From Fibrobacterota bacterium (GTDB lineage: Bacteria > Fibrobacterota > Fibrobacteria > UBA11236): DNA of 64,000 nucleotides. How positions within the stretch are numbered: the first letter of the stretch is position 1; each line of letters starts with the position of its first letter. Shown one piece after another: positions 1-64,000 of the stretch. A program made the position numbers and the translations under genes. Under the pieces are notes generated by a model, which had not been told where the DNA came from, searched no databases, and worked only from the letters and a program-made list of their open reading frames with translations. The DNA lies in assembly GCA_947482115.1 (NCBI GenBank), contig CANKII010000001.1, positions 577,840-641,839 of the forward strand, given 5' to 3'.

Positions 1-380
1 TGATAATCCTGAAGATTGGCCGATAGCGAAGCCGCGATGAACTCCAACGTGTCTTCCAGCTTATTCGGGGGCAACTTCAACGTACCGCCATCCTTGAGCA
101 AGCTGGAATAAAGTTGCAGTGTTGCCGTTTCTTCAGGCTTGTTCGGCAAATTCGGACGGGCGCACAACAAGGTGAGCTTCACGATGTCCAATGTGGAATC
201 GGGAACCAGATAAGCCACGGCTCCGTCTTTTAATTCCACGCGGTAGTCTTTGGGATAAGGCGGCTGATAAGACCATTGCGGAAAAACGATCTTCGAATAA
301 TGCGCAGGAATGGCGGGACCGGCGGGCTTTGCCGCCAAAGCTGCTGCAACGAAGGACAAGGCAAACAGAAGAGGTTTCAT
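1..380 (-). CDS. M16-family peptidase-like subunit (partial, N-terminal part; gene continues beyond the window start)
   Basis: Own translation of the minus strand from the ATG at 380..378: MKPLLFALSFVAAALAAKPAGPAIPAHYSKIVFPQW..., a signal-peptide-like N-terminus with no stop before the window edge. Its ATG overlaps the TGA of the upstream M16 gene (ATGA). M16 peptidases typically occur as adjacent pairs. The six-frame track lists only out-of-frame ORFs here. Confidence 0.5.
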   Translation of the reverse strand, partial: MKPLLFALSFVAAALAAKPAGPAIPAHYSKIVFPQWSYQPPYPKDYRVELKDGAVAYLVPDSTLDIVKLTLLCARPNLPNKPEETATLQLYSSLLKDGGTLKLPPNKLEDTLEFIAASLSANLQDY

Positions 381-1915
381 GGCTTACTCCCCTTGGGAAG
401 GAGAACCCCGACTGTTGCTGCATCACGCAGGAAGTATTTGGCGCAAACCTTCTGGACCTGTTCCGCACTGACTTTTTGCACGGCCTCCGGAAAGGTGTTG
501 ATGTTTTCCCAGCCGCCGCGCATTTCCCAATACGCCAGTTGCGTGGCAAGATTGTCGAGATTTTCCACGGCACGAATGCTGTTCGCAACCACTTGATTGC
601 GAGCGCGCTGCAATTCCCGTTCAGAGATGGGATGTTTGGCCATGTCGTCCAGCACTTCCCACACGGCCTTTTCCACCTTGTCTATTGCAGGAGCGCCATC
701 CAAATCCGCGCTAACCTGAAAATTTGAGGTGTATTTGGTAACATCATTTCCGGCCGAAGCGGAGATCGCCAGCTTCAACTCTTTCACGAGTTTCTGATAC
801 AGGCGACCGCTCTTTCCGGAGAGAACGCCTTCCACGACATCCAACGCATACAAGTCCTCGTTGGGAAACCCGGGCGTGTGAAAAAGAATGTCGAGCCGCG
901 GACGCGCATCGGCGCGATGCACGGTCAAGCGCTTTTCCCCGGCCTGTGGCGGCTCCTGCGTCACCACGGGAGGGAATTCCTCCCCGCGAGGAATTCCGTT
1001 GAAATAGCGTTTGATCTGGCTCATGGCCCAAGCCGTGTCCACATCTCCGGCCAGCACCAGAATGGCATTGTTGGGCTTGTAGTAACGGCGATAGTGATCC
1101 TCTGCCTCGCGCTGGGTCAGATATTTGATGTCGGAGGGATAACCAATGGTGGGAAAACGATAGGGATGCGCTTCGTAAAAAATGCCCATCAGACTTTCCC
1201 AATAGCGACCGGTAGGGCTGTCCTCGACACGCATGCGCCGTTCTTCCATCACCACATCGTGTTCCGGATAGAATTCGCGCAACACGGCATTTTTCATGCG
1301 GTCCGATTCCAACCACAGATAAAGTTCAACTTTATTTTTAGGAAGCGTCACAAAATAAGCCGTCATGAGGTCTGACGTAAACGCATTCAATTCCGTACCG
1401 CCGGCGCGTTCATAAGCGCCCCAGAGTTCTTCTTTGATCATGATTTTGCGCTGTTCGGCCAACAGAGAATCATAGCGCGACTTCCAACCGGCAGCCTTGA
1501 CTGAATCTTCGCGCACGGCTTCAAGACTATCCATCACCTTTTCAATTTTGGCTTCGAGAATCTGATCGCGTTTCGGATCGCTCGTTCCAATAGTCTTTGT
1601 GCCCTTGAACAGCAAATGCTCCAGCATGTGCGCAATGCCCGTGTGACCCGGCGCTTCATGCACCGAACCGGTCACATAAAACAAACGGCAGGACACGATG
1701 GGTGCGGTATGACTGGGATAAATGATGACCTTGAGGCCATTGTCCAATTGGGTATAAGCGGGATGAATGCCTTCGGCAGATGAAAGGCCGACAAAAATTG
1801 TCAGGGCGAGGCACCCTTCGACTACGCTCAGGGACCGTGCCTCGCCCTGACGCGAACCGGCGTTACGCCGGTTCAGGAACAATCGGCGCAGGTTCTGCAG
1901 GTGCATTGACCACAT
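377..1915 (-). CDS. M16 (pitrilysin/insulinase) family zinc peptidase, secreted
   Basis: 512-aa ORF with the inverted zinc-binding motif HxxEH (GIAHMLEHLLFKGT) and a hydrophobic signal-like segment after a long N-region. The exact start is uncertain: the ORF overlaps the upstream helicase by ~50 nt and contains hairpin element G. Confidence 0.8.
   Translation of the reverse strand: MWSMHLQNLRRLFLNRRNAGSRQGEARSLSVVEGCLALTIFVGLSSAEGIHPAYTQLDNGLKVIIYPSHTAPIVSCRLFYVTGSVHEAPGHTGIAHMLEHLLFKGTKTIGTSDPKRDQILEAKIEKVMDSLEAVREDSVKAAGWKSRYDSLLAEQRKIMIKEELWGAYERAGGTELNAFTSDLMTAYFVTLPKNKVELYLWLESDRMKNAVLREFYPEHDVVMEERRMRVEDSPTGRYWESLMGIFYEAHPYRFPTIGYPSDIKYLTQREAEDHYRRYYKPNNAILVLAGDVDTAWAMSQIKRYFNGIPRGEEFPPVVTQEPPQAGEKRLTVHRADARPRLDILFHTPGFPNEDLYALDVVEGVLSGKSGRLYQKLVKELKLAISASAGNDVTKYTSNFQVSADLDGAPAIDKVEKAVWEVLDDMAKHPISERELQRARNQVVANSIRAVENLDNLATQLAYWEMRGGWENINTFPEAVQKVSAEQVQKVCAKYFLRDAATVGVLLPKGSKP
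1800..1851. repeat. Hairpin element, type-2 core copy G: perfect 15-bp inverted repeat (gtcagggcgaggcac / gtgcctcgccctgac) around a 22-nt loop ccttcgactacgctcagggacc
   Basis: Read directly. The arms are exact reverse complements. The loop is the reverse complement of GGTCCCTGAGCGTAGTCGAAGG, which matches the type-2 core at 31449 and 61528 and resembles the type-1 core. It lies between the helicase stop (1863) and the peptidase hydrophobic core, in frame in the annotated peptidase N-terminus (RQGEARSLSVVEGCLALT). Confidence 0.7.
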
Positions 1916-3602
1916 AATCTTTCCACTCTTTCACTTCGTACGAATAACCCTGTTCGATCAGGAACAATTGCCGGTTCATCCCGAACTCCTGCTCTTTAGT
2001 GTCACGCGTGACGAGGGTATAAAAATGCGCCTTGGCTCCATTGATCTTGGGACGCAACACGCGACCTAGTCGCTGGGCTTCTTCCTGACGGCTGCCGAAA
2101 GCACCGGAAATTTGAATCAGCACATTGGCATCGGGAATGTCGACTGCAAAATTTCCCACCTTGGACACGATCAGGATTTGGATGATGCCTTCACGGAATT
2201 CCTGATAGATCCGTTCGCGTTCCCCGTTGGGCGTGGAACCGGTAATCATGGGTACGCCCAGAATTTCCTGAATCAGATCCAACTGGTTCAGATATTGACC
2301 GATGATCAGAATCCGATCACCGGGATGGCGGCGAATCAATTCCTTCACCACCGGAATCTTGTCCGGATTGGTGGAAGCCAGTACGGTTTTGTTTCGCAAG
2401 TCCGCAAGAGCATAGGTCACGCGTTCGCTGCCGCGCAGCGGAACCCGAATCTCCGTACAAACCGCAGTGGCGATCCAGCCCTGCCCTTCCAGAATTCTCC
2501 ATGGCACTTCAAATTTTTTGGGGCCGATGAGAGAGAAGACTTCCTTCTGCTTTCCATCCTCGCGAATCAAAGTCGCGGTCAAACCCAAACGGCGCGTAGC
2601 CTGCATGTCCGCGGAGATGCGGAACACCGGCGCAGGCAAAAGATGAACCTCGTCATAAATGATAAGGCCCCAGGCATTTTGTTCGAAGATTCCGAAATGC
2701 GGGAACTCTTCAGTCTTGCGTTTGCGATAGGTCAGGATTTGATAGGTCGCCACGGTCACCGGAGCAATGGTCTTCGAATCTCCGGTGTATTCTGAAATTT
2801 GATCCGGCCGAATGGTCGTCTTGTCGAGAATTTCTCGAATCCATTGACGCGCAGCCGTCACATTGGTAGTCAACACCAAGGTATGGCAACGACAACGCGC
2901 CATCACGGCCATTCCGATCACGGTTTTTCCCGCACCGCAAGGCAGAACAATGACACCCGAACCGCCCTTTTCCGATCCACCTGCATAAAAAACCCGTCCA
3001 GCGGCTTCCTGATAATCACGCAGCTTCATCGGACTGCCGGACAGCATGGTGTCGCGCATGTCGATTTCCAACGGAGTGCCGGCTACATAACCCGCAATAT
3101 CTTCAGCAGGAAACCCAATCTGTGTGAGGGCAACTTTGATGGGACCGCGTGAATGCGGACGAAGCAATGCCCTGCCGTTGACCGGAGGACGCTCCACATA
3201 TACGGCAATTTCCCGAACCTTGCAAACTTCTTCCAACAATTCCGCATTTTCGGATTCGAGAATCAAACCTTCCGAGTCACGGCTCAAACGCAACTGGCCA
3301 TAACGCTCCATGAAGGTTTCGATTTCATATACGACATTCGCGGGCAGCGCATAACGCGAATACTGGCGTAACACGTCCAGCACTTCCTTGGAACTGTGGC
3401 CGGCCGAAGCGGCGTTCCAGAGGGAGAGATGCGAAACAGCGTAAGTATGAACGTGTTCGGGACTTTTAATCAATTCGGTGAAAGGCGCAATGGCATCGCG
3501 AACCGCATCATGCTGCGGATGTGCCGCCTCGAGGAGGAGGGTCATGTCCCCCTGTACAATCAAGGGTTTTTCCACCGATGGATCCAAGTCGATTGATTGC
3601 AA
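1863..3602 (-). CDS. XPB/ERCC3 (Ssl2/Rad25)-like SF2 DNA helicase
   Basis: 579 aa. Walker A (LPCGAGKT), DEVH box (IIYDEVHLL), RED motif (LIREDGK) and a C-terminal helicase domain. Overall architecture resembles archaeal/bacterial XPB homologues. Confidence 0.75.
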   Translation of the reverse strand: MQSIDLDPSVEKPLIVQGDMTLLLEAAHPQHDAVRDAIAPFTELIKSPEHVHTYAVSHLSLWNAASAGHSSKEVLDVLRQYSRYALPANVVYEIETFMERYGQLRLSRDSEGLILESENAELLEEVCKVREIAVYVERPPVNGRALLRPHSRGPIKVALTQIGFPAEDIAGYVAGTPLEIDMRDTMLSGSPMKLRDYQEAAGRVFYAGGSEKGGSGVIVLPCGAGKTVIGMAVMARCRCHTLVLTTNVTAARQWIREILDKTTIRPDQISEYTGDSKTIAPVTVATYQILTYRKRKTEEFPHFGIFEQNAWGLIIYDEVHLLPAPVFRISADMQATRRLGLTATLIREDGKQKEVFSLIGPKKFEVPWRILEGQGWIATAVCTEIRVPLRGSERVTYALADLRNKTVLASTNPDKIPVVKELIRRHPGDRILIIGQYLNQLDLIQEILGVPMITGSTPNGERERIYQEFREGIIQILIVSKVGNFAVDIPDANVLIQISGAFGSRQEEAQRLGRVLRPKINGAKAHFYTLVTRDTKEQEFGMNRQLFLIEQGYSYEVKEWKDYVVNAPAEPAPIVPEPA

Positions 3603-3634
3603 ATTAGGCCTCGGAAAAGGGGTAAATTTAACTC

Positions 3635-4525
3635 CTAAGAGGGCGTTAAAACGCCATTGTCTTGCTTGAAAAAAGCCTGCTGTCGCGCCAAATGCGCCTT
3701 TTCGAATTCCTGTGCATCTTTCAATTCCTCTTCGGTCAAAACACCGGGTTCACCCGTCACTTCCAGAGCGGCTAGCATGGCTTTTGCCATCTCCAAAAAA
3801 CCTTCTTCGAATCCATTCTCAGGCAACGCGCGAATCTCACTCAACGACATGGCATGGCTTCGCAAGGAATCGAGATAAGCGGCACGTTGTTCTTCGTTGA
3901 GGCGGAGAATTTCCACCAGTCTTTCATGGTCCGGAGTCAAAGGAATGGAGCCATGTTGGAGAAAAGCTTCACGGGTCCTGCGCTGCGCCGAACCCACCAC
4001 CTTCCGTTCACCAAAAGCCAGTTCCGCCCGCGATGTGGATGCAAAACACGGCAGGGTGGATTGTTGGGTTATGGATTTTTTTGTTGAGGCGGACAGTCGG
4101 GGTAGCGCGGTCCCTGAGCCTGTCGAAGGGTGCGCCCCGACAACCGATAGACCAAATCCATTCAATGCCGCTGCCAACGCCCATCCGATCCGCTCATGCG
4201 AAACCGCCAGCGTCGAACACCATGCAGCCTCATCGCGTCGGGCAATCAGGGAATAAGTCAACTCTTCGGCATGCAATACCGCGCGCCCACCGGTGGGTCG
4301 CAACACAAAATCCCAACCGCGTTCTTGCAAGGCCGCCCTATCAAATTCTTCCGAAGGTTTCTGGAAATAGCCAAGGCTCACACACCAGGGTTCCCAACCG
4401 TAAAATCGCACCGTTGGCGGAGAGCGCTTCTCTTCCACCGCTTTCAGAACGGCTGCATCCACCGCCATGTTGAATGCTCCGCGATGTTTACCCGTGAATA
4501 AAATGCGCCACGGTTTTGCGTTCAT
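3635..4525 (-). CDS. Lipoate-protein ligase / octanoyltransferase family protein (BPL/LPL catalytic domain)
   Basis: 296 aa. The N-terminus (FTGKHRGAFNMAVDAAVLKAVEE...RFYGWEPWCVSLGYFQ) is typical of the LplA/LipM family. It carries an in-frame copy of hairpin element A encoding HPSTGSGTALPRL. Confidence 0.65.
   Translation of the reverse strand: MNAKPWRILFTGKHRGAFNMAVDAAVLKAVEEKRSPPTVRFYGWEPWCVSLGYFQKPSEEFDRAALQERGWDFVLRPTGGRAVLHAEELTYSLIARRDEAAWCSTLAVSHERIGWALAAALNGFGLSVVGAHPSTGSGTALPRLSASTKKSITQQSTLPCFASTSRAELAFGERKVVGSAQRRTREAFLQHGSIPLTPDHERLVEILRLNEEQRAAYLDSLRSHAMSLSEIRALPENGFEEGFLEMAKAMLAALEVTGEPGVLTEEELKDAQEFEKAHLARQQAFFKQDNGVLTPS
4096..4141. repeat. Hairpin element, type-1 core copy A (GGTCCCTGAGCCTGTCGAAGGG at 4109..4130) with imperfect flanking inverted repeats (gtcggggtagcgcg / tgcgccccgac)
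   Basis: Read directly. It lies inside the lipoate ligase CDS, in frame. Confidence 0.7.
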
Positions 4526-5289
4526 TCAAGACCGCCACCATGGGATTCCAGCGCATCCCGCGCCCCGGCCTGCTCCGCAATTTTCTTGGAAGTTCCGTTT
4601 CCACGGCCCCATTCCTCACCGCGCACTTTCACCGATACGACAAAATTCTTGCGGTGTTCCGGCCCGGATTCATCCGCTACTTCGTAGGATGGAACACCAT
4701 AACCTTGCGATTGCGTGAACTCCAACAACAGGCTTTTATAATTGGCGAGATCGGCATCGGACAAAACATCGTCCATGATGCGCATCAAAGTGCTGTGAAT
4801 CATGCGGCGCACCGACTCATACCCACCGTCGAGATACACGGCGCCCAACACGGCTTCATAGGCATCCGCGAGTATGTTCAGCCGCTGTCGTCCACCCGCT
4901 TTTTCCTCCGACTTACTGAGTAGGATATACGCCCCCAAATCCCATTGCGCCGCACACAGCCCCAATACTTTCGCACTGACCACCAGCGATTTCATCTGGG
5001 ACAATTCGCCTTCCTCGCAATCGGGATGATGGCGGAACAAATAATCGGTGACAATGGAATTCAACACTGCATCGCCCAAAAATTCCAGCCGTTCATTGGA
5101 CGAAGGACGGCGGGAAGCCTTGATGTTATTCACCCAGGAACGGTGCGATAATGCTTTTTCGAGATGACGGGGATCAAAGAACGTATAGCCCAATACTTTT
5201 TCCAACTGGGTCAAACGTGCTTGCTTGGAGGCTTCGCTGCGCCGTGGCTTGAACAAGCGCCACAACGAAGCGAAGAAATTATGCGTCAA
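4522..5289 (-). CDS. rnc: Ribonuclease III
   Basis: RNase III signature ERLEFLGDAVLNSIV, a second catalytic region (EAVLGAVYLDGG) and a C-terminal dsRBD. Confidence 0.9.
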   Translation of the reverse strand: MTHNFFASLWRLFKPRRSEASKQARLTQLEKVLGYTFFDPRHLEKALSHRSWVNNIKASRRPSSNERLEFLGDAVLNSIVTDYLFRHHPDCEEGELSQMKSLVVSAKVLGLCAAQWDLGAYILLSKSEEKAGGRQRLNILADAYEAVLGAVYLDGGYESVRRMIHSTLMRIMDDVLSDADLANYKSLLLEFTQSQGYGVPSYEVADESGPEHRKNFVVSVKVRGEEWGRGNGTSKKIAEQAGARDALESHGGGLE

Positions 5290-5305
5290 CAGGGGAAAGA
5301 AAAAA

Positions 5306-5545
5306 TCAGGACTTGGATTTTACGTAAGCGATGACATCGCTCACCTTCTTGAGCTTCTCGGCTTCTTCGTCCGGAATCTCAATGTCAAACTCATCTTCGA
5401 GGGCCATGACCAGTTCGACCTGATCAAGGGAGTCCGCACCCAAGTCTTCGGCAAAGGCCGCTTCCGGCTTTACTTTGTCCTCGGTGACACCCAGTTTTTC
5501 GACGATCACCTTGGTGATTTTTGGCAGCAGTTCATCAGACATCAC
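5306..5545 (-). CDS. acpP: Acyl carrier protein
   Basis: 79 aa with the phosphopantetheine-attachment motif [16 protein letters not shown], located in the fab cluster. Confidence 0.9.
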
Positions 5546-5657
5546 TGTCTCCTTAAAAGTGGAATTGAAGGGACAAACCCCTTATTTGGCTTAATATAAC
5601 AACGGGGCCCATTTACTTCGCACCATTTTTGCCTTTTTTGCGCATTTCAATCCGGCC

Positions 5658-6404
5658 TCAAATACCCATTCCGCCATCAATGGAAAGGACCTGGCCCGTG
5701 AGATAAGCCGATTCACGCGAGGCCAGATAGGCGGTCAAATCCGCGATCTCCCCCGCTCCACCCATACGGCCCATTGGGATGGATGCAAGGATTCCCGTTT
5801 TCTGAGCCTCGTTAAGTGCTTGAGTCATATCGGATTCGATGAATCCTGGCGCAATCGCGTTGCAGGTAATATTGCGGGAAGCCACTTCCTTGGCGCAGCT
5901 CTTGGTGAAACCAATAATACCCGCCTTGGACGCTGCGTAATTGGCCTGACCGGCCTGACCATGCACCCCGACAATGGAGGTGAGGTTGATGATACGTCCA
6001 TACTTTTGCCGGATCATGGTTTTCACTGCCGAGCGGCTGCACAGAAAAACAGAACGCAGATTGATGCGGATGACTTCATCGAAGTCTTCATCCTTCATGC
6101 GCATGAGCAAGCCATCTTTGGTGATGCCGGCATTGTTGACCAGAATTTCCAAGGAGGGAGTCAACTTTAACACGGCATCGAATAAAGCATTCACGGCTGC
6201 GGAATCTCCAATATCCGCCGCATGGGCATGAGTCGTTGATCCGGTTTCAGCGGCGATTTTCTTCGCGGCCTCCTGAATGGCTTCTGCATTACGCGCCACT
6301 AGATGCACCGTCGCGCCTTGTTGCGCGAGGCGCAAAGCGATGGCATATCCCAATCCACGGCTCGCGCCGGTCACCAATGCGGTTTGTCCTTTGAGGTCGA
6401 TCAT
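5658..6404 (-). CDS. fabG: 3-oxoacyl-[ACP] reductase (SDR family)
   Basis: TGASRGLGYAIA Rossmann motif and YxxxK catalytic motif; lies between fabD and acpP. Confidence 0.85.
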   Translation of the reverse strand: MIDLKGQTALVTGASRGLGYAIALRLAQQGATVHLVARNAEAIQEAAKKIAAETGSTTHAHAADIGDSAAVNALFDAVLKLTPSLEILVNNAGITKDGLLMRMKDEDFDEVIRINLRSVFLCSRSAVKTMIRQKYGRIINLTSIVGVHGQAGQANYAASKAGIIGFTKSCAKEVASRNITCNAIAPGFIESDMTQALNEAQKTGILASIPMGRMGGAGEIADLTAYLASRESAYLTGQVLSIDGGMGI

Positions 6405-7312
6405 GCCAAATCCTCCGGGTTCTCCACCGGTGTAATCTTCAAATCGCGGGAAATACCGCGAGCCAGTCCCATCAATACTTTTCCTGCGCCCACTTCAAGT
6501 CCTTCGACCACGCCCAGAGACATGGCTTGTTGAATCGATTCCACCCAGCGCACAGGAGAAGTGAGCTGTCGCAGCAGTCCGGTTCTCAACGTTTCCGGAT
6601 CACTTTCCGCTGCTGCATCCACATTGGTAATGACGGGAACCTTGGCACGAAACAGAGTCACGGCACCCAATCCTTTTCGCAAACCTTCCACGGCGAATTC
6701 CATCAACGGAGAATGGAAAGCGCCGCTCACCGGTAAACGAACCACTTTCTTCGCACCCATTTCGGCGCACAATTTTTCTGCAGCTTCGACTCCAGCGCTT
6801 TCTCCCGAAATAACAATTTGCGAAGGACTGTTGAAATTTGCCGCCACGACAATCCCTGATGCGGACGCTGCTTTCAGGGCTTCTTCCAGTTTCTCACGTT
6901 CCAAACCGAGAATGGCGGACATGGCTCCGGGTCTTGCTTCACCGGCTTTGGACATCAGCTCGCCGCGCAAACGCACGAGTCTCAATCCGTCGGCAAAAGA
7001 GAAAACACCCGCAGCGCAAAGCGCAGAATATTCTCCGAGGGAATGTCCGGCCACATAATTGAACTCCACGCCGCGTTCGCGAACCCATTCCATCGCCATC
7101 ATGGACACGGTGAACAAAGCGGGCTGGGTGTTTTCCGTGGCGGTCAGTTTTTCTTCAGGTCCATTCCACAGAATGTCGGACAAATCAAAACCCAACACCG
7201 AGTTGGCTTCATCGAGAATTTTTTTAGCTCCGGCATGGGACTCGGAAAGTTTTTTTCCCATTCCGAGATATTGGGAACCTTGACCGGGGAAAAGGAGAAT
7301 GCGATTGCTCAT
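6401..7312 (-). CDS. fabD: Malonyl-CoA:ACP transacylase
   Basis: GHSLGEYSAL active-site motif; 303 aa. Its start overlaps the fabH end region. Confidence 0.9.
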   Translation of the reverse strand: MSNRILLFPGQGSQYLGMGKKLSESHAGAKKILDEANSVLGFDLSDILWNGPEEKLTATENTQPALFTVSMMAMEWVRERGVEFNYVAGHSLGEYSALCAAGVFSFADGLRLVRLRGELMSKAGEARPGAMSAILGLEREKLEEALKAASASGIVVAANFNSPSQIVISGESAGVEAAEKLCAEMGAKKVVRLPVSGAFHSPLMEFAVEGLRKGLGAVTLFRAKVPVITNVDAAAESDPETLRTGLLRQLTSPVRWVESIQQAMSLGVVEGLEVGAGKVLMGLARGISRDLKITPVENPEDLA

Positions 7313-7332
7313 ATTTTACCTCCCGAGTTCTT

Positions 7333-8283
7333 TCACCATCTTACCAAATTACAACCCCAGGACATCCCGCCTCCCACCGCGGCCAATGCCACCAGCATTC
7401 CCGGCTTCAATCGCCCATCGCGTTCGGCTTCATAAAGCGCCAGCGGAATGGAGGCGGACGATGTGTTGCCATAGCGATTCACATTGATCATAACCTTCTC
7501 TTCAGGAAGATCGAGCTTCTCGGCAATGGCTGTCAGAATGCGAATGTTGGCCTGATGCATGACGAGTAAATCGACATCCTTGGGCAGAAGATTTTCCAAG
7601 GCGAGCGTATCCTTCACCACTTTGGACACTTCGGAAACCGCCAGCTTGAACACCTGCTTGCCATCCATGCGCATGGTGGCTTTGTCGGAAAGAATATTGT
7701 CCAGATAAAGAATTCCGGCCTGCCCGCCGTCGCTGCGCAACAAGGAGCGAATCACGCCGCGATCTTTCGGACCTTTGCTGATCAAGGCCGCAGCTCCCGC
7801 ATCGCCGAAGAGAATGCAGGTGTTGCGATCCGTCCAATCCACCACGCGGGACAATACTTCCGCACCGATGACCAGCACGTTGTCGCATTGACCGGAGTCG
7901 ATCAATAAGGATGCGAGATTGACTCCGTACACAAATCCCGCACAGGCGGCCGTAATGTCGAAGGCGAAGGCGTTCTTCGCGCCGATCTTTTCCTGAATGA
8001 AACACGCTGTGGCGGGAAATTGTTTGTCCGGAACTACCGAACCGGCGATGATGGCGCCGACTTGTTCGGGTTTGATGCCCGCCTTTTCCAAGGCACTTAA
8101 AGCCGCAGCCGCTCCGAGATCGGAAGCATGCAGACCACTGTCCTTGGGAAGAATATGCCGTTCTTTAATGCCGGTGCGGGTGGTAATCCACTCGTCGGAA
8201 GTTTCCACCATGCGCTCGAGTTCGGCGTTGGTGAGAATATTTTCCGGAACGCAAATCCCGAGGCCGCGGATAATCGCGCCCAT
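7333..8283 (-). CDS. fabH: 3-oxoacyl-[ACP] synthase III
   Basis: FabH-like sequence with the active-site Cys in AACAGF. The track ORF extends to 8457, but that 58-aa extension is low-complexity and overlaps plsX. The ATG at 8283 (MGAIIRGLGICVPEN) overlaps the plsX stop as TGATG and gives a typical ~316-aa FabH. Confidence 0.85.
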   Translation of the reverse strand: MGAIIRGLGICVPENILTNAELERMVETSDEWITTRTGIKERHILPKDSGLHASDLGAAAALSALEKAGIKPEQVGAIIAGSVVPDKQFPATACFIQEKIGAKNAFAFDITAACAGFVYGVNLASLLIDSGQCDNVLVIGAEVLSRVVDWTDRNTCILFGDAGAAALISKGPKDRGVIRSLLRSDGGQAGILYLDNILSDKATMRMDGKQVFKLAVSEVSKVVKDTLALENLLPKDVDLLVMHQANIRILTAIAEKLDLPEEKVMINVNRYGNTSSASIPLALYEAERDGRLKPGMLVALAAVGGGMSWGCNLVRW

Positions 8284-9245
8284 CAAGCCACCTGGGCGAG
8301 TTTGGCGGCGATTTTTTCGACAACGCCAGCTTCTGCCTGACGATAGGCCGCGTCCAATCCATTCTTGATGGCCTTGGCATCGGCACGACCGTGCGTAATC
8401 AATCCGGTGCCATTCAATCCCAGCAGCAAAGCCGCACCGAAATTGGAATAATCCCAATCGTGTTCAAATTGCTTGCCTGCGGGAGAATCAATGTTGCCGA
8501 ACAATTTGAGATGGTATTCGTGGAAGCCTTCCATCAGCTTCAACACGACATTGCCCGTGTAACCGGGAGTGACGACGACATCAACTTCGCCCTTGAGCAA
8601 ATCGCGGCCTTCGATATTCCCGATAAAATTAAGCGGAGCCTGCTTGAGCAATTGATGCGTTTCCTGCAAAGACTCGGGACCTTTTTTCTCTTCCTCACCC
8701 ATGTTCAGCAAGCCGACGGTAGGATTATTACGTCCGAGAACCGCTTCAGCGAATACAGAACCGCAAATACCGAAGCACACCAAGGTCTGCGGCTTTTCAT
8801 CCACGTTCGCACCGCAATCGAGCACGACGGTTTTTTTACCGAGCGATGGCATGACGCAAGCGATGGCGGGACGCGGAATTTGTCCCACGCGACCGAGAAT
8901 CATGAGACAGGCAGCCATCATGGCGCCGGAATTTCCGGCGGAGATGCTGGCTTGAACCTTGCCCATCTTTTGTAATTGCACACAGGCGACAAGACCGGAG
9001 TCCTGCTTTGTTTTGAGAACGACAGTGGGAGAGTCGTCCATGTTAACGATGCCGGGAGCATGGAAGACTTCAATGCCTTCACCCGACCAGCCGTATTTTT
9101 TTAAAAGGGAATCGACCGTGTCCTGAGGACCGGCGAGTACGATGCCGTAACGTCCCTGCGCTTCGCGGGCGGCGAGAACGGCACCTTCAACCACAGCTTC
9201 GGGGGCATTGTCCCCGCCCATGGCGTCTAATGCAACTTTAATCAT
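8283..9245 (-). CDS. plsX: Phosphate acyltransferase PlsX
   Basis: MIKVALDAMGGDNAPEAVVEGA... is a typical PlsX N-terminus; 320 aa. Confidence 0.9.
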   Translation of the reverse strand: MIKVALDAMGGDNAPEAVVEGAVLAAREAQGRYGIVLAGPQDTVDSLLKKYGWSGEGIEVFHAPGIVNMDDSPTVVLKTKQDSGLVACVQLQKMGKVQASISAGNSGAMMAACLMILGRVGQIPRPAIACVMPSLGKKTVVLDCGANVDEKPQTLVCFGICGSVFAEAVLGRNNPTVGLLNMGEEEKKGPESLQETHQLLKQAPLNFIGNIEGRDLLKGEVDVVVTPGYTGNVVLKLMEGFHEYHLKLFGNIDSPAGKQFEHDWDYSNFGAALLLGLNGTGLITHGRADAKAIKNGLDAAYRQAEAGVVEKIAAKLAQVA

Positions 9246-9263
9246 CGAATTGGAAAGAGGACT

Positions 9264-9443
9264 TTACTCCGCCGGCTGGCGGACCTCCACATTACCATAG
9301 AAACCACAGTTCGCACAAACGCGGTGACCCATTTTGATCTGGCCGCAATGCGAACATTTGGTGGTGGCCGGAACCGTCAACACCCAGTGGGTCTTGCGCT
9401 TGTCGCGACGCGTCGTCGAAGTTTTTCTTTTTGGAACTGCCAT
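9264..9443 (-). CDS. rpmF: 50S ribosomal protein L32
   Basis: Own translation from the minus-strand ATG at 9443: MAVPKRKTSTTRRDKRKTHWVLTVPATTKCSHCGQIKMGHRVCANCGFYGNVEVRQPAE (59 aa) with the L32 signature and CxxC...CxxC. It is missing from the six-frame track because it is under 60 aa. Confidence 0.8.
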   Translation of the reverse strand: MAVPKRKTSTTRRDKRKTHWVLTVPATTKCSHCGQIKMGHRVCANCGFYGNVEVRQPAE

Positions 9444-9464
9444 TTTTCACTCCCGATGGGTCTA

Positions 9465-10052
9465 TTACGACTCCGATTTTCCCCGCTTTTCCCCGGAAAC
9501 TTTCCCTTTTGGGGCTGGCTTCGCAGGAATTTCTTTCAAGGCCTTCAGCATGGCCCAACGGGGATCAACCCGATCCGTCTTCTTCTTTTCTTTGATTACC
9601 GGGGCCGGTCGGCCACATTTCACGCAGTTATTTTGCGCATCCAAGTCCGGAAGAGGGTGCAAATTATAGTTCAAAATGACCTGTTCCGCAATGATATGGT
9701 CGAGCGGAATATCGAAAACATCGGGGCCCAGCTTAACTTGGTAATCCTCAATGCCTTGGTCCTCGTCTTCGAGCCAATCGAGGCCTTTTTCCTTGCGTTT
9801 TCCAATCAAAAGATTGAATTGGGTCTCGAAAGGTTGGTCGAGTTTGTCGAGGCAACGGCCACAATCCAGGCTCAAAATCCCCCGGACTTCACCCCGCGCC
9901 AGATAGATCTCTTCAGCCAAAGGGGTCACATCCACATGCGCATGGACTTTTCCAATGGCTCCGGATTCCAAAAGCTCGGGTAACTCAGAAGCATTGGCTT
10001 CCAAGTCCAGCTCTACAGGTTCTTTACCAAGGGTGTCAAATGCGATATTCAC
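9465..10052 (-). CDS. yceD: YceD/DUF177 family protein (large-subunit accumulation protein), probable GTG start
   Basis: The C-terminal half of the ORF 9465..10358 has the DUF177 CxxC pattern (LDCGRCL...CVKCG) and the conserved position upstream of rpmF-plsX. The first ~100 aa of the ORF are low-complexity and overlap a plus-strand membrane-protein gene, so a GTG start at 10052 (VNIAFDTLGKEP) is proposed. The exact start is uncertain. Confidence 0.5.
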   Translation of the reverse strand: MNIAFDTLGKEPVELDLEANASELPELLESGAIGKVHAHVDVTPLAEEIYLARGEVRGILSLDCGRCLDKLDQPFETQFNLLIGKRKEKGLDWLEDEDQGIEDYQVKLGPDVFDIPLDHIIAEQVILNYNLHPLPDLDAQNNCVKCGRPAPVIKEKKKTDRVDPRWAMLKALKEIPAKPAPKGKVSGEKRGKSES

Positions 10053-10081
10053 GGGATGGGAAAAGGTAGTATTCAAGCCGT

Positions 10082-10555
10082 ATGTTGATGATTGGATTGA
10101 TTCTTGCAAGTATTGCCCTGTTTTTCGCCTCTGCGAAGGCCCATGGGCGTCAGCTTCGGTTGGAACGGGAATTTGAGGGGCATTATTCGGTTCAGTTTGG
10201 CGGAAAGAATCATCCGTGGGTCGATGCCCTCTGGCGCGCGGAACGATGGCGTTTTTGGTGTTTGCTGGCGGCTTGTGAAATTGCCCTGTTGGCTTTGAGT
10301 TTAAAACATCCTTTTTCATGGAAGTTGTTGCTCGTCGCGATGGGCTGGATTCCGGCATTCGCCTTTTCTATCACCGGTGGGTTGAGTCTTTTACGATTGA
10401 CGAAAGCGATTATTGCCCGCTCCCGATCTTCCACTTCCCACATTAACCTTCGCCCCGACTGGGCAGTGACGGCAATCATTACCAGTTCGCTTTGGTGGAT
10501 ACTGGTTTTAATTTTGGTCTTAGCTGCGACTATACTCTCGAAATTTCAGAATTAA
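10082..10555 (+). CDS. Small polytopic membrane protein (about 4 predicted TM helices), function unknown
   Basis: 157 aa, hydrophobic. Its stop TAA overlaps the ATG of the downstream GT2 gene (TAATG), which suggests translational coupling. Confidence 0.45.
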   Translation: MLMIGLILASIALFFASAKAHGRQLRLEREFEGHYSVQFGGKNHPWVDALWRAERWRFWCLLAACEIALLALSLKHPFSWKLLLVAMGWIPAFAFSITGGLSLLRLTKAIIARSRSSTSHINLRPDWAVTAIITSSLWWILVLILVLAATILSKFQN

Positions 10556-11706
10556 TGTTTCACCCCCTCTGTTTGCTTTTCACCTTCGCCAGCTTCATTT
10601 ATCTCCTGCTGGATATTCAATTGATTCGTGGCTTGCGTAAACTGAAGAAATCATCTGCAAACAAACCAAATCAATCCCCATCCATCACTGTTCTGATAGC
10701 CGCCCGCAACGAGGAAAAGAATCTCCCCCGTGTATTAAACGTCCTGTTGGCCCAGGACTATCCCGGAGATAAAACGCAAATCGTAGTGATCAATGATCGA
10801 TCTGAAGACGGCACGGAATCGGTGCTTCGCCGATACACCAATGAGAATCCCGGCAAGGTGGAATTTCTCAACATTCAAACTATTCCACCCAATATGAGTC
10901 CCAAGAAACATGCGCTGTTCAAAGGGCTCGAAATTGCAAAAGGCGAATGGATTGCGGTCACCGATGCCGATTGCATCATGGGCCCACAATGGCTTTCTTC
11001 AATGAGCAACGAGTTCTCCGAAGACACAGGAATGGTGTTGGGGTTTACAGGCTACGAAGAATCCCAGAAAGGTTTCAGCATGGGGCAAGGCGCGCAGGCA
11101 TTGGAGTTCGTGTCCTACGGCGTCGTCTCATCCGCCTTGATTGGTTTGGGATTTCCTGTCATTGCCAATGCCAACAACCTCGCCTATCGCCGCAAAGCCT
11201 TCAACGATGCTTCCGCATTGCGCCAGCACGGACACATAGTCAGCGGTGATGACGACTTTGTACTTCAGGAAATTCATGCCACGGGGAAATGGGCAATTCG
11301 CTATTCCTTAAATCCGCAAACTTTGATGCGCACCGCGCTTCCGGATTCCTGGGAACATTTCTGGGAACAGCGAAAACGTTGGGCCAGCAAATGCATGATG
11401 TACCGTCCACGGCAAATCGCATTTCTCGCTATGATTTTTGCGTTTTACGCCGCAGTTCCAATACTGCTGATCGCGGGTTTTTGGAATACGCAATGGGCTT
11501 GGCTCGGTTTGGGAGTTTTCCTTGCAAAAACCGTGGGAGATTTTGCGGTGACGAAACAGGGACTCAAAATTTTTGGACTCGGGAAATTGCTTCGGTTCTT
11601 CCCCCACACCGCTTTACTTCACATCCCGCTCATCGTCTGCGCCGTATTAGCCGGAACTTTTGGGGGATTTACATGGAAGGGACAAAAACTCTCCCGTCGA
11701 GCCTAG
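10555..11706 (+). CDS. Family-2 glycosyltransferase, membrane-integrated processive type (DxD and QxxRW motifs)
   Basis: N-terminal TM helix, then ITVLIAARNEEKNLPRVLN...QIVVINDRSEDGT (GT-A fold), DAD (VTDADCIM), Q-R-K-R-W (EQRKRWASK) and C-terminal TM helices. The start is taken at the internal ATG at 10555 rather than the track start at 10492. Confidence 0.75.
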   Translation: MFHPLCLLFTFASFIYLLLDIQLIRGLRKLKKSSANKPNQSPSITVLIAARNEEKNLPRVLNVLLAQDYPGDKTQIVVINDRSEDGTESVLRRYTNENPGKVEFLNIQTIPPNMSPKKHALFKGLEIAKGEWIAVTDADCIMGPQWLSSMSNEFSEDTGMVLGFTGYEESQKGFSMGQGAQALEFVSYGVVSSALIGLGFPVIANANNLAYRRKAFNDASALRQHGHIVSGDDDFVLQEIHATGKWAIRYSLNPQTLMRTALPDSWEHFWEQRKRWASKCMMYRPRQIAFLAMIFAFYAAVPILLIAGFWNTQWAWLGLGVFLAKTVGDFAVTKQGLKIFGLGKLLRFFPHTALLHIPLIVCAVLAGTFGGFTWKGQKLSRRA

Positions 11707-13562
11707 TAGTCGTCAACACCGGGCTCCAGCACTTCCTTGCGCTTCTTCCCGGTTTCCTCTTCGGTGGTATCTTCAACTGCAGCATCCGTTGAAGTGGATC
11801 CGCCTTCTGAAACAACCTTGCTGGAATCCCCGTTTGCCTTGGTGAATAACGAATCCATATCCGCTTTGGTGAAATTTGCGTAGACCATCTTGTCTCCGGC
11901 AATGCGGCCGTAAACCGTATTATGGTATTTCTTGTTCAAGGTGTAATAAGCAACTTTGGCCGAATCCAGACTGCCGTGTACCGGCGGCAGTTCATGCGCC
12001 TGACCCTCACGCAAAAAGGCCATGACGAAAAGCGCCTTTGGCGCAAATTGCGTCCGGGGATATTGCCCGTAAACCATCCGATAGGCGGGAACAACCTTTT
12101 TGGAAACATCCTCCCCGCCGAAACGCAGTTTTTCCGCTTCGAGAAAAAGGGTGTGCGCCCTGTCTTCGTCGGTTTGCACCGTCGGTTTTAAACCCAGATT
12201 TTTCTCCGCCTGTTTGGCCCATTCGGTATTGGGGAATTTTTCCAGCACATAGCGATAAAGCGAATCCCCCACGGGCTTGTTCTTCTTGAATTCCTCCTGA
12301 ATATAGGCCCGGGCATAGGCGGCGCGGATGGTATGGGTACTGTCGAGTGTGTTGCTGGCGACAATCTGGTTCAATCGTGCCAGCGCACTATCGACCTGCG
12401 AGAGATTGAAGAGGAACAATTCCGCAATCATGAAACTCGAGTAATGGGGTTGAACAGAATCCGGCTTGGCCTTCCGGAGTTCGGCAATGCGCGACAACGC
12501 ACGGGATTTCTCCGCGGCCAGAGCGCCGAACTCAAAACTTTGACCCACGGCTGCGGAGGAATCGAAGTAAACCTTGGCGGAGTCCTCCTGACGGAGCACT
12601 TCGAAATAATGATCCCCCAAGCGATAAAAGGCCTCGGCCGCAGGCGCCCCCCGGGGCTTCATGCGTGGAACCTGCCGGTAAAGATTTTCCGCTGCCTTCC
12701 AATCCCCCAAACCTTCCCTTCCCCGCCCCATCAACACCTTGATGTCCGGACGATAAGGCCCATACCCTTTCTGCTTGTATAGATGCTTCGCTTCATCAAT
12801 CCCGTCGGCAAACTGTTTCTCCCGGTATTTGCAAAGCAGCGCCAGCCGTTCATTGCGATACTTGAATTTGTCGGCGTAGATGTTGTGTTCCGGGGCCAGT
12901 GCATGTCCCCGAGCCCGCTCCCATTGGCCCAGATTAAACGAGAGCTTTGCAGCTTCCCAATGCACATCCGCCCGGACATCGTCGCTCAGGCCTTTCTGCT
13001 CCAAAAACTTTTCAAAATAAGTCAAACCCGCAGAAGCGGAATCCCCTTCCATTTCCATATGCGCCGCAAGCAACAGGGCTTCACGCAAAATTTCACCCGA
13101 GGGGTTTTTCTTCAGGACGATTTGCACCGCATCCCGTGCCTTGAGCATTTTTCCATCGAGATAAAAAGCCTTGGCGCGATGAATCTCCGCCAAAGGATTT
13201 TGCGGAGCCGTCGGATAATAACGCGCCAATTCCTCGTACTTCTCCACGGCCATTCCATAATCTTCCATCAGCAAATAACTCTCCCCCATCAGGAAAAGAG
13301 CCTTGGGCCCATAATCGGTGCGCTCCGGATAAAGCTCCAGCAACTTGGAACATTTGGCTATCGCGCGTTCAAACTTCAGCTTTTCTTCCGGCGTCACAAC
13401 CACCGAATCTTCCGGATCCTTGGCGAGGCGTTTTTCACGCATGCGAATGGCTTGATCGTAAGCTTTCTGCGCGTTGAAAAATGTGTTGAAATAAACACAG
13501 CCACCGAGCAGCAGTGACAACAGCATCAGACCGGGGAACAGGATTTTAAATCGGCGCGACAT
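11703..13562 (-). CDS. Tetratricopeptide-repeat lipoprotein (YbgF/BamD-like TPR protein)
   Basis: 619 aa. Signal peptide plus lipobox-like LLGGCVY; many TPR-like helical repeats; an acidic low-complexity C-terminal tail. Confidence 0.6.
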   Translation of the reverse strand: MSRRFKILFPGLMLLSLLLGGCVYFNTFFNAQKAYDQAIRMREKRLAKDPEDSVVVTPEEKLKFERAIAKCSKLLELYPERTDYGPKALFLMGESYLLMEDYGMAVEKYEELARYYPTAPQNPLAEIHRAKAFYLDGKMLKARDAVQIVLKKNPSGEILREALLLAAHMEMEGDSASAGLTYFEKFLEQKGLSDDVRADVHWEAAKLSFNLGQWERARGHALAPEHNIYADKFKYRNERLALLCKYREKQFADGIDEAKHLYKQKGYGPYRPDIKVLMGRGREGLGDWKAAENLYRQVPRMKPRGAPAAEAFYRLGDHYFEVLRQEDSAKVYFDSSAAVGQSFEFGALAAEKSRALSRIAELRKAKPDSVQPHYSSFMIAELFLFNLSQVDSALARLNQIVASNTLDSTHTIRAAYARAYIQEEFKKNKPVGDSLYRYVLEKFPNTEWAKQAEKNLGLKPTVQTDEDRAHTLFLEAEKLRFGGEDVSKKVVPAYRMVYGQYPRTQFAPKALFVMAFLREGQAHELPPVHGSLDSAKVAYYTLNKKYHNTVYGRIAGDKMVYANFTKADMDSLFTKANGDSSKVVSEGGSTSTDAAVEDTTEEETGKKRKEVLEPGVDDY

Positions 13563-13565
13563 TGG

Positions 13566-13613
13566 GAATAGTGTACGAAATTAGACCCGGCCTGTAAGGG
13601 CGACCCGGCGGGT
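13566..13613. repeat. REP-like GC-rich palindrome (ccggcctgtaagggcgaccc-ggc-gggtcgcccttacaggccgg), copy 1
   Basis: Read directly: ~20-bp perfect arms with a 3-nt centre. It lies between the carB stop and the start of the TPR gene. It shares the core GGGCGACCCGGCGGGTCGCCC with the palindrome at 20497. Confidence 0.7.
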
Positions 13614-13618
13614 CGCCC

Positions 13619-16600
13619 TTACAGGCCGGCGTGAAATTCCTGCAAGGAGCGGACTTCGAGTTCCCCGCGTTTCAGGGCGCGAATGGCTTCCAATGCCGCA
13701 CGTGCCGCAGACATGGTTGTCGTATAAGGAATCTGGGCAATGAGCGCAGCTTTACGAATCAAACCATCGTCTTCAATCGCAGCTTGTCCCAAAGGCGTGT
13801 TGATCAGCAAAGCGCATTCCTTGCTCTGAATCAAATCCACGATATGCGGAGAACCTTCGGAAACCTTGTTCAAGGCGCGACAGGAAATGTCGTGTTCACG
13901 CAACACCTTCGCCGTGCCTGAAGTCGCAAGCAATTCAAAGCCGAGTTCCTGTAAACCCTGCGCAATCGGGACAATATTTTTCTTATCGTGATTATTCACG
14001 GAGAGAAATACCTTCCCGTGACTGGGAAGGCTGTTCCCCGCTGCGATTTGCGCCTTGGCAAAGGCTCGTGAAAAATTCGAATCGATGCCCATCACCTCGC
14101 CGGTGGATTTCATCTCGGGGCTTAGCAAGGTATCGACACCGTGGAATTTTGCAAACGGGAATACGCTTTCCTTCACCGTGACATAATTGCCGATGCGGGC
14201 CTCGGTGAATCCCAATTCCTGCAAAGTTTTCCCGAGCATGGCCTTGGTCGCCAACTTGGTCAAAGGAACACCGAGTGTTTTGCTGACGAAAGGAACCGTG
14301 CGGCTGCCGCGTGGATTCACTTCCAGCACATAAACCACATCGTCCTTAATGGCATACTGGACATTCATCAATCCAATCACCTTAAGCTCTTTGGCCATGG
14401 CGATGGTTTGGCGGCGCATTTCTTCCAGTACCGATTCGGTAATGTCCTGCGGCGGCATGATGCAGGCGGAATCTCCGGAGTGAATACCGGCTTCTTCAAT
14501 GTGCTGCATGATTCCCGCCACCACTACGGTTTTCCCGTCGGAGATGGCGTCCACATCCACTTCCATCGCTTGATCGAGGAACTTGTCCACAAGCACAGGC
14601 CGCTCAGAAGAAGCCTCGACTGCAGTGGCCATGTAATGACGCAACTCGTCTTCAGAATACACGATAGCCATCGCACGTCCGCCAAGCACAAAAGAAGGAC
14701 GCAGTAAGACGGGATAGGTCAACCGGGCTGCAACGGCAACCGCTTCTTCGGTGTTCACAGCCAAACCATTGGGCGGTTGCTTGAGACCCAAACGATTGAC
14801 CAGTTCGGAGAACAACTTGCGATCTTCCGCGATGTCGATGGAAGAAGGCGAGGTTCCCAAAATGGGCGCATGAGCGGCCTCCAAAGCTTTCGCCAACTTC
14901 AACGGCGTTTGTCCGCCGAATTGCAGAATGACACCGTAGGGTTTTTCCAACTCGATGATGTTGAGAATATCTTCACGAGTCAACGGTTCGAAATAAAGTT
15001 TGTCCGAGGTATCGTAATCCGTACTTACCGTTTCGGGATTGGAGTTCACCATGATGGATTCGCAATCCTCTTCCTGTAATGCAAAGGACGCCTGACAACA
15101 GGCATAGTCGAACTCGATACCCTGACCGATGCGGTTCGGGCCACCACCAACGATGATCACCTTCTTGCGATTCGTAGGAACCGATTCATTTTCTTCATCG
15201 TACGTCGAATAATGATAAGGCGTGAACGCCTTGAACTCGGCGGCGCAGGTGTCGACCGTCTTGTACACCGGCATGATATTCAGCGCCTTGCGCTGTTGAC
15301 GCACATCCTCTTCCTTGGAACCGGATAAGTACGCCAGTTGCACGTCGGAATAGCCCCATTGCTTCGCTTTCCGCAAAGTTTCTTTGGGTAAAGATTTGAG
15401 CGACTTGCCCTTCAAGTCCGACGCTTCGAAACGAACCAGATCGAGAATGTGATTCAGGAACCACGGATCCATGCGGCACATGCCCTGAACCTTTTCCAGA
15501 CTCCAGCCCAATTCAAAGGCGCGCTTCACGGAGAAAACACGGTTGATGCCGGGATGTTTGAAGTCGAGATTCTTTTCGATTTGATCGTCGGGAATTTCTT
15601 TTTTCCCGTCGGCGCCCAAACCGTAGCGGTCGATTTCCAGCGAGCGCATGGCTTTCTGCAGGGACTCTTTGAAAGTGCGACCGATGGCCATGGCCTCGCC
15701 CACCGACTTCATCTGCGTGCCCAGAACCGATTCCGCCTGCGCAAACTTCTCGAAGGTAAAACGCGGAACCTTGGTCACGACATAATCGATGGTCGGTTCA
15801 AAACAGGCAGGCGTGACGCGGGTGATGTCGTTCTTCAATTCATCCAGCGTATAGCCAACCGCAAGTTTGGCGGCGATTTTGGCAATGGGAAAACCAGTAG
15901 CCTTGGACGCCAATGCCGAACTGCGCGACACACGCGGATTCATCTCAATGATGATCAAGCGGCCGTCTTTGGGATTCACGGCGAATTGCACGTTGGAACC
16001 GCCGGTCTCCACTCCGATTTCACGGATGCAGGCGATGGAGGCATCGCGCATGCGCTGGTATTCCTTGTCCGTCAGCGTTTGCGCCGGAGCCACGGTGATG
16101 GAATCACCGGTGTGAATGCCCATGGCGTCCACGTTTTCAATGGAACAGATGATGACGACATTGTCCTTGCGGTCGCGCATCACTTCCATCTCGAATTCTT
16201 TCCATCCCACCATCGATTCCTCGACGAGGATTTCGGAAATCGGACTCAATGACAAACCACTGCGCGCAATGCGTTCAAATTCTTCTTCGGAGTATGCAAA
16301 GCCTCCGCCTGCTCCACCCATGGTGAAAGCCGGACGGATGACCAACGGCAAACCGATTTCCTTCATGGCGATGCGCGCTTCGTCCATGGTTCGGGCGACA
16401 AAAGACCGCGCTGAATCAATGCCAATTTTCGTCATCGCATCTTTGAACAACTTGCGCGACTCGGCTTTTTTGATGGCTTCCAGATTCGCGCCGATCATTT
16501 CGACGCCGTACTTTTCCAGAATGCCGCGTTCGGCCAGTTCGACGGCCGTGTTCAATCCCGTTTGTCCGCCCAAAGTGGGCAACAAGGCATCGGGTCTTTC

Positions 16601-16840
16601 CTTGGCAATAATCTTCTCGCACATTTCCCACGTAATCGGCTCGATATAGGTCGCATCGGCCATCTGGGGATCGGTCATGATGGTGGCAGGATTCGAGTTG
16701 ATCAGAATGACCTTGTAGCCCTCTTCGCGCAGGGCCTTGCAGGCCTGAGTACCGGAATAATCGAACTCGCAGGCCTGCCCAATGACAATGGGCCCGCTTC
16801 CGATGAGCATGATTTTATGAAGGTCCTGGCGCTTGGGCAT
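13619..16840 (-). CDS. carB: Carbamoyl-phosphate synthase large subunit
   Basis: Two ATP-grasp halves, [21 protein letters not shown] near the N-terminus, and an MGS-like C-terminus. The start is placed at [14 protein letters not shown] (16840), not the track start at 16924. Confidence 0.9.
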
Positions 16841-16999
16841 GGATACGGGTCCGTTTGTGAAAAGATGGGAAAAAACCTGTGAAAAGGTAACAACGGCTGC
16901 ACGGTCTACGAATGCCCTGATCAATCCCTTTTGTCTCGGGAAATGCCGAGCGCATGCCTATTTTGAAGGTTGTATATCCAGCCAGAAAGACCTTAAAAG

Positions 17000-17479
17000 A
17001 TGACCGCACAAGAGTGGATTGGCCGCCTAAACCTTGTCCCCCATCCCGAAGGCGGGTTCTACAAGGAAGTTTACCGTTCAAGCTTTCCCGTGGTTCCACC
17101 CAGCGGCAAGGTTACGGGGGCTTGCACTTCCATTTATTACCTGCTTCAGGACAAAGACTTCTCAGGCTTTCATCGGCTTGCCTATCCTGAAATCTGGTAC
17201 TTCCAGGATGGTAACGCTTTGGACGTACATGCCATCGATCCTTCGGGAAAATATTCGGTGACAAGACTGGGTAAAGGCGTTGGAGAACATTTGTCACTGG
17301 TGGTGGAACCGGGTGTCTGGTTCGCGGCAGAACCTCCTGAAAAGAACGGGTTTGCCCTCGTTAGCTGCGCGGTTGCTCCGGCTTTTGACTTCGAATTATT
17401 TGAGATGGGCAAAAAAGAGGAACTGACGAAAAAGTGGCCTCATCATAAGGATATTCTCGAGAAGCTGTGCCGAATCTGA
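17000..17479 (+). CDS. Cupin-fold protein (DUF985-like)
   Basis: 159 aa. LVPHPEGGFYKEVYRS...YYLL resembles the conserved N-terminus of the DUF985 cupin family. Confidence 0.55.
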   Translation: MTAQEWIGRLNLVPHPEGGFYKEVYRSSFPVVPPSGKVTGACTSIYYLLQDKDFSGFHRLAYPEIWYFQDGNALDVHAIDPSGKYSVTRLGKGVGEHLSLVVEPGVWFAAEPPEKNGFALVSCAVAPAFDFELFEMGKKEELTKKWPHHKDILEKLCRI

Positions 17480-17490
17480 AATAGGATCGT

Positions 17491-18513
17491 TTATGGGGAA
17501 GTAAAAATGACCCCGTCATAACCCACCGCGACAAGTTTTCCGGTCCCTGAGCCTGTCGAAGGGCTTGTCCCCGCGACGGAATACAAGACGGATTTGGCAG
17601 CCAACGAATCGTTTGTCCAATGGACGCCATCATCTGAAACCAAAACCGTTCCTTCATAACCCACCGCAATAAATCGTCTGTTGTTCCACGTAATCGAGTT
17701 CAAGACGCCAAACGATCCCCGGGAAGCCCAGGTTACACCGTCCGGAGAAGCCAAAATATCTCCGTTGTTGCTTACAGCAACCAGTTGACTTCCACTCCAT
17801 GCGAGGGAGGAAAGGGCATTCGTGATGCCGGAACTTTGTTCCATCCACGTCACGCCATCTTGTGAAGTGAGAACCGTACCGTAGTAGCCCACTGCAATCA
17901 TCCGCGTTCCACTCCATGCCACGGAATACAAGTCTTCACCCCCTAAAACACCGTCACTTCCACCGTGAACCGGATCCTGCCGTCCCAATACCGGAAGCCG
18001 TTCGGTCCATGTAATTGCATCGGGAGATGTTAGTATGATCCCATCCCAGCCCACTGCCACAAAGAGTCCGGTCCCTGAGCCTGTCGAAGGGCCGGTCCAA
18101 ATAACCGAGTTTAAAATTGCCGATACTCCAGAATTCCGCTCTGTCCACACCACGCCATTCGGCGATGTTAAAACAATGCCGCCAGACCCCACAGCCACTA
18201 ACTGTCCGGGCCCTGAGCCTGTCGAAGGGCCTGTCCAAATCACAGAGTTCAAGGGATTTTCAGTTCCCGAAATTTGCTTTGTCCAGGTTGCTCCATCGGA
18301 CGACGTCAGAATAATTCCACTCGAACCGACGGCCACCCATTGATGATCCGCCCAAGTCACCGAATTCAATGCCTCGGTTGTTCCCGAGACCTGTTGTGTC
18401 CAAGACTTTCCCAAATTCACATTTTCATCATTGCCGGTCGAAGTCCTCATGCAATTCCAGAGAAACATCGGAATGATCAAAAAGGCTCCAATAAAAAGAT
18501 TCTTATTGCGCAT
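17491..18513 (-). CDS. Secreted BNR/Asp-box repeat protein (Ycf48-like beta-propeller)
   Basis: Signal peptide. Six or more S-x-D-G-x-T-W BNR motifs (TSSDGATWT, TSPNGVVWT, TSQDGVTWM, ASPDGVTWA, VSDDGVHWT). Three copies of PSTGSG(T/P)G are encoded by the hairpin-element core. Confidence 0.65.
   Translation of the reverse strand: MRNKNLFIGAFLIIPMFLWNCMRTSTGNDENVNLGKSWTQQVSGTTEALNSVTWADHQWVAVGSSGIILTSSDGATWTKQISGTENPLNSVIWTGPSTGSGPGQLVAVGSGGIVLTSPNGVVWTERNSGVSAILNSVIWTGPSTGSGTGLFVAVGWDGIILTSPDAITWTERLPVLGRQDPVHGGSDGVLGGEDLYSVAWSGTRMIAVGYYGTVLTSQDGVTWMEQSSGITNALSSLAWSGSQLVAVSNNGDILASPDGVTWASRGSFGVLNSITWNNRRFIAVGYEGTVLVSDDGVHWTNDSLAAKSVLYSVAGTSPSTGSGTGKLVAVGYDGVIFTSP
17542..17563. repeat. Hairpin element, type-1 core copy B (GGTCCCTGAGCCTGTCGAAGGG), flanked by gacaag/cttgtc
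   Basis: Read directly; inside the BNR gene, where it encodes PSTGSGT. Confidence 0.7.
18070..18091. repeat. Hairpin element, type-1 core copy C
   Basis: Read directly; inside the BNR gene (PSTGSGTG). Confidence 0.7.
18208..18229. repeat. Hairpin element, type-1 core copy D (GGGCCCTGAGCCTGTCGAAGGG)
   Basis: Read directly; inside the BNR gene, 141 bp from copy C (one protein-repeat period). Confidence 0.7.
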
Positions 18514-20494
18514 GCATCCACTCCGCAGCCTTTGAGCGCATCTCCCGAATCAATTCCGAGTCTTCCAGTAAATCCACGAACCGGAGCAGCCCAAATCCAC
18601 TTTGCCGTGTCCCGTCCAGACTTCCCGCACCGCGACGTTGAAGGTCCATCTCGGCAATGCGGAAACCATCTTCGGTGGACGCAAACTCGCGCAAACGTTC
18701 TTCGGTTTCCTCCGGCCACCCGTTAAGCGGTGCCAACAGAAAGCACCAGGCTTGCGATTGACCACGACCCGTGCGACCGCGCAACTGATGCAATTGCGCC
18801 AGCCCAAATCGATCCGCACTTTCGACCACCATCAGGTTCGCTCCCGGCACATCCACACCTACTTCAATTACAGTCGTAGCCACCAACGCATGGATTTCGC
18901 CCTTGCGGAATGATGACAAAATGCGTTCACGTTCCTGTGATGGGATTCGTCCATGCACGGCTTCAACGCGCCATTTGCCAACATTTCGTAACCGTTTGAC
19001 GGCGGAATCAATTGCTGCAATGCTTTCCGTTTCGTTGTCCATTTTATTCCCCCCCTCAAGAGGGGGGGATAAAGGGGGGGTGATTCTGGGAACAACCCAA
19101 TAAACCTGATTTCCATTTTGGGTTTCCCGAAAAAGAAACTCCAGCATTTCCTTTTCTTTTTCCGCAGGAACGCGTCGGGTTTTTACCGGCAAACGCCCAG
19201 CAGGTTTTTCCGCCAACGTCAACACATCCAAATCGCCATACAATGATTGTGCCAGCGTGCGCGGAATTGGTGTAGCGGAGAGATACAACACATGCGGTTC
19301 AATACCTTTGGCGGACAATGCTGCACGTTGTTCCACACCGAAGCGATGTTGTTCATCGATCAACACCAGCCGCAATTCTTTGAACACCACGCCGGATGAC
19401 AACAGCGAATGCGTGCCGACCACGAAGGGCAAGCTCCCATCCTTCAGTTTTTCAAGAATGCGAGTCCTCTCATCTGCGGGTGTCGAAGCCGACAACAATG
19501 CGGATTCAAAACCCGCTGCTTTCAATACTGCGGCGGTGGAACGGAAATGTTGCTCCACGAGAATTTCCGTGGGTGCCAGCAACACGGCCTGCGCTCCTGC
19601 AGCCATTACACGGATCGCTGCCAGCAAGGCCACGGCTGTTTTTCCCGAACCCACATCGCCGTGCAACAGGCCAAAGAATTGGCCCTGCGTTTCCAATGCG
19701 GTGTGAATGGATTGCAACACTTCTTCCTGACCTTTGGTCAGCGAAAAAGGCAAAGCGGAATGCGCAGCTTGTTCTGTTTCGGGATGCGCAGTGAAGACCC
19801 GACCCCGGTTTAATCGTTCCCGTCGTGCAACTTCGCGCTTCAAACTTAGCGGCCACAACTCACGAACCTTTATTTCACTAAAAGCCGTAGCGACCAAGTC
19901 CAACGACGTAGGCGCATGCAGAATTTTCAACGCTTCAATTTCGGACCGCAGCTGAAGGAAATTTTTCTCGTCCGGTGAAAGCGGATCGGAAAAAGAAAAC
20001 TGCTCCAGTGTTTCCAAAGCCAGTCGCCGCACCAACTTGTGATCGATGCGAGCTTCTTCCATTTCCTCGGTCATGGGATAAACGGGGAGCATGCCGCCGC
20101 GAGGTTCCTGATCCTCGTCAAGCTCCTCCCATTCGGGATGCGCGATTTGAAAGTCGTGGAAATAGGTCACAGGCCCGGCAACAGAGATTCGCTTTCCGGG
20201 TCGCAGGCGCTGTTTGAGAAAGTGGAGGCCGCGAAAGAAAACCAGTTCAATGCCACCCGTTTCATCGCGAACATGAACGACAAGCCTTGTTCCGATGCTG
20301 TCAGCTGATTCGATATGCGCGGGGAAAAAAGCATCCATCCCCTCTTTCAGGGAATCAATGGGAGTAATGCGCGTGCGGTCTACATACCGGCGCGGCAGAT
20401 AATAAACGAGATCGCGTAATGTGAGGAGGCCTGAGGCTTCGAAAGCCTTCAGGCGTTTGGGACCAACCCCGGTTAAGCGGGATAATTCGGACAT
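18503..20494 (-). CDS. recG: ATP-dependent DNA helicase RecG
   Basis: 663 aa. Wedge/OB N-terminal region, Walker A (GDVGSGKT), DEQH box (LIDEQHRFGV) and helicase C domain. It contains an in-frame G/C homopolymer insertion. Confidence 0.85.
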   Translation of the reverse strand: MSELSRLTGVGPKRLKAFEASGLLTLRDLVYYLPRRYVDRTRITPIDSLKEGMDAFFPAHIESADSIGTRLVVHVRDETGGIELVFFRGLHFLKQRLRPGKRISVAGPVTYFHDFQIAHPEWEELDEDQEPRGGMLPVYPMTEEMEEARIDHKLVRRLALETLEQFSFSDPLSPDEKNFLQLRSEIEALKILHAPTSLDLVATAFSEIKVRELWPLSLKREVARRERLNRGRVFTAHPETEQAAHSALPFSLTKGQEEVLQSIHTALETQGQFFGLLHGDVGSGKTAVALLAAIRVMAAGAQAVLLAPTEILVEQHFRSTAAVLKAAGFESALLSASTPADERTRILEKLKDGSLPFVVGTHSLLSSGVVFKELRLVLIDEQHRFGVEQRAALSAKGIEPHVLYLSATPIPRTLAQSLYGDLDVLTLAEKPAGRLPVKTRRVPAEKEKEMLEFLFRETQNGNQVYWVVPRITPPLSPPLEGGNKMDNETESIAAIDSAVKRLRNVGKWRVEAVHGRIPSQERERILSSFRKGEIHALVATTVIEVGVDVPGANLMVVESADRFGLAQLHQLRGRTGRGQSQAWCFLLAPLNGWPEETEERLREFASTEDGFRIAEMDLQRRGAGSLDGTRQSGFGLLRFVDLLEDSELIREMRSKAAEWMHAQ
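19049..19080. repeat. Homopolymer-rich hairpin-forming tract C7-TCAAGA-G7-ATAAA-G7 inside recG
   Basis: Read directly: ccccccctc (19049..19057) is the exact reverse complement of gaggggggg (19060..19068). Encodes PPLSPPLEGG in RecG. Confidence 0.8.
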
Positions 20495-20496
20495 GG

Positions 20497-20535
20497 CCGG
20501 TAGGGGCGACCCGGCGGGTCGCCCCTACCGGCCCC
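20497..20535. repeat. REP-like GC-rich palindrome (ggccggtaggggcgaccc-ggc-gggtcgcccctaccggcc), copy 2
   Basis: Read directly: 18-bp perfect arms. It sits between the rplS stop and the recG start. It has the same core as the 13566 copy, with two compensatory arm differences. Confidence 0.75.
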
Positions 20536-20540
20536 CACGA

Positions 20541-20897
20541 TTAGGCTTCACGTTCTTTGATGCGCGAGGCCTTACCGGTCAAGTCACGCATGTAGAATAT
20601 GCGCGCACGGCGAACCTTGCCGAGGCGGCTCACCTTGATTCCCGCGATGCGCGGTGAATGCAAGGGGAAAATACGTTCGACGGCAACGTTGCTGGACATT
20701 TTACGCACCGTAAAGGTTGCGGAAACTCCGGCACCGCGACGTTGAATCACAACACCCGTGAAAGTTTGCACGCGTTCTTTGCTGCCTTCGATGACCTTGA
20801 AGTCAACGCTGATGGTATCGCCCGCGCGGAATTCCGGAATGTCGGTGCGCTGGGCGGCGTCGTTGTGGATTTTGGCTACTGTAGGATGCATGATCAA
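20541..20897 (-). CDS. rplS: 50S ribosomal protein L19
   Basis: A conserved L19 sequence; lies downstream of trmD. Confidence 0.9.
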
Positions 20898-21610
20898 ATT
20901 TCCTTTTTCTTCTCTTCCGTAAGCTCTTTCTTTTCCAGCAGTTCCGGTCGATTCTTCCGAGTCAACCTGAGGCTTTCTTCAAGCCTCCAATTCCGGATGT
21001 TCTCGTGATGCCCTGATAGAAGCACTTCGGGAACAGACCGGCCTTCGAACTCCTGCGGCCTCGTATAAACCGGCCATCCCAACCGATTCGGGTCGTAGAA
21101 ACTATCCGTTTCCGCAGACTCCGAATCTCCCAAGACACCCGGTAAAAGGCGCGCCACTCCATCGATCAGGACCATGGCCGGAAGTTCGCCTCCCGATACC
21201 ACGTAATCGCCTATGCAGATTTCTTCGTCCACATAAACGTCGCTAATGCGCTGATCAATGCCTTTATAGTGGCCGCAAATGATAAGAATATTTTCGATTT
21301 CAGCCAATTCCCGCAGCCTTTCCTGCGTCAAAATACGGCCTTGGGCGCTCATTAGCAGCACCCGGGGCCGCACAGGAGCCAATTCCGTGTTTACCTCGTC
21401 TATGGCCGATTTCAGGGGTTCGGGCCGCAAAACCATGCCGGCTTCGCCGCCATACGGGGCATCATCCACCTGTCCGTGCTTGTTGATGGCATGATCGCGG
21501 AGTTGATGGGCTTTCAGAACCAGAGCCCCGGATTTTTGCGCCCGTCCCGGAATGCTGGTTTCCAGAACGTTGAACATTTCCGGAAACAAAGTGATGATGT
21601 CAATGCGCAT
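20894..21610 (-). CDS. trmD: tRNA (guanine37-N1)-methyltransferase
   Basis: [13 protein letters not shown] is a typical TrmD N-terminus; SPOUT fold; overlaps rimM and rplS. Confidence 0.9.
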
Positions 21611-22140
21611 CAGAACAAAATTCCCCGCAGCATGGACAAGTCCAGTTCCACAATTTTGGTTTCGACGTCGATCTTTTTGACGTATTGATCATTCCACGGA
21701 ACCGGGATTTCACCATGCGATGTTTTGAGCAACAGGAATTCCTGAACTCCGGTTTCCATCACTTCCAAAACCGTTCCGACTTCTTCGCCTTTTTCATCAA
21801 TGGCTTTCATGCCGGGAAGATCGGAGAAATAAACCATACCCTTCGGCAGTTCGAGTTTTTCTTCAGGGCCCACGCACAATTCCATACCGCTTAAATGCGC
21901 TGCGGCCTCAGGCGTTTTGATATCCTCGAATTTCAAATACCAGTAGCGATCATCCGCGCGTGTTGCGCGTACGGCGAGAGTTTCAACCTCTTCCCCATGC
22001 CGCTTGCGGCAATAAACTTGCTTGAGTTGCTTATGACGATCAAAGTCAAACGTTTCGGGTTTAACCTTGATTTCACCCAGCAAACCATAGGGTTTCTGGA
22101 TCACACCGACGAGAATCAATTCATTGGAAGTTTCAGACAT
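21610..22140 (-). CDS. rimM: 16S rRNA processing protein RimM
   Basis: LILVGVIQKPYGLLGEIKVKPETFDF (RimM N-terminal domain) plus a PRC barrel; lies in the trmD operon. Confidence 0.8.
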   Translation of the reverse strand: MSETSNELILVGVIQKPYGLLGEIKVKPETFDFDRHKQLKQVYCRKRHGEEVETLAVRATRADDRYWYLKFEDIKTPEAAAHLSGMELCVGPEEKLELPKGMVYFSDLPGMKAIDEKGEEVGTVLEVMETGVQEFLLLKTSHGEIPVPWNDQYVKKIDVETKIVELDLSMLRGILF

Positions 22141-22182
22141 TCTCCAAAGTTACCCGTTCCCATCGGAGTTTTCACGTAGGAT

Positions 22183-22770
22183 TCAGGTTATTTGTTTCCT
22201 ATGCGCTTTCTCGAATAAAAACACTGCAATAAACGCCCCAATCAATGCGGTAGCCATGTCGGTTTGCGTGTCCCACACATAACCCTGCGTGCCGAGAAAA
22301 GCATCCGCTCCCTGCCCCATCCACAGCGCCGCCAGCATTTCGAGAATCTCATACAATGCGCTGATGCCGCCGCAAACAAGAACCACGACAAAGGACATCA
22401 AAACTTTGTGCCCATCCCAATAGCGAACGCGCATGAAAATTTCCCGGATGGCAATGGCCGGAATGAATCCTTGCACAAAATGACCGAGCTTGTCGTAGTT
22501 GTTTCGAGTGCCGATTCCGAGGTTCTTTACCCACTCTCCGGCAGGCACAAGTGCGTAAGTGTAATGACCTCCCACGCACAATACACCGGCGTGAACGATG
22601 ATGAGGATTTGCAACAGCGGGGAAATTTTCCCTTTTCTTCCGAGATGCCAAACCAAAGGAAGAACAAAAATGACCGGAAAAACTTCCATCAACCATGTGG
22701 CCGCATCATGAGGTGAGATACGGGTGATTGCGAGTTCCAGAACCAAAATCGCCAGGGTATAGGGATACAT
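22183..22770 (-). CDS. Polytopic membrane protein, DUF2238/YjdF-like (tentative)
   Basis: Hydrophobic ORF. The track ORF starts at 22899, but that N-terminus overlaps the divergent nitroreductase gene, so an internal start MYPYTLAILVLELAI at 22770 is proposed. Confidence 0.4.
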   Translation of the reverse strand: MYPYTLAILVLELAITRISPHDAATWLMEVFPVIFVLPLVWHLGRKGKISPLLQILIIVHAGVLCVGGHYTYALVPAGEWVKNLGIGTRNNYDKLGHFVQGFIPAIAIREIFMRVRYWDGHKVLMSFVVVLVCGGISALYEILEMLAALWMGQGADAFLGTQGYVWDTQTDMATALIGAFIAVFLFEKAHRKQIT

Positions 22771-22849
22771 ACGCAATCCTCCATCTTGAAAATCTGCCAC
22801 TTTGACGATACGTACCTTATATAGGTAACCCGAATCCGGAGCATTTTGC

Positions 22850-23440
22850 ATGGAATATCCCGTTCCCATCGAATCTTTTCGCCAGTCCGAATACCCCATC
22901 GATCCACAGTTCCTGAAACGCTGGTCTCCACGGGCGATGAACGGGGCGAAAATAGATTTGCCTGTTTTGATGTCCCTGTTTGAAGCCGCGCGCTGGGCGC
23001 CTTCCTCTTCAAATCTTCAGCCATGGAATTTTATCTATGGCATCCGAGACACTCCCGCATTCGATGGATTGTTTCAAACCTTGGGCAAGGGGAATCAGGC
23101 TTGGTGTGTGAATGCAGGTGCATTGGTGCTTGCGGTTTCAAATACCCAACAAAACGGAAAACCCAACAAAGCCCATGCTTTTGACACCGGCTCCGCATGG
23201 ATGTCGCTGGCCTTGCAGGGTTCTTTATTAAATCTTGTGGTTCATGGCATGTTGGGATTTGATTTCATCAAAGCACATGAAACGGCAGCTTTGCCTATAG
23301 GCTATGAACCGCAAGCCATGATCGCCATCGGTCATCCTGCGCCTGTGACGCAACTCCCCGAGTCCTATAGGGAACGGGAAAAACCGAGCGACCGGAAAAA
23401 GATCGAAGAGTTTGTCTTCGAAGGAAAATGGCCGGGATAA
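22850..23440 (+). CDS. Nitroreductase-family oxidoreductase
   Basis: 196 aa. RWAPSSSNLQPWNF is a typical nitroreductase FMN-binding region. Confidence 0.75.
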   Translation: MEYPVPIESFRQSEYPIDPQFLKRWSPRAMNGAKIDLPVLMSLFEAARWAPSSSNLQPWNFIYGIRDTPAFDGLFQTLGKGNQAWCVNAGALVLAVSNTQQNGKPNKAHAFDTGSAWMSLALQGSLLNLVVHGMLGFDFIKAHETAALPIGYEPQAMIAIGHPAPVTQLPESYREREKPSDRKKIEEFVFEGKWPG

Positions 23441-23500
23441 ATCTGGGCAATAAAAAAGGCTGCGTGAGCAGCCTTTTTCTTCAAACATGAAATATCGGGA

Positions 23501-24049
23501 TTAAGCTTCGGGTGCGGCTTCCGCAGGAACTTCGGCAGCAGCAACCTTCGCGGCAGCTTCGGCTTCCTTCGCAGCGGCTTTGGCAGCTTCTTCAGCAACC
23601 TTTGCAGCAGCAGCTTCCTTGGCAGCTGTTTCAGCGGCGGCCTTCGCGGCAGCAGCTTCCTTGACGGCAGCTTCAGCAGCGTTCTTGGCAGCAGTTGCCT
23701 GCTCCGCCTTCACCACCTTGTGGATCTTGACCTTCTTGCTGAGAACAGCACGAGATTTGAGAGGAGCTTCGGCGGTTGCCTTGCCCTTCGCAATCAACTG
23801 TGCTTTTTCCATGATGCCGTGACGATGGAACAAGGACTTCACTGTGTCGCTCGGACGAGCGCCGTCTTTGATCCACTTCAAGGCGCTGGCCTCGTTCACC
23901 TTCACCGCAGGCGGGTTCAGGGTCGGATCATAGTGACCGATTTGTTCGAGAAATTTTCCCGTAGCCGCAGAGCGGGAATCCGCAACTGTGATGCGGTAAA
24001 AAGGCTTGTGAGTGTGGCCCATGCGAGCCAAGCGAATAACAACTGCCAA
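23501..24049 (-). CDS. rpsP: 30S ribosomal protein S16 with a long Ala/Lys/Glu-rich C-terminal tail
   Basis: The N-terminal ~90 aa are canonical S16 (MAVVIRLARMGHTHKPFYRI). The C-terminal ~80 aa are a low-complexity AAKEAAAAKA... tail. Confidence 0.85.
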   Translation of the reverse strand: MAVVIRLARMGHTHKPFYRITVADSRSAATGKFLEQIGHYDPTLNPPAVKVNEASALKWIKDGARPSDTVKSLFHRHGIMEKAQLIAKGKATAEAPLKSRAVLSKKVKIHKVVKAEQATAAKNAAEAAVKEAAAAKAAAETAAKEAAAAKVAEEAAKAAAKEAEAAAKVAAAEVPAEAAPEA

Positions 24050-24134
24050 GAGATGGCCTCCCTTTTTGGAGGGTTAAGGGTAGAAAAACATGCGGGAAAG
24101 TCAAAGGAATTTGGCTGAAAAAAGCCAATTGCTG

Positions 24135-25490
24135 CTAAAACTTCGGCATCCCGCCCCGTTGTTGCATCATGCGTTGAAGATTCTTCATGCCCCCGGCCTT
24201 GCCCGCCATCCCGGACATTTGCTTCATCATCTTCTGCATTTGCTCAAATTGGCGCAAAATCTGGTTCACTTCCTGCAAAGAAGTCCCGCTTCCGGCGGCA
24301 ATACGGAAACGGCGACGTCCGTCGATAATTTTGGGATTGACCCGCTCTTTTTGGGTCATGGAGGTCAGAATGGCCTCCACATGCTTGAACTGGTTCTCGT
24401 CAATTTTCGCGTCCGACAACTTCCCCATGCCAGGAATCATGGACATGATGTCGGCCATGGAACCCATTTTTTTGACCTGACGCAATTGATTCAGAAAGTC
24501 ATTCAGATCGAATTTGTTCTGCTTGAATTTTTTCTCAAGTTGCTTGGCTTCATCGGCGTTGTAAACTTCCTGCGCTTTTTCCACGAGCGTGAGCACGTCG
24601 CCCATGCCGAGAATGCGCGACGCCATGCGATCCGGATGGAACAATTCCAGCGCATCGAGTTTCTCGCCCGTACCGATATAACGGATGGGTTTACCCGTCA
24701 CTGACTTGATGGAAAGCGCCGCACCACCGCGCGCATCGCCATCCATTTTGGTGAGGATGACGCCGGTGAAATCGAGTCGATCGTTGAACGACTTGGCCAC
24801 GTTCACCGCTTCCTGACCAGTCATGGCATCGGCCACGAAGAATCGCTCCGAAGGTTTCACTGCGGATTGAATGCGTTCCAGTTCCATCATCAAGGCATCA
24901 TCGATTTGGAGGCGGCCAGCCGTGTCGAAAATGACGATGTCGCATCCCGCTTCCTTTGCGGCCTTACGTCCATTCTCCGCAATCTTTACGGGATCGCCGA
25001 TGCCCTCGTCGTAAACCGGAATATCGATTTGTTTGCCCAGAACCTTGAGCTGTTCAATGGCGGCAGGACGATACACGTCGCAAGCCACCAGCATGGGTTT
25101 GCGTTTCCACTTGTCGCGCAGATTCAAAGCCAGTTTGCCACAAGCCGTGGTTTTACCCGAACCCTGCAGACCCATCATCAAGACGCCGACTGGACTCGCA
25201 CCTTGATAGCGCGGTTCTTCCCCTTCACCTCCCAGCAAAAGAGCCATTTCGTCGTGCAGGATTTTGACGATCATCTGCCCCGGTGACACGGATTGTAGGA
25301 CTTCGGCTCCGAGAGCTTTGGTCTTTACCGAGGCAATGAACTCCTTGACCGTTTGGAAATGAACGTCGGCGGCGAGCAGGGCCACGCGAATCTCGCGCAG
25401 GGACTCGGAAACGTTTTCCTCGCTGATTTTATGCTGGCCGCGCAGTTTTTTGAAAACCGCGTCCAGTTTTCCGGTAAGCTGTTCAAACAT
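24135..25490 (-). CDS. ffh: Signal recognition particle protein Ffh
   Basis: SRP54 N, G (GLQGSGKTT) and M domains with a methionine-rich C-terminus. Confidence 0.9.
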   Translation of the reverse strand: MFEQLTGKLDAVFKKLRGQHKISEENVSESLREIRVALLAADVHFQTVKEFIASVKTKALGAEVLQSVSPGQMIVKILHDEMALLLGGEGEEPRYQGASPVGVLMMGLQGSGKTTACGKLALNLRDKWKRKPMLVACDVYRPAAIEQLKVLGKQIDIPVYDEGIGDPVKIAENGRKAAKEAGCDIVIFDTAGRLQIDDALMMELERIQSAVKPSERFFVADAMTGQEAVNVAKSFNDRLDFTGVILTKMDGDARGGAALSIKSVTGKPIRYIGTGEKLDALELFHPDRMASRILGMGDVLTLVEKAQEVYNADEAKQLEKKFKQNKFDLNDFLNQLRQVKKMGSMADIMSMIPGMGKLSDAKIDENQFKHVEAILTSMTQKERVNPKIIDGRRRFRIAAGSGTSLQEVNQILRQFEQMQKMMKQMSGMAGKAGGMKNLQRMMQQRGGMPKF

Positions 25491-25540
25491 GATGGGATGA
25501 CGAAATAGAAATTACCCGGATGAAATCCGAATAACCGGTT

Positions 25541-26134
25541 TCAGGTTTTCTTCACAAACAACAGCAGCGAAAGCACCAGTAAGGCGATGGCGGCGATCCA
25601 AGAGCCCATGATTCGCAGCCCGATTTGCTGCCATTTTTTTTTACCGAGTCCTTCGCCCAATCCCGTCACACAGACAAACACAAAATAAAGGGTCACGCCA
25701 GTGCCAAGATTCAGGGCGGCTTTTGATATTACGGTTTCCCCGGCAAAATCAAGTCCCATCAGCAGGCCGGTTAAAACCGCAAACAGACCCAGACTCCAAT
25801 AGGGAACCGTCCAATTCAACAGGATTAAAAAACCGAGCAGACCCGCTCCTAGCAGTAAAAAGGTTTCGGTGGAAAACCCGATGGAAAACGTGGCCAATCC
25901 TAAACCCACCGCCAACGACGACAGAAAGGCGGCCGTCGGCATCGAGCTGTCTTTTTTCGGATGCTGACTTAAAAGAATCCCCAGAGCAATCAAGATCAGC
26001 AGATGTGGAAGCGAAACAAAGGGATGCAAAAGCCCGTTGTAAAAGTCATTCAACCCCGGCACGGGAACATGAGCCGAAGCCCATTGCGGAGTCAGCAGCA
26101 AAAGGGCAACAATGCCGAAAAGTTTTTTTCTCAT
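25541..26134 (-). CDS. HupE/UreJ-like membrane protein (possible Ni/Co transporter), paralogue 1
   Basis: 197 aa. Signal peptide, conserved His residues (ASAHVP, HPFV), multiple TM segments. Its start overlaps the end of the adjacent paralogue. Confidence 0.45.
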   Translation of the reverse strand: MRKKLFGIVALLLLTPQWASAHVPVPGLNDFYNGLLHPFVSLPHLLILIALGILLSQHPKKDSSMPTAAFLSSLAVGLGLATFSIGFSTETFLLLGAGLLGFLILLNWTVPYWSLGLFAVLTGLLMGLDFAGETVISKAALNLGTGVTLYFVFVCVTGLGEGLGKKKWQQIGLRIMGSWIAAIALLVLSLLLFVKKT

Positions 26135-26733
26135 AACACGTGCGTCAGGAATCCCAATCCGATCAGGGAAACCACTCCGCCCAAAACGCGTATCGCAATT
26201 TTTCCAGATGGAAACCGATCCAGTAATCCGAAAGCGATTCCGGACAAGTGAAGCAGTCCCGTCGCCACTACAAATCCCAAACTATACGCAAGGGGATTCG
26301 CAGCGTTGGGAAGTTCGGTGCCATGCGCGTGGCCGTGAAAAATGGCGAAGATGCCGACAAGAACCGCTGCGATCCAAATGGGAGGCTTGGCTGCTGCAGC
26401 CACCATGATTCCGAGGACAATGGCGGACAGGGCGATGCCGATTTCCACTCCCGGAAGAGGCACGCCTGCAACCCCCAAAACCCCGCCGAAAGCCATCACC
26501 AATGGAAACACGACGGGCAAAAGCCAAATCGCCGGAGCCCCTAAAAAGGCGCCCCATAAGCCCACGGAAACCATGGCGACCACATGATCCAAACCTGAAA
26601 TCGGGTGTAAAAAACCGCTCGTAAAACCACCCGCGAGGCCTTGCCCGCTATGGGCTTCAGCCAAAACCACCATGGCCAATACCATCCAGACGATTTTTTG
26701 AACCTGTTTTACAGGGCTTTTTTCCATGTCCAT
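26131..26733 (-). CDS. HupE/UreJ family membrane protein, paralogue 2
   Basis: 200 aa. HPISGLDH and HGHAHG motifs and a glycine-rich TM helix are typical of HupE/UreJ. Confidence 0.6.
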
Positions 26734-26856
26734 CTTTCCAAAGCTTTCTTATTCCCAAGCTTTTTGCATCGATCCAGACGTGGAAAAAGTACAACAAAGT
26801 CCGGAGCCTTTGCTAATTTTCACCCCCTCACTTACTTCTTATCGAAAGGCCTTTCC

Positions 26857-27858
26857 ATGCTCAAGGTGTACACAAACAAGGACGGATCCGCAGCGGCCCT
26901 CAAGGGTAAAACAGTCGCCGTGATCGGTTATGGAAGCCAGGGACATGCTCAGGCCCAGAATCTGCGCGACAGCGGCGTGAAGGTCATCATTGGCCAGCGC
27001 AAGGGTTCCGCGAATTACAAACTGGCGGTGAAGCACGGCTTCAAACCCGTCAGCGCCGCCGAAGCTTCCGCCAAGGCCGATGTCATTCAAATCCTTTTGC
27101 CGGATGAAGTTCAAAAGGATGTGTATGAAAAAGAAATCAAGCCGAATCTCAAACCGGGTAAGTGCCTGATCTGGTCGCACGGTTTCAACATTCACTTCAA
27201 CATCATCAAGCCGCCGAAGGATGTCGATATCATCATGATCGCGCCCAAAGGTCCCGGTCACTTGGTGCGCAGCGAATTCCTTAAAGGTGGTGGTGTCCCC
27301 TGCCTCATCGCAATCAAGCAAAACGCCACCGGCAATGCCAAGGCCATTGCTTTGTCGCATGCACGCGGTGTGGGTGGTTTGCGCGCGGGTGCGATCGAAA
27401 CCACTTTCAAGGATGAAACTGAAACCGACTTGTTCGGCGAACAGTCCGTGCTGTGCGGCGGCCTCTCGGCACTCGTCAAGGCGGGTTTTGAAACCTTGAT
27501 CGAAGCAGGATATCCGGAAGAATTGGCTTACTTCGAATGCATGCATGAAGTCAAGCTGATTGTCGATCTGTTCTATCAGGGCGGTCTTTCCTACATGCGC
27601 TACTCCGTGTCGAACACGGCCGAGTATGGCGACATGGTCACAGGTCCCCGCATCGTCAACGCCAAGACCAAGCTGGAGATGAAAAAGGTTCTCAAGGAAA
27701 TCCAAAACGGCACCTTCGCCAAGAAGTTCCTCACGGAACTGCAGGGCGGTGGCAAAAAATTCCGCGCCTGGGAAGCCAAGGAAAAACAGCATCCGCTCGA
27801 AGTGGTCGGACGCCGTTTGCGCAAGAACATGAAGTGGATCGACTCGAAGGAGGTTTAA
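26857..27858 (+). CDS. ilvC: Ketol-acid reductoisomerase
   Basis: [41 protein letters not shown] is a canonical IlvC N-terminus. The start is at 26857 inside the longer track ORF. Confidence 0.9.
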
Positions 27859-27867
27859 CCTCTTTCC

Positions 27868-28464
27868 TTGAGGCTTGGGATGTTTCTCCGCGAGAAGGAA
27901 GATCGGCGCAATGCGTCGCTGCTGAACGCGGAGAACTCCCTGCTTCTGATCGTTGACTTTCAGGAAAAATTCATCGGTGCAGTTTCCGGCATGGAAGAAG
28001 TCGGGAAACGCATTGCAGTCTTGGCCAAAGCTGCCGCGCTGCTTCAAATCCCCATCATCGTTTCAGAACAGTATCCCAAAGGTCTGGGCCGCACTTTGTC
28101 AGAAATCCTGTCGGTGCTTCCGCAGGGAACCCCGGTGATTGAAAAACTTTCCTTCAGCGCGATGGATGTTCCGGAATGGGCCGAGGCGGTGCGTTCTTCC
28201 AAGCGCAATCAAATCATCCTCTGCGGAGTCGAGACTCACGTGTGCATTTTGCAAACTGCAATGGACTTGATCCAAAATTCGGATGGACAGGTTTATGTGG
28301 TGGAAGATGCTGTCGCTTCACGCAAGGTTTCCGACAAGGATGCTGCTTTGCGAAGGTTGGAAGCCAACGGCATTCAGGGTGTGACGGCGGAGATGGCCGT
28401 GTGCGAATGGCTGCGTCAGGCGGGCACGCCGAAGTTCAAAGAAATACAAGCGTTGATTAAATAG
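27868..28464 (+). CDS. Isochorismatase-family cysteine hydrolase
   Basis: LLLIVDFQEKF (catalytic Asp), a conserved Lys, and CGVETHVC (catalytic Cys). Confidence 0.65.
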   Translation: MRLGMFLREKEDRRNASLLNAENSLLLIVDFQEKFIGAVSGMEEVGKRIAVLAKAAALLQIPIIVSEQYPKGLGRTLSEILSVLPQGTPVIEKLSFSAMDVPEWAEAVRSSKRNQIILCGVETHVCILQTAMDLIQNSDGQVYVVEDAVASRKVSDKDAALRRLEANGIQGVTAEMAVCEWLRQAGTPKFKEIQALIK

Positions 28465-28467
28465 CCG

Positions 28468-28520
28468 CTCATCTCGATACGGGCTAAAGCCCGCCTCCGG
28501 CGGACGTATCGAGACAAAGC
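28468..28520. terminator. Convergent-gene hairpin: outer 9-bp stem ctcgatacg/cgtatcgag enclosing two nested small palindromes (gggctaaagccc, ccgcctccggcgg)
   Basis: Read directly; lies between the isochorismatase-family stop and the PPK2 stop (convergent genes). No clean U-tract. Confidence 0.4.
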
Positions 28521-28526
28521 GGCAGT

Positions 28527-29393
28527 TTATTTCTCCAACATTTTCCGAATCAACCGCAAATCTTTTTTCCGTTCCGGCCCCGCCTTGGGATGGGACATCT
28601 TCAATCCCTCCAGAGTTTCCAGAATCACCTTGGAGATCAACAGGCGTGCGTCGCCCTTGTTGTCCGCCGGAATCACATACCACGGTGCTTCGTCGGTGCT
28701 AGTGGCACTCAGGCATTCTTCGTAGGCCTTCATGTATTCTTTCCAGAATCCCCGCTCCTTGATGTCAGCCATGTCGATTTTCCAATTCTTCTCCGGCGTA
28801 TCCAACCGGTTCAAAAACCGCTTGCGCTGCTCCTCCTTGGAAAGATGCAGGAAGAATTTGATGACGCGTGTGCCGTTGCGGTGAAGATGCTTTTCCATAT
28901 CGAGTATGGAATCAAAACGCCCTTCCCATATTTCTTTTCCTGACGGGCCATCGGGAATTCTCTGGGCCTTCAGGATTTCTGGATGGACACGAACGATGAG
29001 CACTTCTTCATAATAGGAGCGATTGAAAATACCGATGCGGCCGCGTTCCGGGAGGCATAAGGTGGTGCGCCACAGGAAGTCGTGATCCAAATCCTCCGCG
29101 CTGGGATGCTTGAAGCTGAACACCTGACAGCCCTGCGGGTCCACGCCGGACATGACATGCTTGATGGCGCTGTCCTTGCCCGCCGCATCCATGGCCTGAA
29201 AAATCAGCAACAGCGAAAAACTGTTGGAGGCAAAAAGCAGCTCCTGCAATTTGCGGAGTTGCTCCACATGCCCGCGCAAAGCCGTCTGGTATTCGCCCTT
29301 GCTCTTGCAAAAGGGTTTGATTTGGGTCGGCCTCTTTTTGAGATCGACGGATTCACCTTCTCCCACGCGGAAATCACGGGTATGGATTTTCAT
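28527..29393 (-). CDS. Polyphosphate kinase 2 (PPK2) family protein
   Basis: Walker [11 protein letters not shown], lid and Walker B regions; 288 aa, typical of single-domain PPK2. Confidence 0.8.
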
Positions 29394-29433
29394 TGCTACA
29401 ATATAAGGCTTCCTGCGGATAAAATCCGCTTAA

Positions 29434-30552
<1,119 letters not shown>

Positions 30553-30588
30553 CCCGCCGCGCTTCGACAGGCTCAGCGACCGGCGTGT
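30553..30588. repeat. Hairpin element, type-1 core copy F, reverse orientation, diverged (cgcttcgacaggctcagcgacc), flanked by cgccgcgc / gcgaccggcg
   Basis: Read directly; immediately 3' of the leuB stop, in a convergent intergenic region. Confidence 0.6.
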
Positions 30589-30604
30589 CGTATCAAAACA
30601 AGAA

Positions 30605-30937
30605 CTATTTCTTCTTCGGCAACCCTGCTGCGTATTTCACACCGATTTCGATCCACTTTCCCAACGCTGCGTCCGTGGCCAATGCCTTGGGTCCCACCAA
30701 TATCCAGCCCTTCATGGGTTTTCCGGTGATGTCGAAGGGACGGACATGCGGTTTGGATAAAGCCTTGTCCCAATCTTCCGGGTCCATGCGGACAATCATT
30801 TCGTCACCGTATACGCCGACGGACATGTTGCCGTTGAGGAGAAAAGCCATTCCGCCGAACATTTTTTTGTCCACAAGGCCGGGTTGTTTTACGATGCGTT
30901 TGAGAATTCGTTCAGCAAGTTGTTGATCGTAGGCCAT
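30605..30937 (-). CDS. TfoX/Sxy N-terminal-domain-like protein
   Basis: 110 aa. The LVDKKMFGGMAFLLNGNM...VR pattern resembles the TfoX_N domain. Confidence 0.45.
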   Translation of the reverse strand: MAYDQQLAERILKRIVKQPGLVDKKMFGGMAFLLNGNMSVGVYGDEMIVRMDPEDWDKALSKPHVRPFDITGKPMKGWILVGPKALATDAALGKWIEIGVKYAAGLPKKK

Positions 30938-30963
30938 AATGATTTCAGGTTTGGCAGAAGCGT

Positions 30964-31257
30964 TTAATCACCTAAGTGATACCAATCCTCTTCTTTCAAA
31001 TTTGTCAAGAATCGATGAACATCATCTAAGGATCCATGCTGAAAAGCCCACTCAATATGCTCCTGTAACCTAAGCATTTTTAGCATCGCTGGTGTATCCC
31101 ACCAAGCTGCCAAAATTAAAGGCGACGAAGGTTCCCAACCATTTCCTTTTCTTTGCTTGTTTGGGAGCATCTCAAAAAGTTCACTCCATTTAATTGGCTG
31201 TGGACAAACGCGATTATTTAATCGCGCTTCAGCCAATGTTTCTTCTAATGTCGCCAT
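30964..31257 (-). CDS. Hypothetical protein (97 aa), markedly lower GC than its flanks
   Basis: ORF with no motif I recognise. Local composition is much more AT-rich than the neighbouring genes. Confidence 0.35.
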   Translation of the reverse strand: MATLEETLAEARLNNRVCPQPIKWSELFEMLPNKQRKGNGWEPSSPLILAAWWDTPAMLKMLRLQEHIEWAFQHGSLDDVHRFLTNLKEEDWYHLGD

Positions 31258-31264
31258 AAATAGA

Positions 31265-31423
31265 TCAAAACAAAGCGTAGATAAACGGCGCCAGATACGG
31301 CACCTGCGACGCCACCGCCAAAACCCCCATCAACAACAGCACAATAATGGTCGGCAGCAGCCACCAGACCTTACGGACGCGGAGGAATCCCCAAATATCA
31401 CCGAGTAAACTTTGTCGTGCCAT
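31265..31423 (-). CDS. Small hydrophobic peptide (52 aa) downstream of the carbamoyltransferase
   Basis: Own translation: MARQSLLGDIWGFLRVRKVWWLLPTIIVLLLMGVLAVASQVPYLAPFIYALF, one TM helix. It is below the track's 60-aa cut-off. It lies 54 nt downstream of the carbamoyltransferase on the same strand. Confidence 0.3.
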   Translation of the reverse strand: MARQSLLGDIWGFLRVRKVWWLLPTIIVLLLMGVLAVASQVPYLAPFIYALF

Positions 31424-31448
31424 AAGTACTCCAATCTAATTTTCGTCC

Positions 31449-31474
31449 GCTGGCTGAGCGTAGTCGAAGCCAGC
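31449..31474. repeat. Hairpin element, type-2 core copy H (gctggc-TGAGCGTAGTCGAA-gccagc)
   Basis: Read directly: perfect 6-bp arms. It lies immediately after the carbamoyltransferase stop codon. Confidence 0.65.
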
Positions 31475-31476
31475 AG

Positions 31477-33252
31477 TTAATCCTTCGCAACAGATTCCGA
31501 ATCCCACGTGTCCTTCATGTTTTCCCCGCGATGAATGATAAAATCCTCCATCACCAGACAATCGATTCCCGTTCCCATCATACAGCGATATGCCTGTTCC
31601 GGCGTGCAGACAATCGGTTCGCCGCGGATGTTGAACGAAGTGTTCACCAGCATCGGCACACCCGACAGTCCGCCGAAGGTCTTGATGAGATCATAATAAA
31701 GCGCATTGGTTTCCCGCCGTACCGTTTGCAGCCGTCCGCTGCCATCCACATGCGTCACCGCCGGAAGCTTCTCACGCCATTCCGGCCGCACCGGATAGAC
31801 CATCAGCATGAAATCCGTCGGCAATGGAACCGGATCATCGCATTCAAAGTATTTCGGCGCATCCTCGACACAAACAGACGGGGCGAAGGGACGGAAGATT
31901 TCACGATGCTTGACCTTGAGATTCAGAATGTCCCGCATGTTGGGATCACAGGGATTGGCCAGAATACTGCGTGCGCCCAGCGATCGTGGTCCCCATTCCA
32001 TTCGTCCCTGAAACCATCCCACCACTTTACCGGATTGAATCAGGTTTGCCGTTTCATCCAACAACTTTTCCCGCGATGGGAAGCGATGATGGACAATGTT
32101 TTGGCCGCGCAGAAAGGACTCGACTTCATCCGAAGAAAAGCTGGGGCCAAGATAAGGATGATGTAACGTGTGATTTGGAGAAGCAATTTGCCGGGGATTG
32201 TTGAATAAGGCATGATGTACATACAATGCCGTACCCATGCTGGAACCACCATCCCCTGCATTGGGCTGTATCCAGACATTTTGAAAATCCGTCTGCGAAA
32301 GAATCTTTCCATTACCAACGCTGTTCAATGCTACCCCACCGGATAATACCACGTTCGGACATTGGGTGGTTCGGTGCAATTGGCGCAGCATGGCAATCAC
32401 TGCTTCTTCGGTGATGATCTGGACTGCGGCGGCAATGTTCTCATGCCTCGAGGTCACCGGGTCCTCAGGCTTGCGAGGTGAACCACCAAGATGATCGCAC
32501 AACTTTTTCGAAGGCATCCGCTCGGCGAATTCATAATCGAAATAGCTCATGTCCAATTGAAAACTGCCGTCGGGTTTCAAATCGATTACTTGCTTCAACT
32601 TTGTGTAATACGGATTTGAAACAGGATTTTTGTCACCGTAAGCCGAAAGACCCATCACCTTGTACTCGGAATTATTGACGGAGAATCCCAGATACGCCGT
32701 GACCGTGGAATACAGCAAGCCAATGGAATGCGGAAAGCGGATTTCCTTGTGAAGTTCCAGCTGTGTTCCACGACCCATCCCCATTGCAGCCGTTGTCCAC
32801 TCCCCCACCCCGTCCACCGTCAACACAGCGGCTTCGTCAAAAGGACTCGGGTAAAAGGCTCCGGCCGCATGGGACAAATGATGTTCGAGAAAAAACACAT
32901 CGCCGCGATAACCGAGTTTCTTTTTGAACAACTTGCGGACACGCAATTTTTCCGTGAGCCACGAAGGCATGGCGCGTTGAAACACCATGAAGCTGCGGGG
33001 AAAATGCTGAACATGCTGCGTCAACAACCTCTCAAACTTGATCAGGGGTTTTTCATAAAAGGCGAGGGCATCCACTTCGCCAATATCAAGTCCGCCCTGC
33101 TTCAGGCAAAAAGCCACGGCATTTTCGGGAAAGGCGGGATCGTGTTTGCGCCGTGTGAAACGTTCCTCCTCGGCTGCGGCGACAATCCCACCATCCCGAA
33201 TCAAGGTCGCTGCGGCGTCGTGATAATGGCAACTGATGCCGAGAATATTCAT
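31477..33252 (-). CDS. Carbamoyltransferase (NodU/CmcH family)
   Basis: 591 aa. MNILGISCHYHDAAATLIRDGGIVAAAEEERFTRRKHD is a typical carbamoyltransferase N-terminus (ASKHA-fold, YrdC/Kae1-like). Confidence 0.85.
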   Translation of the reverse strand: MNILGISCHYHDAAATLIRDGGIVAAAEEERFTRRKHDPAFPENAVAFCLKQGGLDIGEVDALAFYEKPLIKFERLLTQHVQHFPRSFMVFQRAMPSWLTEKLRVRKLFKKKLGYRGDVFFLEHHLSHAAGAFYPSPFDEAAVLTVDGVGEWTTAAMGMGRGTQLELHKEIRFPHSIGLLYSTVTAYLGFSVNNSEYKVMGLSAYGDKNPVSNPYYTKLKQVIDLKPDGSFQLDMSYFDYEFAERMPSKKLCDHLGGSPRKPEDPVTSRHENIAAAVQIITEEAVIAMLRQLHRTTQCPNVVLSGGVALNSVGNGKILSQTDFQNVWIQPNAGDGGSSMGTALYVHHALFNNPRQIASPNHTLHHPYLGPSFSSDEVESFLRGQNIVHHRFPSREKLLDETANLIQSGKVVGWFQGRMEWGPRSLGARSILANPCDPNMRDILNLKVKHREIFRPFAPSVCVEDAPKYFECDDPVPLPTDFMLMVYPVRPEWREKLPAVTHVDGSGRLQTVRRETNALYYDLIKTFGGLSGVPMLVNTSFNIRGEPIVCTPEQAYRCMMGTGIDCLVMEDFIIHRGENMKDTWDSESVAKD

Positions 33253-33492
33253 GTCAGACTTTTAAAAGGGACGAAGCCACGAGTCCCGATCCTTGGGCGC
33301 TGGCGGGACGTCCAGCCAATAAGAATCCGGGGGTATTGTTTTGGATTTATTCCCAAGCCGGTAAAAAATCGAGGAGAGACCAACCCCCAGAAAATAGGCC
33401 ACCGTAAACAGGATGAAATTGCTGACGATCTGAAAAGGCTTGAGGACAATGCGCAAACCCTTGTCGATTCGATGGAGGATATTGCGAACTGG

Positions 33493-33514
33493 CCCTTCGA
33501 CAGGCTCAGGGACC
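33493..33514. repeat. Hairpin element, type-1 core copy E, reverse orientation (cccttcgacaggctcagggacc)
   Basis: Read directly; in the 344-bp divergent intergenic region between the carbamoyltransferase and ilvE. It is followed by the 10-bp palindrome ctgaattcag. Confidence 0.7.
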
Positions 33515-33595
33515 ACTGAATTCAGCATACGTTCAATTTACATCCCGGAGGATTTTACTAGATAGGAATGTGAACACCCATCCCTGAGAAGATTT

Positions 33596-34606
33596 ATGCA
33601 ACTCGACTGGAAAAACCTCGGTTTTCAATACCTTCCCACTCACGGTCAGGCGCAATGCGATTTTGCCGATGGGAAATGGGGTTCTCTGGAGTTCCAGACG
33701 AATCCCATGCTCAGTATGCATGTGGCCGCCAATTGCCTGCATTACGGTCAGGCCATTTTTGAAGGCCTGAAAGCTTTCCGCACCAAGGATGGCCGGGTAG
33801 TGATGTTCCGCCCGGACAAGAACGCCAGTCGCATGCGGGAATCCGCCGAACGGCTTTGCATGGAAGCCCCATCCGATGAGCTCTTTATAGAAGCCTGCAA
33901 AATGGCCGTGACTCGCAATATCGATTTTGTCCCACCTTATGGAACCGGTGCAAGCCTTTATCTCCGTCCGCTGCTCATCGGTACCGAAGCCACGGTGGGT
34001 ATTAAGGCTTCATCATCCTATACCTTCCTCGTGCTCGTAACGCCCGTGGGTCCTTATTACAAGGACGGTTTTCATCCCGTGGAAGCTTTGGTCATGCTGG
34101 ATTATGATCGCGCCGCGCCGAAAGGCACGGGCCGGGCCAAAACTGCGGGCAATTATGCCGCCAGTCTATTGCCGGGTTTGTTGGGAAAGAAAAAAGGCTT
34201 TCCCATCATCCTCTTTGCCGATCCCAAGGAAAACAAATATGTGGATGAATTCGGAACCTCCAACTTCATCGGCATTACAGCTGCCGGAGAGTACAAGACC
34301 CCTGACTCCTCATCCATCCTGCAAAGCGTGACCAACGAAAGCCTGCAACTCTTGGCAGCGGAAATGGGACTCAAAGTGGTGAAGGAACCCATTGCATTGG
34401 ATTCACTCGGTCAATTTTCCGAAGTGGGCGCATGCGGCACGGCAGCGGTGATTACACCGGTGCATGCCGTGCATTATGGGGAAAAAGTTTTCCGGTTTGG
34501 TGAAAAAGACAAAGCGGGCCAAACTCTGGCCCGCCTGTATAAAAACCTGCAAGCCATCCAGTACGGGGACTCTCCCGATACGCATGGATGGTTGGTAGAG
34601 GTTTAA
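33596..34606 (+). CDS. ilvE: Branched-chain amino acid aminotransferase (fold type IV)
   Basis: 336 aa. Typical class IV aminotransferase motifs (FEGLKAFR, GTGAAL-like region, catalytic Lys). Confidence 0.85.
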   Translation: MQLDWKNLGFQYLPTHGQAQCDFADGKWGSLEFQTNPMLSMHVAANCLHYGQAIFEGLKAFRTKDGRVVMFRPDKNASRMRESAERLCMEAPSDELFIEACKMAVTRNIDFVPPYGTGASLYLRPLLIGTEATVGIKASSSYTFLVLVTPVGPYYKDGFHPVEALVMLDYDRAAPKGTGRAKTAGNYAASLLPGLLGKKKGFPIILFADPKENKYVDEFGTSNFIGITAAGEYKTPDSSSILQSVTNESLQLLAAEMGLKVVKEPIALDSLGQFSEVGACGTAAVITPVHAVHYGEKVFRFGEKDKAGQTLARLYKNLQAIQYGDSPDTHGWLVEV

Positions 34607-34618
34607 CAAAAATGCAGC

Positions 34619-34654
34619 CCCGTAGGGGGCGCATTTTTGTTACGCCCCTTACGG
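34619..34654. terminator. Bidirectional terminator-like hairpin (cccgtagggggcg - catttttgtta - cgccccttacgg)
   Basis: Read directly; between the convergent ilvE and adhesin-gene stops. 12-bp arms with one mismatch and a T-rich loop. Confidence 0.45.
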
Positions 34655-37600
34655 ACCGGCGTTAACCACACCAATCTTGATGACAGCCGTTGTATTGCCA
34701 CCGGGGTTTTGCGCGGTGACCGTATAGTTTGTTGCCGGGGAAATCACCGAGGGCGTCCCCTGTATGTAACCCGTGGTTCCATCAAAAGTGATTCCGGTTG
34801 GAAGTGCCGGTAAAATGGAGTAATTCGTCACGATGCCTTGAACGGTGGGAACATTGGGAGGACTGATGGCGATATTGCGGCCATACGTGGGAATATCATC
34901 GATGTATGAAAGCTCGGTGGGAACTCCAACGATGGTAATGTTGATGATGGCTTGTACAGAACCCAACGGGTTGCTCGCTGTCACCGTGTAATCCGTGGCA
35001 AAGGATTGGTGTGTCGTCGGAGTTCCCGTCAGAACACCTGTCAAACTGTCTATAACCAGGCCAGTGGGAGGCGCAGGACTGACGGAATAATGGGTGATGA
35101 AGCCGGTAATCGAGGGAGGATTCGGAGTAATGGCCAGACCAAGGACGTAGGCCGCCGCGTCATCCGCATAGGAGAAATTGGAAGGTATGGCAAATACCCC
35201 GATGTTCACCACCGCTGTATCCGAACCTCCGGAACCGGTTGCAATAACCGAGAAATCGGCAGACAAAGATTGCAGCGTCGGAGTCCCGGAGATGACGCCG
35301 GTAAGAGTGTCCAACGACAAACCGGGTGGGAGCGGGGAAATAAGTGCATAGTGGGTTACATCCCCCCCAGTTGAAATCACGGAATCCGGAGTAATGGCCG
35401 AATCCTTTATATAAGCTGCGGGATTGTGAACGTATGCGATCATGGGGGCTATGAGAACCTGTAAAACACCGGAATCGCTTGTTGCCACACCGGCAATGTT
35501 GGTCACCACGCACTTGTAATAGCCCGAATCCGAACCCTGAACATTGACGAGCGTCAGCGTATCGAGATTGCCAACGCTGTCCACTCCGTTCTTGAGCCAC
35601 TTGTAGAAGAGCGGAGCCGTACCCGATGCAGTCACTCCAAATTTCGCCGTGGCTCCCTGAACAAGAGTCTGACTTACAATGGGCTGGGTGACAATGGACG
35701 CAGGCACATTCAACGACAAGGTCACGCTGTTGCTGGTAGTATCGCCAAGGGGGTTTGTCACAATGACTTTATAGGAGCCGGTATCCGCAGCCTGCACGTT
35801 CACCAAAGTCAGAGTGTCCAATGTGCCGACAGTATCGGTGTTGTTCTTCAACCAGACATAGGTAAGAGTGTCCATGCCCACGGCCATCACACCAAACTTC
35901 ACTGTGGATCCGGCATTCACCATCTGGCTGGCGGGTTGCGAGAGAATCACAGGCGCCAGATTCACAGTCAAAACCCCCGAGTCACTCGTTGCCACACCGG
36001 CAATGTTGGTCACCACGCACTTGTAATAACCCGAGTCCGAACCCTGAACATTGACCAAGGTTAGTGTATCCAGATTTCCAACACTATCCACCCCGTTCTT
36101 GAGCCATTTGTAGGAGAACGGGGCCGTACCCGAAGCCATTACGCCAAATTTCACGGTCGCAGTTTCATTTGCCACCTGGCTGGCGGGCTGCGAGGTCACA
36201 CTGGGAGCCACGTTCAACGCGAGGGTCACGCTTACACTTGACGTATCCCCGGCCACGTTATGAATCAGCACTTTGTACGAACCCGTATCCGCAGCCTGAA
36301 CATTGACCAGCGTCAATGTATCCGAAGAACCCACGGTGTCCGTATTATTCTTCAGCCAGACATAAGTCAACGGAGCCGTGCCCGTCGCCACCACCCCAAA
36401 TGTCGCCGTGGAGCCCGAGTTCACCATCTGGCTGGCGGGTTGCGAAGTAATCACCGGGACAAATTGCACATGCAAGGTGCCCGAATTGCTTGGTGCCACA
36501 CCGGCAACATTGGTGACAAAGCACTGATACGAACCCGAATCCGAGCCTTGAACATTGATCAGAGTCAATGTATCCGAAGAACCCACACTATCGGCGCCGT
36601 TGTGAATCCACTTATACGACAACGGATTGGTGCCTGTAGCCCCGATGCCAAATTTCACCGTGGAACCGGAATTCACCGTTTGAGATACGACCGGCTGGGA
36701 GGTTAGGCTGGGCAATATGTTCAACCCAAGGTTCGCACTAACACTGGAGGTGTCGCCGGCAATATTATGAACGAATACCTGGTAAGAGCCCGTGTCCGAA
36801 GCCTGAAAATTCAATATCGTGAGCGTATCCGTGAAAGCCACCGTGTCCGTATTGTTCTTCAGCCAGACATAAGTCAACGGAGCGGTGCCCGTCGCCACCA
36901 CACCAAATTTCACCGTGGAGCCTGCATTGGCCATCTGACTGGATGTCTGCGAGAGGATCACAGGAAGATAATGCACCACCAACGATCCGGGATTGCTGGG
37001 CGCAACACCTGCGATATTATTGACAAAGCACTGGTACGAACCCGAATCCGAACCCTGAACATTGACAAGGGTCAATGTGTCCAAATTACCCACGCTGTCC
37101 ACCCCGTTCTTCACCCACTTGTAATGAAGCGGAGCCGTACCGGTTGCGATGACACCCAGTTTCACCGTCACACCCGAATTCACGGTTTGGCTGGTGACAG
37201 GCTGCGAAGAAATGTTGGGCGCCACGTTCAGTCCCAGAGTCACGCTGACACTGGAAGTGTCTCCGGCGATGTTATGAACGAACACCCTGTAGGAACCCGT
37301 GTCCGCAGCCTGAAAATTCAATATCGTGAGTGTATCGGTGAAAGCTACCGTGTCCGTATTGTTCTTCAGCCAGACATAAGTCAACGGAGTCGTGCCCGTC
37401 ACCACCACGCCGAATTTGACTGTCGATCCCGCATTGGCCATCTGGCTTGAAGACTGGGACGTAATCACAGGGAGCGCATGCACGATCAAAATGCTGGAAT
37501 CACTCGTGGCAATGCCGGCAACATTCGTGACAATGCATTTGTAAGTGCCTGAATCTGAAAGTTGAACATTCGACAGGGTCAGGGTGTCCTGATTGCCCAC

Positions 37601-39058
37601 GCTGTCCACGCCATTCTTGAGCCATTTACGATGGAGCGGAGCCGTGCCCACCGACACAATGCCAATCTTAACGGTTGTTCCCGTCAGTACGGTCTGTGTG
37701 ACAACCGGTTGCGAAAGAATACCGGAGGGGACATTCAAGCCCAAAGTCACACTGTCGCTTATCAGATCACCAAGGGAATTGTGTATGAACACCTGGTAAG
37801 TACCGACATCCGAGACCTGCGCATTGGGCAGGGTCAGTGTATCCGATGTACCCACGGTGTCTGTATTGTCCTTGAGCCAGGTGTAGGTCACCGGAGCCGT
37901 TCCTGTGGCCACAACCACAAATTGCGCCGTGTCTCCTGTGTTTACCATCAAACTCACCGGCTGCGAGGTGATTTCGGGTGGAGTATGCACGATCAACACC
38001 CCGGAGTCACTAGCCGCTACACCGGCAACGTTCGTGACCACGCACCGGTAATATCCAGAATCGGCACCCACCACACTGGCAATCACCAGCGTATCCTGAT
38101 TTCCAACGCTGTCCGCGTCATCTTTAGTCCAGACGTAATGGAGTGGACCCGTGCCTGTCGCTACTACACCGAATGTCACCGAAGAATCCGCATTCACGGT
38201 TTGAGTGACAACAGGCTGGGAAGTGATCAAAGGCGCCACATTCAAACCCAGAGTCACACTGGTACTCACTGTGTCCCCGGCCACGTTGTGTACCAGTACC
38301 TTGTAAGAACCCGTATCTACCGCCTGGACATTGGATAAAGTCAGGGTATCGAGCAATCCCACGGTATCCGTATTATTTTTCACCCACTGATACGTTAATG
38401 GCGCAGTACCGGTGGCCTGCACGCCAAATTTCACCGTCGAACCTGTATTGGCCATTTGACTCACAGGTTGGGAGCTAATCACCGGTGGTTTGTTCAGGGA
38501 TAATGCAGCGTTGCTGCTCGTCGTATCTCCGATGAGATTGCTCACAACAACCGAATAAAAACCCGTGTCGGATACCTGGACGTTGAACAAAGTAAGCGTG
38601 TCCGTATTCCCTACACTGTCTATATCATTAAAGAGCCATTTATACGTCAATGGAGCCGTACCCGCAGCGACCACGCCAAATTTCACCGTCGAACCCGCAT
38701 TCACCATTTGGCTCATGGGATCGGAGACAATGGACGGCCTTTCATTCACTGTAATGTTTATCGTGTCCGTGGTGGAGCCGGAATCATTACTGGCCGTGAC
38801 CACGTAATCCGTGGCAACCGATGCCGATTCGGGAGCTCCTGAAATGACTCCGCTGACGGAATCCAGCACCAAGCCCGCAGGCAGGGCTGGCGCTACCGAG
38901 TAAAGAAAGACAGTATCCGTTACCGTGGGAGTGTCAGGTGTAATCGGCAAATTTACGGTGTAAACAACCGGGGTCGTGTAAGTGAGATCGGAGGGGGACT
39001 CAAATGCAAAGCTCGAAACAGCGAGCATCAAGAGGGCTGGCAAACCTATCTTTTTCAT
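34649..39058 (-). CDS. Giant secreted surface protein of ~13 tandem Ig-like (I-set-like, GxYxC) domains, with putative-Ig/cadherin-like domains at both ends
   Basis: 1469 aa. Signal peptide MKKIGLPALLMLAVSSFA. An ~90-aa repeating unit alternates between two subtypes (...TYVWLKNNTDTV...DTGSYKV... and ...HYKWVKNGVDSVGN...DSGSYQC...). Several units are near-identical at both protein and DNA level. Confidence 0.7.
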   Translation of the reverse strand: MKKIGLPALLMLAVSSFAFESPSDLTYTTPVVYTVNLPITPDTPTVTDTVFLYSVAPALPAGLVLDSVSGVISGAPESASVATDYVVTASNDSGSTTDTINITVNERPSIVSDPMSQMVNAGSTVKFGVVAAGTAPLTYKWLFNDIDSVGNTDTLTLFNVQVSDTGFYSVVVSNLIGDTTSSNAALSLNKPPVISSQPVSQMANTGSTVKFGVQATGTAPLTYQWVKNNTDTVGLLDTLTLSNVQAVDTGSYKVLVHNVAGDTVSTSVTLGLNVAPLITSQPVVTQTVNADSSVTFGVVATGTGPLHYVWTKDDADSVGNQDTLVIASVVGADSGYYRCVVTNVAGVAASDSGVLIVHTPPEITSQPVSLMVNTGDTAQFVVVATGTAPVTYTWLKDNTDTVGTSDTLTLPNAQVSDVGTYQVFIHNSLGDLISDSVTLGLNVPSGILSQPVVTQTVLTGTTVKIGIVSVGTAPLHRKWLKNGVDSVGNQDTLTLSNVQLSDSGTYKCIVTNVAGIATSDSSILIVHALPVITSQSSSQMANAGSTVKFGVVVTGTTPLTYVWLKNNTDTVAFTDTLTILNFQAADTGSYRVFVHNIAGDTSSVSVTLGLNVAPNISSQPVTSQTVNSGVTVKLGVIATGTAPLHYKWVKNGVDSVGNLDTLTLVNVQGSDSGSYQCFVNNIAGVAPSNPGSLVVHYLPVILSQTSSQMANAGSTVKFGVVATGTAPLTYVWLKNNTDTVAFTDTLTILNFQASDTGSYQVFVHNIAGDTSSVSANLGLNILPSLTSQPVVSQTVNSGSTVKFGIGATGTNPLSYKWIHNGADSVGSSDTLTLINVQGSDSGSYQCFVTNVAGVAPSNSGTLHVQFVPVITSQPASQMVNSGSTATFGVVATGTAPLTYVWLKNNTDTVGSSDTLTLVNVQAADTGSYKVLIHNVAGDTSSVSVTLALNVAPSVTSQPASQVANETATVKFGVMASGTAPFSYKWLKNGVDSVGNLDTLTLVNVQGSDSGYYKCVVTNIAGVATSDSGVLTVNLAPVILSQPASQMVNAGSTVKFGVMAVGMDTLTYVWLKNNTDTVGTLDTLTLVNVQAADTGSYKVIVTNPLGDTTSNSVTLSLNVPASIVTQPIVSQTLVQGATAKFGVTASGTAPLFYKWLKNGVDSVGNLDTLTLVNVQGSDSGYYKCVVTNIAGVATSDSGVLQVLIAPMIAYVHNPAAYIKDSAITPDSVISTGGDVTHYALISPLPPGLSLDTLTGVISGTPTLQSLSADFSVIATGSGGSDTAVVNIGVFAIPSNFSYADDAAAYVLGLAITPNPPSITGFITHYSVSPAPPTGLVIDSLTGVLTGTPTTHQSFATDYTVTASNPLGSVQAIINITIVGVPTELSYIDDIPTYGRNIAISPPNVPTVQGIVTNYSILPALPTGITFDGTTGYIQGTPSVISPATNYTVTAQNPGGNTTAVIKIGVVNAGP

Positions 39059-39320
39059 GAGGAATCCTTCCTTTTTCTTTAACCGTCGGAGTCTGGGCTT
39101 GATAGAAATGTTCGCAGACTAAGTTTTTATTTAATCAGGTTAAGACGTAAAAAAGTTTGGGGGACGTGACAGTAACATTGTGTTACAATAGTCCCCACAT
39201 ATAAAGCCATGTGATTTGTCTCACTTACATTGGACAAGGGATCCAGCTCTTTAGCTTGTATGAAACAAACAGAAACACGTTTTTTCGCGGGAAACAACCG
39301 CTTTTTTCCCCAATCAAAAA

Positions 39321-39419
39321 ATGATTACCTTGGATCCCATGAATTCAGACTGCCACCGCACCCGATTGAACGGGCTTATTGCGATTCGAATTATTACCCC
39401 GCTCGGGAGCGGCCTTTAA
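39321..39419 (+). CDS. Candidate Ile-rich leader peptide (MITLDPMNSDCHRTRLNGLIAIRIITPLGSGL) of a cimA attenuator
   Basis: Own translation: 32 aa with 5 Ile codons, 4 of them within 7 codons (LIAIRIIT). The stop lies inside the first hairpin, upstream of the antiterminator/terminator structures. Confidence 0.4.
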   Translation: MITLDPMNSDCHRTRLNGLIAIRIITPLGSGL

Positions 39420-39441
39420 GGGAATTTGCATCTCCCTAAAA

Positions 39442-39474
39442 AAGCCCGCTCCGACCAGAGCGGGCTTTTTTATT
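39442..39474 (+). terminator. Intrinsic terminator (aagcccgctc-cgacca-gagcgggctt + TTTTTTATT) 52 nt upstream of the cimA ATG; attenuator terminator
   Basis: Read directly: 10-bp GC-rich stem followed by a T-tract. The upstream segment gagcgg (39407..39412) can alternatively pair with ccgctc (39446..39451), which would form an antiterminator. Confidence 0.55.
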
Positions 39475-39525
39475 GGGGGGTAAAACAGAAACACGGAAAA
39501 TGGAAAACAAAAAAGGCGGGAAGCC

Positions 39526-41106
39526 ATGAAAAAGCAAGTCTTCATATACGACACCACTTTGCGGGACGGCAATCAAGCCAAGGGCCTTTCCCTTTCGCTG
39601 GAAGACAAGCTCACCATCGCGCGCAAGCTGGACGATTTCGGAGTCGACTATATCGAGGGTGGATGGCCCAATGCCACCAATCCCACCGACGTCGAATTCT
39701 TTGCCCGCGCCCGGAAGATGACCTGGAAGTACGCAAAGATTGCGGCATTCGGCAGCACCTGCCGTCCCAACGGAAAACCGGAGGAAGATGCGAGCTTGCG
39801 GCATTTGGTGGACACACAGGCTCCGGTGATCACTATTTTCGGCAAAAGCTGGGACTTGCATGTCACCGACGTGTTGCGTACGACGCTCGAGGAAAATCTC
39901 CGGATGATCCGCGACTCCGTGGCGTTCCTCAAAAAACACGCTTCCGAAGTGGTATACGATGCCGAACATTTCTTTGACGGCTACAAGGCCAATCCAGAAT
40001 ATGCCATGTCGACCTTACGTGCGGCAAAAGAAGGCGGTGCGGATTGTCTTGTGTTATGCGATACCAACGGTGGCATGGCCTTGTCGTGGGAACTCGAAGA
40101 AATCACCGCCTTGGTAAAACGAACTTTGGATGCACCGTTGGGAATCCATGTTCACAACGATACGGGCGTAGCCATCGCCAACAGCCTCGCTGCGGTACGC
40201 GCAGGTGCGACGCAAGTCCAGGGCGTATTCAACGGTTACGGCGAGCGCTGCGGTAACGCCAATCTCACCGTCATCGTTCCCGATTTGCAGCTTAAGATGG
40301 GCTACAAGGTGGTTACGGATGAACAACTGGGGAAACTGCGCAGCCTTAGCCTGAGCATCAGCGAAGTCGCCAATCTCACAGACGATATCCGTCAGCCGTA
40401 CGTGGGTGAAGCGGCCTTTGCCCACAAAGGCGGAGCGCATGTGGATGGAGTCATGAAAGTGGCCCGCAGTTTCGAGCACATCGATCCGGCATTGGTGGGA
40501 AATGCCCGCGACTTCATCGTGTCCAATCAAAGCGGCAGCAGTTTGATCTGGGACAAGATCCGCGCCATCGTTCCCGAAGTGGACAAGCGCAGCCCTGAAG
40601 TGGCCGCGATATTGGCCGAGGTAAAGCACAAAGAGGATTCCGGATATCACTTTGAAATCGCCGATGCGAGTTTTCAATTGCTGGCCCGCCGCCATCTGGG
40701 TTTGTTTCAAGATCGCTTTGAATTTCTTGGCTTCAAATCCACCGAGGAACGCAAAGAAGATGGAGGACTGCATTCGGAATTCAGCCTCAAGTTGAAAGTC
40801 GGAAATGAAGTCGAGGAAACCTCCGCTGTGGGAAATGGTCCGGTAGACGCGATGAACGCCGCCATGTTGAAAGGTTTGATCCGTTTCTTCCCGAACTTGA
40901 AATCCCTCGAATTAATCGACTTCAAGGTCCGGGTGTTGGACAACGCCAAAGGCACCGGGGCGACAGTTCGCGTCTGGACGCGCTATCTCGATCATGCGCA
41001 TCCGGAAATGGAACCTTACGGAACCATCGGTGTTTCCACCAACATCATCGAAGCGTCATGGCTGGCGTTGATGGACGGGATTCATTACAAGTTGATGCGG
41101 GGATAA
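39526..41106 (+). CDS. cimA: (R)-citramalate synthase (LeuA/CimA family, short 'LeuA_allo' type)
   Basis: 526 aa. IYDTTLRDGNQAKGLSLSLEDKLTIARKLDDFGVDYIEGGWP and a C-terminal LeuA-dimer-like regulatory domain. The length and the N-terminus fit CimA rather than LeuA. Confidence 0.75.
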   Translation: MKKQVFIYDTTLRDGNQAKGLSLSLEDKLTIARKLDDFGVDYIEGGWPNATNPTDVEFFARARKMTWKYAKIAAFGSTCRPNGKPEEDASLRHLVDTQAPVITIFGKSWDLHVTDVLRTTLEENLRMIRDSVAFLKKHASEVVYDAEHFFDGYKANPEYAMSTLRAAKEGGADCLVLCDTNGGMALSWELEEITALVKRTLDAPLGIHVHNDTGVAIANSLAAVRAGATQVQGVFNGYGERCGNANLTVIVPDLQLKMGYKVVTDEQLGKLRSLSLSISEVANLTDDIRQPYVGEAAFAHKGGAHVDGVMKVARSFEHIDPALVGNARDFIVSNQSGSSLIWDKIRAIVPEVDKRSPEVAAILAEVKHKEDSGYHFEIADASFQLLARRHLGLFQDRFEFLGFKSTEERKEDGGLHSEFSLKLKVGNEVEETSAVGNGPVDAMNAAMLKGLIRFFPNLKSLELIDFKVRVLDNAKGTGATVRVWTRYLDHAHPEMEPYGTIGVSTNIIEASWLALMDGIHYKLMRG

Positions 41107-41119
41107 AATCCCGCGCTCT

Positions 41120-42973
41120 TCAAGGCTGTGAAAATCGGAGTCTATCTAAATATTCCAGCGCACTGGGAAAACCCGGCTTGACTTTCAAAGCCTTGCGAAA
41201 CAGAATTTCTGCGGTTTTCATGTCGCCCAAGATGGCCCGATCCACTCCCTGATTCACATAAGACGTCGCATAATCCGCCTTGATTTCCCCAACGAAAAGA
41301 TGATTGCCATCCGGCAAAGGTCTGAAAGAAAATTCTTTCACGGGAAGAATGGCGACATTGGTGTCCCGGAAAAGACGCAGCACGAGACCCGAAGCGACAC
41401 CCTTATATCCTTCGGGTGAAACCTCCGGGGTGGCATAAACCGGCCGCTTCCCATAATTTGTTCCGATAAAACTTTGCGCAACTGAAATGAACCGGGATTT
41501 CAGAAGCATGCCGCTATTCAACCCGCGATCGAACGCATTCATTTCACGAATGGCGGTTTCCACTTCGGAACGCGAATTCTCAACCAGCCAGGGATAACGC
41601 TGCTCAAGCTGAGGAAAGTACCAGGCCGATTCCAAAAAGGATTTATCAATCACCGTCACATCGGGCCTCATTCCCTCCACCAACTGGAGATAATAAGCGG
41701 GCATGGTGAACTGCGGCCCCTGATCCGAAAAAATGATCGCTCCGGAATCCACGGAATCGAAAACATTTCTCACATAGTCCTCAACCGCATAATCACGGCT
41801 TTCGTCAATGGCACGGTAGTGGACACATAACGGGGAAAAAACCAGCATCAGACATAAAATCCGGGCAAACCGTAACAGCATCTTCCCGCGCATGATCTCC
41901 AGAGAGAAATAAATCCCGTATGCGATCCAAATTCCCGTCGTGACATAAGCCAACAGGTAATAGGAATCTATGTCGGTTATGCCATAATTACTGGAATAAG
42001 CCAGACAACAAAAAAAGAGCAGCGCCGAAAAAACCAGCATTCTTTTGAAGCGCCGGAAAAGCCCCACCAATCCAATAAATGCAAAGAACAGCGGAACATA
42101 TCCGAACTCTGACGGATAAGTTCTGAAAAAGTGCTGAAGGTGACCTTCAGCGGTATCGAATGAAGCAAACATGGCGGCATGATATTGTTTGCCGGTGACA
42201 TGCCACCAAAACTCCTGGAGGGTGACGGGATTGCCCCAATTCATCAAGGGATGTTGGGCGGCGCGCAACGGGAGATAGAGGTAAAGGGACAATCCGATGA
42301 GAAATGGAATCGCCGCCATCGCAATCTTGATCCATGAAGCGCGTGAAAAGCCCTGAGTCGCGAAGAAGAGGTAAAGAAACCCGGGGGCAAGCAGAATGGT
42401 CGTCATGTGATTGGTGAAACTCAATCCCAATATCAGGGCAAACAGATGCCATAACCGGTTTGAATGCGGATTTTCCAAAACCGAGCGGACAAAAAGCAGA
42501 ATCAACAGTGATAGAAAAAGGAGATGGAGGGGATAAACTTCAACCGAAAGCGCCTGGGACCAGAATGTACCGGAGAAGGCGAGAATTAATGCTGCAGATG
42601 CGGACGCGATTCTCGCGGAAGCTTCCCGAACGCTCCCTGCGACAGCGGATTTGTTTAAAAGCAGCCGCAGAAACAGCTGGTAAAAGAAAAAAACCGCAAT
42701 GGAACACAGAACCGCAGACATGAGGTTCAGCTTCCAAATGATTCGCCCCCCAATGGGAAGATGAGCGAACACCCAGCCCAAAAGAGTGAACAACGGATAA
42801 CCGGTGGGATGTGCAATACCCAATGTTGATGCAACCACCGCCAATTCCCCGCTGTCCATGGGCAGAACCGAGGGTGCAAGCGTGCTCAAATAGACGAGAA
42901 ATGCAACCAGCGAAAGGAGCAAGCCAACCCAAACGTCGCTTTGAAAAAATTTTAAGCGCTTTGGATCTCTCAT
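41120..42973 (-). CDS. DUF2723-type polytopic membrane protein (PMT/TMEM260-like GT-C glycosyltransferase fold) with a C-terminal TPR-like region
   Basis: 617 aa. About 11 TM helices in the N-terminal ~450 aa, a DUF2723-like N-terminus (LAPSVLPMDSGELA) and a soluble C-terminal domain. Confidence 0.55.
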   Translation of the reverse strand: MRDPKRLKFFQSDVWVGLLLSLVAFLVYLSTLAPSVLPMDSGELAVVASTLGIAHPTGYPLFTLLGWVFAHLPIGGRIIWKLNLMSAVLCSIAVFFFYQLFLRLLLNKSAVAGSVREASARIASASAALILAFSGTFWSQALSVEVYPLHLLFLSLLILLFVRSVLENPHSNRLWHLFALILGLSFTNHMTTILLAPGFLYLFFATQGFSRASWIKIAMAAIPFLIGLSLYLYLPLRAAQHPLMNWGNPVTLQEFWWHVTGKQYHAAMFASFDTAEGHLQHFFRTYPSEFGYVPLFFAFIGLVGLFRRFKRMLVFSALLFFCCLAYSSNYGITDIDSYYLLAYVTTGIWIAYGIYFSLEIMRGKMLLRFARILCLMLVFSPLCVHYRAIDESRDYAVEDYVRNVFDSVDSGAIIFSDQGPQFTMPAYYLQLVEGMRPDVTVIDKSFLESAWYFPQLEQRYPWLVENSRSEVETAIREMNAFDRGLNSGMLLKSRFISVAQSFIGTNYGKRPVYATPEVSPEGYKGVASGLVLRLFRDTNVAILPVKEFSFRPLPDGNHLFVGEIKADYATSYVNQGVDRAILGDMKTAEILFRKALKVKPGFPSALEYLDRLRFSQP

Positions 42974-43088
42974 ATTCAGAGAATCTTAACAAAACCGACT
43001 CGCCGCTTATATTGCTCTGGGAAAAAGAGCGGATTTTCAGAGCAATTTCAGAGCAGCCGTTCCCATTCGTGCGGGACTCCATTATTTT

Positions 43089-43928
43089 GTGGACACCATG
43101 AACACCGCGCCGGACATAGCCGGGTACACTGATTACCGGAAATATTTGCAGGACGCTTATGTCGCCCGTAAATCCTGGGACGGAAAATTTTCCCAACGAT
43201 TCATCAATCAAAAAATGGGAACCCGATCCTCCGGATGGTTTGCGGACGTCCTTGCCCGAAGGCAAAAACTCAAACCTCATCATGCAACCCAGATCGGCAC
43301 AATATTCAAGCTTGAATCCAGGGAGCGGGATTTTCTGAGGGTGCTCATTGAATTGGAGCAGGCCTCAACACCCGAAGAAAGAACCGCGGCGTATGACAAA
43401 TGGTTCAGTCTCAAGGGCATGCGCGAGGAAATAGTCTCGAAGGATCGTTTCAAATATTTTGAGCATTGGTACTATCCGGCCCTTCGCGAATTATTGACGC
43501 TAAAACCGTTTCAGGTAAATTACGCCGCCCTCTCCACATTGCTTTATCCCCCCATAAAACCCGCCCAGGCGAAGGAAGCCGTGGAGACCTTGATTCGGCT
43601 GGGACTTGTTTTTCCGGGAGCCCCTTCCCCCCTCCCCGTTCTCGTTAAGGACTCTTCAAGCAAAACAAATCACTGGCACAAGATCCTGAAATCGTACATG
43701 CAGCTTGCATTGCCCGCCCTGAAAAAATTTTCCAAGGAGGAGCGCAATTTCTCCTCTCTGACACTCACCTTTTCGCCGGAAGGATTGAAAAAGGCCGGTG
43801 ATGAAATTGCGGCCCTTCGCAGCAGACTTCTGATGCTGTCCGAGAAAGATCGGGATCGGGATCGGGTTTATCAATGCCTCTTTCAGGTCTTTCCACTGTC
43901 ATTACCGGTGGAGACCCAAGGTGATTGA
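43089..43928 (+). CDS. Hypothetical protein, TIGR02147-like (Fibrobacter-type paralogous family; possible HTH regulator)
   Basis: 279 aa. The N-terminal YTDYRKYLQDAY...FSQRF pattern matches my recollection of TIGR02147 members. The assignment is tentative. Confidence 0.35.
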   Translation: MDTMNTAPDIAGYTDYRKYLQDAYVARKSWDGKFSQRFINQKMGTRSSGWFADVLARRQKLKPHHATQIGTIFKLESRERDFLRVLIELEQASTPEERTAAYDKWFSLKGMREEIVSKDRFKYFEHWYYPALRELLTLKPFQVNYAALSTLLYPPIKPAQAKEAVETLIRLGLVFPGAPSPLPVLVKDSSSKTNHWHKILKSYMQLALPALKKFSKEERNFSSLTLTFSPEGLKKAGDEIAALRSRLLMLSEKDRDRDRVYQCLFQVFPLSLPVETQGD

Positions 43929-45234
43929 CCGGAAAAATATTTTCCAGGGCATCGCCTTGGCTGCGATGCTTTTGTTTTCCGCCTGCCAGTTTCTCAGCAA
44001 TGGCGGCACGGAAATCCCCAACGAGCTTACCGGTAACCTGTATCTTCAGGGTGGAATGCCATCGGCCTACACGGAAGTAATCCTGTATCCCGTGGATTAT
44101 GTTCCCGGAGATGCAGGCTCGATGGCGAAGCGAAGAATCACCCGAACAGACAGCACCGGCAGATTCCGCTTCAAAAACATCCCTGCAGGATGGTATAATG
44201 TATTCAGCCGTCAGGGTCTTCAAAATTCCATGGATAGCGTATTTGCCTTTTCCGATTCCATTACGCTTTCAAGTGGAACGCGGGAAATGCCACCCGACAC
44301 CTTGCGACATCCCGGCTCCCTGAGCGGCATCGTGCAACTGCGCGCGCAGGACGATCCCAGAACTGCAACGGTGCAATTGCTCGGAACCGATTATTCAGGT
44401 TCCGTCGATTCCAACGGGAGATTTCAGATTCCGCGCGTGGCGCAGGGCATTTACCCTGTACGGGTTATCACCACACTTCCGGATTATGCACCGGGTATTC
44501 AGCAGGTGACCGTACAGTCAGGCAGAAACGACACCTTGCCGGATATTCTCATCCTCAGCTATCCGAAGCATTTTACCATCAACAATTCCACCTCTGCTTT
44601 ATGGACTTTTGACATCCTCAGCAATACCGGTACGATTCAAGATGTCGTGAATGGCTTCCTCTTGACACCATCAAAACCGATGCCCTATGAAGCCACATCT
44701 TTTGGTTTCGCTGTGGCCATGAACGGGACGGGCCAGTACTTCGCCATTGAAAATCACCTGGAGTTGACAATCAGTGCCACGGGAAAGGTCACTTATGAAG
44801 CCCGCATTTATCTGGATCAATATCCGGCGGGTTCCTTTATGGAAGCGTCTTCAGTTATCAGCCTGAATCGGGACCTCAATCTCCAAATCAATTCGGATGG
44901 AAGCCTTCAAATCTGGACGAGGAAGCTGGATCTCACAGCAACCGCTTATGATTATATCCCGGTCAGCGCGCCGGGGGTCATTCCATTAAAACGCTGGGTG
45001 GATGTGGCGGTGGCTCTCGATCAAGGTGCGCATCAATGCTATGGCTATGTGGATGAAAAACCCGTTTCACTATCCGTGGGATTTGTGAATGCGGACCCCT
45101 TCGAGGTTTTAAAATCACGCCTGTTCGTCGGCAATGATTCCCTGAACAGTCAGCAATTCATCGGGAAGATCGACGAACTGAGGATTTCAACCAGCTTAGT
45201 CCTCGGAGCAGGCCTGCCCCTCGTCATTAAATGA
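43921..45234 (+). CDS. Secreted lipoprotein with two carboxypeptidase-regulatory-like beta-sandwich domains and a C-terminal LamG/concanavalin-A-like lectin domain
   Basis: Lipobox LLFSACQF. TDSTGRFRFKNIPAGWYNV and VDSNGRFQIPRVAQGIYPV are CarboxypepD_reg-like. The C-terminus has a ConA-like jellyroll signature (GKIDELRIS). Confidence 0.5.
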   Translation: MIDRKNIFQGIALAAMLLFSACQFLSNGGTEIPNELTGNLYLQGGMPSAYTEVILYPVDYVPGDAGSMAKRRITRTDSTGRFRFKNIPAGWYNVFSRQGLQNSMDSVFAFSDSITLSSGTREMPPDTLRHPGSLSGIVQLRAQDDPRTATVQLLGTDYSGSVDSNGRFQIPRVAQGIYPVRVITTLPDYAPGIQQVTVQSGRNDTLPDILILSYPKHFTINNSTSALWTFDILSNTGTIQDVVNGFLLTPSKPMPYEATSFGFAVAMNGTGQYFAIENHLELTISATGKVTYEARIYLDQYPAGSFMEASSVISLNRDLNLQINSDGSLQIWTRKLDLTATAYDYIPVSAPGVIPLKRWVDVAVALDQGAHQCYGYVDEKPVSLSVGFVNADPFEVLKSRLFVGNDSLNSQQFIGKIDELRISTSLVLGAGLPLVIK

Positions 45235-46110
45235 CCCATCGCAAATGGCCATGTAAATCCTGCCATTCTTCGCGGGCTGCAAATACACCTTCGACGGATT
45301 CGCAATAACCCCCTCCCCATCCACTTCCACATAACCACGCTCAAGTCGGTAGCTTTCACCGCTTTCAATTTCTGCGGAATCAAAGGGAACGAGCACATTG
45401 TTGGCCAGATGCCAAATATGAAGGGTAAAAGGTGTGTTGCCCGTGTTCAACATCCGTATCGTGTCTCCCCCCATATTCCAGTCTCTTACAGGCTCTGATG
45501 TAAAGGCTTTCATCCGTCCGAAATCCAATCCGTATTGGGACATGTCCACTTCCACCGCATCCGACCGGTAAAGTTTAAAGTCCAGGACTTTCGCAAACAC
45601 ATTGAATGAAACTTCCTGCGAAAGATTCAGAGTGTCTCCCTGTGCATCCGTGGTATTACCGGAAATATTGGCCTCCGCTGCATTATCCCCCATGGGAAGC
45701 AAACTGTCCGGCCCCAAACCATCCAAACGATTGCCGTGCACCACGTTCAGTGTGATGACTTGAAGTATCGGGGCATTTTTGGCGGGTTGCAAAACCTTGA
45801 TGGTGGACGGACTGAAGTAAAAATGCGGATTGTTCGTGGTCAAATGGATGTTGCGAATGTCCACGTCTCCCGTGTTTTTCAGAACAAAAAATCTTTGGAT
45901 GGAACTTTTCGCGTCGCCCAAATCAAATTCAAGGGCTTTCGAACCCGTATCCTGAACCGGAATTTTTTCAACAGCTTTTTTTGCGGATGCCAGAGAAGCA
46001 AACTGGAGATGACCGGGCCGGAGTCCGCCATTTGCATTGGTGAGACTGGCATCCTTGCTCATGCAAGCAACAAAAACCGACACCAGCCCAAAGGCAAAAC
46101 AACGTCTCAC
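45196..46110 (-). CDS. Lipoprotein of unknown function, paralogue A
   Basis: Lipobox VFVACMSK. Clear paralogy to the adjacent gene (LTTNNPxFYFSPSxI...LPMGxNxAxAxxSGxTxD). Confidence 0.5.
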   Translation of the reverse strand: MRRCFAFGLVSVFVACMSKDASLTNANGGLRPGHLQFASLASAKKAVEKIPVQDTGSKALEFDLGDAKSSIQRFFVLKNTGDVDIRNIHLTTNNPHFYFSPSTIKVLQPAKNAPILQVITLNVVHGNRLDGLGPDSLLPMGDNAAEANISGNTTDAQGDTLNLSQEVSFNVFAKVLDFKLYRSDAVEVDMSQYGLDFGRMKAFTSEPVRDWNMGGDTIRMLNTGNTPFTLHIWHLANNVLVPFDSAEIESGESYRLERGYVEVDGEGVIANPSKVYLQPAKNGRIYMAICDGSFNDEGQACSED

Positions 46111-46132
46111 ACAAATCCCTTCGAAAGTTTAA

Positions 46133-47074
46133 CTACCAGCCCGAGGGGTAAAAGATTCCGGTAAATTTACCATTAGTCGCAGAGTTGACGCTGGCCTGCA
46201 GCCACAACTTTTCGGATTTGGCGACAACACCATGCCCGTCGATTTGAATCAGCGGTGCGCCGGGTTTCCCGTCGAAGGATACCACCATGTTGCATCGTGG
46301 GGCGACCTCCATCGAATCTGCTGCAACCGCGATATAGTTGGCATCATTGTAAAAAGCCTTAACCTTGAAACTCGTGTTTCCAGAATTGAAAATCCTCAAT
46401 GTGGGGCTACTCAGGGGTTTTTTGCCCGTATAGAATCCGCGCACCGCATCGCCGGTAATGCCACCATACCCCCCGAAATTGAAATTGTTGCGTGACATGT
46501 CCACAAGCGACGAGTCAAACGAATAAAACTCTACATCAAAGATTTTCGCGTAAACCTTAAATTGAGCCAACTGGGAAATGGCGATCGAGTCGTGATGGCT
46601 ATCCGAGGTCGTTCCGGACACTGAAGCCGTCGCGATATTTGCGCCCATGGGCAGTTGAGACGCCGGGCCCACTCCGTTGATCTGGGTGCCGTGAATGACA
46701 CAGAGTTTGACCAGTTGCAGCAATGAGGATGTTTTAGCAGGTGCTAAGATGTCAATTTCCGAGGGACTGAAATAAAAATTAGGGTTGTTCGTGGTCAACT
46801 TGACATGCTTCACGTCGCAATCCCCGGTGTTTTGCAACAGGAAGTATTGCTGAATGGAACTGTTGGCCGTATCGAGGTCAAATGTGTACGTGGTTGAAGA
46901 ACCCACCGTCTTCAAAGAACTGGTGACCTTGGCCAACCCTTTCATGGAAACCAGTTGGATCTGTCCCGGTTGTGAATCACTTGAAATGGGTGCGGTAACG
47001 GAATCTTCCTTGTTCATGCAAGCAGTAAAGCCCAAGACCAGCGCCAAAATGAGAATCTGTTTCAACTGTTTCAT
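46133..47074 (-). CDS. Lipoprotein of unknown function, paralogue B
   Basis: Lipobox LGFTACMNK. Tandem paralogue of 45196..46110. Confidence 0.5.
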   Translation of the reverse strand: MKQLKQILILALVLGFTACMNKEDSVTAPISSDSQPGQIQLVSMKGLAKVTSSLKTVGSSTTYTFDLDTANSSIQQYFLLQNTGDCDVKHVKLTTNNPNFYFSPSEIDILAPAKTSSLLQLVKLCVIHGTQINGVGPASQLPMGANIATASVSGTTSDSHHDSIAISQLAQFKVYAKIFDVEFYSFDSSLVDMSRNNFNFGGYGGITGDAVRGFYTGKKPLSSPTLRIFNSGNTSFKVKAFYNDANYIAVAADSMEVAPRCNMVVSFDGKPGAPLIQIDGHGVVAKSEKLWLQASVNSATNGKFTGIFYPSGW

Positions 47075-47215
47075 AAGTAACCTCCGAGTTGGATACCCTT
47101 TAGTTTAGGAGCCGAAAAACCTCGCGTCAAGAGAAATCACAGTTTCGGACAAATAACCGCTCTGTAAATAAGAGCGTTACAGGGGAAATGTTTTTAAAAA
47201 GGCCGGATTTGCTTT

Positions 47216-49762
47216 TCAATCCAAAGTATCGTCCGAAACCCTGCCAAATCCGGAGGGGAATTTAATCGCTAAAAATCCCAGTACTCCAAACGCAATCCAT
47301 GTGATGTACAGCCAGACTTTGCGATAAGGATCCCACACGCCTTCGACTTCAATTGTATGCTCGCCAGCCGGAACTTTTAGAACAATTTCATAGGTAGCAC
47401 CGGGATAAAACGGAGTTTTTTGCCCGTCAATGCTTGTCTGGAGATAACTGTAATAGCTAGCTGCAAGCCGTACATAAGCTGGCTGGTTCAGTCGGATGCG
47501 ATAGTGATATTTCTTGGGATAGACTTTATAATCCAATAAATTCAAAACTGGACTTCCAGAAGCAGGTAATGATTCAAATGATGTGCCGGCTTGAACAAAG
47601 ATTCTTTTGGCAGTTGAATGCTCATAATCCAGATTCATGTCCGAAAAAAGTTGTTTTAATTCCGAGGGGTCTTCCTCATTTTTCCATGCATGAGACTCTA
47701 TACCTGAGCTGGCGATAACTGGAGTGTGATAGCGGAACCGCCCATCAATGTAAACGTCGTCTGTCTCAAGATCTTCCAACTTCGTGGTATCGAAAGTGTG
47801 AATTGGATCACCATGCAATACAACATCACGAAAATTGTTCAGGTAAAAATAATTGAGCGAGAAACTATCTGGAAACACATGTGGCTCTTTAAAATGGGTC
47901 ATTAACCAGCCGTAAAATGTTTGCCCAAAGATGGAACGTCGCGGACCTGTTTCTGGTTGGATTCCCAGTTCAGATGGCATCCCTATTCTTCTAACCATAG
48001 AGCCGGGTATTTGTCCGCTATAATCCCCCGCCTTTTCTTCTTCAATAAAAAAGTAATACGGAACATTTTCCCCTTTATCCAGATATCTTTTGCTTTCAGC
48101 TTTATAACGTTCCATGAAATTCCACTTGTCTTGAGTTGCGGCCTTGAAGGGAAACTGGAATGTTGTGGCTCCAACATCGAGCGCTAAAAAAACAAGCGGG
48201 ATAATACCCCAAAGATTTTGAAACCTTGGAAATTTTTCACTCGCCCACCGCCGCCAGATTAATATTCCGAAGCCGGAACCAGCCGACATAAAAAAAACCA
48301 AAAAGGCCTGATAGCGATGATCCGGAAAAATTCGTAGGAATGTGAGGCCAGGAACCCTAACCAGTTCGAAGTAGAAAAACACTACGACAATGCTTCCGAT
48401 GAGAAAAACGGAAATAAATTTCAAGGCATTCGAATCCAAATCAAATCTTCTTGATAGTCCAAACAGTCCTAAGAGGGCAAACAACAGTGGGACCAAACCC
48501 AAGTATCTGTTGAAAAAACTTGCCTTGGCAATTTTTTCGGCTTTGGAACCTTCCCCAATAAACCAGTGGCCATTGTACCATTGATACAGAACCTCGGGAC
48601 GTATCCTCATTTCAGGGTTAGCTTGAATGGCCTCAAAATTTCGGGCGGTATGATGTGCAGCAGATTCATTTTTTTGGACTATGGGCGCAGTGACCATTCC
48701 TGCTAGAATGAATATCTCAAGACCAAACGAAATTGCGAAAAGGATAAAAGATCTCTTTTTCTGAATACGGAGGGATCGGGTGGCTAGCCGGAAAAGGCAG
48801 TAAAGAGTGACAAGCCCCCAGACCATAGCCCCCCACACAAAGTGAGTGTAAACGATACCAGCCAGAGGAATTGCACACAAAAGAAAATAGCGTAACCGAA
48901 ATCTGCTTTCTGCCAATCCAAGTTCGAAAAAATAAAACGGCCACGGAAGGCATGCATATACGATGGATAATGGAAGTTGTCCAATACCGAAAACGTGATA
49001 AAAGTGCCAATAATTCAAGCAAAATGCGCAGCTCGAAAAAATCGCGGCATAGCGACTTCGCGTCAGTTTTTCGATCCAAAGAAACATCCCGATTCCAGAG
49101 GCTGTAAAAGCCACCCATAGAATTAATTTGACACCAAAATGCGAATTTGTGAGAAATGCCAAGACTCCAGCAAGAACTGAAAACAGGTTACCGATGTATT
49201 GCCTGCAATTCCATCCGGAATAGAACAAGGTGGAATAATTTGCGAAAGCACCCATTTTAAGAGAACGAGTAAATTCGTCAATACCCGCAACAAAAAATAT
49301 GTGATCAACAAAGAATGGAAACTCGCCTGGATGCAGAGAAAATCGGCAGAATGAAGCAAACAGAAATGAAAGACATAGGGCTTTTTTCCAAGTGCTATTA
49401 CCGATTATCTCCCATGTCCCTTCAAGCACTCGAAATCGAGCTTGCAAGTAAACCATGTATATGGGTATACCGATCAAAAGGACCGCTAAAAGTTCGTCTA
49501 AGCTGTCAAATCGAATGGGGGAATTTGGATTGGATAGGTAGGTAGTGAAGTCGGTAAAAGAACCAAATACAGTGTTTACTGCGAGAACCTGACTGAACTT
49601 CGTAAGCGTCACAAACTGAAAAACCCAAAGCAAAAAACACCAGCCTACGAGTGCCAATAAAAAGTGAAAACGACGATCCGATATGACTAGAATCTTTGAA
49701 CTTTCTGAGACTTGACTTTGGCTCAAAGCTCGCTGGATTTTAGTTCGCTTTTTACTTCCCAT
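47216..49762 (-). CDS. YfhO-like GT-C-fold polytopic membrane protein (probable envelope glycosyltransferase), lower GC
   Basis: 848 aa. About 13 N-terminal TM helices, a large extracytoplasmic C-terminal domain and a final C-terminal TM helix (VWLYITWIAFGVLGFLAIKF); this topology is characteristic of YfhO-family proteins. AT-richer than its surroundings. Confidence 0.45.
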   Translation of the reverse strand: MGSKKRTKIQRALSQSQVSESSKILVISDRRFHFLLALVGWCFLLWVFQFVTLTKFSQVLAVNTVFGSFTDFTTYLSNPNSPIRFDSLDELLAVLLIGIPIYMVYLQARFRVLEGTWEIIGNSTWKKALCLSFLFASFCRFSLHPGEFPFFVDHIFFVAGIDEFTRSLKMGAFANYSTLFYSGWNCRQYIGNLFSVLAGVLAFLTNSHFGVKLILWVAFTASGIGMFLWIEKLTRSRYAAIFSSCAFCLNYWHFYHVFGIGQLPLSIVYACLPWPFYFFELGLAESRFRLRYFLLCAIPLAGIVYTHFVWGAMVWGLVTLYCLFRLATRSLRIQKKRSFILFAISFGLEIFILAGMVTAPIVQKNESAAHHTARNFEAIQANPEMRIRPEVLYQWYNGHWFIGEGSKAEKIAKASFFNRYLGLVPLLFALLGLFGLSRRFDLDSNALKFISVFLIGSIVVVFFYFELVRVPGLTFLRIFPDHRYQAFLVFFMSAGSGFGILIWRRWASEKFPRFQNLWGIIPLVFLALDVGATTFQFPFKAATQDKWNFMERYKAESKRYLDKGENVPYYFFIEEEKAGDYSGQIPGSMVRRIGMPSELGIQPETGPRRSIFGQTFYGWLMTHFKEPHVFPDSFSLNYFYLNNFRDVVLHGDPIHTFDTTKLEDLETDDVYIDGRFRYHTPVIASSGIESHAWKNEEDPSELKQLFSDMNLDYEHSTAKRIFVQAGTSFESLPASGSPVLNLLDYKVYPKKYHYRIRLNQPAYVRLAASYYSYLQTSIDGQKTPFYPGATYEIVLKVPAGEHTIEVEGVWDPYRKVWLYITWIAFGVLGFLAIKFPSGFGRVSDDTLD

Positions 49763-49783
49763 AATTTGTTAATCCTAACAAAA

Positions 49784-52762
49784 TCACCGCCCCGAACCCC
49801 GAGTCAACAACGGCATAAGATACGGCTTCAACGTCACAAGTATGCTCACCGGCAACGCGCTGGTGAAACCATAATTTGCTGCCTTCGCCCCTTCCACATG
49901 CGCCGTCAACGTTCCAAAAAAACGATCGCCCAGATAGAACACAAAGGTTGCCGTGCGATTCACCACGCGTGACTCGACAAGCTCCCCTCCCCTGCCGAAG
50001 GTTTCAAACCGCTGATCTCCGGTCCCCGTTTTTCCGCCGAGCGGTAGAATCGTTCCATCAGGAAGTTTGAAGGCATCCCTGCCGCGCGCAGCCGTGCCAT
50101 TCTCCACCACGTCCAGCAGCGCCTCCTTTGTCACACGGCAAAGCTCCGGCGGCAACAGCGTATCCACCGGTGTTTCACCGGGTGCAAAAACAGTTTCATA
50201 CGGAGTTCCTGCAGCAAAATGCAAACGCTGCACCATGCCGGATGGGTAATGTTTTCCGTCGTTCAACAAAATCCCCACCAGCTCCGCAAGGGAGTTGGGC
50301 CGGTCTCCTGAAGCGCCAATGGAGGTTCCCAGCGAGGGAACGAGCGAATTGAACGGATAGCCCACGCGCTGCCACGCCCGGTGGATTTCCTCGAAGGCTT
50401 CCATCTCCTGAATGGCGCGAATGCGGGCATCCTGCCGGTCGTGATGATGTGTTTTGAAAAGCCACGAATATGTGTCGCGAACCGGCTGTTGCGAAGCCGC
50501 ATCCACTTCCTTCCAACTGGCATGATTATGCGATTTCAAATAACTCGCCAGCCACAATTCCAGCGGATGAACCCCGGCGACGAATCCATAATCCGCCAGA
50601 CTCCAATCCCTGTTGGAGTTTCGGGAATAAATATTCTCCAGACTGCCTGTGGGATGCAGGGAATCGCCCAGCGTATCCCGGATGAAACTCGCAAAAGATT
50701 TCGCCGAGTAATCCGGATAAAGATACCGGTACGCTGCCGCCTGACGCCGCAGACCGCGGCGACTCAAGCCTTGAAAGAAAACATCCAGCGCGGAATCCGA
50801 TGAAAGTCCCTTGTATTTGCGGAAGAACTTGGCCAGAAAAACCTTGCCTTCCTTGTCCGCAAACTTTTCCAGATAATGTTGCCGTTCCGGTGTGTCTCCG
50901 GAATCAAATACCATGGCTTTGGAAATTGGAGCATCGGCGATGTGAAAGTTCACAACATCCCGCATGAGCCGGACAAAAACCAGATTGATGGAATGACGCA
51001 GGGCGTCGCGCACGGTGAAGGAACGGTTGTTGTCCTCCGGATGAAAGTTCGCGAAAGTTTGTTCCCCTCCTCCCGTGAAAAAAGTCTCACGCGGATTCGC
51101 GGAGTATTTGCGTTCCATGCCGGCTTCGAGAAGGGCCGTCAGCGAAGTGTCCTTGGCCGTGGCCAAATCATTTGCAACCCAGCGGCTCAGGACATCCTGC
51201 GCATGAGCCGCCGTGTCTCTCAGCGCAGCGGGAGACAATCCCGCCCATTGATGATGGAGACCGGTGAGGATTTCCAGATAATGAACCAAGGTCCTCAGCT
51301 TGGCCGTCGATCCCAAATCCAGCTTCACCTGTTCATTGATATCAAGAGGTTGTTCGTAATTGTCCGCCTGAACGCGCAAAAGATTCCGCCCGGCGGATGT
51401 CTCGAACAAAGTGAAGCTGTAAATCACCTGATTGGGATCGCCCTTGTCCAAAAGGCGGAAGCCGCGAAGTCCCGCACTGTCGAGAAAACGAGTGTCGCTC
51501 AAACGCTTCAGGGTTTTCACCACCTGCGCCTGAACATTTCCGTCCAAAGTGGTGGAGGCCGTAAGATCCATCCGATCGAGATCGTAAAGCCTCTGTACTC
51601 CAAGAAGATGATTGAGCCGGTTGCGCACCGCATTGATGGCCTTGCGCCCGGTAAAGTCTGCGGGAATATCGTCATCTGATCGCAGCATCAATTTCGGTTT
51701 CGCCGCCAACGCTGCGTCACGCATCCCGGGCGACAGGATTCCTTCCTCAGCCAGTAAACGCACATAACTGTCGCCGATGGAATACAACGCTTCGGGACGC
51801 TGCAACAAATAATCCGAAGGACGCCGGTGGGCGATGAACAATTGCAAAGCCTTGCGGTATTCCAACCCGCGCCGGGCCATATCTTTTCCATGCAACGCGC
51901 TGTTCAACGTGTCTACGGGCGTGCTGTACCAAGCCGCAAGCCCGTCACCCAATCCGTTCACCTCGCCATATCCCGGAATCGCAGCAAGGGGAACCGTGTT
52001 CACATATTGCAGCAGGATGCGCTTGCGGGCCGTCAAAGTATTCTCTCCACCGAGATAGGCGCGCAAGGACGCGGAAAGCATTTGCCCGATTTTGTCGGTG
52101 CGCGTCGAAGTGCGTCCTTCACTGGAGTGGCGGTACTTTTCGATTTGAGTTGCAAGAGTGCTGCCCCCCGCAGCACCCGAGGGAAGCCCCAACTTTTTCT
52201 TCGTTTGTTCCGAGATCGCCTTTCCAAAACGAATCCATTCCACGGCGGGATTGGTGTAGGGATGCGCGGAGTCCAACAGATCCCGGTTCTCAATGAACAG
52301 GAGTGTGTTCGCTATTTCCGAAGGAATCGAATCAAAGTCCGGATAAATGCGCTGGGGGTACAGGGCCGAGTAAAGAACTTTTCCGCCGCGATCCAGGATG
52401 CGAAGCCCGGCCTGCATTTTTTCAGGATACGGCGCGGGCATTCCGGCGCTTGTCCAGCGCATCAACTCGGGAGAAAACCGGGTTTGCGATTCGATGTAAT
52501 ATCCCTGTTCGCGCAAAGTCGCCGCGAAAGCGGGAAGTTGCACATAACCCCGGCGCAAATCCTCAGGCCCTTTGAATGGGAAAACCACGTTGGAACTCAG
52601 GCCGTCTTCCAGTGAATAAGTCAACCTTTGCGCCCAGCGGGTGAACAGCCATGCCTGCACCCGGGAAGTTCGCGCTTCCCAAACGAGAATCGCAGCGAGC
52701 AACAGCAACAAAACGGCGATACCGGCGAGAAATATTTTCAGGAATTTCAGGAAGGGGGGCAT
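49784..52762 (-). CDS. Class A penicillin-binding protein (PBP1C-like; transglycosylase + transpeptidase)
   Basis: 992 aa. N-terminal TM anchor, a glycosyltransferase-51-like region (LLFIENRDLL) and transpeptidase motifs SxxK (GSTAKL), SxN (HSINL) and KTG (GGKTGTG). Confidence 0.7.
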   Translation of the reverse strand: MPPFLKFLKIFLAGIAVLLLLLAAILVWEARTSRVQAWLFTRWAQRLTYSLEDGLSSNVVFPFKGPEDLRRGYVQLPAFAATLREQGYYIESQTRFSPELMRWTSAGMPAPYPEKMQAGLRILDRGGKVLYSALYPQRIYPDFDSIPSEIANTLLFIENRDLLDSAHPYTNPAVEWIRFGKAISEQTKKKLGLPSGAAGGSTLATQIEKYRHSSEGRTSTRTDKIGQMLSASLRAYLGGENTLTARKRILLQYVNTVPLAAIPGYGEVNGLGDGLAAWYSTPVDTLNSALHGKDMARRGLEYRKALQLFIAHRRPSDYLLQRPEALYSIGDSYVRLLAEEGILSPGMRDAALAAKPKLMLRSDDDIPADFTGRKAINAVRNRLNHLLGVQRLYDLDRMDLTASTTLDGNVQAQVVKTLKRLSDTRFLDSAGLRGFRLLDKGDPNQVIYSFTLFETSAGRNLLRVQADNYEQPLDINEQVKLDLGSTAKLRTLVHYLEILTGLHHQWAGLSPAALRDTAAHAQDVLSRWVANDLATAKDTSLTALLEAGMERKYSANPRETFFTGGGEQTFANFHPEDNNRSFTVRDALRHSINLVFVRLMRDVVNFHIADAPISKAMVFDSGDTPERQHYLEKFADKEGKVFLAKFFRKYKGLSSDSALDVFFQGLSRRGLRRQAAAYRYLYPDYSAKSFASFIRDTLGDSLHPTGSLENIYSRNSNRDWSLADYGFVAGVHPLELWLASYLKSHNHASWKEVDAASQQPVRDTYSWLFKTHHHDRQDARIRAIQEMEAFEEIHRAWQRVGYPFNSLVPSLGTSIGASGDRPNSLAELVGILLNDGKHYPSGMVQRLHFAAGTPYETVFAPGETPVDTLLPPELCRVTKEALLDVVENGTAARGRDAFKLPDGTILPLGGKTGTGDQRFETFGRGGELVESRVVNRTATFVFYLGDRFFGTLTAHVEGAKAANYGFTSALPVSILVTLKPYLMPLLTRGSGR

Positions 52763-52812
52763 GTGGTTGCATATTTTAGCATTCTTCGCCGTTCACCCGC
52801 TGGATCGACCCC

Positions 52813-53361
52813 ATGCCCATCAAAACATCCGAAGACACCGAGGACATTCAAAGCCTGCCGGCAGGGGTCCGAATCATTTCCCTTCTGGCAGGTGTGATTC
52901 TGATGGTGCTAGGATGGAAATCGCTGGTGCCGGATTACCAGCTCTTTCACAAGCTCACCCACATGGATCAGGCATACCTGCCCACTCCGGGTAAAATCCT
53001 GCAGGTGAACATCCGCCGCGACACCGCCGCCACCGGGGATAAATGCTATCCCGATGTGCTGTTCGAATATTTCGTGGATGGGAAAAGCATTTGGGGCTGG
53101 AGGTTTTCCTACGAAGATGAACCCCGTCACCGGGCCTATTGGGAAAAACGCTTAAGCCGGTATCATGTGGGAGACACGGCCACGGCCTATGTCAATCCGA
53201 AGGATCCCAAGGATTCCTTCGTGGAAAAAAAGACCGACAGTTTGCTGCGACCTTTGCTGAAAATTCTTCTCGCCGCCGCATTCATGGCGTTCGGAGTATT
53301 CCTCTTCGCCATCCCAGTAATTGCTTTTTTCGGAATGCTGTTCCGATCCAGAAAATCTTAG
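52813..53361 (+). CDS. DUF3592-like membrane protein
   Basis: 182 aa. An N-terminal TM helix, a central beta-rich domain and a C-terminal TM helix, as in the DUF3592 architecture. Confidence 0.5.
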   Translation: MPIKTSEDTEDIQSLPAGVRIISLLAGVILMVLGWKSLVPDYQLFHKLTHMDQAYLPTPGKILQVNIRRDTAATGDKCYPDVLFEYFVDGKSIWGWRFSYEDEPRHRAYWEKRLSRYHVGDTATAYVNPKDPKDSFVEKKTDSLLRPLLKILLAAAFMAFGVFLFAIPVIAFFGMLFRSRKS

Positions 53362-53367
53362 CGTGAA

Positions 53368-54330
53368 TTAATGTCCGCCGGAAGCTTCGGTGGCCAGAAA
53401 ATGTTCCGCATCCAAAGCCGCCATGCAACCTGTTCCCGCTGAAGTAATCGCCTGACGATAGCGTTTGTCCTGCACATCTCCTGCGGCGAACACACCGGGA
53501 ACACTGGTCAATGTTGAATCTGGCTCGGTGAGGATGTATCCGCTTTCATCGGTTTTGATTTGACCTTCCAGAAACGCCGTGTTGGGCGTGTGACCAATGG
53601 CATAAAATAAACCTTTGGCTTCGAGGTCATAGGTGTGACCGGTCTTGAGGTTTTTCACCTTCACACCCTCGAGATATTTCTCTCCGAATACGTCTTCCAA
53701 CTGCGCATCCCAAACCATTTCCAACTTGGGATTTGTGAAGGCGCGTTGTTGCATGGCCTTGCTTGCCCGCAATTCATTACGGCGATGGACGAGATAAACC
53801 TTGGAGGCGAACTTGGTGAGATAGGTGGCCTCTTCCACGGCGGTGTCCCCGCCGCCAATCACGACGAGCGGTTGGTTGCGGAAAATGGGAAGCGCGCCAT
53901 CGCAAACCGCGCAGGCGGAAATTCCCTTCTGCCACAAATCATCCTCATGCGGGACGCGCATGCGCTTGGCCGTGGCACCGGTGGCAATGATGATTGTCTT
54001 GGCGAGGATCACATCCCCTTCTTCGGAATACACCTTGAACGGACGTTGCGACAAGTCGACTTTGGAAATGGTTTCCGTGCGGATGCGGGTGCCGCAATGG
54101 ATGGCCTGCTCGCGCATGTGATGCATCAATTCCGGACCGCCGATGGTTTTGAAACCGGGGAAGTTTTCGATTTCGGTGGTGGTCGTGAGCTGTCCTCCAG
54201 CGGCAACTCCTCCGGCCATGAATCCTTCATAGAGAAGCGGGTTCAGGTTGGCACGGGCGGCGTAAATGGCGGCGGTGTGTCCGCCGGGACCGGAACCGAT
54301 AATGACGACGTTTTCGACAGTGTTGTTCAT
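53368..54330 (-). CDS. trxB: Thioredoxin-disulfide reductase
   Basis: FAD motif [18 protein letters not shown], redox-active CAVCDG and an NADPH motif. Confidence 0.9.
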
Positions 54331-54385
54331 GAGTTTTTAATTCCGTGTTTTTTCAATGAATGGATTTTTCCACAATCTAGAAAAG

Positions 54386-54403
54386 GAGGGGGAAATGCCC
54401 CTC
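54386..54403 (-). terminator. Intrinsic terminator (gagggggaaatgcccctc) with flanking A/T tracts, downstream of the beta-propeller gene
   Basis: Read directly: 7-bp GC stem. On the minus strand it is followed by cttttctag, which is T-rich. Confidence 0.5.
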
Positions 54404-54441
54404 TATTTTACACATAGGTAAGTGATTTAACGAGGTTTGAG

Positions 54442-56007
54442 CTAGCGGGAAGGAGTCACATAAACGCCAGCAGCACGACTGGCATCAGAACTACGCCGTC
54501 CTGAAACTGTCTTTAGGGGAGCGGCATTTTTGAGTTGCCCATCCAAGGATACGTTTACAGCCATCGCTTGATTTTTCTTGTTCGTTTTTTGCGCAAGAAT
54601 GGGAACGGGATATCCCATGGCTATGGGGGAATCGTTCTGTATTCGATAAACACCATTGCTTGGGGTGGCCAAATAGAGTATTCCTTGAGAACTGGAAACC
54701 ATGTCTATCACCTGCCCGCCAACAATAGTTGTGACCTTGCGAATGCCTGAAGGTGGAGTAAATTCATAAAGCCCCGAGGCGCAGGCGATCCACACGGTAC
54801 TCCCACTTTTGGGAAGAAGGGATTGCACAGTGTCGCTTGGCAAGGCTGAATTATTCGTTCGATACGATAACCACGTTTGACCTGTATAAAGACGTAAGCC
54901 CTTGCCGGTGAACATGGAGGACGGAGCGTCCATTCCCACCCAAAGAGTGTCCACCTTGCCCGCCTTTAATCCCGTGACCTTGATTCCACTTAGAGTCGTG
55001 GAATCGCGCGTCATCCATGCGCCCGACTGGATATTGCGGCCCGCCAAACCGACCGGCGTTCCCGCCCAGGCAAAGGTTTGTGTGGCCGCAACCACAGAGA
55101 CAGTAGTATTCGAAAAAGGTGTCAAGTAACGCGCTTCAACCAAAGTATCCCTGAGAACATTGATCCGAACAATCCCCTGATTGCTTCCCATCCAAGTGAA
55201 TTGATTATTTTCGAAACCGCTGCAGGAATAATAAGTGCCTTTTGAACTGAATGTTTTTTTAGCCCAAAGGATTCCGTTGGGAGTACCCACAAGGGGTTGT
55301 CCGGAATAAGTTACGCACAGACATTGTGAGGAAGATATCCCACCACCATTGTAAAATGTCCAACTATTCGTTTGCCAAAAAGCCATTTCATCGCCGACTG
55401 CATTATTAGCATCGGGGCCTACAACCCAAATTTTTCCGCTACTGTCGATATCCATATGGCGAATATTTCTAATCGTGGGAGGGCCATAGGTGGGCTGAAT
55501 ATGGGCGCATTCCTCCAACGTCAACCCAGATTGCTTCGCCCATCGCGCCAGTCGCGGATCTTTGATCTCACGGATATAGGCATGGTTCTGTTTGCGGACA
55601 ATGTCTTCCGCAAAATCCTTGTGTCCCGAAACGATCACCAAATACCCCACCGCGCAAGGCACGCCTTCCGCATCAATGAAATACGGAACCAAACTGTCGG
55701 GATAATCCCTGTTTTTCGGAAACTCTCCGCGTACCCAATATTCATGCAAAGCATCCAACCTTTGCGCACGGGCTTTCTTCTGCTCCACAGTCAAACCCGT
55801 CGGAGTATGCAAACGCAAATCCGATTCGACCGCCTCCAAATGTTTTTGAATCCGGAATTGCTCCGGCTCGGCCAGATTCACCCGGGATTCGTAATAGGAC
55901 TTGGCGTGGGTGTATGGAATGAATTGGACCGGATCTTGGGATAAGGATGCCCAAGTTGCACCCATCAGAAATCCCCCGATAGAAACGATAGAGTTGAATA
56001 GGCGCAT
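54442..56007 (-). CDS. Secreted protein with an N-terminal domain of unknown function and C-terminal Reg_prop-like beta-propeller repeats
   Basis: Signal-peptide-like MRLFNSIVSIGGFLMGATWASL (start moved to 56007). The C-terminal half contains repeated GxxW/YxxT blades. Confidence 0.4.
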   Translation of the reverse strand: MRLFNSIVSIGGFLMGATWASLSQDPVQFIPYTHAKSYYESRVNLAEPEQFRIQKHLEAVESDLRLHTPTGLTVEQKKARAQRLDALHEYWVRGEFPKNRDYPDSLVPYFIDAEGVPCAVGYLVIVSGHKDFAEDIVRKQNHAYIREIKDPRLARWAKQSGLTLEECAHIQPTYGPPTIRNIRHMDIDSSGKIWVVGPDANNAVGDEMAFWQTNSWTFYNGGGISSSQCLCVTYSGQPLVGTPNGILWAKKTFSSKGTYYSCSGFENNQFTWMGSNQGIVRINVLRDTLVEARYLTPFSNTTVSVVAATQTFAWAGTPVGLAGRNIQSGAWMTRDSTTLSGIKVTGLKAGKVDTLWVGMDAPSSMFTGKGLRLYTGQTWLSYRTNNSALPSDTVQSLLPKSGSTVWIACASGLYEFTPPSGIRKVTTIVGGQVIDMVSSSQGILYLATPSNGVYRIQNDSPIAMGYPVPILAQKTNKKNQAMAVNVSLDGQLKNAAPLKTVSGRRSSDASRAAGVYVTPSR

Positions 56008-56136
56008 ATCTCCCCCTCCCCAAGTCATTATGAATATTACGCCTGTCTTGACGATTATGATCCATGAAAAACGAAAAAATCGTTCGTAAAATTCGAACAG
56101 TGAAATTCTGACCCTCTAGAGGGTTAAATTGAACCC

Positions 56137-56928
56137 ATGCCCAGCCGAAATCCCCCCATCGTCCTGTCCATTTCCGGTTCCGATCCCAGTGGCGGAGCGG
56201 GAATCGAGGCGGATCTCAAGACATTTCACCAACACGGTGTTTACGGCATGGCCATTCCCACCCTGTTGACCGCTCAAAATACAGTAGGTGTTCAGAACAT
56301 TCAATTTCTGAACCCGGATTTTCTGGAAGAACAATGGAATGCCATTTTTGCCGACCTGTGTCCCAACGCCATCAAGATTGGCGCATTGGGATCGCGTGAC
56401 ATGGTTTTGCGCATCGCCAAGCTGCTTTCCAAAAAAGAGGCCAAAGGAATTCCCATCGTGCTGGATCCGGTGATGGGCTCCACTTCGGGAATTCCCTTGC
56501 TGGAACCCAAAGCTGTTTCCATTTTAATCAATCACATCTTTCCTCTTTGCCGTGTGATTACACCGAACACACTCGAGTTTTCCAAACTGTGTGGAAAAGA
56601 AGTGACGGCGGACAAAGCAGCGGAATTGTTGAAAGTCTTTGGCAAAGACAAACCCTATGCCATTCTTCTTAAAGGCGGGCATTTCACAGGCTCACAAAGC
56701 ATCGACCTGCTTTGGAGTCAAAATCGCATAACTCCATTCAAAAGTTCGCGACTGAACTTGAACGCACATGGCACCGGCTGCGTGCTGGCCTCCTCCATTG
56801 CTGCAAACCTTGCTCTGGGCCAATCCATTCCGACGGCATGCCGCAATGCCAAAGCCTTTGTCCATGAAGCCCTGACCTCGGCTCCGAAATTGGGAAAAGG
56901 ACAAAGAGTCCTGAATTTATGGGTCTAG
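56137..56928 (+). CDS. thiD: Hydroxymethylpyrimidine / phosphomethylpyrimidine kinase
   Basis: VLSISGSDPSGGAGIEADLKTF is a canonical ThiD N-terminus; ribokinase-like fold. Confidence 0.85.
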   Translation: MPSRNPPIVLSISGSDPSGGAGIEADLKTFHQHGVYGMAIPTLLTAQNTVGVQNIQFLNPDFLEEQWNAIFADLCPNAIKIGALGSRDMVLRIAKLLSKKEAKGIPIVLDPVMGSTSGIPLLEPKAVSILINHIFPLCRVITPNTLEFSKLCGKEVTADKAAELLKVFGKDKPYAILLKGGHFTGSQSIDLLWSQNRITPFKSSRLNLNAHGTGCVLASSIAANLALGQSIPTACRNAKAFVHEALTSAPKLGKGQRVLNLWV

Positions 56929-56987
56929 AGCAGACTGTTAACACGTAGATTTGAGTCTGATTATTTTATTCCCGGTTCATCCAAGGT

Positions 56988-57581
56988 TTGCCCATGAACA
57001 CCCAAGACATCCTCAAGAAATTTTTCCCCAGTGGATTTGACACACTGACTGAAAAGGAAAAACGGGTCGTTCGGCATATCTCCGAAAAGAAGCAAATCAG
57101 CCGAAACACCAACCAGGATTTCTCCGGTGAACTGACCTTCGGACAAAGACTCGCGGATCGCGTCGCATCTTTCGGCGGCTCGTGGACTTTTATTCTTTTG
57201 TTTCTGGGAACCCTGCTTTGTTGGGTCGCGCTCAACACCTTCGTATTGGCCAGACACGATTCCCAATTCGACCCCTATCCCTACATTCTCCTGAATTTGA
57301 TTCTGTCCATGCTGGCCTCTTTGCAGGCCCCCGTGATCATGATGTCGCAAAACCGGCAGGCGGCCAAGGATCGGCTCGATGCGGCCCATGATTATGAAGT
57401 GAACCTGAAGGCCGAACTGGAAATCATGGGACTGCATGAAAAGATGGACGCCCTTCGTGAACGCCAGTGGCAGGAACTGATTTTGATGCAGCAAAAACAA
57501 ATCGAACTGCTTACCCAACTACTCGACGACAAAATGCAATCGGAACAGGGTTCCTCAAGAGGCTCTTCAGAGAATGCCTGA
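56988..57581 (+). CDS. DUF1003 family membrane protein
   Basis: 197 aa. Two TM helices followed by a coiled-coil tail. The QAPVIMMSQNRQAAKDR segment is typical of DUF1003. Confidence 0.55.
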   Translation: MPMNTQDILKKFFPSGFDTLTEKEKRVVRHISEKKQISRNTNQDFSGELTFGQRLADRVASFGGSWTFILLFLGTLLCWVALNTFVLARHDSQFDPYPYILLNLILSMLASLQAPVIMMSQNRQAAKDRLDAAHDYEVNLKAELEIMGLHEKMDALRERQWQELILMQQKQIELLTQLLDDKMQSEQGSSRGSSENA

Positions 57582-58512
57582 AACGGAACAAAACCCTTCG
57601 GGGGATTTCGCTCCACGTATTGCCGGCTATTTCGGCGTTCTGATCATTCTCGGATTCGCAATCTGGTTTGCAACCCTTCTCATCCATGAAGCCTACCGCT
57701 ACGACCGCATCCTTCGGGTTCAATTTCCGGAATTGGGAACCTTGATTGTCGAAGATCCCGTGGTTCGAAACGGAGTTCCGATCGGCCGCGTCAAAAGCCT
57801 CACCCTCCAAAACGGACAGGCTTTGGCTGAACTGGAATTATTCCATCGCGATTTCATTCCGGCTGATTCCCGTTTCATCAACTTCAACCATTCCCTCATG
57901 GGCGCGCGAATGGTGGTGCTCCTGCCCGGAAGTTCAAAAAACCCCCTCGACGAAGCGACTATTCAAACGGGATTTTTCGCCGATGGCGTGGCGGAATCTC
58001 TCCGTCGCGTAAATGATCTTCTTGCGACTGTCGCGACCATCCGCGCTCAAATCGACCAACTCACCAGCGGTCCCAATGCCGCCATCTCCCCCGCCCTGTT
58101 GAACCACTTGAACGACAATGCCCTGCAATTAAATAGGCTGGCTTTGAAAGTGGACCAAGGTGGAAAATCCCTCCGGGCGGGGCTGGAAAGCTGGGTTCAT
58201 GCGGAGTACGCTTTGCAAAAAGGATTGACAACCGTTCATTCCGGCATGGACTCCTCGGAAAAGCAAATCACCACCTTTCTGAACTCTGCAAACGCCGCCG
58301 AACAACAGGTGGACATGCTCTTGAGTTCCGCAGAAAAACTTCTTGTGGGCGTTCAGGATTCCACCGGCATAACCCATTCCCTGCTGAACGATCCCAAGGT
58401 GTATGACAACATCAAGACATCGTTGGTCGTTCTTGACAGCGCCCTGCGCATCCTTCAGGGAGATGGTTTGCATCATGTGGTAGGCTGGAAAAACATCCAC
58501 TTCTTCAAATGA
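57574..58512 (+). CDS. MCE/MlaD-domain membrane-anchored protein
   Basis: N-terminal TM anchor, an MCE-like beta-barrel region (TLIVEDPVVRNGVPIGRVKSL) and a helical C-terminus. It overlaps the upstream gene by 8 nt. Confidence 0.5.
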   Translation: MPETEQNPSGDFAPRIAGYFGVLIILGFAIWFATLLIHEAYRYDRILRVQFPELGTLIVEDPVVRNGVPIGRVKSLTLQNGQALAELELFHRDFIPADSRFINFNHSLMGARMVVLLPGSSKNPLDEATIQTGFFADGVAESLRRVNDLLATVATIRAQIDQLTSGPNAAISPALLNHLNDNALQLNRLALKVDQGGKSLRAGLESWVHAEYALQKGLTTVHSGMDSSEKQITTFLNSANAAEQQVDMLLSSAEKLLVGVQDSTGITHSLLNDPKVYDNIKTSLVVLDSALRILQGDGLHHVVGWKNIHFFK

Positions 58513-58516
58513 TCCC

Positions 58517-59545
58517 ATGCTAAAGTCTTTATCCAGCCTTGTTTTCATCGCACTGTGCGTTCTGACCTGCAGTCCGTCCTCTTCCATCACATCCCCGTTT
58601 CAAAATCCCGCGCAGGGAGATACGGATTATGCGATCCAAGGCGAATACCTTGGAACCAATGTCGCCACGGGATTGGCGATGGGCGCTCAGGTGATGGCTC
58701 AGGGACAGGGAACCTTTGCGCTTTTACTGCTCGATGGTGGATTACCTGGGCAGGGTTGGAATGGAAACGGAAGAAAAAGCTTTTCGGGAAACCGGCAGGG
58801 AAATTCGGCAATCTTTGTCCAAAGCAGCTTCAATCTATCCGTTGGAGTTACGGGTGATTCCCTGACAGGAACCAATGAGTTGGGACAGACTTTACGACTC
58901 GTCAAAGTTCACCGCCAAAGTCCCACGTTAAATCAGACGCCGCCTGCCGAAGCCACCGTACTTTTTGACGGAACCTCCGTCGCCGCATGGGCCGACGCCG
59001 TGCTGGATTCCAATCACATCATGTTTGTCAACATCGGTTCCAGTGGAGCCACGACATTGCAGTCGTTTACCGACTTCACTTTGCATCTGGAATTTCGTCT
59101 GCCCTTCGAACCGGACGCATCAGGACAGGGACGCGGGAATAGCGGCATCTATTTGCAAAAGCGGTATGAGTTGCAGATTCTCGACAGCTTCGGTCAAAGT
59201 CTGCCCTACCTGTTTGCCGCAGATACGATTGAACCCAAGCGCCAATGCGGAGCGTTCTATGAACAAAGCGCACCGCTGGTCAACATGGCCTTTCCTCCTT
59301 TGACCTGGCAAACCTACGACATCCAGTTCACGTCGGCGCGATGGGATTCCACGGGACACAAAATTCAAAATGCCAAGGTCACCGTTCAACAGAACGGAGT
59401 GGTGATCCATCAGGATCGTATCCTGTCAAATTCCACATTGGCAGGCAGCCCGGAATCTTCCAGTCCAAGTCCGCATCTTTTGCAATACCACGGCCATGAA
59501 ATTGCATTCCGGAACATCTGGATTACTAGGTTTTCCCCACCATGA
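58517..59545 (+). CDS. Secreted DUF1080 (3-keto-disaccharide hydrolase-like / LamG-like jellyroll) protein
   Basis: Signal peptide. The GNSGIYLQKRYELQILDSFG core is typical of DUF1080, as is the C-terminal ...EIAFRNIWI. Confidence 0.6.
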   Translation: MLKSLSSLVFIALCVLTCSPSSSITSPFQNPAQGDTDYAIQGEYLGTNVATGLAMGAQVMAQGQGTFALLLLDGGLPGQGWNGNGRKSFSGNRQGNSAIFVQSSFNLSVGVTGDSLTGTNELGQTLRLVKVHRQSPTLNQTPPAEATVLFDGTSVAAWADAVLDSNHIMFVNIGSSGATTLQSFTDFTLHLEFRLPFEPDASGQGRGNSGIYLQKRYELQILDSFGQSLPYLFAADTIEPKRQCGAFYEQSAPLVNMAFPPLTWQTYDIQFTSARWDSTGHKIQNAKVTVQQNGVVIHQDRILSNSTLAGSPESSSPSPHLLQYHGHEIAFRNIWITRFSPP

Positions 59546-60012
59546 CGGAAACCCTGCAAGAGGACATTCGTAAAATCCTGGATCGCCAGGGAACCATGGA
59601 CCCGACTTTCAATTCCATCGCCTGTAAAATTGTTGAAGAGTTCGACGCCAAAATCGGTGTCATTTATACTCTCGACGCGGGCACAGGCATGTTGAAACTC
59701 CGCTGTCATTGCGGGATCGAAAAGGAAGCCGCCGGGAAACTTCGCTTCCTGTGCATGGGCAAGGACATTCCCGGCCAGGTCGCCGCCACACGGAAAGCCA
59801 TTCAAGGCTGCCATCAAAGCGAATCCGGAGTGAAATCTTCCGGTCCCGAGTTTGAAGTCTTTACGGCAGGAACGCTTTTCGTCCCCATGCTCCATGAAAA
59901 CGCCATGATGGGAGTGCTCGGCATCGGCAAGGGGTTTCACCGTGAATACGCCCCCGATGAAATCGCCTCCCTCACCTCAATCGCCCATCTCATCGCCGCT
60001 TATCTGAAATAA
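59542..60012 (+). CDS. GAF-domain protein
   Basis: 156 aa. GAF-like pattern (VIYTLDAGTGMLKLR...AMMGVLGIG...APDEIASLTSIAHLIAAYL). Its start overlaps the upstream stop. Confidence 0.55.
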   Translation: MTETLQEDIRKILDRQGTMDPTFNSIACKIVEEFDAKIGVIYTLDAGTGMLKLRCHCGIEKEAAGKLRFLCMGKDIPGQVAATRKAIQGCHQSESGVKSSGPEFEVFTAGTLFVPMLHENAMMGVLGIGKGFHREYAPDEIASLTSIAHLIAAYLK

Positions 60013-60027
60013 AGTGAAATAGCCGCC

Positions 60028-61491
60028 ATGTTCTCCTTGTGGGATTGGATTGTGGTCGCCGTTTATTTCGCTGCCATGGCTGGCATCGGCGCGTACTTCT
60101 CCAGAAAAAACCGCAACTTCAAAGATTTCATGTTTGGCGGCGGCAACATGCCGTGGTTTGCCGTGGGTATTTCCCTCATCGCCACCTCCGTCAGCGCCAA
60201 TACCTTCCTGGGCAATCCCGCCGACTCATATGCCAACGACATGCGGCTGTTGATGTTGAATTTCGGTTCCCTCGCCGCCATCGTCATAGTGGGAACTTTT
60301 TTCATTCCCCGCTATCGTGCCAGTGGAATCAAATCCGCCTACGAGCTTTTGGAAATCCGGTTTTCAAAACCCGTGCGAACACTCGCAGCCTCGCTTTATT
60401 CCTGTCATTTACTATTACGGATGGGAATGCTGATTTATGCTCCTTCGCTGGTGCTGATGAAAATCACCGGAGTTCCCTTCTGGGCGGCGGCTATCAGCAT
60501 GGGGCTCTTCGCCATGCTCTACACTTCGCTCGGTGGAATTAAAGCCGCGACCACCACAGACATCATCCAATTCTGCATCTTCTTCGGCGGCGGACTACTG
60601 TGCATTTATTTCTGTGCCAAGGGTGTGGGTTCTTTCGGAAAGACATGGGAACTGGCTCAAGCTGCAGGGAAAACACGCTGGTTGGATTTCACTTTTAATC
60701 CTGCAAGTGAACGGAATTTTTTCTCCGCGGCCATCGTGTACATCGTTTTCGAAGTCGCCATTCGGGGTTGCGATCAACAATTCGTACAGCGATACCTTTC
60801 CACCAAAAGCGTGCGCACGGCGAATTACTCCTCCATCACCTCTTCCCTATTGGGAATTTGTGTGGGCATCGTATTCTTTACGGTCGGCGCATTTCTCTAT
60901 GTGTATTTCCAAGTGGCGCATGTCGAAGCATTGCCGGTCACCAAAGTCAACGAGGTCCTCCCATATTTCATCATCCACGTTTTGCCACCGGGGGTGAAAG
61001 GCTTACTCGTTGCGGCTATCATGGCGGCGGACATGGGCGCTTTGAGCTCCGTATTAACCGCTTTGTCCAACACCACCGTTGTAGACTTGCTGCCACGCAC
61101 TCCCGGTGATGGCGAAATCAATCTCAGGAACGCCCGCAAGTGGGTTTTACTTTGGGGATTGCTGGGAATGGCCGCTTCGTTCGTTTGCGCCCTGGGAAAT
61201 ATCTCCATCCTATCCAAAGCATTGTTTTTCACATCACTGTTCAGTGGCCCATTACTCGGATTATTCTTGATGGCCTTCTTCCGGCCCAAACTTCATCCTA
61301 CCGCAGTCATTGTCGCAACCTTCGGCGGCATGGCCGTGCTGATGTTGTTTCTAAAAATCCCGGTATTGCCCGCAGGTTTGTGGAAACCTGTCTACGAAGT
61401 CTCATGGCCGTGGAATCCGTTGATTTCCATGACGGCGTCAATCACGATGGCACATGTGTTGAATTTGTTTTTTCGAAATCGACCCCGCTGA
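60028..61491 (+). CDS. Sodium:solute symporter (SSS family)
   Basis: 487 aa. 13-14 TM helices, an N-terminal SSF signature (GGGNMPWFAVGISLIATSVSANTFLG) and a GxxxG-rich core. Confidence 0.8.
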   Translation: MFSLWDWIVVAVYFAAMAGIGAYFSRKNRNFKDFMFGGGNMPWFAVGISLIATSVSANTFLGNPADSYANDMRLLMLNFGSLAAIVIVGTFFIPRYRASGIKSAYELLEIRFSKPVRTLAASLYSCHLLLRMGMLIYAPSLVLMKITGVPFWAAAISMGLFAMLYTSLGGIKAATTTDIIQFCIFFGGGLLCIYFCAKGVGSFGKTWELAQAAGKTRWLDFTFNPASERNFFSAAIVYIVFEVAIRGCDQQFVQRYLSTKSVRTANYSSITSSLLGICVGIVFFTVGAFLYVYFQVAHVEALPVTKVNEVLPYFIIHVLPPGVKGLLVAAIMAADMGALSSVLTALSNTTVVDLLPRTPGDGEINLRNARKWVLLWGLLGMAASFVCALGNISILSKALFFTSLFSGPLLGLFLMAFFRPKLHPTAVIVATFGGMAVLMLFLKIPVLPAGLWKPVYEVSWPWNPLISMTASITMAHVLNLFFRNRPR

Positions 61492-61515
61492 CTTCGACTC
61501 CGCTCAGTCAGCGGG
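61483..61515 (+). terminator. Hairpin overlapping the SSS-gene stop (ccccgctgact - tcgactccgctc - agtcagcggg)
   Basis: Read directly: 10-bp perfect arms in a convergent intergenic region. Followed by the T-containing ctgtttccc. Confidence 0.4.
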
Positions 61516-61527
61516 ACACTGTTTCCC

Positions 61528-61555
61528 GATCGTTGAGCGTAGTCGAAACGACCGG
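61528..61555. repeat. Hairpin element, type-2 core copy I (cgatcgt-TGAGCGTAGTCGAA-acgaccg)
   Basis: Read directly: arms complementary with one mismatch. It lies between the convergent SSS and DUF445 genes. Confidence 0.6.
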
Positions 61556-61575
61556 ATGCCCCTACCGTCGTTCGG

Positions 61576-62199
61576 TTACCGGTGTAAATACACCACATTG
61601 ACCACGGCTTGAATCACGCCGATGATCAAACCCAAAACGCCACCAATCAAGGCGATCTCGCCGAATTCCCGTTTCCCGATTTCCTCGATGATGTCATTCA
61701 ATTCTTCCACCTTGAACGCCAGAATATTACGACGAATGGTTTCCCGCAAATCGATTTTGTGTTCCAGCGTTTCGACAAGATTTTTTAAGAACCCTTCACT
61801 CTCTTCGGAGAATGCCTCCGCAATGCGATCGCGAATGCCATGCAATTTCTCCGGACTGACGAAGGCTTTGATCAATGGCATCGAGTCCAATATGCCGCCC
61901 AGTTTCTCCTCCCACTTTTCCACCAATAATTTCCGCATCGCTTCTTTGGGATCGACCTGGGAAAGGAAATTGAGAATGTCCTGCTCGGTGAGAAACTGTT
62001 TCGCGATGGCATCGGAAATCTTATCCGCAAGCTCGGCCTGACGTCGTGGCAGCAATCCCTGTATCTTGAATCCGAATACGTTGATGGGCCGCACCGGCTT
62101 CATCAGCAGTTTCACCGCCAGCCAGTTGGTGAAATAACCATGCGCTCCTGCAAGCACCATTGGAAGCAAAACAAGAGTCAATATGTGATCGATTCGCAT
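61576..62199 (-). CDS. DUF445 family membrane protein
   Basis: 207 aa. An N-terminal TM helix and the conserved GYFTNWLAVKLLMKP segment. Confidence 0.5.
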   Translation of the reverse strand: MRIDHILTLVLLPMVLAGAHGYFTNWLAVKLLMKPVRPINVFGFKIQGLLPRRQAELADKISDAIAKQFLTEQDILNFLSQVDPKEAMRKLLVEKWEEKLGGILDSMPLIKAFVSPEKLHGIRDRIAEAFSEESEGFLKNLVETLEHKIDLRETIRRNILAFKVEELNDIIEEIGKREFGEIALIGGVLGLIIGVIQAVVNVVYLHR

Positions 62200-62446
62200 T
62201 GCGTAATATCCTTCGACTCAAGGTTAATGCGTAATATAGCCCGTATTCGCCAATAACCTGTCTATTTGAAATGATGGCAATGTTTATTACTATTGCAACC
62301 CAGATCAGAGCACTCTCCCGATTTCCTCGACTTTCGCGAACCGCGTTTTTCCCCGCTTCGTTGACATCCTTGGATACCGGGCGGCCGCAACAGGGGAAGT
62401 ACCCCGCGACCGACGGAGACCAGATTCCACCCGGCAACCCAAGGAG

Positions 62447-63949
62447 TTGTTTGCCATGCATTTTAAAGAATTAAACCTTATTGAACCGATTCTCGCAGCC
62501 TTGAAAACAAAGGGCTACGAAGTACCCACCCCCATCCAGGCCGCCGCCATTCCGCCCATTTTACTGGGCCGCGATGTGCTCGGTTGCGCACAAACGGGAA
62601 CGGGTAAAACCGCTGCGTTCGCGCTTCCGGTGCTGCAAAACATCACACAGAAACAAGGAACAAAACAGGGTGCAATACGCGTTCTGGTTCTCTCACCCAC
62701 CCGCGAACTTGCCGTGCAAATCGGCGAAAGTTTCGCCGCCTATAGCAAGGGTTTGAAAGTTCGCGGCACCACGGTTTTCGGCGGTGTCAGTGACATGCCG
62801 CAAAAACAGAAATTGCGTCAGGGTGTGGACATTCTCGTCGCAACTCCCGGTCGTTTGATGGATCTTCACGCACAGCGGGCTTTGTCCCTTGACAAGGTTG
62901 AGATCCTTGTGTTGGACGAAGCGGATCGCATGATGGACATGGGATTCATTCACGACGTGCGCAAAATCGCCGCATTGATTCCTGCGCAGAGACAGACGTT
63001 GTTTTTTTCCGCCACCATGCCTCCGGAAATCCGCTCGCTCGCCAAGAGCCTGCTGCGCGATCCCGTGAATGTCGAAGTGGCTCCCGTTTCCGCCGCCGCG
63101 AATAACATTGAACAGGCCGTTTATATGGTATCGCGCAACAGCAAGCCGTCTTTGCTGCGGCATCTGTTGTCCGACACGTCCATCCGTCGCGCATTGGTGT
63201 TCACACGCACCAAACACGGTGCGGATCGCGTTTGCAAAACCTTGGAGCGCTACCGCATTTTCGCCGAAGCATTGCATGGCAACAAAACGCAGGGAGCGCG
63301 TCAGCGTGCCCTGTCGAACTTCAAAAGTGGACAGACCCGCATTCTCGTCGCCACCGACATCGCCTCGCGCGGCATTGACGTGACGGACATCTCCCACGTT
63401 TTCAATTTCGATTTGCCGGAAGTTCCGGAAACCTATGTGCATCGCATCGGCCGCACGGCCCGTGCAGGCGCATCGGGCATTGCCTATGCCTTCTGTGATT
63501 CCGAAGAGCGTTCGTATCTTCGCGGCATTGAGCGGCTTATTCGCCAGCAGTTGAAGATTGTGCCCCTGCCCGTCCTGGAAGAAACTTTGGCTCCGATTCC
63601 GCAATCCGAACCCGGAACCATGCGTCCACGCTCCGCAGCTCCGTCTCATCGCCCCGCATCTTCGGGACCGGGACGTCGCGAACCGGTGCGTGCGTACGGT
63701 CATGGTGGCGGACACGGTGGTGGTGGTTCCCGTCCGCGTTCCGAAGGCGCTGCACGTCCCCAACGGACTTACAGCAATGCTGCCGGTGGTTCTTCGCGTC
63801 CGCGTTTTGAAAGCGATTCGAATTCTGATTCCCAACGCCCGCAATCAAGGGATGGAGAAACCGTAGGTTCACAAGGCCAAGGTTCGCAGCATGGACGGAA
63901 GCCTTTCTGGCAGAAATCGCGTCCTACCGCCGGAAAACGCTACTCTTAA
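62447..63949 (+). CDS. DEAD-box ATP-dependent RNA helicase (RhlE/DeaD-like) with an Arg/Gly/Ser-rich C-terminal tail
   Basis: Q motif (FKELNLIEPILAAL...TPIQ), Walker A AQTGTGKT, DEAD box (VLDEADRM), SAT and HRIGRTARAG. Preceded by an ~245-nt leader. Confidence 0.9.
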   Translation: MFAMHFKELNLIEPILAALKTKGYEVPTPIQAAAIPPILLGRDVLGCAQTGTGKTAAFALPVLQNITQKQGTKQGAIRVLVLSPTRELAVQIGESFAAYSKGLKVRGTTVFGGVSDMPQKQKLRQGVDILVATPGRLMDLHAQRALSLDKVEILVLDEADRMMDMGFIHDVRKIAALIPAQRQTLFFSATMPPEIRSLAKSLLRDPVNVEVAPVSAAANNIEQAVYMVSRNSKPSLLRHLLSDTSIRRALVFTRTKHGADRVCKTLERYRIFAEALHGNKTQGARQRALSNFKSGQTRILVATDIASRGIDVTDISHVFNFDLPEVPETYVHRIGRTARAGASGIAYAFCDSEERSYLRGIERLIRQQLKIVPLPVLEETLAPIPQSEPGTMRPRSAAPSHRPASSGPGRREPVRAYGHGGGHGGGGSRPRSEGAARPQRTYSNAAGGSSRPRFESDSNSDSQRPQSRDGETVGSQGQGSQHGRKPFWQKSRPTAGKRYS

Positions 63950-64000
63950 TTTCAATTCCACCTACGATTTACTTGAACGTGACCGGGGGTGGAATTAGCT

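Follow-up and report, generated by a model that had tools for sequence, protein, structure and literature searches.

A candidate isoleucine-responsive transcription attenuator upstream of the citramalate synthase gene in a clade of Fibrobacteria

The citramalate synthase gene (cimA) of a Fibrobacterota bacterium is preceded by a leader that is likely to act as a ribosome-mediated isoleucine (Ile) attenuator, which would couple expression of the gene to the supply of charged tRNA-Ile. An Ile-sensing attenuator had been proposed here in the initial annotation of the locus, and this reading of the sequence is now supported by masked RNA folding, by conservation in 12 of 12 related loci, and by an enrichment of the leader peptides that is specific to Ile. 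Sequence comparison and computation established which parts make up the element, how they are arranged and exclude one another, and that they are conserved and linked to cimA. Judged at the level of sequence, conservation across the 12 loci is the decisive evidence, and the conserved core comprises the leader, the Ile cluster, the stop-adjacent segment 2, and the terminator. The mechanism itself is textbook; what is new is the target gene, the phylum, and probably the leaderless leader.

Citramalate synthase catalyses the committed step of the Ile pathway that does not pass through threonine. Many anaerobes make Ile mainly or exclusively by this citramalate pathway, which has also been used in metabolic engineering. 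To our knowledge, its known regulation consists of allosteric feedback on CimA. With a conserved Ile-codon attenuator, the committed step would be under transcriptional control as well, via the charging of tRNA-Ile.

Organization of the cimA leader

The following features were identified in the window, i.e., the whole 64-kb stretch of DNA that was analysed.

39326..39331, + strand: putative -10 element TACCTT, within the conserved motif TGATTAnnTT
39339..39419, + strand: leader peptide ORF, 26 codons plus stop, MNSDCHRTRLNGLIAIRIITPLGSGL, with homologous leader ORFs in 12 of 12 loci
39356..39374, + strand: segment 1, CCGC.CCCGA...CGGG, the 5′ strand of the 1:2 hairpin
39378..39395, + strand: regulatory codon cluster ATT GCG ATT CGA ATT ATT, four Ile in six codons
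39398..39423, + strand: segment 2, overlapping the last leader codons and the stop codon
39419..39437, + strand: small inner hairpin AGGGA...UCCCU, which stacks within the antiterminator
39438..39471, + strand: intrinsic terminator (segments 3 and 4), AAAAAAGCCCGCTC, loop CGACCA, GAGCGGGCTTTTTT, then T6
39526..41106, + strand: cimA, citramalate synthase, the proposed regulated gene

The assignment of the downstream gene as citramalate synthase was borne out by TIGR00977 (686 bits against a cut-off of 450), and the Pfam domains found in its homologues are HMGL-like, HCS_D2, and LeuA_dimer. Several sources name these cimA genes 2-isopropylmalate synthase, and the window also encodes a TIGR02147 paralogue, typical of Fibrobacter. 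In the window, cimA is monocistronic and is followed by a convergent gene. Upstream, the gene at 34649-39058 lies on the opposite strand and points away from the hairpin; the hairpin therefore belongs to the 5′ untranslated region (UTR) of cimA and ends no upstream gene. A promoter scan revealed no evident separate cimA promoter in the 54 nt that separate the terminator from cimA. Elsewhere in the 64-kb window, nothing comparable was found when strong terminators behind amino-acid-rich ORFs were sought.

With regard to the leader itself, a 32-codon ORF with five Ile codons had been annotated upstream of cimA, and it is indeed present at 39321..39419 (MITLDPMNSDCHRTRLNGLIAIRIITPLGSGL), beginning at an in-frame ATG upstream of the ORF listed above. 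Although this longer ORF exists, the conserved start is probably ATG 39339, which leaves 26 codons holding four Ile. This start is favoured because ATG 39321 sits inside the -10-like motif and because its counterpart is out of frame in four relatives (L161, L162, L164, and L165); on the same grounds, ATG 39321 was judged an unlikely leader start. The four Ile codons, previously placed within seven codons, are clustered even more tightly, in six (39378-39395), and all of them are ATT (39378, 39384, 39390, and 39393). The chance of at least four Ile per seven codons in a 25-codon ORF is approximately 0.003-0.004. One detail of the earlier description had to be corrected, in that the stop codon TAA (39417-39419) is not inside the small hairpin 39399-39412 and is found 5 nt downstream of it.

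In nine of the 12 members of the family described below, a TAnnnT hexamer ends 6-7 nt ahead of the leader ATG, and in five members a perfect TTGACA precedes the hexamer by roughly 16-19 nt, as counted on the printed sequences; no clear -35 element was seen in the window. We infer that transcription starts at or beside the A of ATG 39339, and the leader mRNA would then be leaderless or nearly so. A leaderless mRNA would account for the absence of a Shine-Dalgarno sequence before either ATG 39339 or ATG 39321; conversely, since neither ATG has such a sequence, translation of the leader rests on the proposed leaderless start. A consensus promoter/terminator scan reported no sigma-70 promoter at the locus. 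The same scan also overlooked the obvious terminator, probably because the A/U-extended stem swallows the T-run, and the terminator was assessed by explicit folding rather than by the consensus scan.

The strong terminator with its T6 tract was recovered as annotated. Its arms (39438-39451 and 39458-39471) form a perfect 14-bp stem of -22 to -24 kcal/mol, which ends 54 nt ahead of cimA and whose 5′ arm is common to the antiterminator. The complementarity that had been noted between GAGCGG (39407-39412) and CCGCTC (39446-39451) is real and forms part of a larger structure: the full antiterminator joins 39406-39423 to 39433-39452 with an energy of -21.8 to -23.4 kcal/mol. Within it, 39406-39412 pair with 39446-39452 and 39414-39417 with 39441-39444. 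The 5′ strand of the antiterminator (39406-39417, GGAGCGG.CCUU) is the 3′ part of segment 2.

Nascent transcripts were folded as RNA ended before the terminator 3′ arm (at 39452 or 39457), and the ribosome was represented by a mask of -15 to +14 nt around the P site, the footprint size being an assumption. The antiterminator was the minimum-energy fold whichever of the four Ile codons the ribosome occupied; when the ribosome sat on the stop codon, it covered segment 2, the antiterminator was absent (0 kcal/mol), and the terminator was left free to form. The mutually exclusive folds that the initial annotation had expected from RNA structure prediction were thus obtained. When the complete leader was folded thermodynamically with ribosome masks, the terminator was kept every time, a result that is uninformative because attenuation is kinetic. 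Among dinucleotide-shuffled spacers, 1 in 300 matched the antiterminator energy of the window, and pairing with the terminator arm was also obtained from GC-rich shuffled spacers (-12 to -15 kcal/mol).

Of the classical 1:2, 2:3, and 3:4 logic that had been proposed for this leader, the mutual exclusion of antiterminator and terminator was found as expected, and the 1:2 element is not conserved in the family. In the minimum-energy fold of the window, 39356-39374 pair with 39398-39412 (-18.3 kcal/mol) and the Ile codons lie in the loop of this hairpin; across the family no conservation of it was found, and L161 and L162 have little structure at this place. Segment 1 and the 1:2 hairpin are probably accessory.

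Conservation in related Fibrobacteria

The family is composed of 12 cimA loci (the window, L002, L081, and L161-L169), whose cimA genes are 59-91% identical and which belong to the same Fibrobacteria clade. Close relatives were gathered by protein search and then by retrieval of the contigs encoding the matches; the best cimA relatives are metagenome-assembled genomes of Fibrobacteres/Fibrobacteria, and a scan of metagenome contigs yielded none above 59% identity. In 12 of the 12 loci, whose counts are not independent because the members are phylogenetically related, a short ORF with an Ile cluster, followed by a GC-rich hairpin and a T-run, is located directly upstream of cimA. The leader and its Ile codons, whose persistence in relatives the initial annotation had named among its checks, are therefore conserved throughout the family. 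The leader peptides of the relatives are as follows.

L002: leader peptide MNRPSARLIIRIQSESEPSGLT
L081: leader peptide MNFRSISELRIIHAPSGE
L161: leader peptide MNPKAALIRIMITPHGSGL
L162: leader peptide MKSTLAIRIIITPPGSGL
L163: leader peptide MTLRSHNACNGIGLSLGGLIRIIAPCGSGL
L164: leader peptide MQSSKSALLIRIISPQHSGL
L165: leader peptide MTLRNRNLIIRIISPRHSGL
L166: leader peptide MTRNCGIFAISIIRLPSGERIV
L167: leader peptide MNRRYAILIIRISIGASSGLL
L168: leader peptide MGHSLAIRIIRIIIAECEASVLL
L169: leader peptide MPVSRPDLNSLSSRNGGQAAHKAPISAIIIPIREGRAVGAG

The 12 leaders vary in length (18-41 codons), in N-terminal sequence, and in the gene upstream of them. Constant features in all 12 are the start codon, three to six clustered in-frame Ile codons, and a stop codon that adjoins or falls inside the antiterminator strand. 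Several members have just three or four Ile codons, fewer than many classical leaders. The Ile cluster is kept even in members without the ATTCGAATT core, among them L166 (ISII) and L169 (IIIPI). Taken over the 12 leaders, Ile accounts for 18.3% of residues against 5.2% in the proteins of the window (3.5-fold), Val is depleted to 0.2-fold of background, and Leu stands at 1.1-fold. Such an Ile-only leader fits an enzyme that serves isoleucine alone.

The upstream neighbours of the element include a same-strand ilvE, a PMT_2-like gene, an opposite-strand gene for an Ig-repeat protein, and others, and since the neighbour differs between loci, the element travels with cimA. The possibility that the terminator marks the end of the upstream same-strand ilvE found in some relatives was rejected, since the gene upstream is divergent in the window and in L162.

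The switch is conserved along with its parts. In masked folding of all 12 loci, a stalled ribosome left an antiterminator of -16 to -27 kcal/mol that paired 46-90% of the terminator 5′ arm, and 0 to -5.7 kcal/mol remained with the ribosome at the stop codon. L169 and L081 have different sequences and show the same switch logic. The observed energy was reached by 0-2 of 300 shuffled spacers for the six closest members and by 4-22 of 300 for the others. In a MAFFT alignment of the ten alignable members, 83% of the antiterminator cells were paired, compared with 35-54% when the partners were slid; 93.6% of the terminator cells were paired, and the small inner hairpin (39419..39437) was partly conserved, with 64% of its cells paired.

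Compensatory change was also observed. L164 and L165 carry a G-to-C change in segment 2 together with a C-to-G change in the terminator 5′ arm, by which the antiterminator pair is kept and the terminator pair is broken. This is the one compensatory pair found, and the covariation score was equalled by 33 of 500 shuffles; the covariation is weak because the family core is nearly invariant. No double changes were seen in the terminator stem of the ten alignable members.

Outside this clade, the leader is absent upstream of the cimA genes of the genus Fibrobacter and of other Fibrobacterota with lower identity (L003, L004, L082, L083, and L170-L172), which indicates that the element is clade-restricted. 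Two of these loci, L170 and L172, have a leuB-ilvE-cimA-hisD operon. When a covariance model built from the Fibrobacteria family (R1) was run over the 64-kb window and 172 loci, no second copy was found. Beyond its own input, the model gave a marginal full-length match to the member L169 (13.9 bits, E 0.85), and its other matches were weak and confined to the terminator part, all with E values of at least 0.19.

Proposed mechanism and alternative explanations

Based on these features, the following sequence of events can be proposed. Transcription would begin at or just ahead of ATG 39339, and a ribosome would read the 26-codon leader while RNA polymerase moves on downstream. If Ile-tRNA is plentiful, the ribosome would reach the stop codon (39417-39419) and cover segment 2 (39406-39417), the terminator (39438-39471) would fold, and transcription would stop at the T-run, short of cimA. 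Under scarcity of Ile-tRNA, the ribosome would stall on one of the four ATT codons with its footprint ending short of 39406; segment 2 would then pair with the terminator 5′ arm (39441-39452), the terminator would be blocked, and cimA would be transcribed. Unlike in the trp paradigm, the antiterminator would probably be the default structure of an untranslated leader. Features that characterise this class of attenuators were found at the locus, namely a leader ORF with cognate codons, a terminator, an exclusive antiterminator, a suitable geometry, and a target in Ile biosynthesis. From them we infer that the leader is translated, that transcription starts where proposed, and that termination actually takes place and responds to isoleucine.

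It is conceivable that the same RNA switch responds to another signal, such as a protein or ligand binding to the invariant ATTCGAATT (palindrome ATTCGAAT), or a TnaC-like arrest by the nascent peptide (L-I-R-I-I...P..SGL). The ATTCGAATT sequence is identical, including at synonymous positions, in nine of the 12 members while the remaining leader diverges, and this synonymous-site identity is not explained by Ile sensing alone. In addition, Arg is enriched 2.1-fold in the leaders, mostly as the rare codon CGA (89 of the 924 Arg codons in the window genes), and the C-terminal peptide motif SGL-stop is conserved. The latter, however, is accounted for by the antiterminator nucleotides GAGCGGACTTT; L166 (ATT AGC ATT ATT CGT) and L169 (ATT ATT ATT CCC ATT) have kept clustered in-frame Ile codons without the palindrome, and unrelated leaders in other phyla have Ile enrichment alone in common. 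A different signal is considered unlikely on this balance, and Ile-dependent attenuation is the preferred reading, to which the invariant ATT-CGA-ATT core may add a second layer in the form of a slow-codon or nascent-peptide effect or of a protein site.

Two further explanations have still less to recommend them. The position of the unit directly upstream of cimA, on the same strand in all 12 loci and whatever the upstream gene, makes it very improbable that the ORF and terminator represent an independent small gene or sRNA which does not regulate cimA or acts mainly in trans, as in the case of rnTrpL/peTrpL in Sinorhizobium. In favour of such a gene, the unit has a putative promoter of its own and a strong terminator, and trans functions are documented for attenuator-derived RNAs and leader peptides. 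On the other hand, no promoter for cimA alone is evident in the 54 nt after the terminator, a conserved antiterminator makes sense solely if readthrough matters, and any function in trans would come on top of cis attenuation without ruling it out. Chance is the least credible of the explanations and can be given hardly any weight. It would require that an AT-rich patch spell Ile codons by accident and that the hairpin beside it be an ordinary bidirectional terminator insulating cimA from divergent or antisense transcription. In its favour, the hairpin has an A-run as well as a T-run and scores on either strand, and, when one sequence is considered, the Ile cluster is expected by chance in about 0.3-0.4% of ORFs. 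Nevertheless, the reading frame, start, Ile cluster, stop position, and antiterminator are kept in 12 loci with divergent leaders, the closest gene upstream lies on the opposite strand and points away from the hairpin, and the suspicion that the ORFs of the relatives are alignment artefacts was excluded by direct reading of the sequences.

Known attenuators and cimA leaders in other bacteria

All 4227 Rfam families were searched against the region 38800-39900 with E values up to 10, and none reached its threshold; neither a T-box nor a riboswitch was detected. The hits were confined to two families and were driven by the terminator: the Thr_leader (RF00506) scored 38.1 bits, below its gathering threshold of 55, and the Leu_leader (RF00512) scored 29.0 bits, below its threshold of 50. 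The thr attenuator consensus nearly equals the window terminator (AAAAAAGCCCGC...GCGGGCTTTTTT), and the terminator alone on the opposite strand gave 29.8 bits, which indicates that the Thr_leader match is mostly a match to the terminator. The thrL leader also contains Ile codons. The window leader has no run of Thr or Leu codons and is a member of neither family.

The leader would work in the manner of the enteric ilv, thr, and leu leaders, although it belongs to none of these families. Classical counterparts for branched-chain amino acids are ilvL (ilvGMEDA) and ivbL (ilvBN) of E. coli and Salmonella. As in the leader described here, they have a leader ORF with clustered regulatory codons, a stop codon beside segment 2, and an exclusive antiterminator and terminator, and they control genes of branched-chain amino acids. 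The enteric ilv leaders are multivalent, with Ile, Val, and Leu codons, whereas the fibrobacterial leader is Ile-only with Val depleted and is not of this multivalent ilv type. The two also have no sequence or covariance-model similarity, occur in different phyla, and differ in that the 1:2 element of the fibrobacterial leader is not conserved. Moreover, the target here is cimA of the citramalate route, which is absent from E. coli.

In the ilvBNC attenuator of Corynebacterium glutamicum, the leader peptide IlvL is read from a leaderless mRNA (PMC11857589). The fibrobacterial leader would resemble it in being leaderless, as the -10-to-ATG spacing suggests, but differs from it in phylum, gene, sequence, and hairpin arrangement. 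T-box riboswitches of ilv and leu genes in Bacillota share the logic by which uncharged tRNA leads to antitermination, and sometimes the gene neighbourhood too; unlike the window attenuator, however, a T-box senses the tRNA directly and without translation. COG0119 genes have been reported as T-box targets (PMC12452182). Among the loci collected here, L069 has a T-box approximately 1.8 kb upstream of cimA (covariance model RF00230), which presumably heads an operon including this gene.

With respect to cimA, a limited full-text literature search, in which older papers calling the gene 'leuA' were partly covered, found no published leader-peptide attenuation, in agreement with the initial annotation, which knew of no described Ile-leader attenuation of this gene. 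Similar arrangements are nonetheless found in other bacteria. When 157 diverse cimA loci were surveyed, 18 had a terminator within 200 nt upstream of the gene, and in 9 of these 18 an ORF with an Ile cluster ends just before the terminator. These include Ile/Val/Leu leaders that precede cimA on the Desulfobacterota-like contigs L049, L057, L074, L146, and L154 (for example, MNFIVNNIIVIICATGVLVSLLLSLLVVRPTIPDLIMT), and the 3′ end of these leaders (CCUGAUAAUGAC) mimics the terminator 3′ arm. Like the window, they combine a leader ORF, an antiterminator over the leader 3′ end, and a terminator directly before cimA; unlike the Ile-only window leader, they contain 6-7 Ile, 2-6 Val, and 7-14 Leu in 37-41 codons. 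In L049, L074, and L146, the masked transcripts folded into a strong antiterminator (-21 to -30 kcal/mol); L139 and L131 are additional candidates. The antiterminator was weak at the chosen stall point in L057 (-3.2 kcal/mol) and L154 (-2.7 kcal/mol), because the mask, placed at a late Ile codon near the stop, covers the antiterminator strand. The Desulfobacterota-like leaders have no match in Rfam and none to model R1, and since their sequences are unrelated to those of the Fibrobacteria family, they would appear to have arisen independently of it.

Taking both groups together, we lean towards the view that Ile-codon attenuation of cimA is an unrecognised and recurrent form of control, which arose separately in an uncultured Fibrobacteria clade (Ile-only and probably leaderless) and in Desulfobacterota-like bacteria (Ile/Val/Leu). 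If this is true, Fibrobacterota would provide their first evidence of ribosome-mediated attenuation, and isoleucine synthesis via citramalate its first regulatory mechanism at the level of RNA. Hardly any gene regulation has been characterised in this phylum, to which classical attenuation would thereby be extended; the gain would be incremental rather than conceptual. In practical terms, the element could provide synthetic biology with a compact Ile-responsive part of approximately 135 nt, and the leader could serve as an annotation marker that tells cimA from its leuA paralogues.

The conserved core of the isoleucine cluster

The short Ile-rich leader ORF in front of cimA (citramalate synthase) was compared with the leaders of 11 Fibrobacteria-clade cimA loci, whose cimA products are 59-91% identical.

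39384-39392, within the leader ORF: 9-mer ATTCGAATT, the core of the Ile cluster

Nine of the twelve leaders (the window, L161-L165, L167, L168, and L002) share this 9-mer nucleotide for nucleotide, synonymous positions included. Within it lie the palindrome ATTCGAAT and CGA, a rare Arg codon. The leader sequence outside this core is divergent. Such identity goes beyond what Ile sensing alone would explain; the cause could lie in a slow codon, in the nascent peptide, or in a site bound by a protein.

Leaders and cimA gene context in relatives and other lineages

The leader was seen only at loci in which cimA is preceded by an upstream region of its own, and in four relatives (L161 and L163-L165) ilvE still lies directly 5′ of it. 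Two more distant Fibrobacteria relatives, with 61-65% cimA identity, carry a gene string without the leader.

L170, 1-4917: leuB-ilvE-cimA-hisD
L172, 1-5145: leuB-ilvE-cimA-hisD

Ile/Val/Leu-rich leader ORFs with terminators, unrelated in sequence, were also found upstream of cimA on Desulfobacterota-like and other contigs, namely at loci L049, L057, L074, L146, and L154 (about 40-210 nt 5′ of cimA) and also at L139 and L131. Folding with a ribosome footprint masked predicted a strong antiterminator for L049, L074, and L146; for L057 and L154, at the stall point used, the predicted antiterminator was weak. No Rfam family matched these Ile/Val/Leu-rich leaders before cimA.

Many database copies of the window's citramalate synthase (among homologues P0007-P0120) are named '2-isopropylmalate synthase' by JGI. 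Several gene calls are 5-50 residues longer N-terminally than the 526 aa of the window's protein, which suggests mis-called starts extending into the leader region.

Candidate sites upstream of the leader and neighboring genes

34649-39058, minus strand: 1469-aa protein of many near-identical Ig-like repeats
39172-39186: inverted repeat GTAACA-TTG-TGTTAC, overlapping the extended -10-like element TGTGTTACAAT
39210-39225, divergent intergenic region: CRP/FNR-like palindrome TGTGA-TTTGTC-TCACT
39287-39307: small hairpin GCGG-GAAACAA-CCGC followed by T6, directly 5′ of the putative leader promoter
43089-43928: TIGR02147 (Fsuc_second) member; this paralogous family is typical of Fibrobacter, and the match contributed to assigning the window to Fibrobacterota

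The CRP/FNR-like palindrome is kept in L162, an 87%-identity relative, as TGTGATAATGCTCACT, and may serve either cimA or the divergent Ig-repeat gene as an operator. The inverted repeat is likewise kept there (GTAACAGAGTGTTAC) and could mark, upstream of the leader, an additional promoter or the site of a regulator. The small hairpin, whose conservation in L162 is not obvious, might insulate the leader against upstream transcription.

The L162 orthologue of the Ig-repeat protein matches He_PIG, I-set, and Ig_3, and in the window the repeats give rise to numerous spurious ORFs of considerable length on the other strand.

Follow-up and report, generated by a model that had tools for sequence, protein, structure and literature searches.

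Does the 8.7-kb block of six cell-envelope genes between the PBP and cimA genes of an uncultured Fibrobacterota bacterium form an accessory module for protein O-glycosylation, as a preliminary description of the 64,000-nt window (the whole stretch of DNA analyzed) had proposed? The six genes, their order and the limits of the locus are as described there. On balance, we lean towards a different reading, in which the islet is an ordinary patchwork of accessory envelope genes at a variable spot 3′ of PBP and not a co-evolved glycosylation operon.

The whole block is missing from L090, the nearest relative found. By blastn, positions 1-4426 of that contig match window positions 54263-49846 and positions 4488-5360 match 41112-40240; the genes for TrxR, DUF3592, PBP and cimA are contiguous in L090, and the flanks are otherwise collinear with the window. 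Because the flanking genes are contiguous there, the window from about 41113 to about 49845 is an indel, a call that rests on a single 5.4-kb contig and is compatible with both insertion and deletion, and the islet is accessory and lineage-specific. That the six genes are jointly present or absent relative to L090 is also what one would see if a functional unit had been gained or lost, which speaks for a module and against a patchwork. PBP and cimA are convergent in L090 with a 4-nt overlap, and the window cimA (citramalate synthase; 39526-41106, + strand; TIGR00977, E = 2.3e-206), itself outside the islet, is 87.5% identical to the cimA fragment abutting PBP there. The other flanking core gene, also outside the islet, encodes a class A PBP-like protein of 992 aa (49784-52762, − strand; PF00912, E = 1.4e-13), whose transpeptidase domain reached E = 0.0027 at best in the Pfam search. 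Relatives of this protein make up 6897 of 8000 scored candidates at E ≤ 1e-20, with ~48-69% identity among the 120 matches listed. A divergent DUF3592 gene accompanies it here and in five of six examined relatives (the upstream side of L089 being unresolved), and the content 3′ of PBP is variable in more distant relatives. By direction of transcription, the block lies downstream of PBP and not directly upstream, as had been stated. We found no tRNA, Rfam match or flanking repeat.

The locus had also been called lower in GC and possibly horizontally acquired, and both claims hold in part. Its AT content exceeds that of cimA and PBP (GC 0.541 and 0.552), but the sole outlier is the gene for an 848-aa membrane protein, with a GC of 0.426 (z = −4.5) and a GC3 of 0.408 (z = −4.1) against the 42 other window genes; a 65%-identical ortholog of this gene likewise has a GC below that of its own neighbors. 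The other five genes have a GC of 0.49-0.51 (z −0.6 to −1.5) and an ordinary GC3 of 0.54-0.61 (z −1.0 to +0.5), so their GC deficit sits in codon positions 1 and 2. The absence of the block from L090 supports its accessory status, and one gene is compositionally foreign; the other five, with native-like GC3, could be either long-standing residents or derived from a similar genome. Native-like GC3 in five of six genes is also counter to a patchwork.

The TMEM260-like (DUF2723) gene (41120-42973, − strand), apparently monocistronic, encodes a membrane protein of 617 aa. The family assignment made earlier was confirmed by PF11028 (E = 2e-38) and by homology of residues 23-462 to the human TMEM260 structure 9rql (E = 3.5e-27), and on its sequence the protein is solidly placed, by family, among GT-C enzymes. 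Homology to human TMEM260, a protein O-mannosyltransferase for IPT domains, is full-length, spanning the GT-C core and the luminal Rossmann-like domain, and the two share a plan of polytopic N-terminal part, soluble domain and short helical tail. The human tail is a five-helix TPR, whereas the last ~45 residues of the window protein resemble a single TPR-like hairpin; no TPR model matched at E ≤ 0.01, and the "TPR tail" of the preliminary description is reduced to this appearance. As the window protein is bacterial, its donor would be a bactoprenol-linked sugar, unlike that of the human enzyme. In human TMEM260, D52, H67 and Y267 bind Dol-P-Man and the D441A mutant is inactive (preprint 10.64898/2026.03.17.711096). 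These donor-site residues are kept as D40, H55 and Y264, but the catalytic-base position reads Q-G-P, with Pro in place of D441, versus Q-W-D in 20 of 21 bacterial homologs. A second conserved Asp is Gly (NYD to NYG), both lost positions being conserved from bacteria to human, and the positions matching human R264 and R355 hold no Arg.

The loss of both Asp residues, together with the inactivity of the human D441A mutant, points to a reading that we regard as possible but doubtful: the gene would be a degenerating or neofunctionalized paralog, a pseudoenzyme that has lost the ancestral transfer, and the islet a store of redundant envelope genes. In keeping with this, L006, the closest relative, has a tandem array of three TMEM260-like paralogs, two canonical and one with intermediate substitutions (NYN, QWE). 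Homolog loci have glnE directly upstream in 38 of 80 cases and nusG, rplKAJL or rpoB downstream in 15-31 of 80, and the window copy stands outside the conserved core context of the Ignavibacteriota and Bacteroidota orthologs. However, the frame is intact and full length, three contigs assembled independently from other samples (L002-L004) carry the gene with 100% identity, and the donor-site residues are strictly retained. D417, three residues ahead of the lost Asp position, might stand in for it, and the use of a human-type catalytic base by the bacterial proteins is an assumption by analogy with the human enzyme. Under the patchwork that we favor, donor binding would be kept and the acceptor-activating Asp gone, leaving a protein with an altered mechanism or acceptor, or an inactive one.

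Divergent from this gene, across a 115-nt control region (42974-43088), lies the gene for a cytoplasmic TIGR02147/DUF4423 protein of 279 aa (43089-43928, + strand). The TIGR02147-like assignment proposed before was upheld: the protein is a full-length member of this Fibrobacter succinogenes paralogous family, with a score of 183.6 bits (cut-off 50; E = 5e-54), and also matches DUF4423 (PF14394, E = 9.6e-24). Searches for a hydrophobic segment and for a PDB homolog found neither, and we regard it as a putative regulator. The control region contains two of the three exact window copies of TTCAGAGC, at 43036 and 43047 (11 nt apart), a one-mismatch copy at 42975, a 14-nt inverted repeat and a promoter-like site on the + strand (42986-43013), and is a putative operator. 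Overlapping the TIGR02147 gene by 8 nt, the next gene (43921-45234, + strand) encodes a 437-aa lipoprotein with an N-terminal signal and the lipobox F-S-A-C, and both domains previously named in it were matched (CarboxypepD_reg, PF13620, E = 2.6e-11; LamG, Laminin_G_3, PF13385, E = 2.1e-11).

The two tandem lipoproteins that follow on the − strand are indeed paralogs, with 38% identity (E = 2e-68) and a lipobox Cys in each. Both belong to a two-domain, Ig-like lipoprotein family. Paralog A (313 aa, 46133-47074) has promoter-like and terminator-like sites directly upstream (47176-47102). Paralog B (304 aa, 45196-46110; lipobox F-V-A-C) is best read from the longer GTG start, which its alignment with paralog A favors, and the last 39 nt of its gene run into the convergent LamG gene. 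At E ≤ 1e-3, the family comprises 346 cluster representatives; the lipobox Cys, FxLxNxG and NxGN are invariant, and 12 of 44 members gave a weak HYDIN/VesB-like Ig match.

All three lipoproteins carry the Bacteroidota O-glycosylation sequon D-(S/T)-(A/I/L/V/M/T), or D[ST][AILVMT], with 4-6 copies each (6 in the LamG protein versus 1.8 expected), and the Ig-like family overall is 2.45-fold enriched in it. Summed over a per-protein table, exported window proteins have 48 sequons versus ~13.9 expected, a ~3.5-fold enrichment, and cytoplasmic ones 25 versus ~21.9, which is no enrichment; sequon density in the islet lipoproteins is not above that of a BamD-like lipoprotein or PBP. A review likewise reports sequon enrichment in Fibrobacterota (PMC12871550). 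The exported window proteins thus share this trait with the general O-glycosylation of Bacteroidota (LFG locus), but the islet lacks both a comparable set of cytoplasmic glycosyltransferases and a Wzx flippase. Because the transferase of the Bacteroidota system is still unidentified (PMC12871550), membership of the islet in it cannot be claimed.

Whether one or both GT-C enzymes of the islet glycosylate the neighboring lipoproteins from lipid-linked donors, with the TIGR02147 protein as regulator, can now be weighed, and we consider such a dedicated module unlikely. Two GT-C genes beside three exported lipoproteins make a suggestive setting, one that counts against a patchwork: the sequon-bearing lipoproteins lie between both enzymes, human TMEM260, the homolog of one of them, is a proven protein O-mannosyltransferase whose donor-site residues are kept, and the divergent control region holds a repeated motif. 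However, the six genes occupy both strands in 3-4 transcription units, judging by strands and intergenic signals. The block contains no polyprenyl-phosphate sugar synthase (GtrB/Dpm1-type) and no flippase (GtrA-type), and the sole GT2 of the window lies 30 kb away. The TMEM260-like copy has lost its base Asp, the sequons are not specific to the lipoproteins, and the two GT-C genes differ in compositional history. No gene pair recurred in 80 TMEM260-like loci (none with another islet gene within 10 kb), four loci of 848-aa relatives and three lipoprotein loci; the two long ones among the last (L087 and L088) have no GT-C neighbor, and the third is a 4-kb contig ending inside the gene. The four and three loci are small samples in which linkage could be missed, a point that also weighs against a patchwork. 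Profile searches did support GT-C assignments, and neither uniform composition nor conserved synteny was seen; the opposite outcomes had been named in advance as fatal to the module idea, which is therefore weakened but not refuted.

The remaining gene (47216-49762, − strand) encodes the 848-aa polytopic membrane protein, in which a soluble C-terminal region follows ~9 hydrophobic segments and precedes a last transmembrane segment. It had been called YfhO-like, but PF09586 (YfhO) did not match at any threshold, and relaxing the search to E ≤ 10 brought no match to any other Pfam or NCBIfam model either. The family is rare (five homologs, as clusters, among 5.8 billion proteins), and two of the five, P0003 (46% identity to the window protein) and P0004 (25%, E = 8e-34), match PF10131 (PTPS_related) instead, with 36-37 bits (gathering threshold 26.4) over profile positions 1-317; neither the window protein nor its two closest relatives reach this model, and the family consensus also falls short of it. 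PF10131 is listed in the Pfam GT-C clan CL0111, without known function (PMC7801869). Of the two GT-C enzymes first proposed, the TMEM260-like one is solid, and the 848-aa protein is supported as a clan relative by transitive homology, though not as YfhO. Structure prediction gave no usable model of its GT-C fold (pLDDT 40.7), which also counts against the patchwork reading. YfhO, a partner of CsbB/GtrB and GtcA in the glycosylation of teichoic acids in Firmicutes, resembles it in size, in its N-terminal transmembrane segments (~9 or more), large C-terminal extracytoplasmic region and last transmembrane helix, and in clan, through PF10131. However, no CsbB/GtrB-type GT2 or GtcA/GtrA flippase lies near the 848-aa gene, and its host is a diderm Fibrobacterota, a group for which we know of no described teichoic acids.

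Bacterial GT-C enzymes often act on glycans or lipids, among them YfhO (teichoic acids), ArnT (lipid A), Emb and Aft proteins, and O-antigen ligases and polymerases. That the islet GT-C proteins decorate non-protein envelope polymers, the PTPS_related-like enzyme modifying a glycan or glycolipid of the cell wall or outer membrane and the lipoproteins being unrelated, has these parallels, the lack of a known function for PF10131 and a probable co-transcription with PBP in its favor (the gene starts 21 nt past the PBP stop, and the gap contains an AGGA ribosome-binding site but nothing resembling a terminator), but it is quite improbable, as PBP adjoins the gene in this genome only (the upstream neighbors in the four homolog loci all differ: PBP, DUF6629, FtsH, and a small HTH protein beside PS decarboxylase), no such partner accompanies PBP in relatives, and the sequence points to no acceptor or donor.

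In the patchwork that we favor, the islet would consist of a solitary TMEM260-like GT-C gene, a TIGR02147/DUF4423 and LamG-lipoprotein bicistron divergent from it, the pair of Ig-like lipoprotein paralogs, served by a promoter-like site of its own, and, behind PBP, the compositionally foreign gene for the rare PTPS_related-like GT-C protein. Both GT-C proteins would face the periplasm, and the polyprenyl-phosphate-linked sugars that they use would be made by genes outside the islet. Rather than serving as dedicated substrates of the neighboring GT-C genes, the three lipoproteins probably belong, like other exported proteins of this bacterium, to the glycoproteins of an organism-wide O-glycosylation of the Bacteroidota type, directed by the sequon.

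The six envelope genes between cimA and the class-A-PBP-like gene, at about 41113-49845, are an ordinary variable envelope-gene islet, most likely a patchwork, in an uncultured Fibrobacterota genome. All six ORFs of the preliminary description were found, in the order given there and between 41120 and 49762, and the accessory nature it proposed for the block was borne out, as the block is absent from contig L090, where the flanks are collinear. These flanks encode citramalate synthase (cimA, 39526-41106, +; TIGR00977, E=2e-206) and a 992-aa class-A-PBP-like protein (49784-52762, -; Transgly, E=1.4e-13), whose closest relative among the matches listed, P0159, is 69% identical and lies on L090. 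There, TrxR (87%), DUF3592 (62%), PBP (70%) and cimA (87.5%) are contiguous, with PBP and cimA overlapping by 4 nt, and blastn found no counterpart of 41113-49845, so the six-gene block is an indel with the limits drawn in the preliminary description. Distant relatives do not have cimA beside the PBP gene, and insertion is therefore indistinguishable from deletion. The tRNA and Rfam scans of the whole window were empty, no integrase or transposase domain was found above threshold, and a search of the junctions for target-site duplications or repeats returned a longest shared word of 9 nt, a chance match. The same species is also represented by contigs of GCA_943322435.2 and of further samples.

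The PBP gene belongs to a large family, and of six relatives inspected, five pair it with a divergent upstream DUF3592 gene (the upstream gene on L089 was unresolved). The window protein has the long class-A-like form (~1000-1200 aa), with a clear transglycosylase domain and a sub-threshold transpeptidase match, and its DUF3592 partner lies at 52813-53361 (+). Behind the PBP gene, one distant relative carries GerE, DUF4912, a short-chain dehydrogenase and DUF6629, and others carry a small protein and, after it, surface proteins (cadherin-like or PKD) along with an FHA-SLT protein, so the site downstream of the PBP gene is variable in the lineage. The small proteins were considered as kin of the islet lipoproteins and proved unrelated.

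The composition of the block is not uniform. Against 48 window genes (mean GC 0.521, mean GC3 0.578), the lower GC described for the locus is traceable to a single gene, that of the 848-aa membrane protein (47216-49762, -). The 848-aa gene is the sole outlier (GC 0.426, GC3 0.408; z=-4.5 and -4.1 versus the other 42 genes), and no other long gene diverges as much in synonymous codons. The remaining five have GC of 0.49-0.51 and GC3 of 0.54-0.61, within the normal range, and their mild AT-richness arises at the first and second codon positions and so reflects amino-acid composition. In another genome, an ortholog of the 848-aa gene (65% identical) has a GC of 0.547, compared with 0.58-0.64 in its core neighbors.

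The proposal that the block encodes an O-glycosylation module found no support in any conservation or completeness test and is best taken as an unlikely possibility. Three or four units make up the islet, namely the TMEM260-like gene by itself (-), the divergent TIGR02147 and LamG-lipoprotein genes (+), two lipoprotein paralogs (-), and the 848-aa gene, which starts 21 nt behind the PBP gene. Promoter-like and terminator-like sites precede the two paralogs, and we regard them as weak hints only, since the scans were not enriched over shuffles. Other islet genes were found within 10 kb of a TMEM260-like homolog in none of 80 loci, and no GT-C neighbor was found at L087 and L088, two longer loci of the lipoprotein family. 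The block contains no polyprenyl-phosphate sugar synthase (CsbB/GtrB GT2) and no GtrA/GtcA flippase, and no such partner occurs among the 48 scanned window ORFs, all taken as genes; the partners of YfhO, CsbB/GtrB and GtrA/GtcA, are thus without counterpart near the 848-aa gene. The only GT2 in the window, a membrane protein (10492-11706, +), is GT21-like and lies 30 kb from the block, and the rest of the window holds mostly housekeeping genes. The layout, the non-recurrence and the missing donor genes argue against a co-evolved function of the six genes.

The two GT-C assignments fared differently, as the TMEM260-like call is firm (PF11028 and the structure 9rql) but that of the 848-aa protein is only indirect, through PF10131. 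The TMEM260-like (DUF2723) protein, polytopic and 617 aa long (41120-42973, -), scores 132.4 bits against PF11028 (cut-off 24.2; E=2e-38) in a profile search. With phmmer, its residues 23-462 align to residues 35-483 of human TMEM260 (PDB 9rql_A, E=3.5e-27), so that homology to the human enzyme extends past the N-terminal domain. For the acceptor-recruiting TPR domain expected at the C-terminus, no TPR Pfam model matches the protein at E<=0.01; a TPR-like residue pattern is present in its final ~45 residues and is conserved in the A4 alignment consensus.

Activity of human TMEM260 requires D52, H67, R264 and Y267, and mutation of R355 merely lowers it; structures place all five residues at the Dol-P-Man site, and the catalytic base is D441, the D441A mutant being inactive (preprint 10.64898/2026.03.17.711096). 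We compared the active sites using the phmmer alignment and an alignment of 22 sequences. In the window protein, D40, H55 and Y264 take the places of the donor-site residues D52, H67 and Y267; the first two do not vary across the 22 sequences, and at the third, 17 have Y and 5 have F. Human R264 corresponds to G261, with K262 adjacent, and R355 to S337 in a gapped, low-confidence part of the alignment, and at both positions the bacterial homologs differ likewise. At the position of D441, the window protein reads Q418-G419-P420, where 20 of the 21 bacterial homologs have Q-W-D and L006 has Q-W-E, so the catalytic-base Asp is absent from this protein and the nearest acidic residue is D417. The conserved NYD (NLD in the human protein) likewise reads NYG. 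The identical sequence recurs in other samples, on three contigs that were assembled independently (L002-L004), and the NYG and QGP substitutions are therefore no assembly error. On L006 (contig OMJM01000019.1, 6-5308, +), the closest genomic relative, three paralogs stand in tandem, two with the canonical NYD and QWD and one with NYN and QWE, intermediate toward the NYG and QGP of the window. The lost Asp motifs, the confirmed sequence and the L006 paralogs together mark the window copy as a diverged paralog, which would either work by an altered mechanism, with D417 as a possible substitute, or be inactive.

In the 848-aa protein, ~9 hydrophobic segments are followed by a soluble C-terminal region, and a last transmembrane helix closes the chain. 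Neither Pfam nor NCBIfam has a model that this protein matches at E<=10, and the label "YfhO-like" had to be dropped, as PF09586 was not matched at E<=10 by the protein, its relatives or the family consensus. The family is very rare, with five relatives or clusters among 5.8 billion proteins, and repeating the protein search with the A1 profile brought in a single additional sequence. The window protein does not match PF10131 (PTPS_related) directly. Two relatives do so over the membrane core and exceed the threshold of 26.4 bits: P0003 (46% identity) scores 35.8, and P0004, which aligns with 93% of the window protein at 25% identity (E=8e-34), scores 36.9. As PF10131 belongs to the Pfam GT-C clan CL0111 (PMC7801869), an indirect but reasonable assignment of the 848-aa protein to the GT-C superfamily can be made through these relatives. 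D89 and D153 are invariant in the alignment of the five-member family. The family consensus matched nothing in Pfam and its profile nothing in PDB, a comparison with the TMEM260-like profile by hhalign gave a probability of 3%, and an AlphaFold2 model from the five-sequence alignment was rejected (pLDDT 40.7). Four relatives of the gene lie behind four different genes, and the fifth contig is uninformative. On L001 (10001-12446), a long-read assembly, the 65%-identical ortholog is split into ORFs of 677 and 142 aa, probably by a frameshift, and adjoins a lower-GC3 cluster (15042-21270) encoding a GT2, a sulfotransferase, PqqD and NTP_transf_5.

Among the other islet genes, the TIGR02147/DUF4423 protein (43089-43928, +) is well supported by profiles (TIGR02147, 183.6 bits versus a cut-off of 50; PF14394, 84.5 versus 30) and matched nothing in PDB. 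Its gene overlaps by 8 nt that of the CarboxypepD_reg and Laminin_G_3 (LamG) lipoprotein (43921-45234, +). The intergenic region from which the TMEM260-like and TIGR02147 genes diverge (42974-43088) contains two of the three exact window copies of TTCAGAGC, 11 nt apart, a further copy with one mismatch and an inverted repeat of 14 nt, and it may be an operator.

Lipoprotein paralogs A (46133-47074, -) and B (45196-46110, -) are 38% identical (E=2e-68), and the 3′ end of the paralog B gene overlaps that of the convergent LamG-lipoprotein gene by 39 nt (45196-45234). Lipidation is predicted from the lipoboxes that end the three signal peptides, F-S-A-C (19-22, LamG), F-V-A-C (13-16, B) and F-T-A-C (16-19, A). 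The paralogs belong to a family of 346 cluster representatives at E<=1e-3, in which the lipobox Cys is invariant (44/44 members) and the FxLxNxG and NxGN motifs do not vary either, and which gives weak HYDIN/VesB-like Ig matches. PDB matches of this family and of the LamG protein were at chance level only, and an AlphaFold2 model of lipoprotein A from a two-sequence alignment was rejected (pLDDT 34.6). A metagenome scan with the two-paralog alignment returned no relatives; the 44-member alignment was too diverse, and a 10-member alignment gave three loci. Proteins with a weak DUF6242 match lie near lipoprotein-family members on L087 (8358-9596) and L088 (5188-6474), and one occurs in the window (17491-18513, -).

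The Bacteroidota O-glycosylation sequon D-(S/T)-(A/I/L/V/M/T) was also counted, with shuffled residues giving the expected numbers. Within this window, a small sample, 10 exported proteins hold 48 sequons versus ~13.9 expected (~3.5-fold), and 27 cytoplasmic proteins hold 25 versus ~21.9 (~1.1-fold). This exported-only enrichment agrees with a 2025 review, which notes motif enrichment for Fibrobacterota also (PMC12871550). The LamG lipoprotein has 6 sequons (1.8 expected), paralog A 4 (1.2) and paralog B 4 (1.0), and the 44 family members have 135 versus 55 expected, the best-kept site being D68-T69-A70 of paralog A. The islet lipoproteins are no richer in sequons than unrelated exported proteins of the window, such as a BamD-like TPR lipoprotein (10 versus 1.0) and the PBP (9 versus 2.9). 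Since the enrichment is common to unrelated exported proteins, the islet lipoproteins are plausible glycoproteins of a genome-wide system. Examples of the enrichment across the window are encoded at 11703-13562 (-), 49784-52762 (-; the PBP) and 54442-56028 (-).

Two genes from the TMEM260-like gene, a 1469-aa secreted protein (34649-39058, -) carries at least 13 eukaryote-type Ig_3/I-set domains (PF13927, E=4.5e-142), He_PIG domains and 40 "sequons". Human TMEM260 mannosylates IPT domains, which are Ig-like, and the canonical Ig-fold motif is D-S/T-A/G-x-Y-x-C. The sequons of the 1469-aa protein are largely this motif, and its candidacy as a TMEM260 substrate is unsupported; an Ig-repeat neighbor occurs at only 1 of the 80 TMEM260-like loci. 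The window also contains a tandem pair of HupE/UreJ genes, along with ORFs of 402 and 528 aa that have no Pfam match, the 528-aa ORF with a signal-like N-terminus and 5 sequons; together with the GT2 gene, these items occupy 10492-11706 (+), 25541-26733 (-), 26839-28047 (-) and 54442-56028 (-).

Outside the window, the TMEM260-like gene occupies a conserved core context in Ignavibacteriota and Bacteroidota MAGs. The homologs at the 80 loci are 31-55% identical to the window protein, and at least 74 of the 80 genomic matches are labelled Ignavibacteriota, Bacteroidota, Chlorobi-type or Kryptoniota MAGs. In 38 loci, glnE lies directly upstream (identity checked against PDB 1v4a, E=6e-48), and in 15-31 loci the downstream genes were read as nusG, rplK, rplA, rplJ, rplL and rpoB. 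The oligosaccharyltransferase (OTase) of Bacteroidota general O-glycosylation has been called "undiscovered", and homologs of eukaryotic O-mannosylation enzymes are considered worth seeking (PMC12871550). A literature search for TMEM260 or DUF2723 with Bacteroid* found no paper linking them. The undiscovered OTase, the taxonomic spread of the matches, their core position and this lack of a literature link led us to consider a speculative and rather improbable reading, in which TMEM260-like GT-Cs would be the periplasmic transferase that adds the first sugar in general O-glycosylation of Bacteroidota and sister phyla, and the islet copy would be an accessory paralog that has diverged and taken on a different acceptor.

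In conclusion, this lineage shows variable gene content behind the conserved pairing of DUF3592 with the class-A-like PBP, and the islet found there includes a GT-C relative that is foreign in composition and very rare. TMEM260-like proteins are homologous to an enzyme that O-mannosylates proteins in eukaryotes, and their genes have a core position in Ignavibacteriota and Bacteroidota, which belong to a superphylum whose transferase is being sought. The family, rather than this local copy, would be a concrete, if improbable, candidate for the missing transferase of general O-glycosylation in the FCB group.
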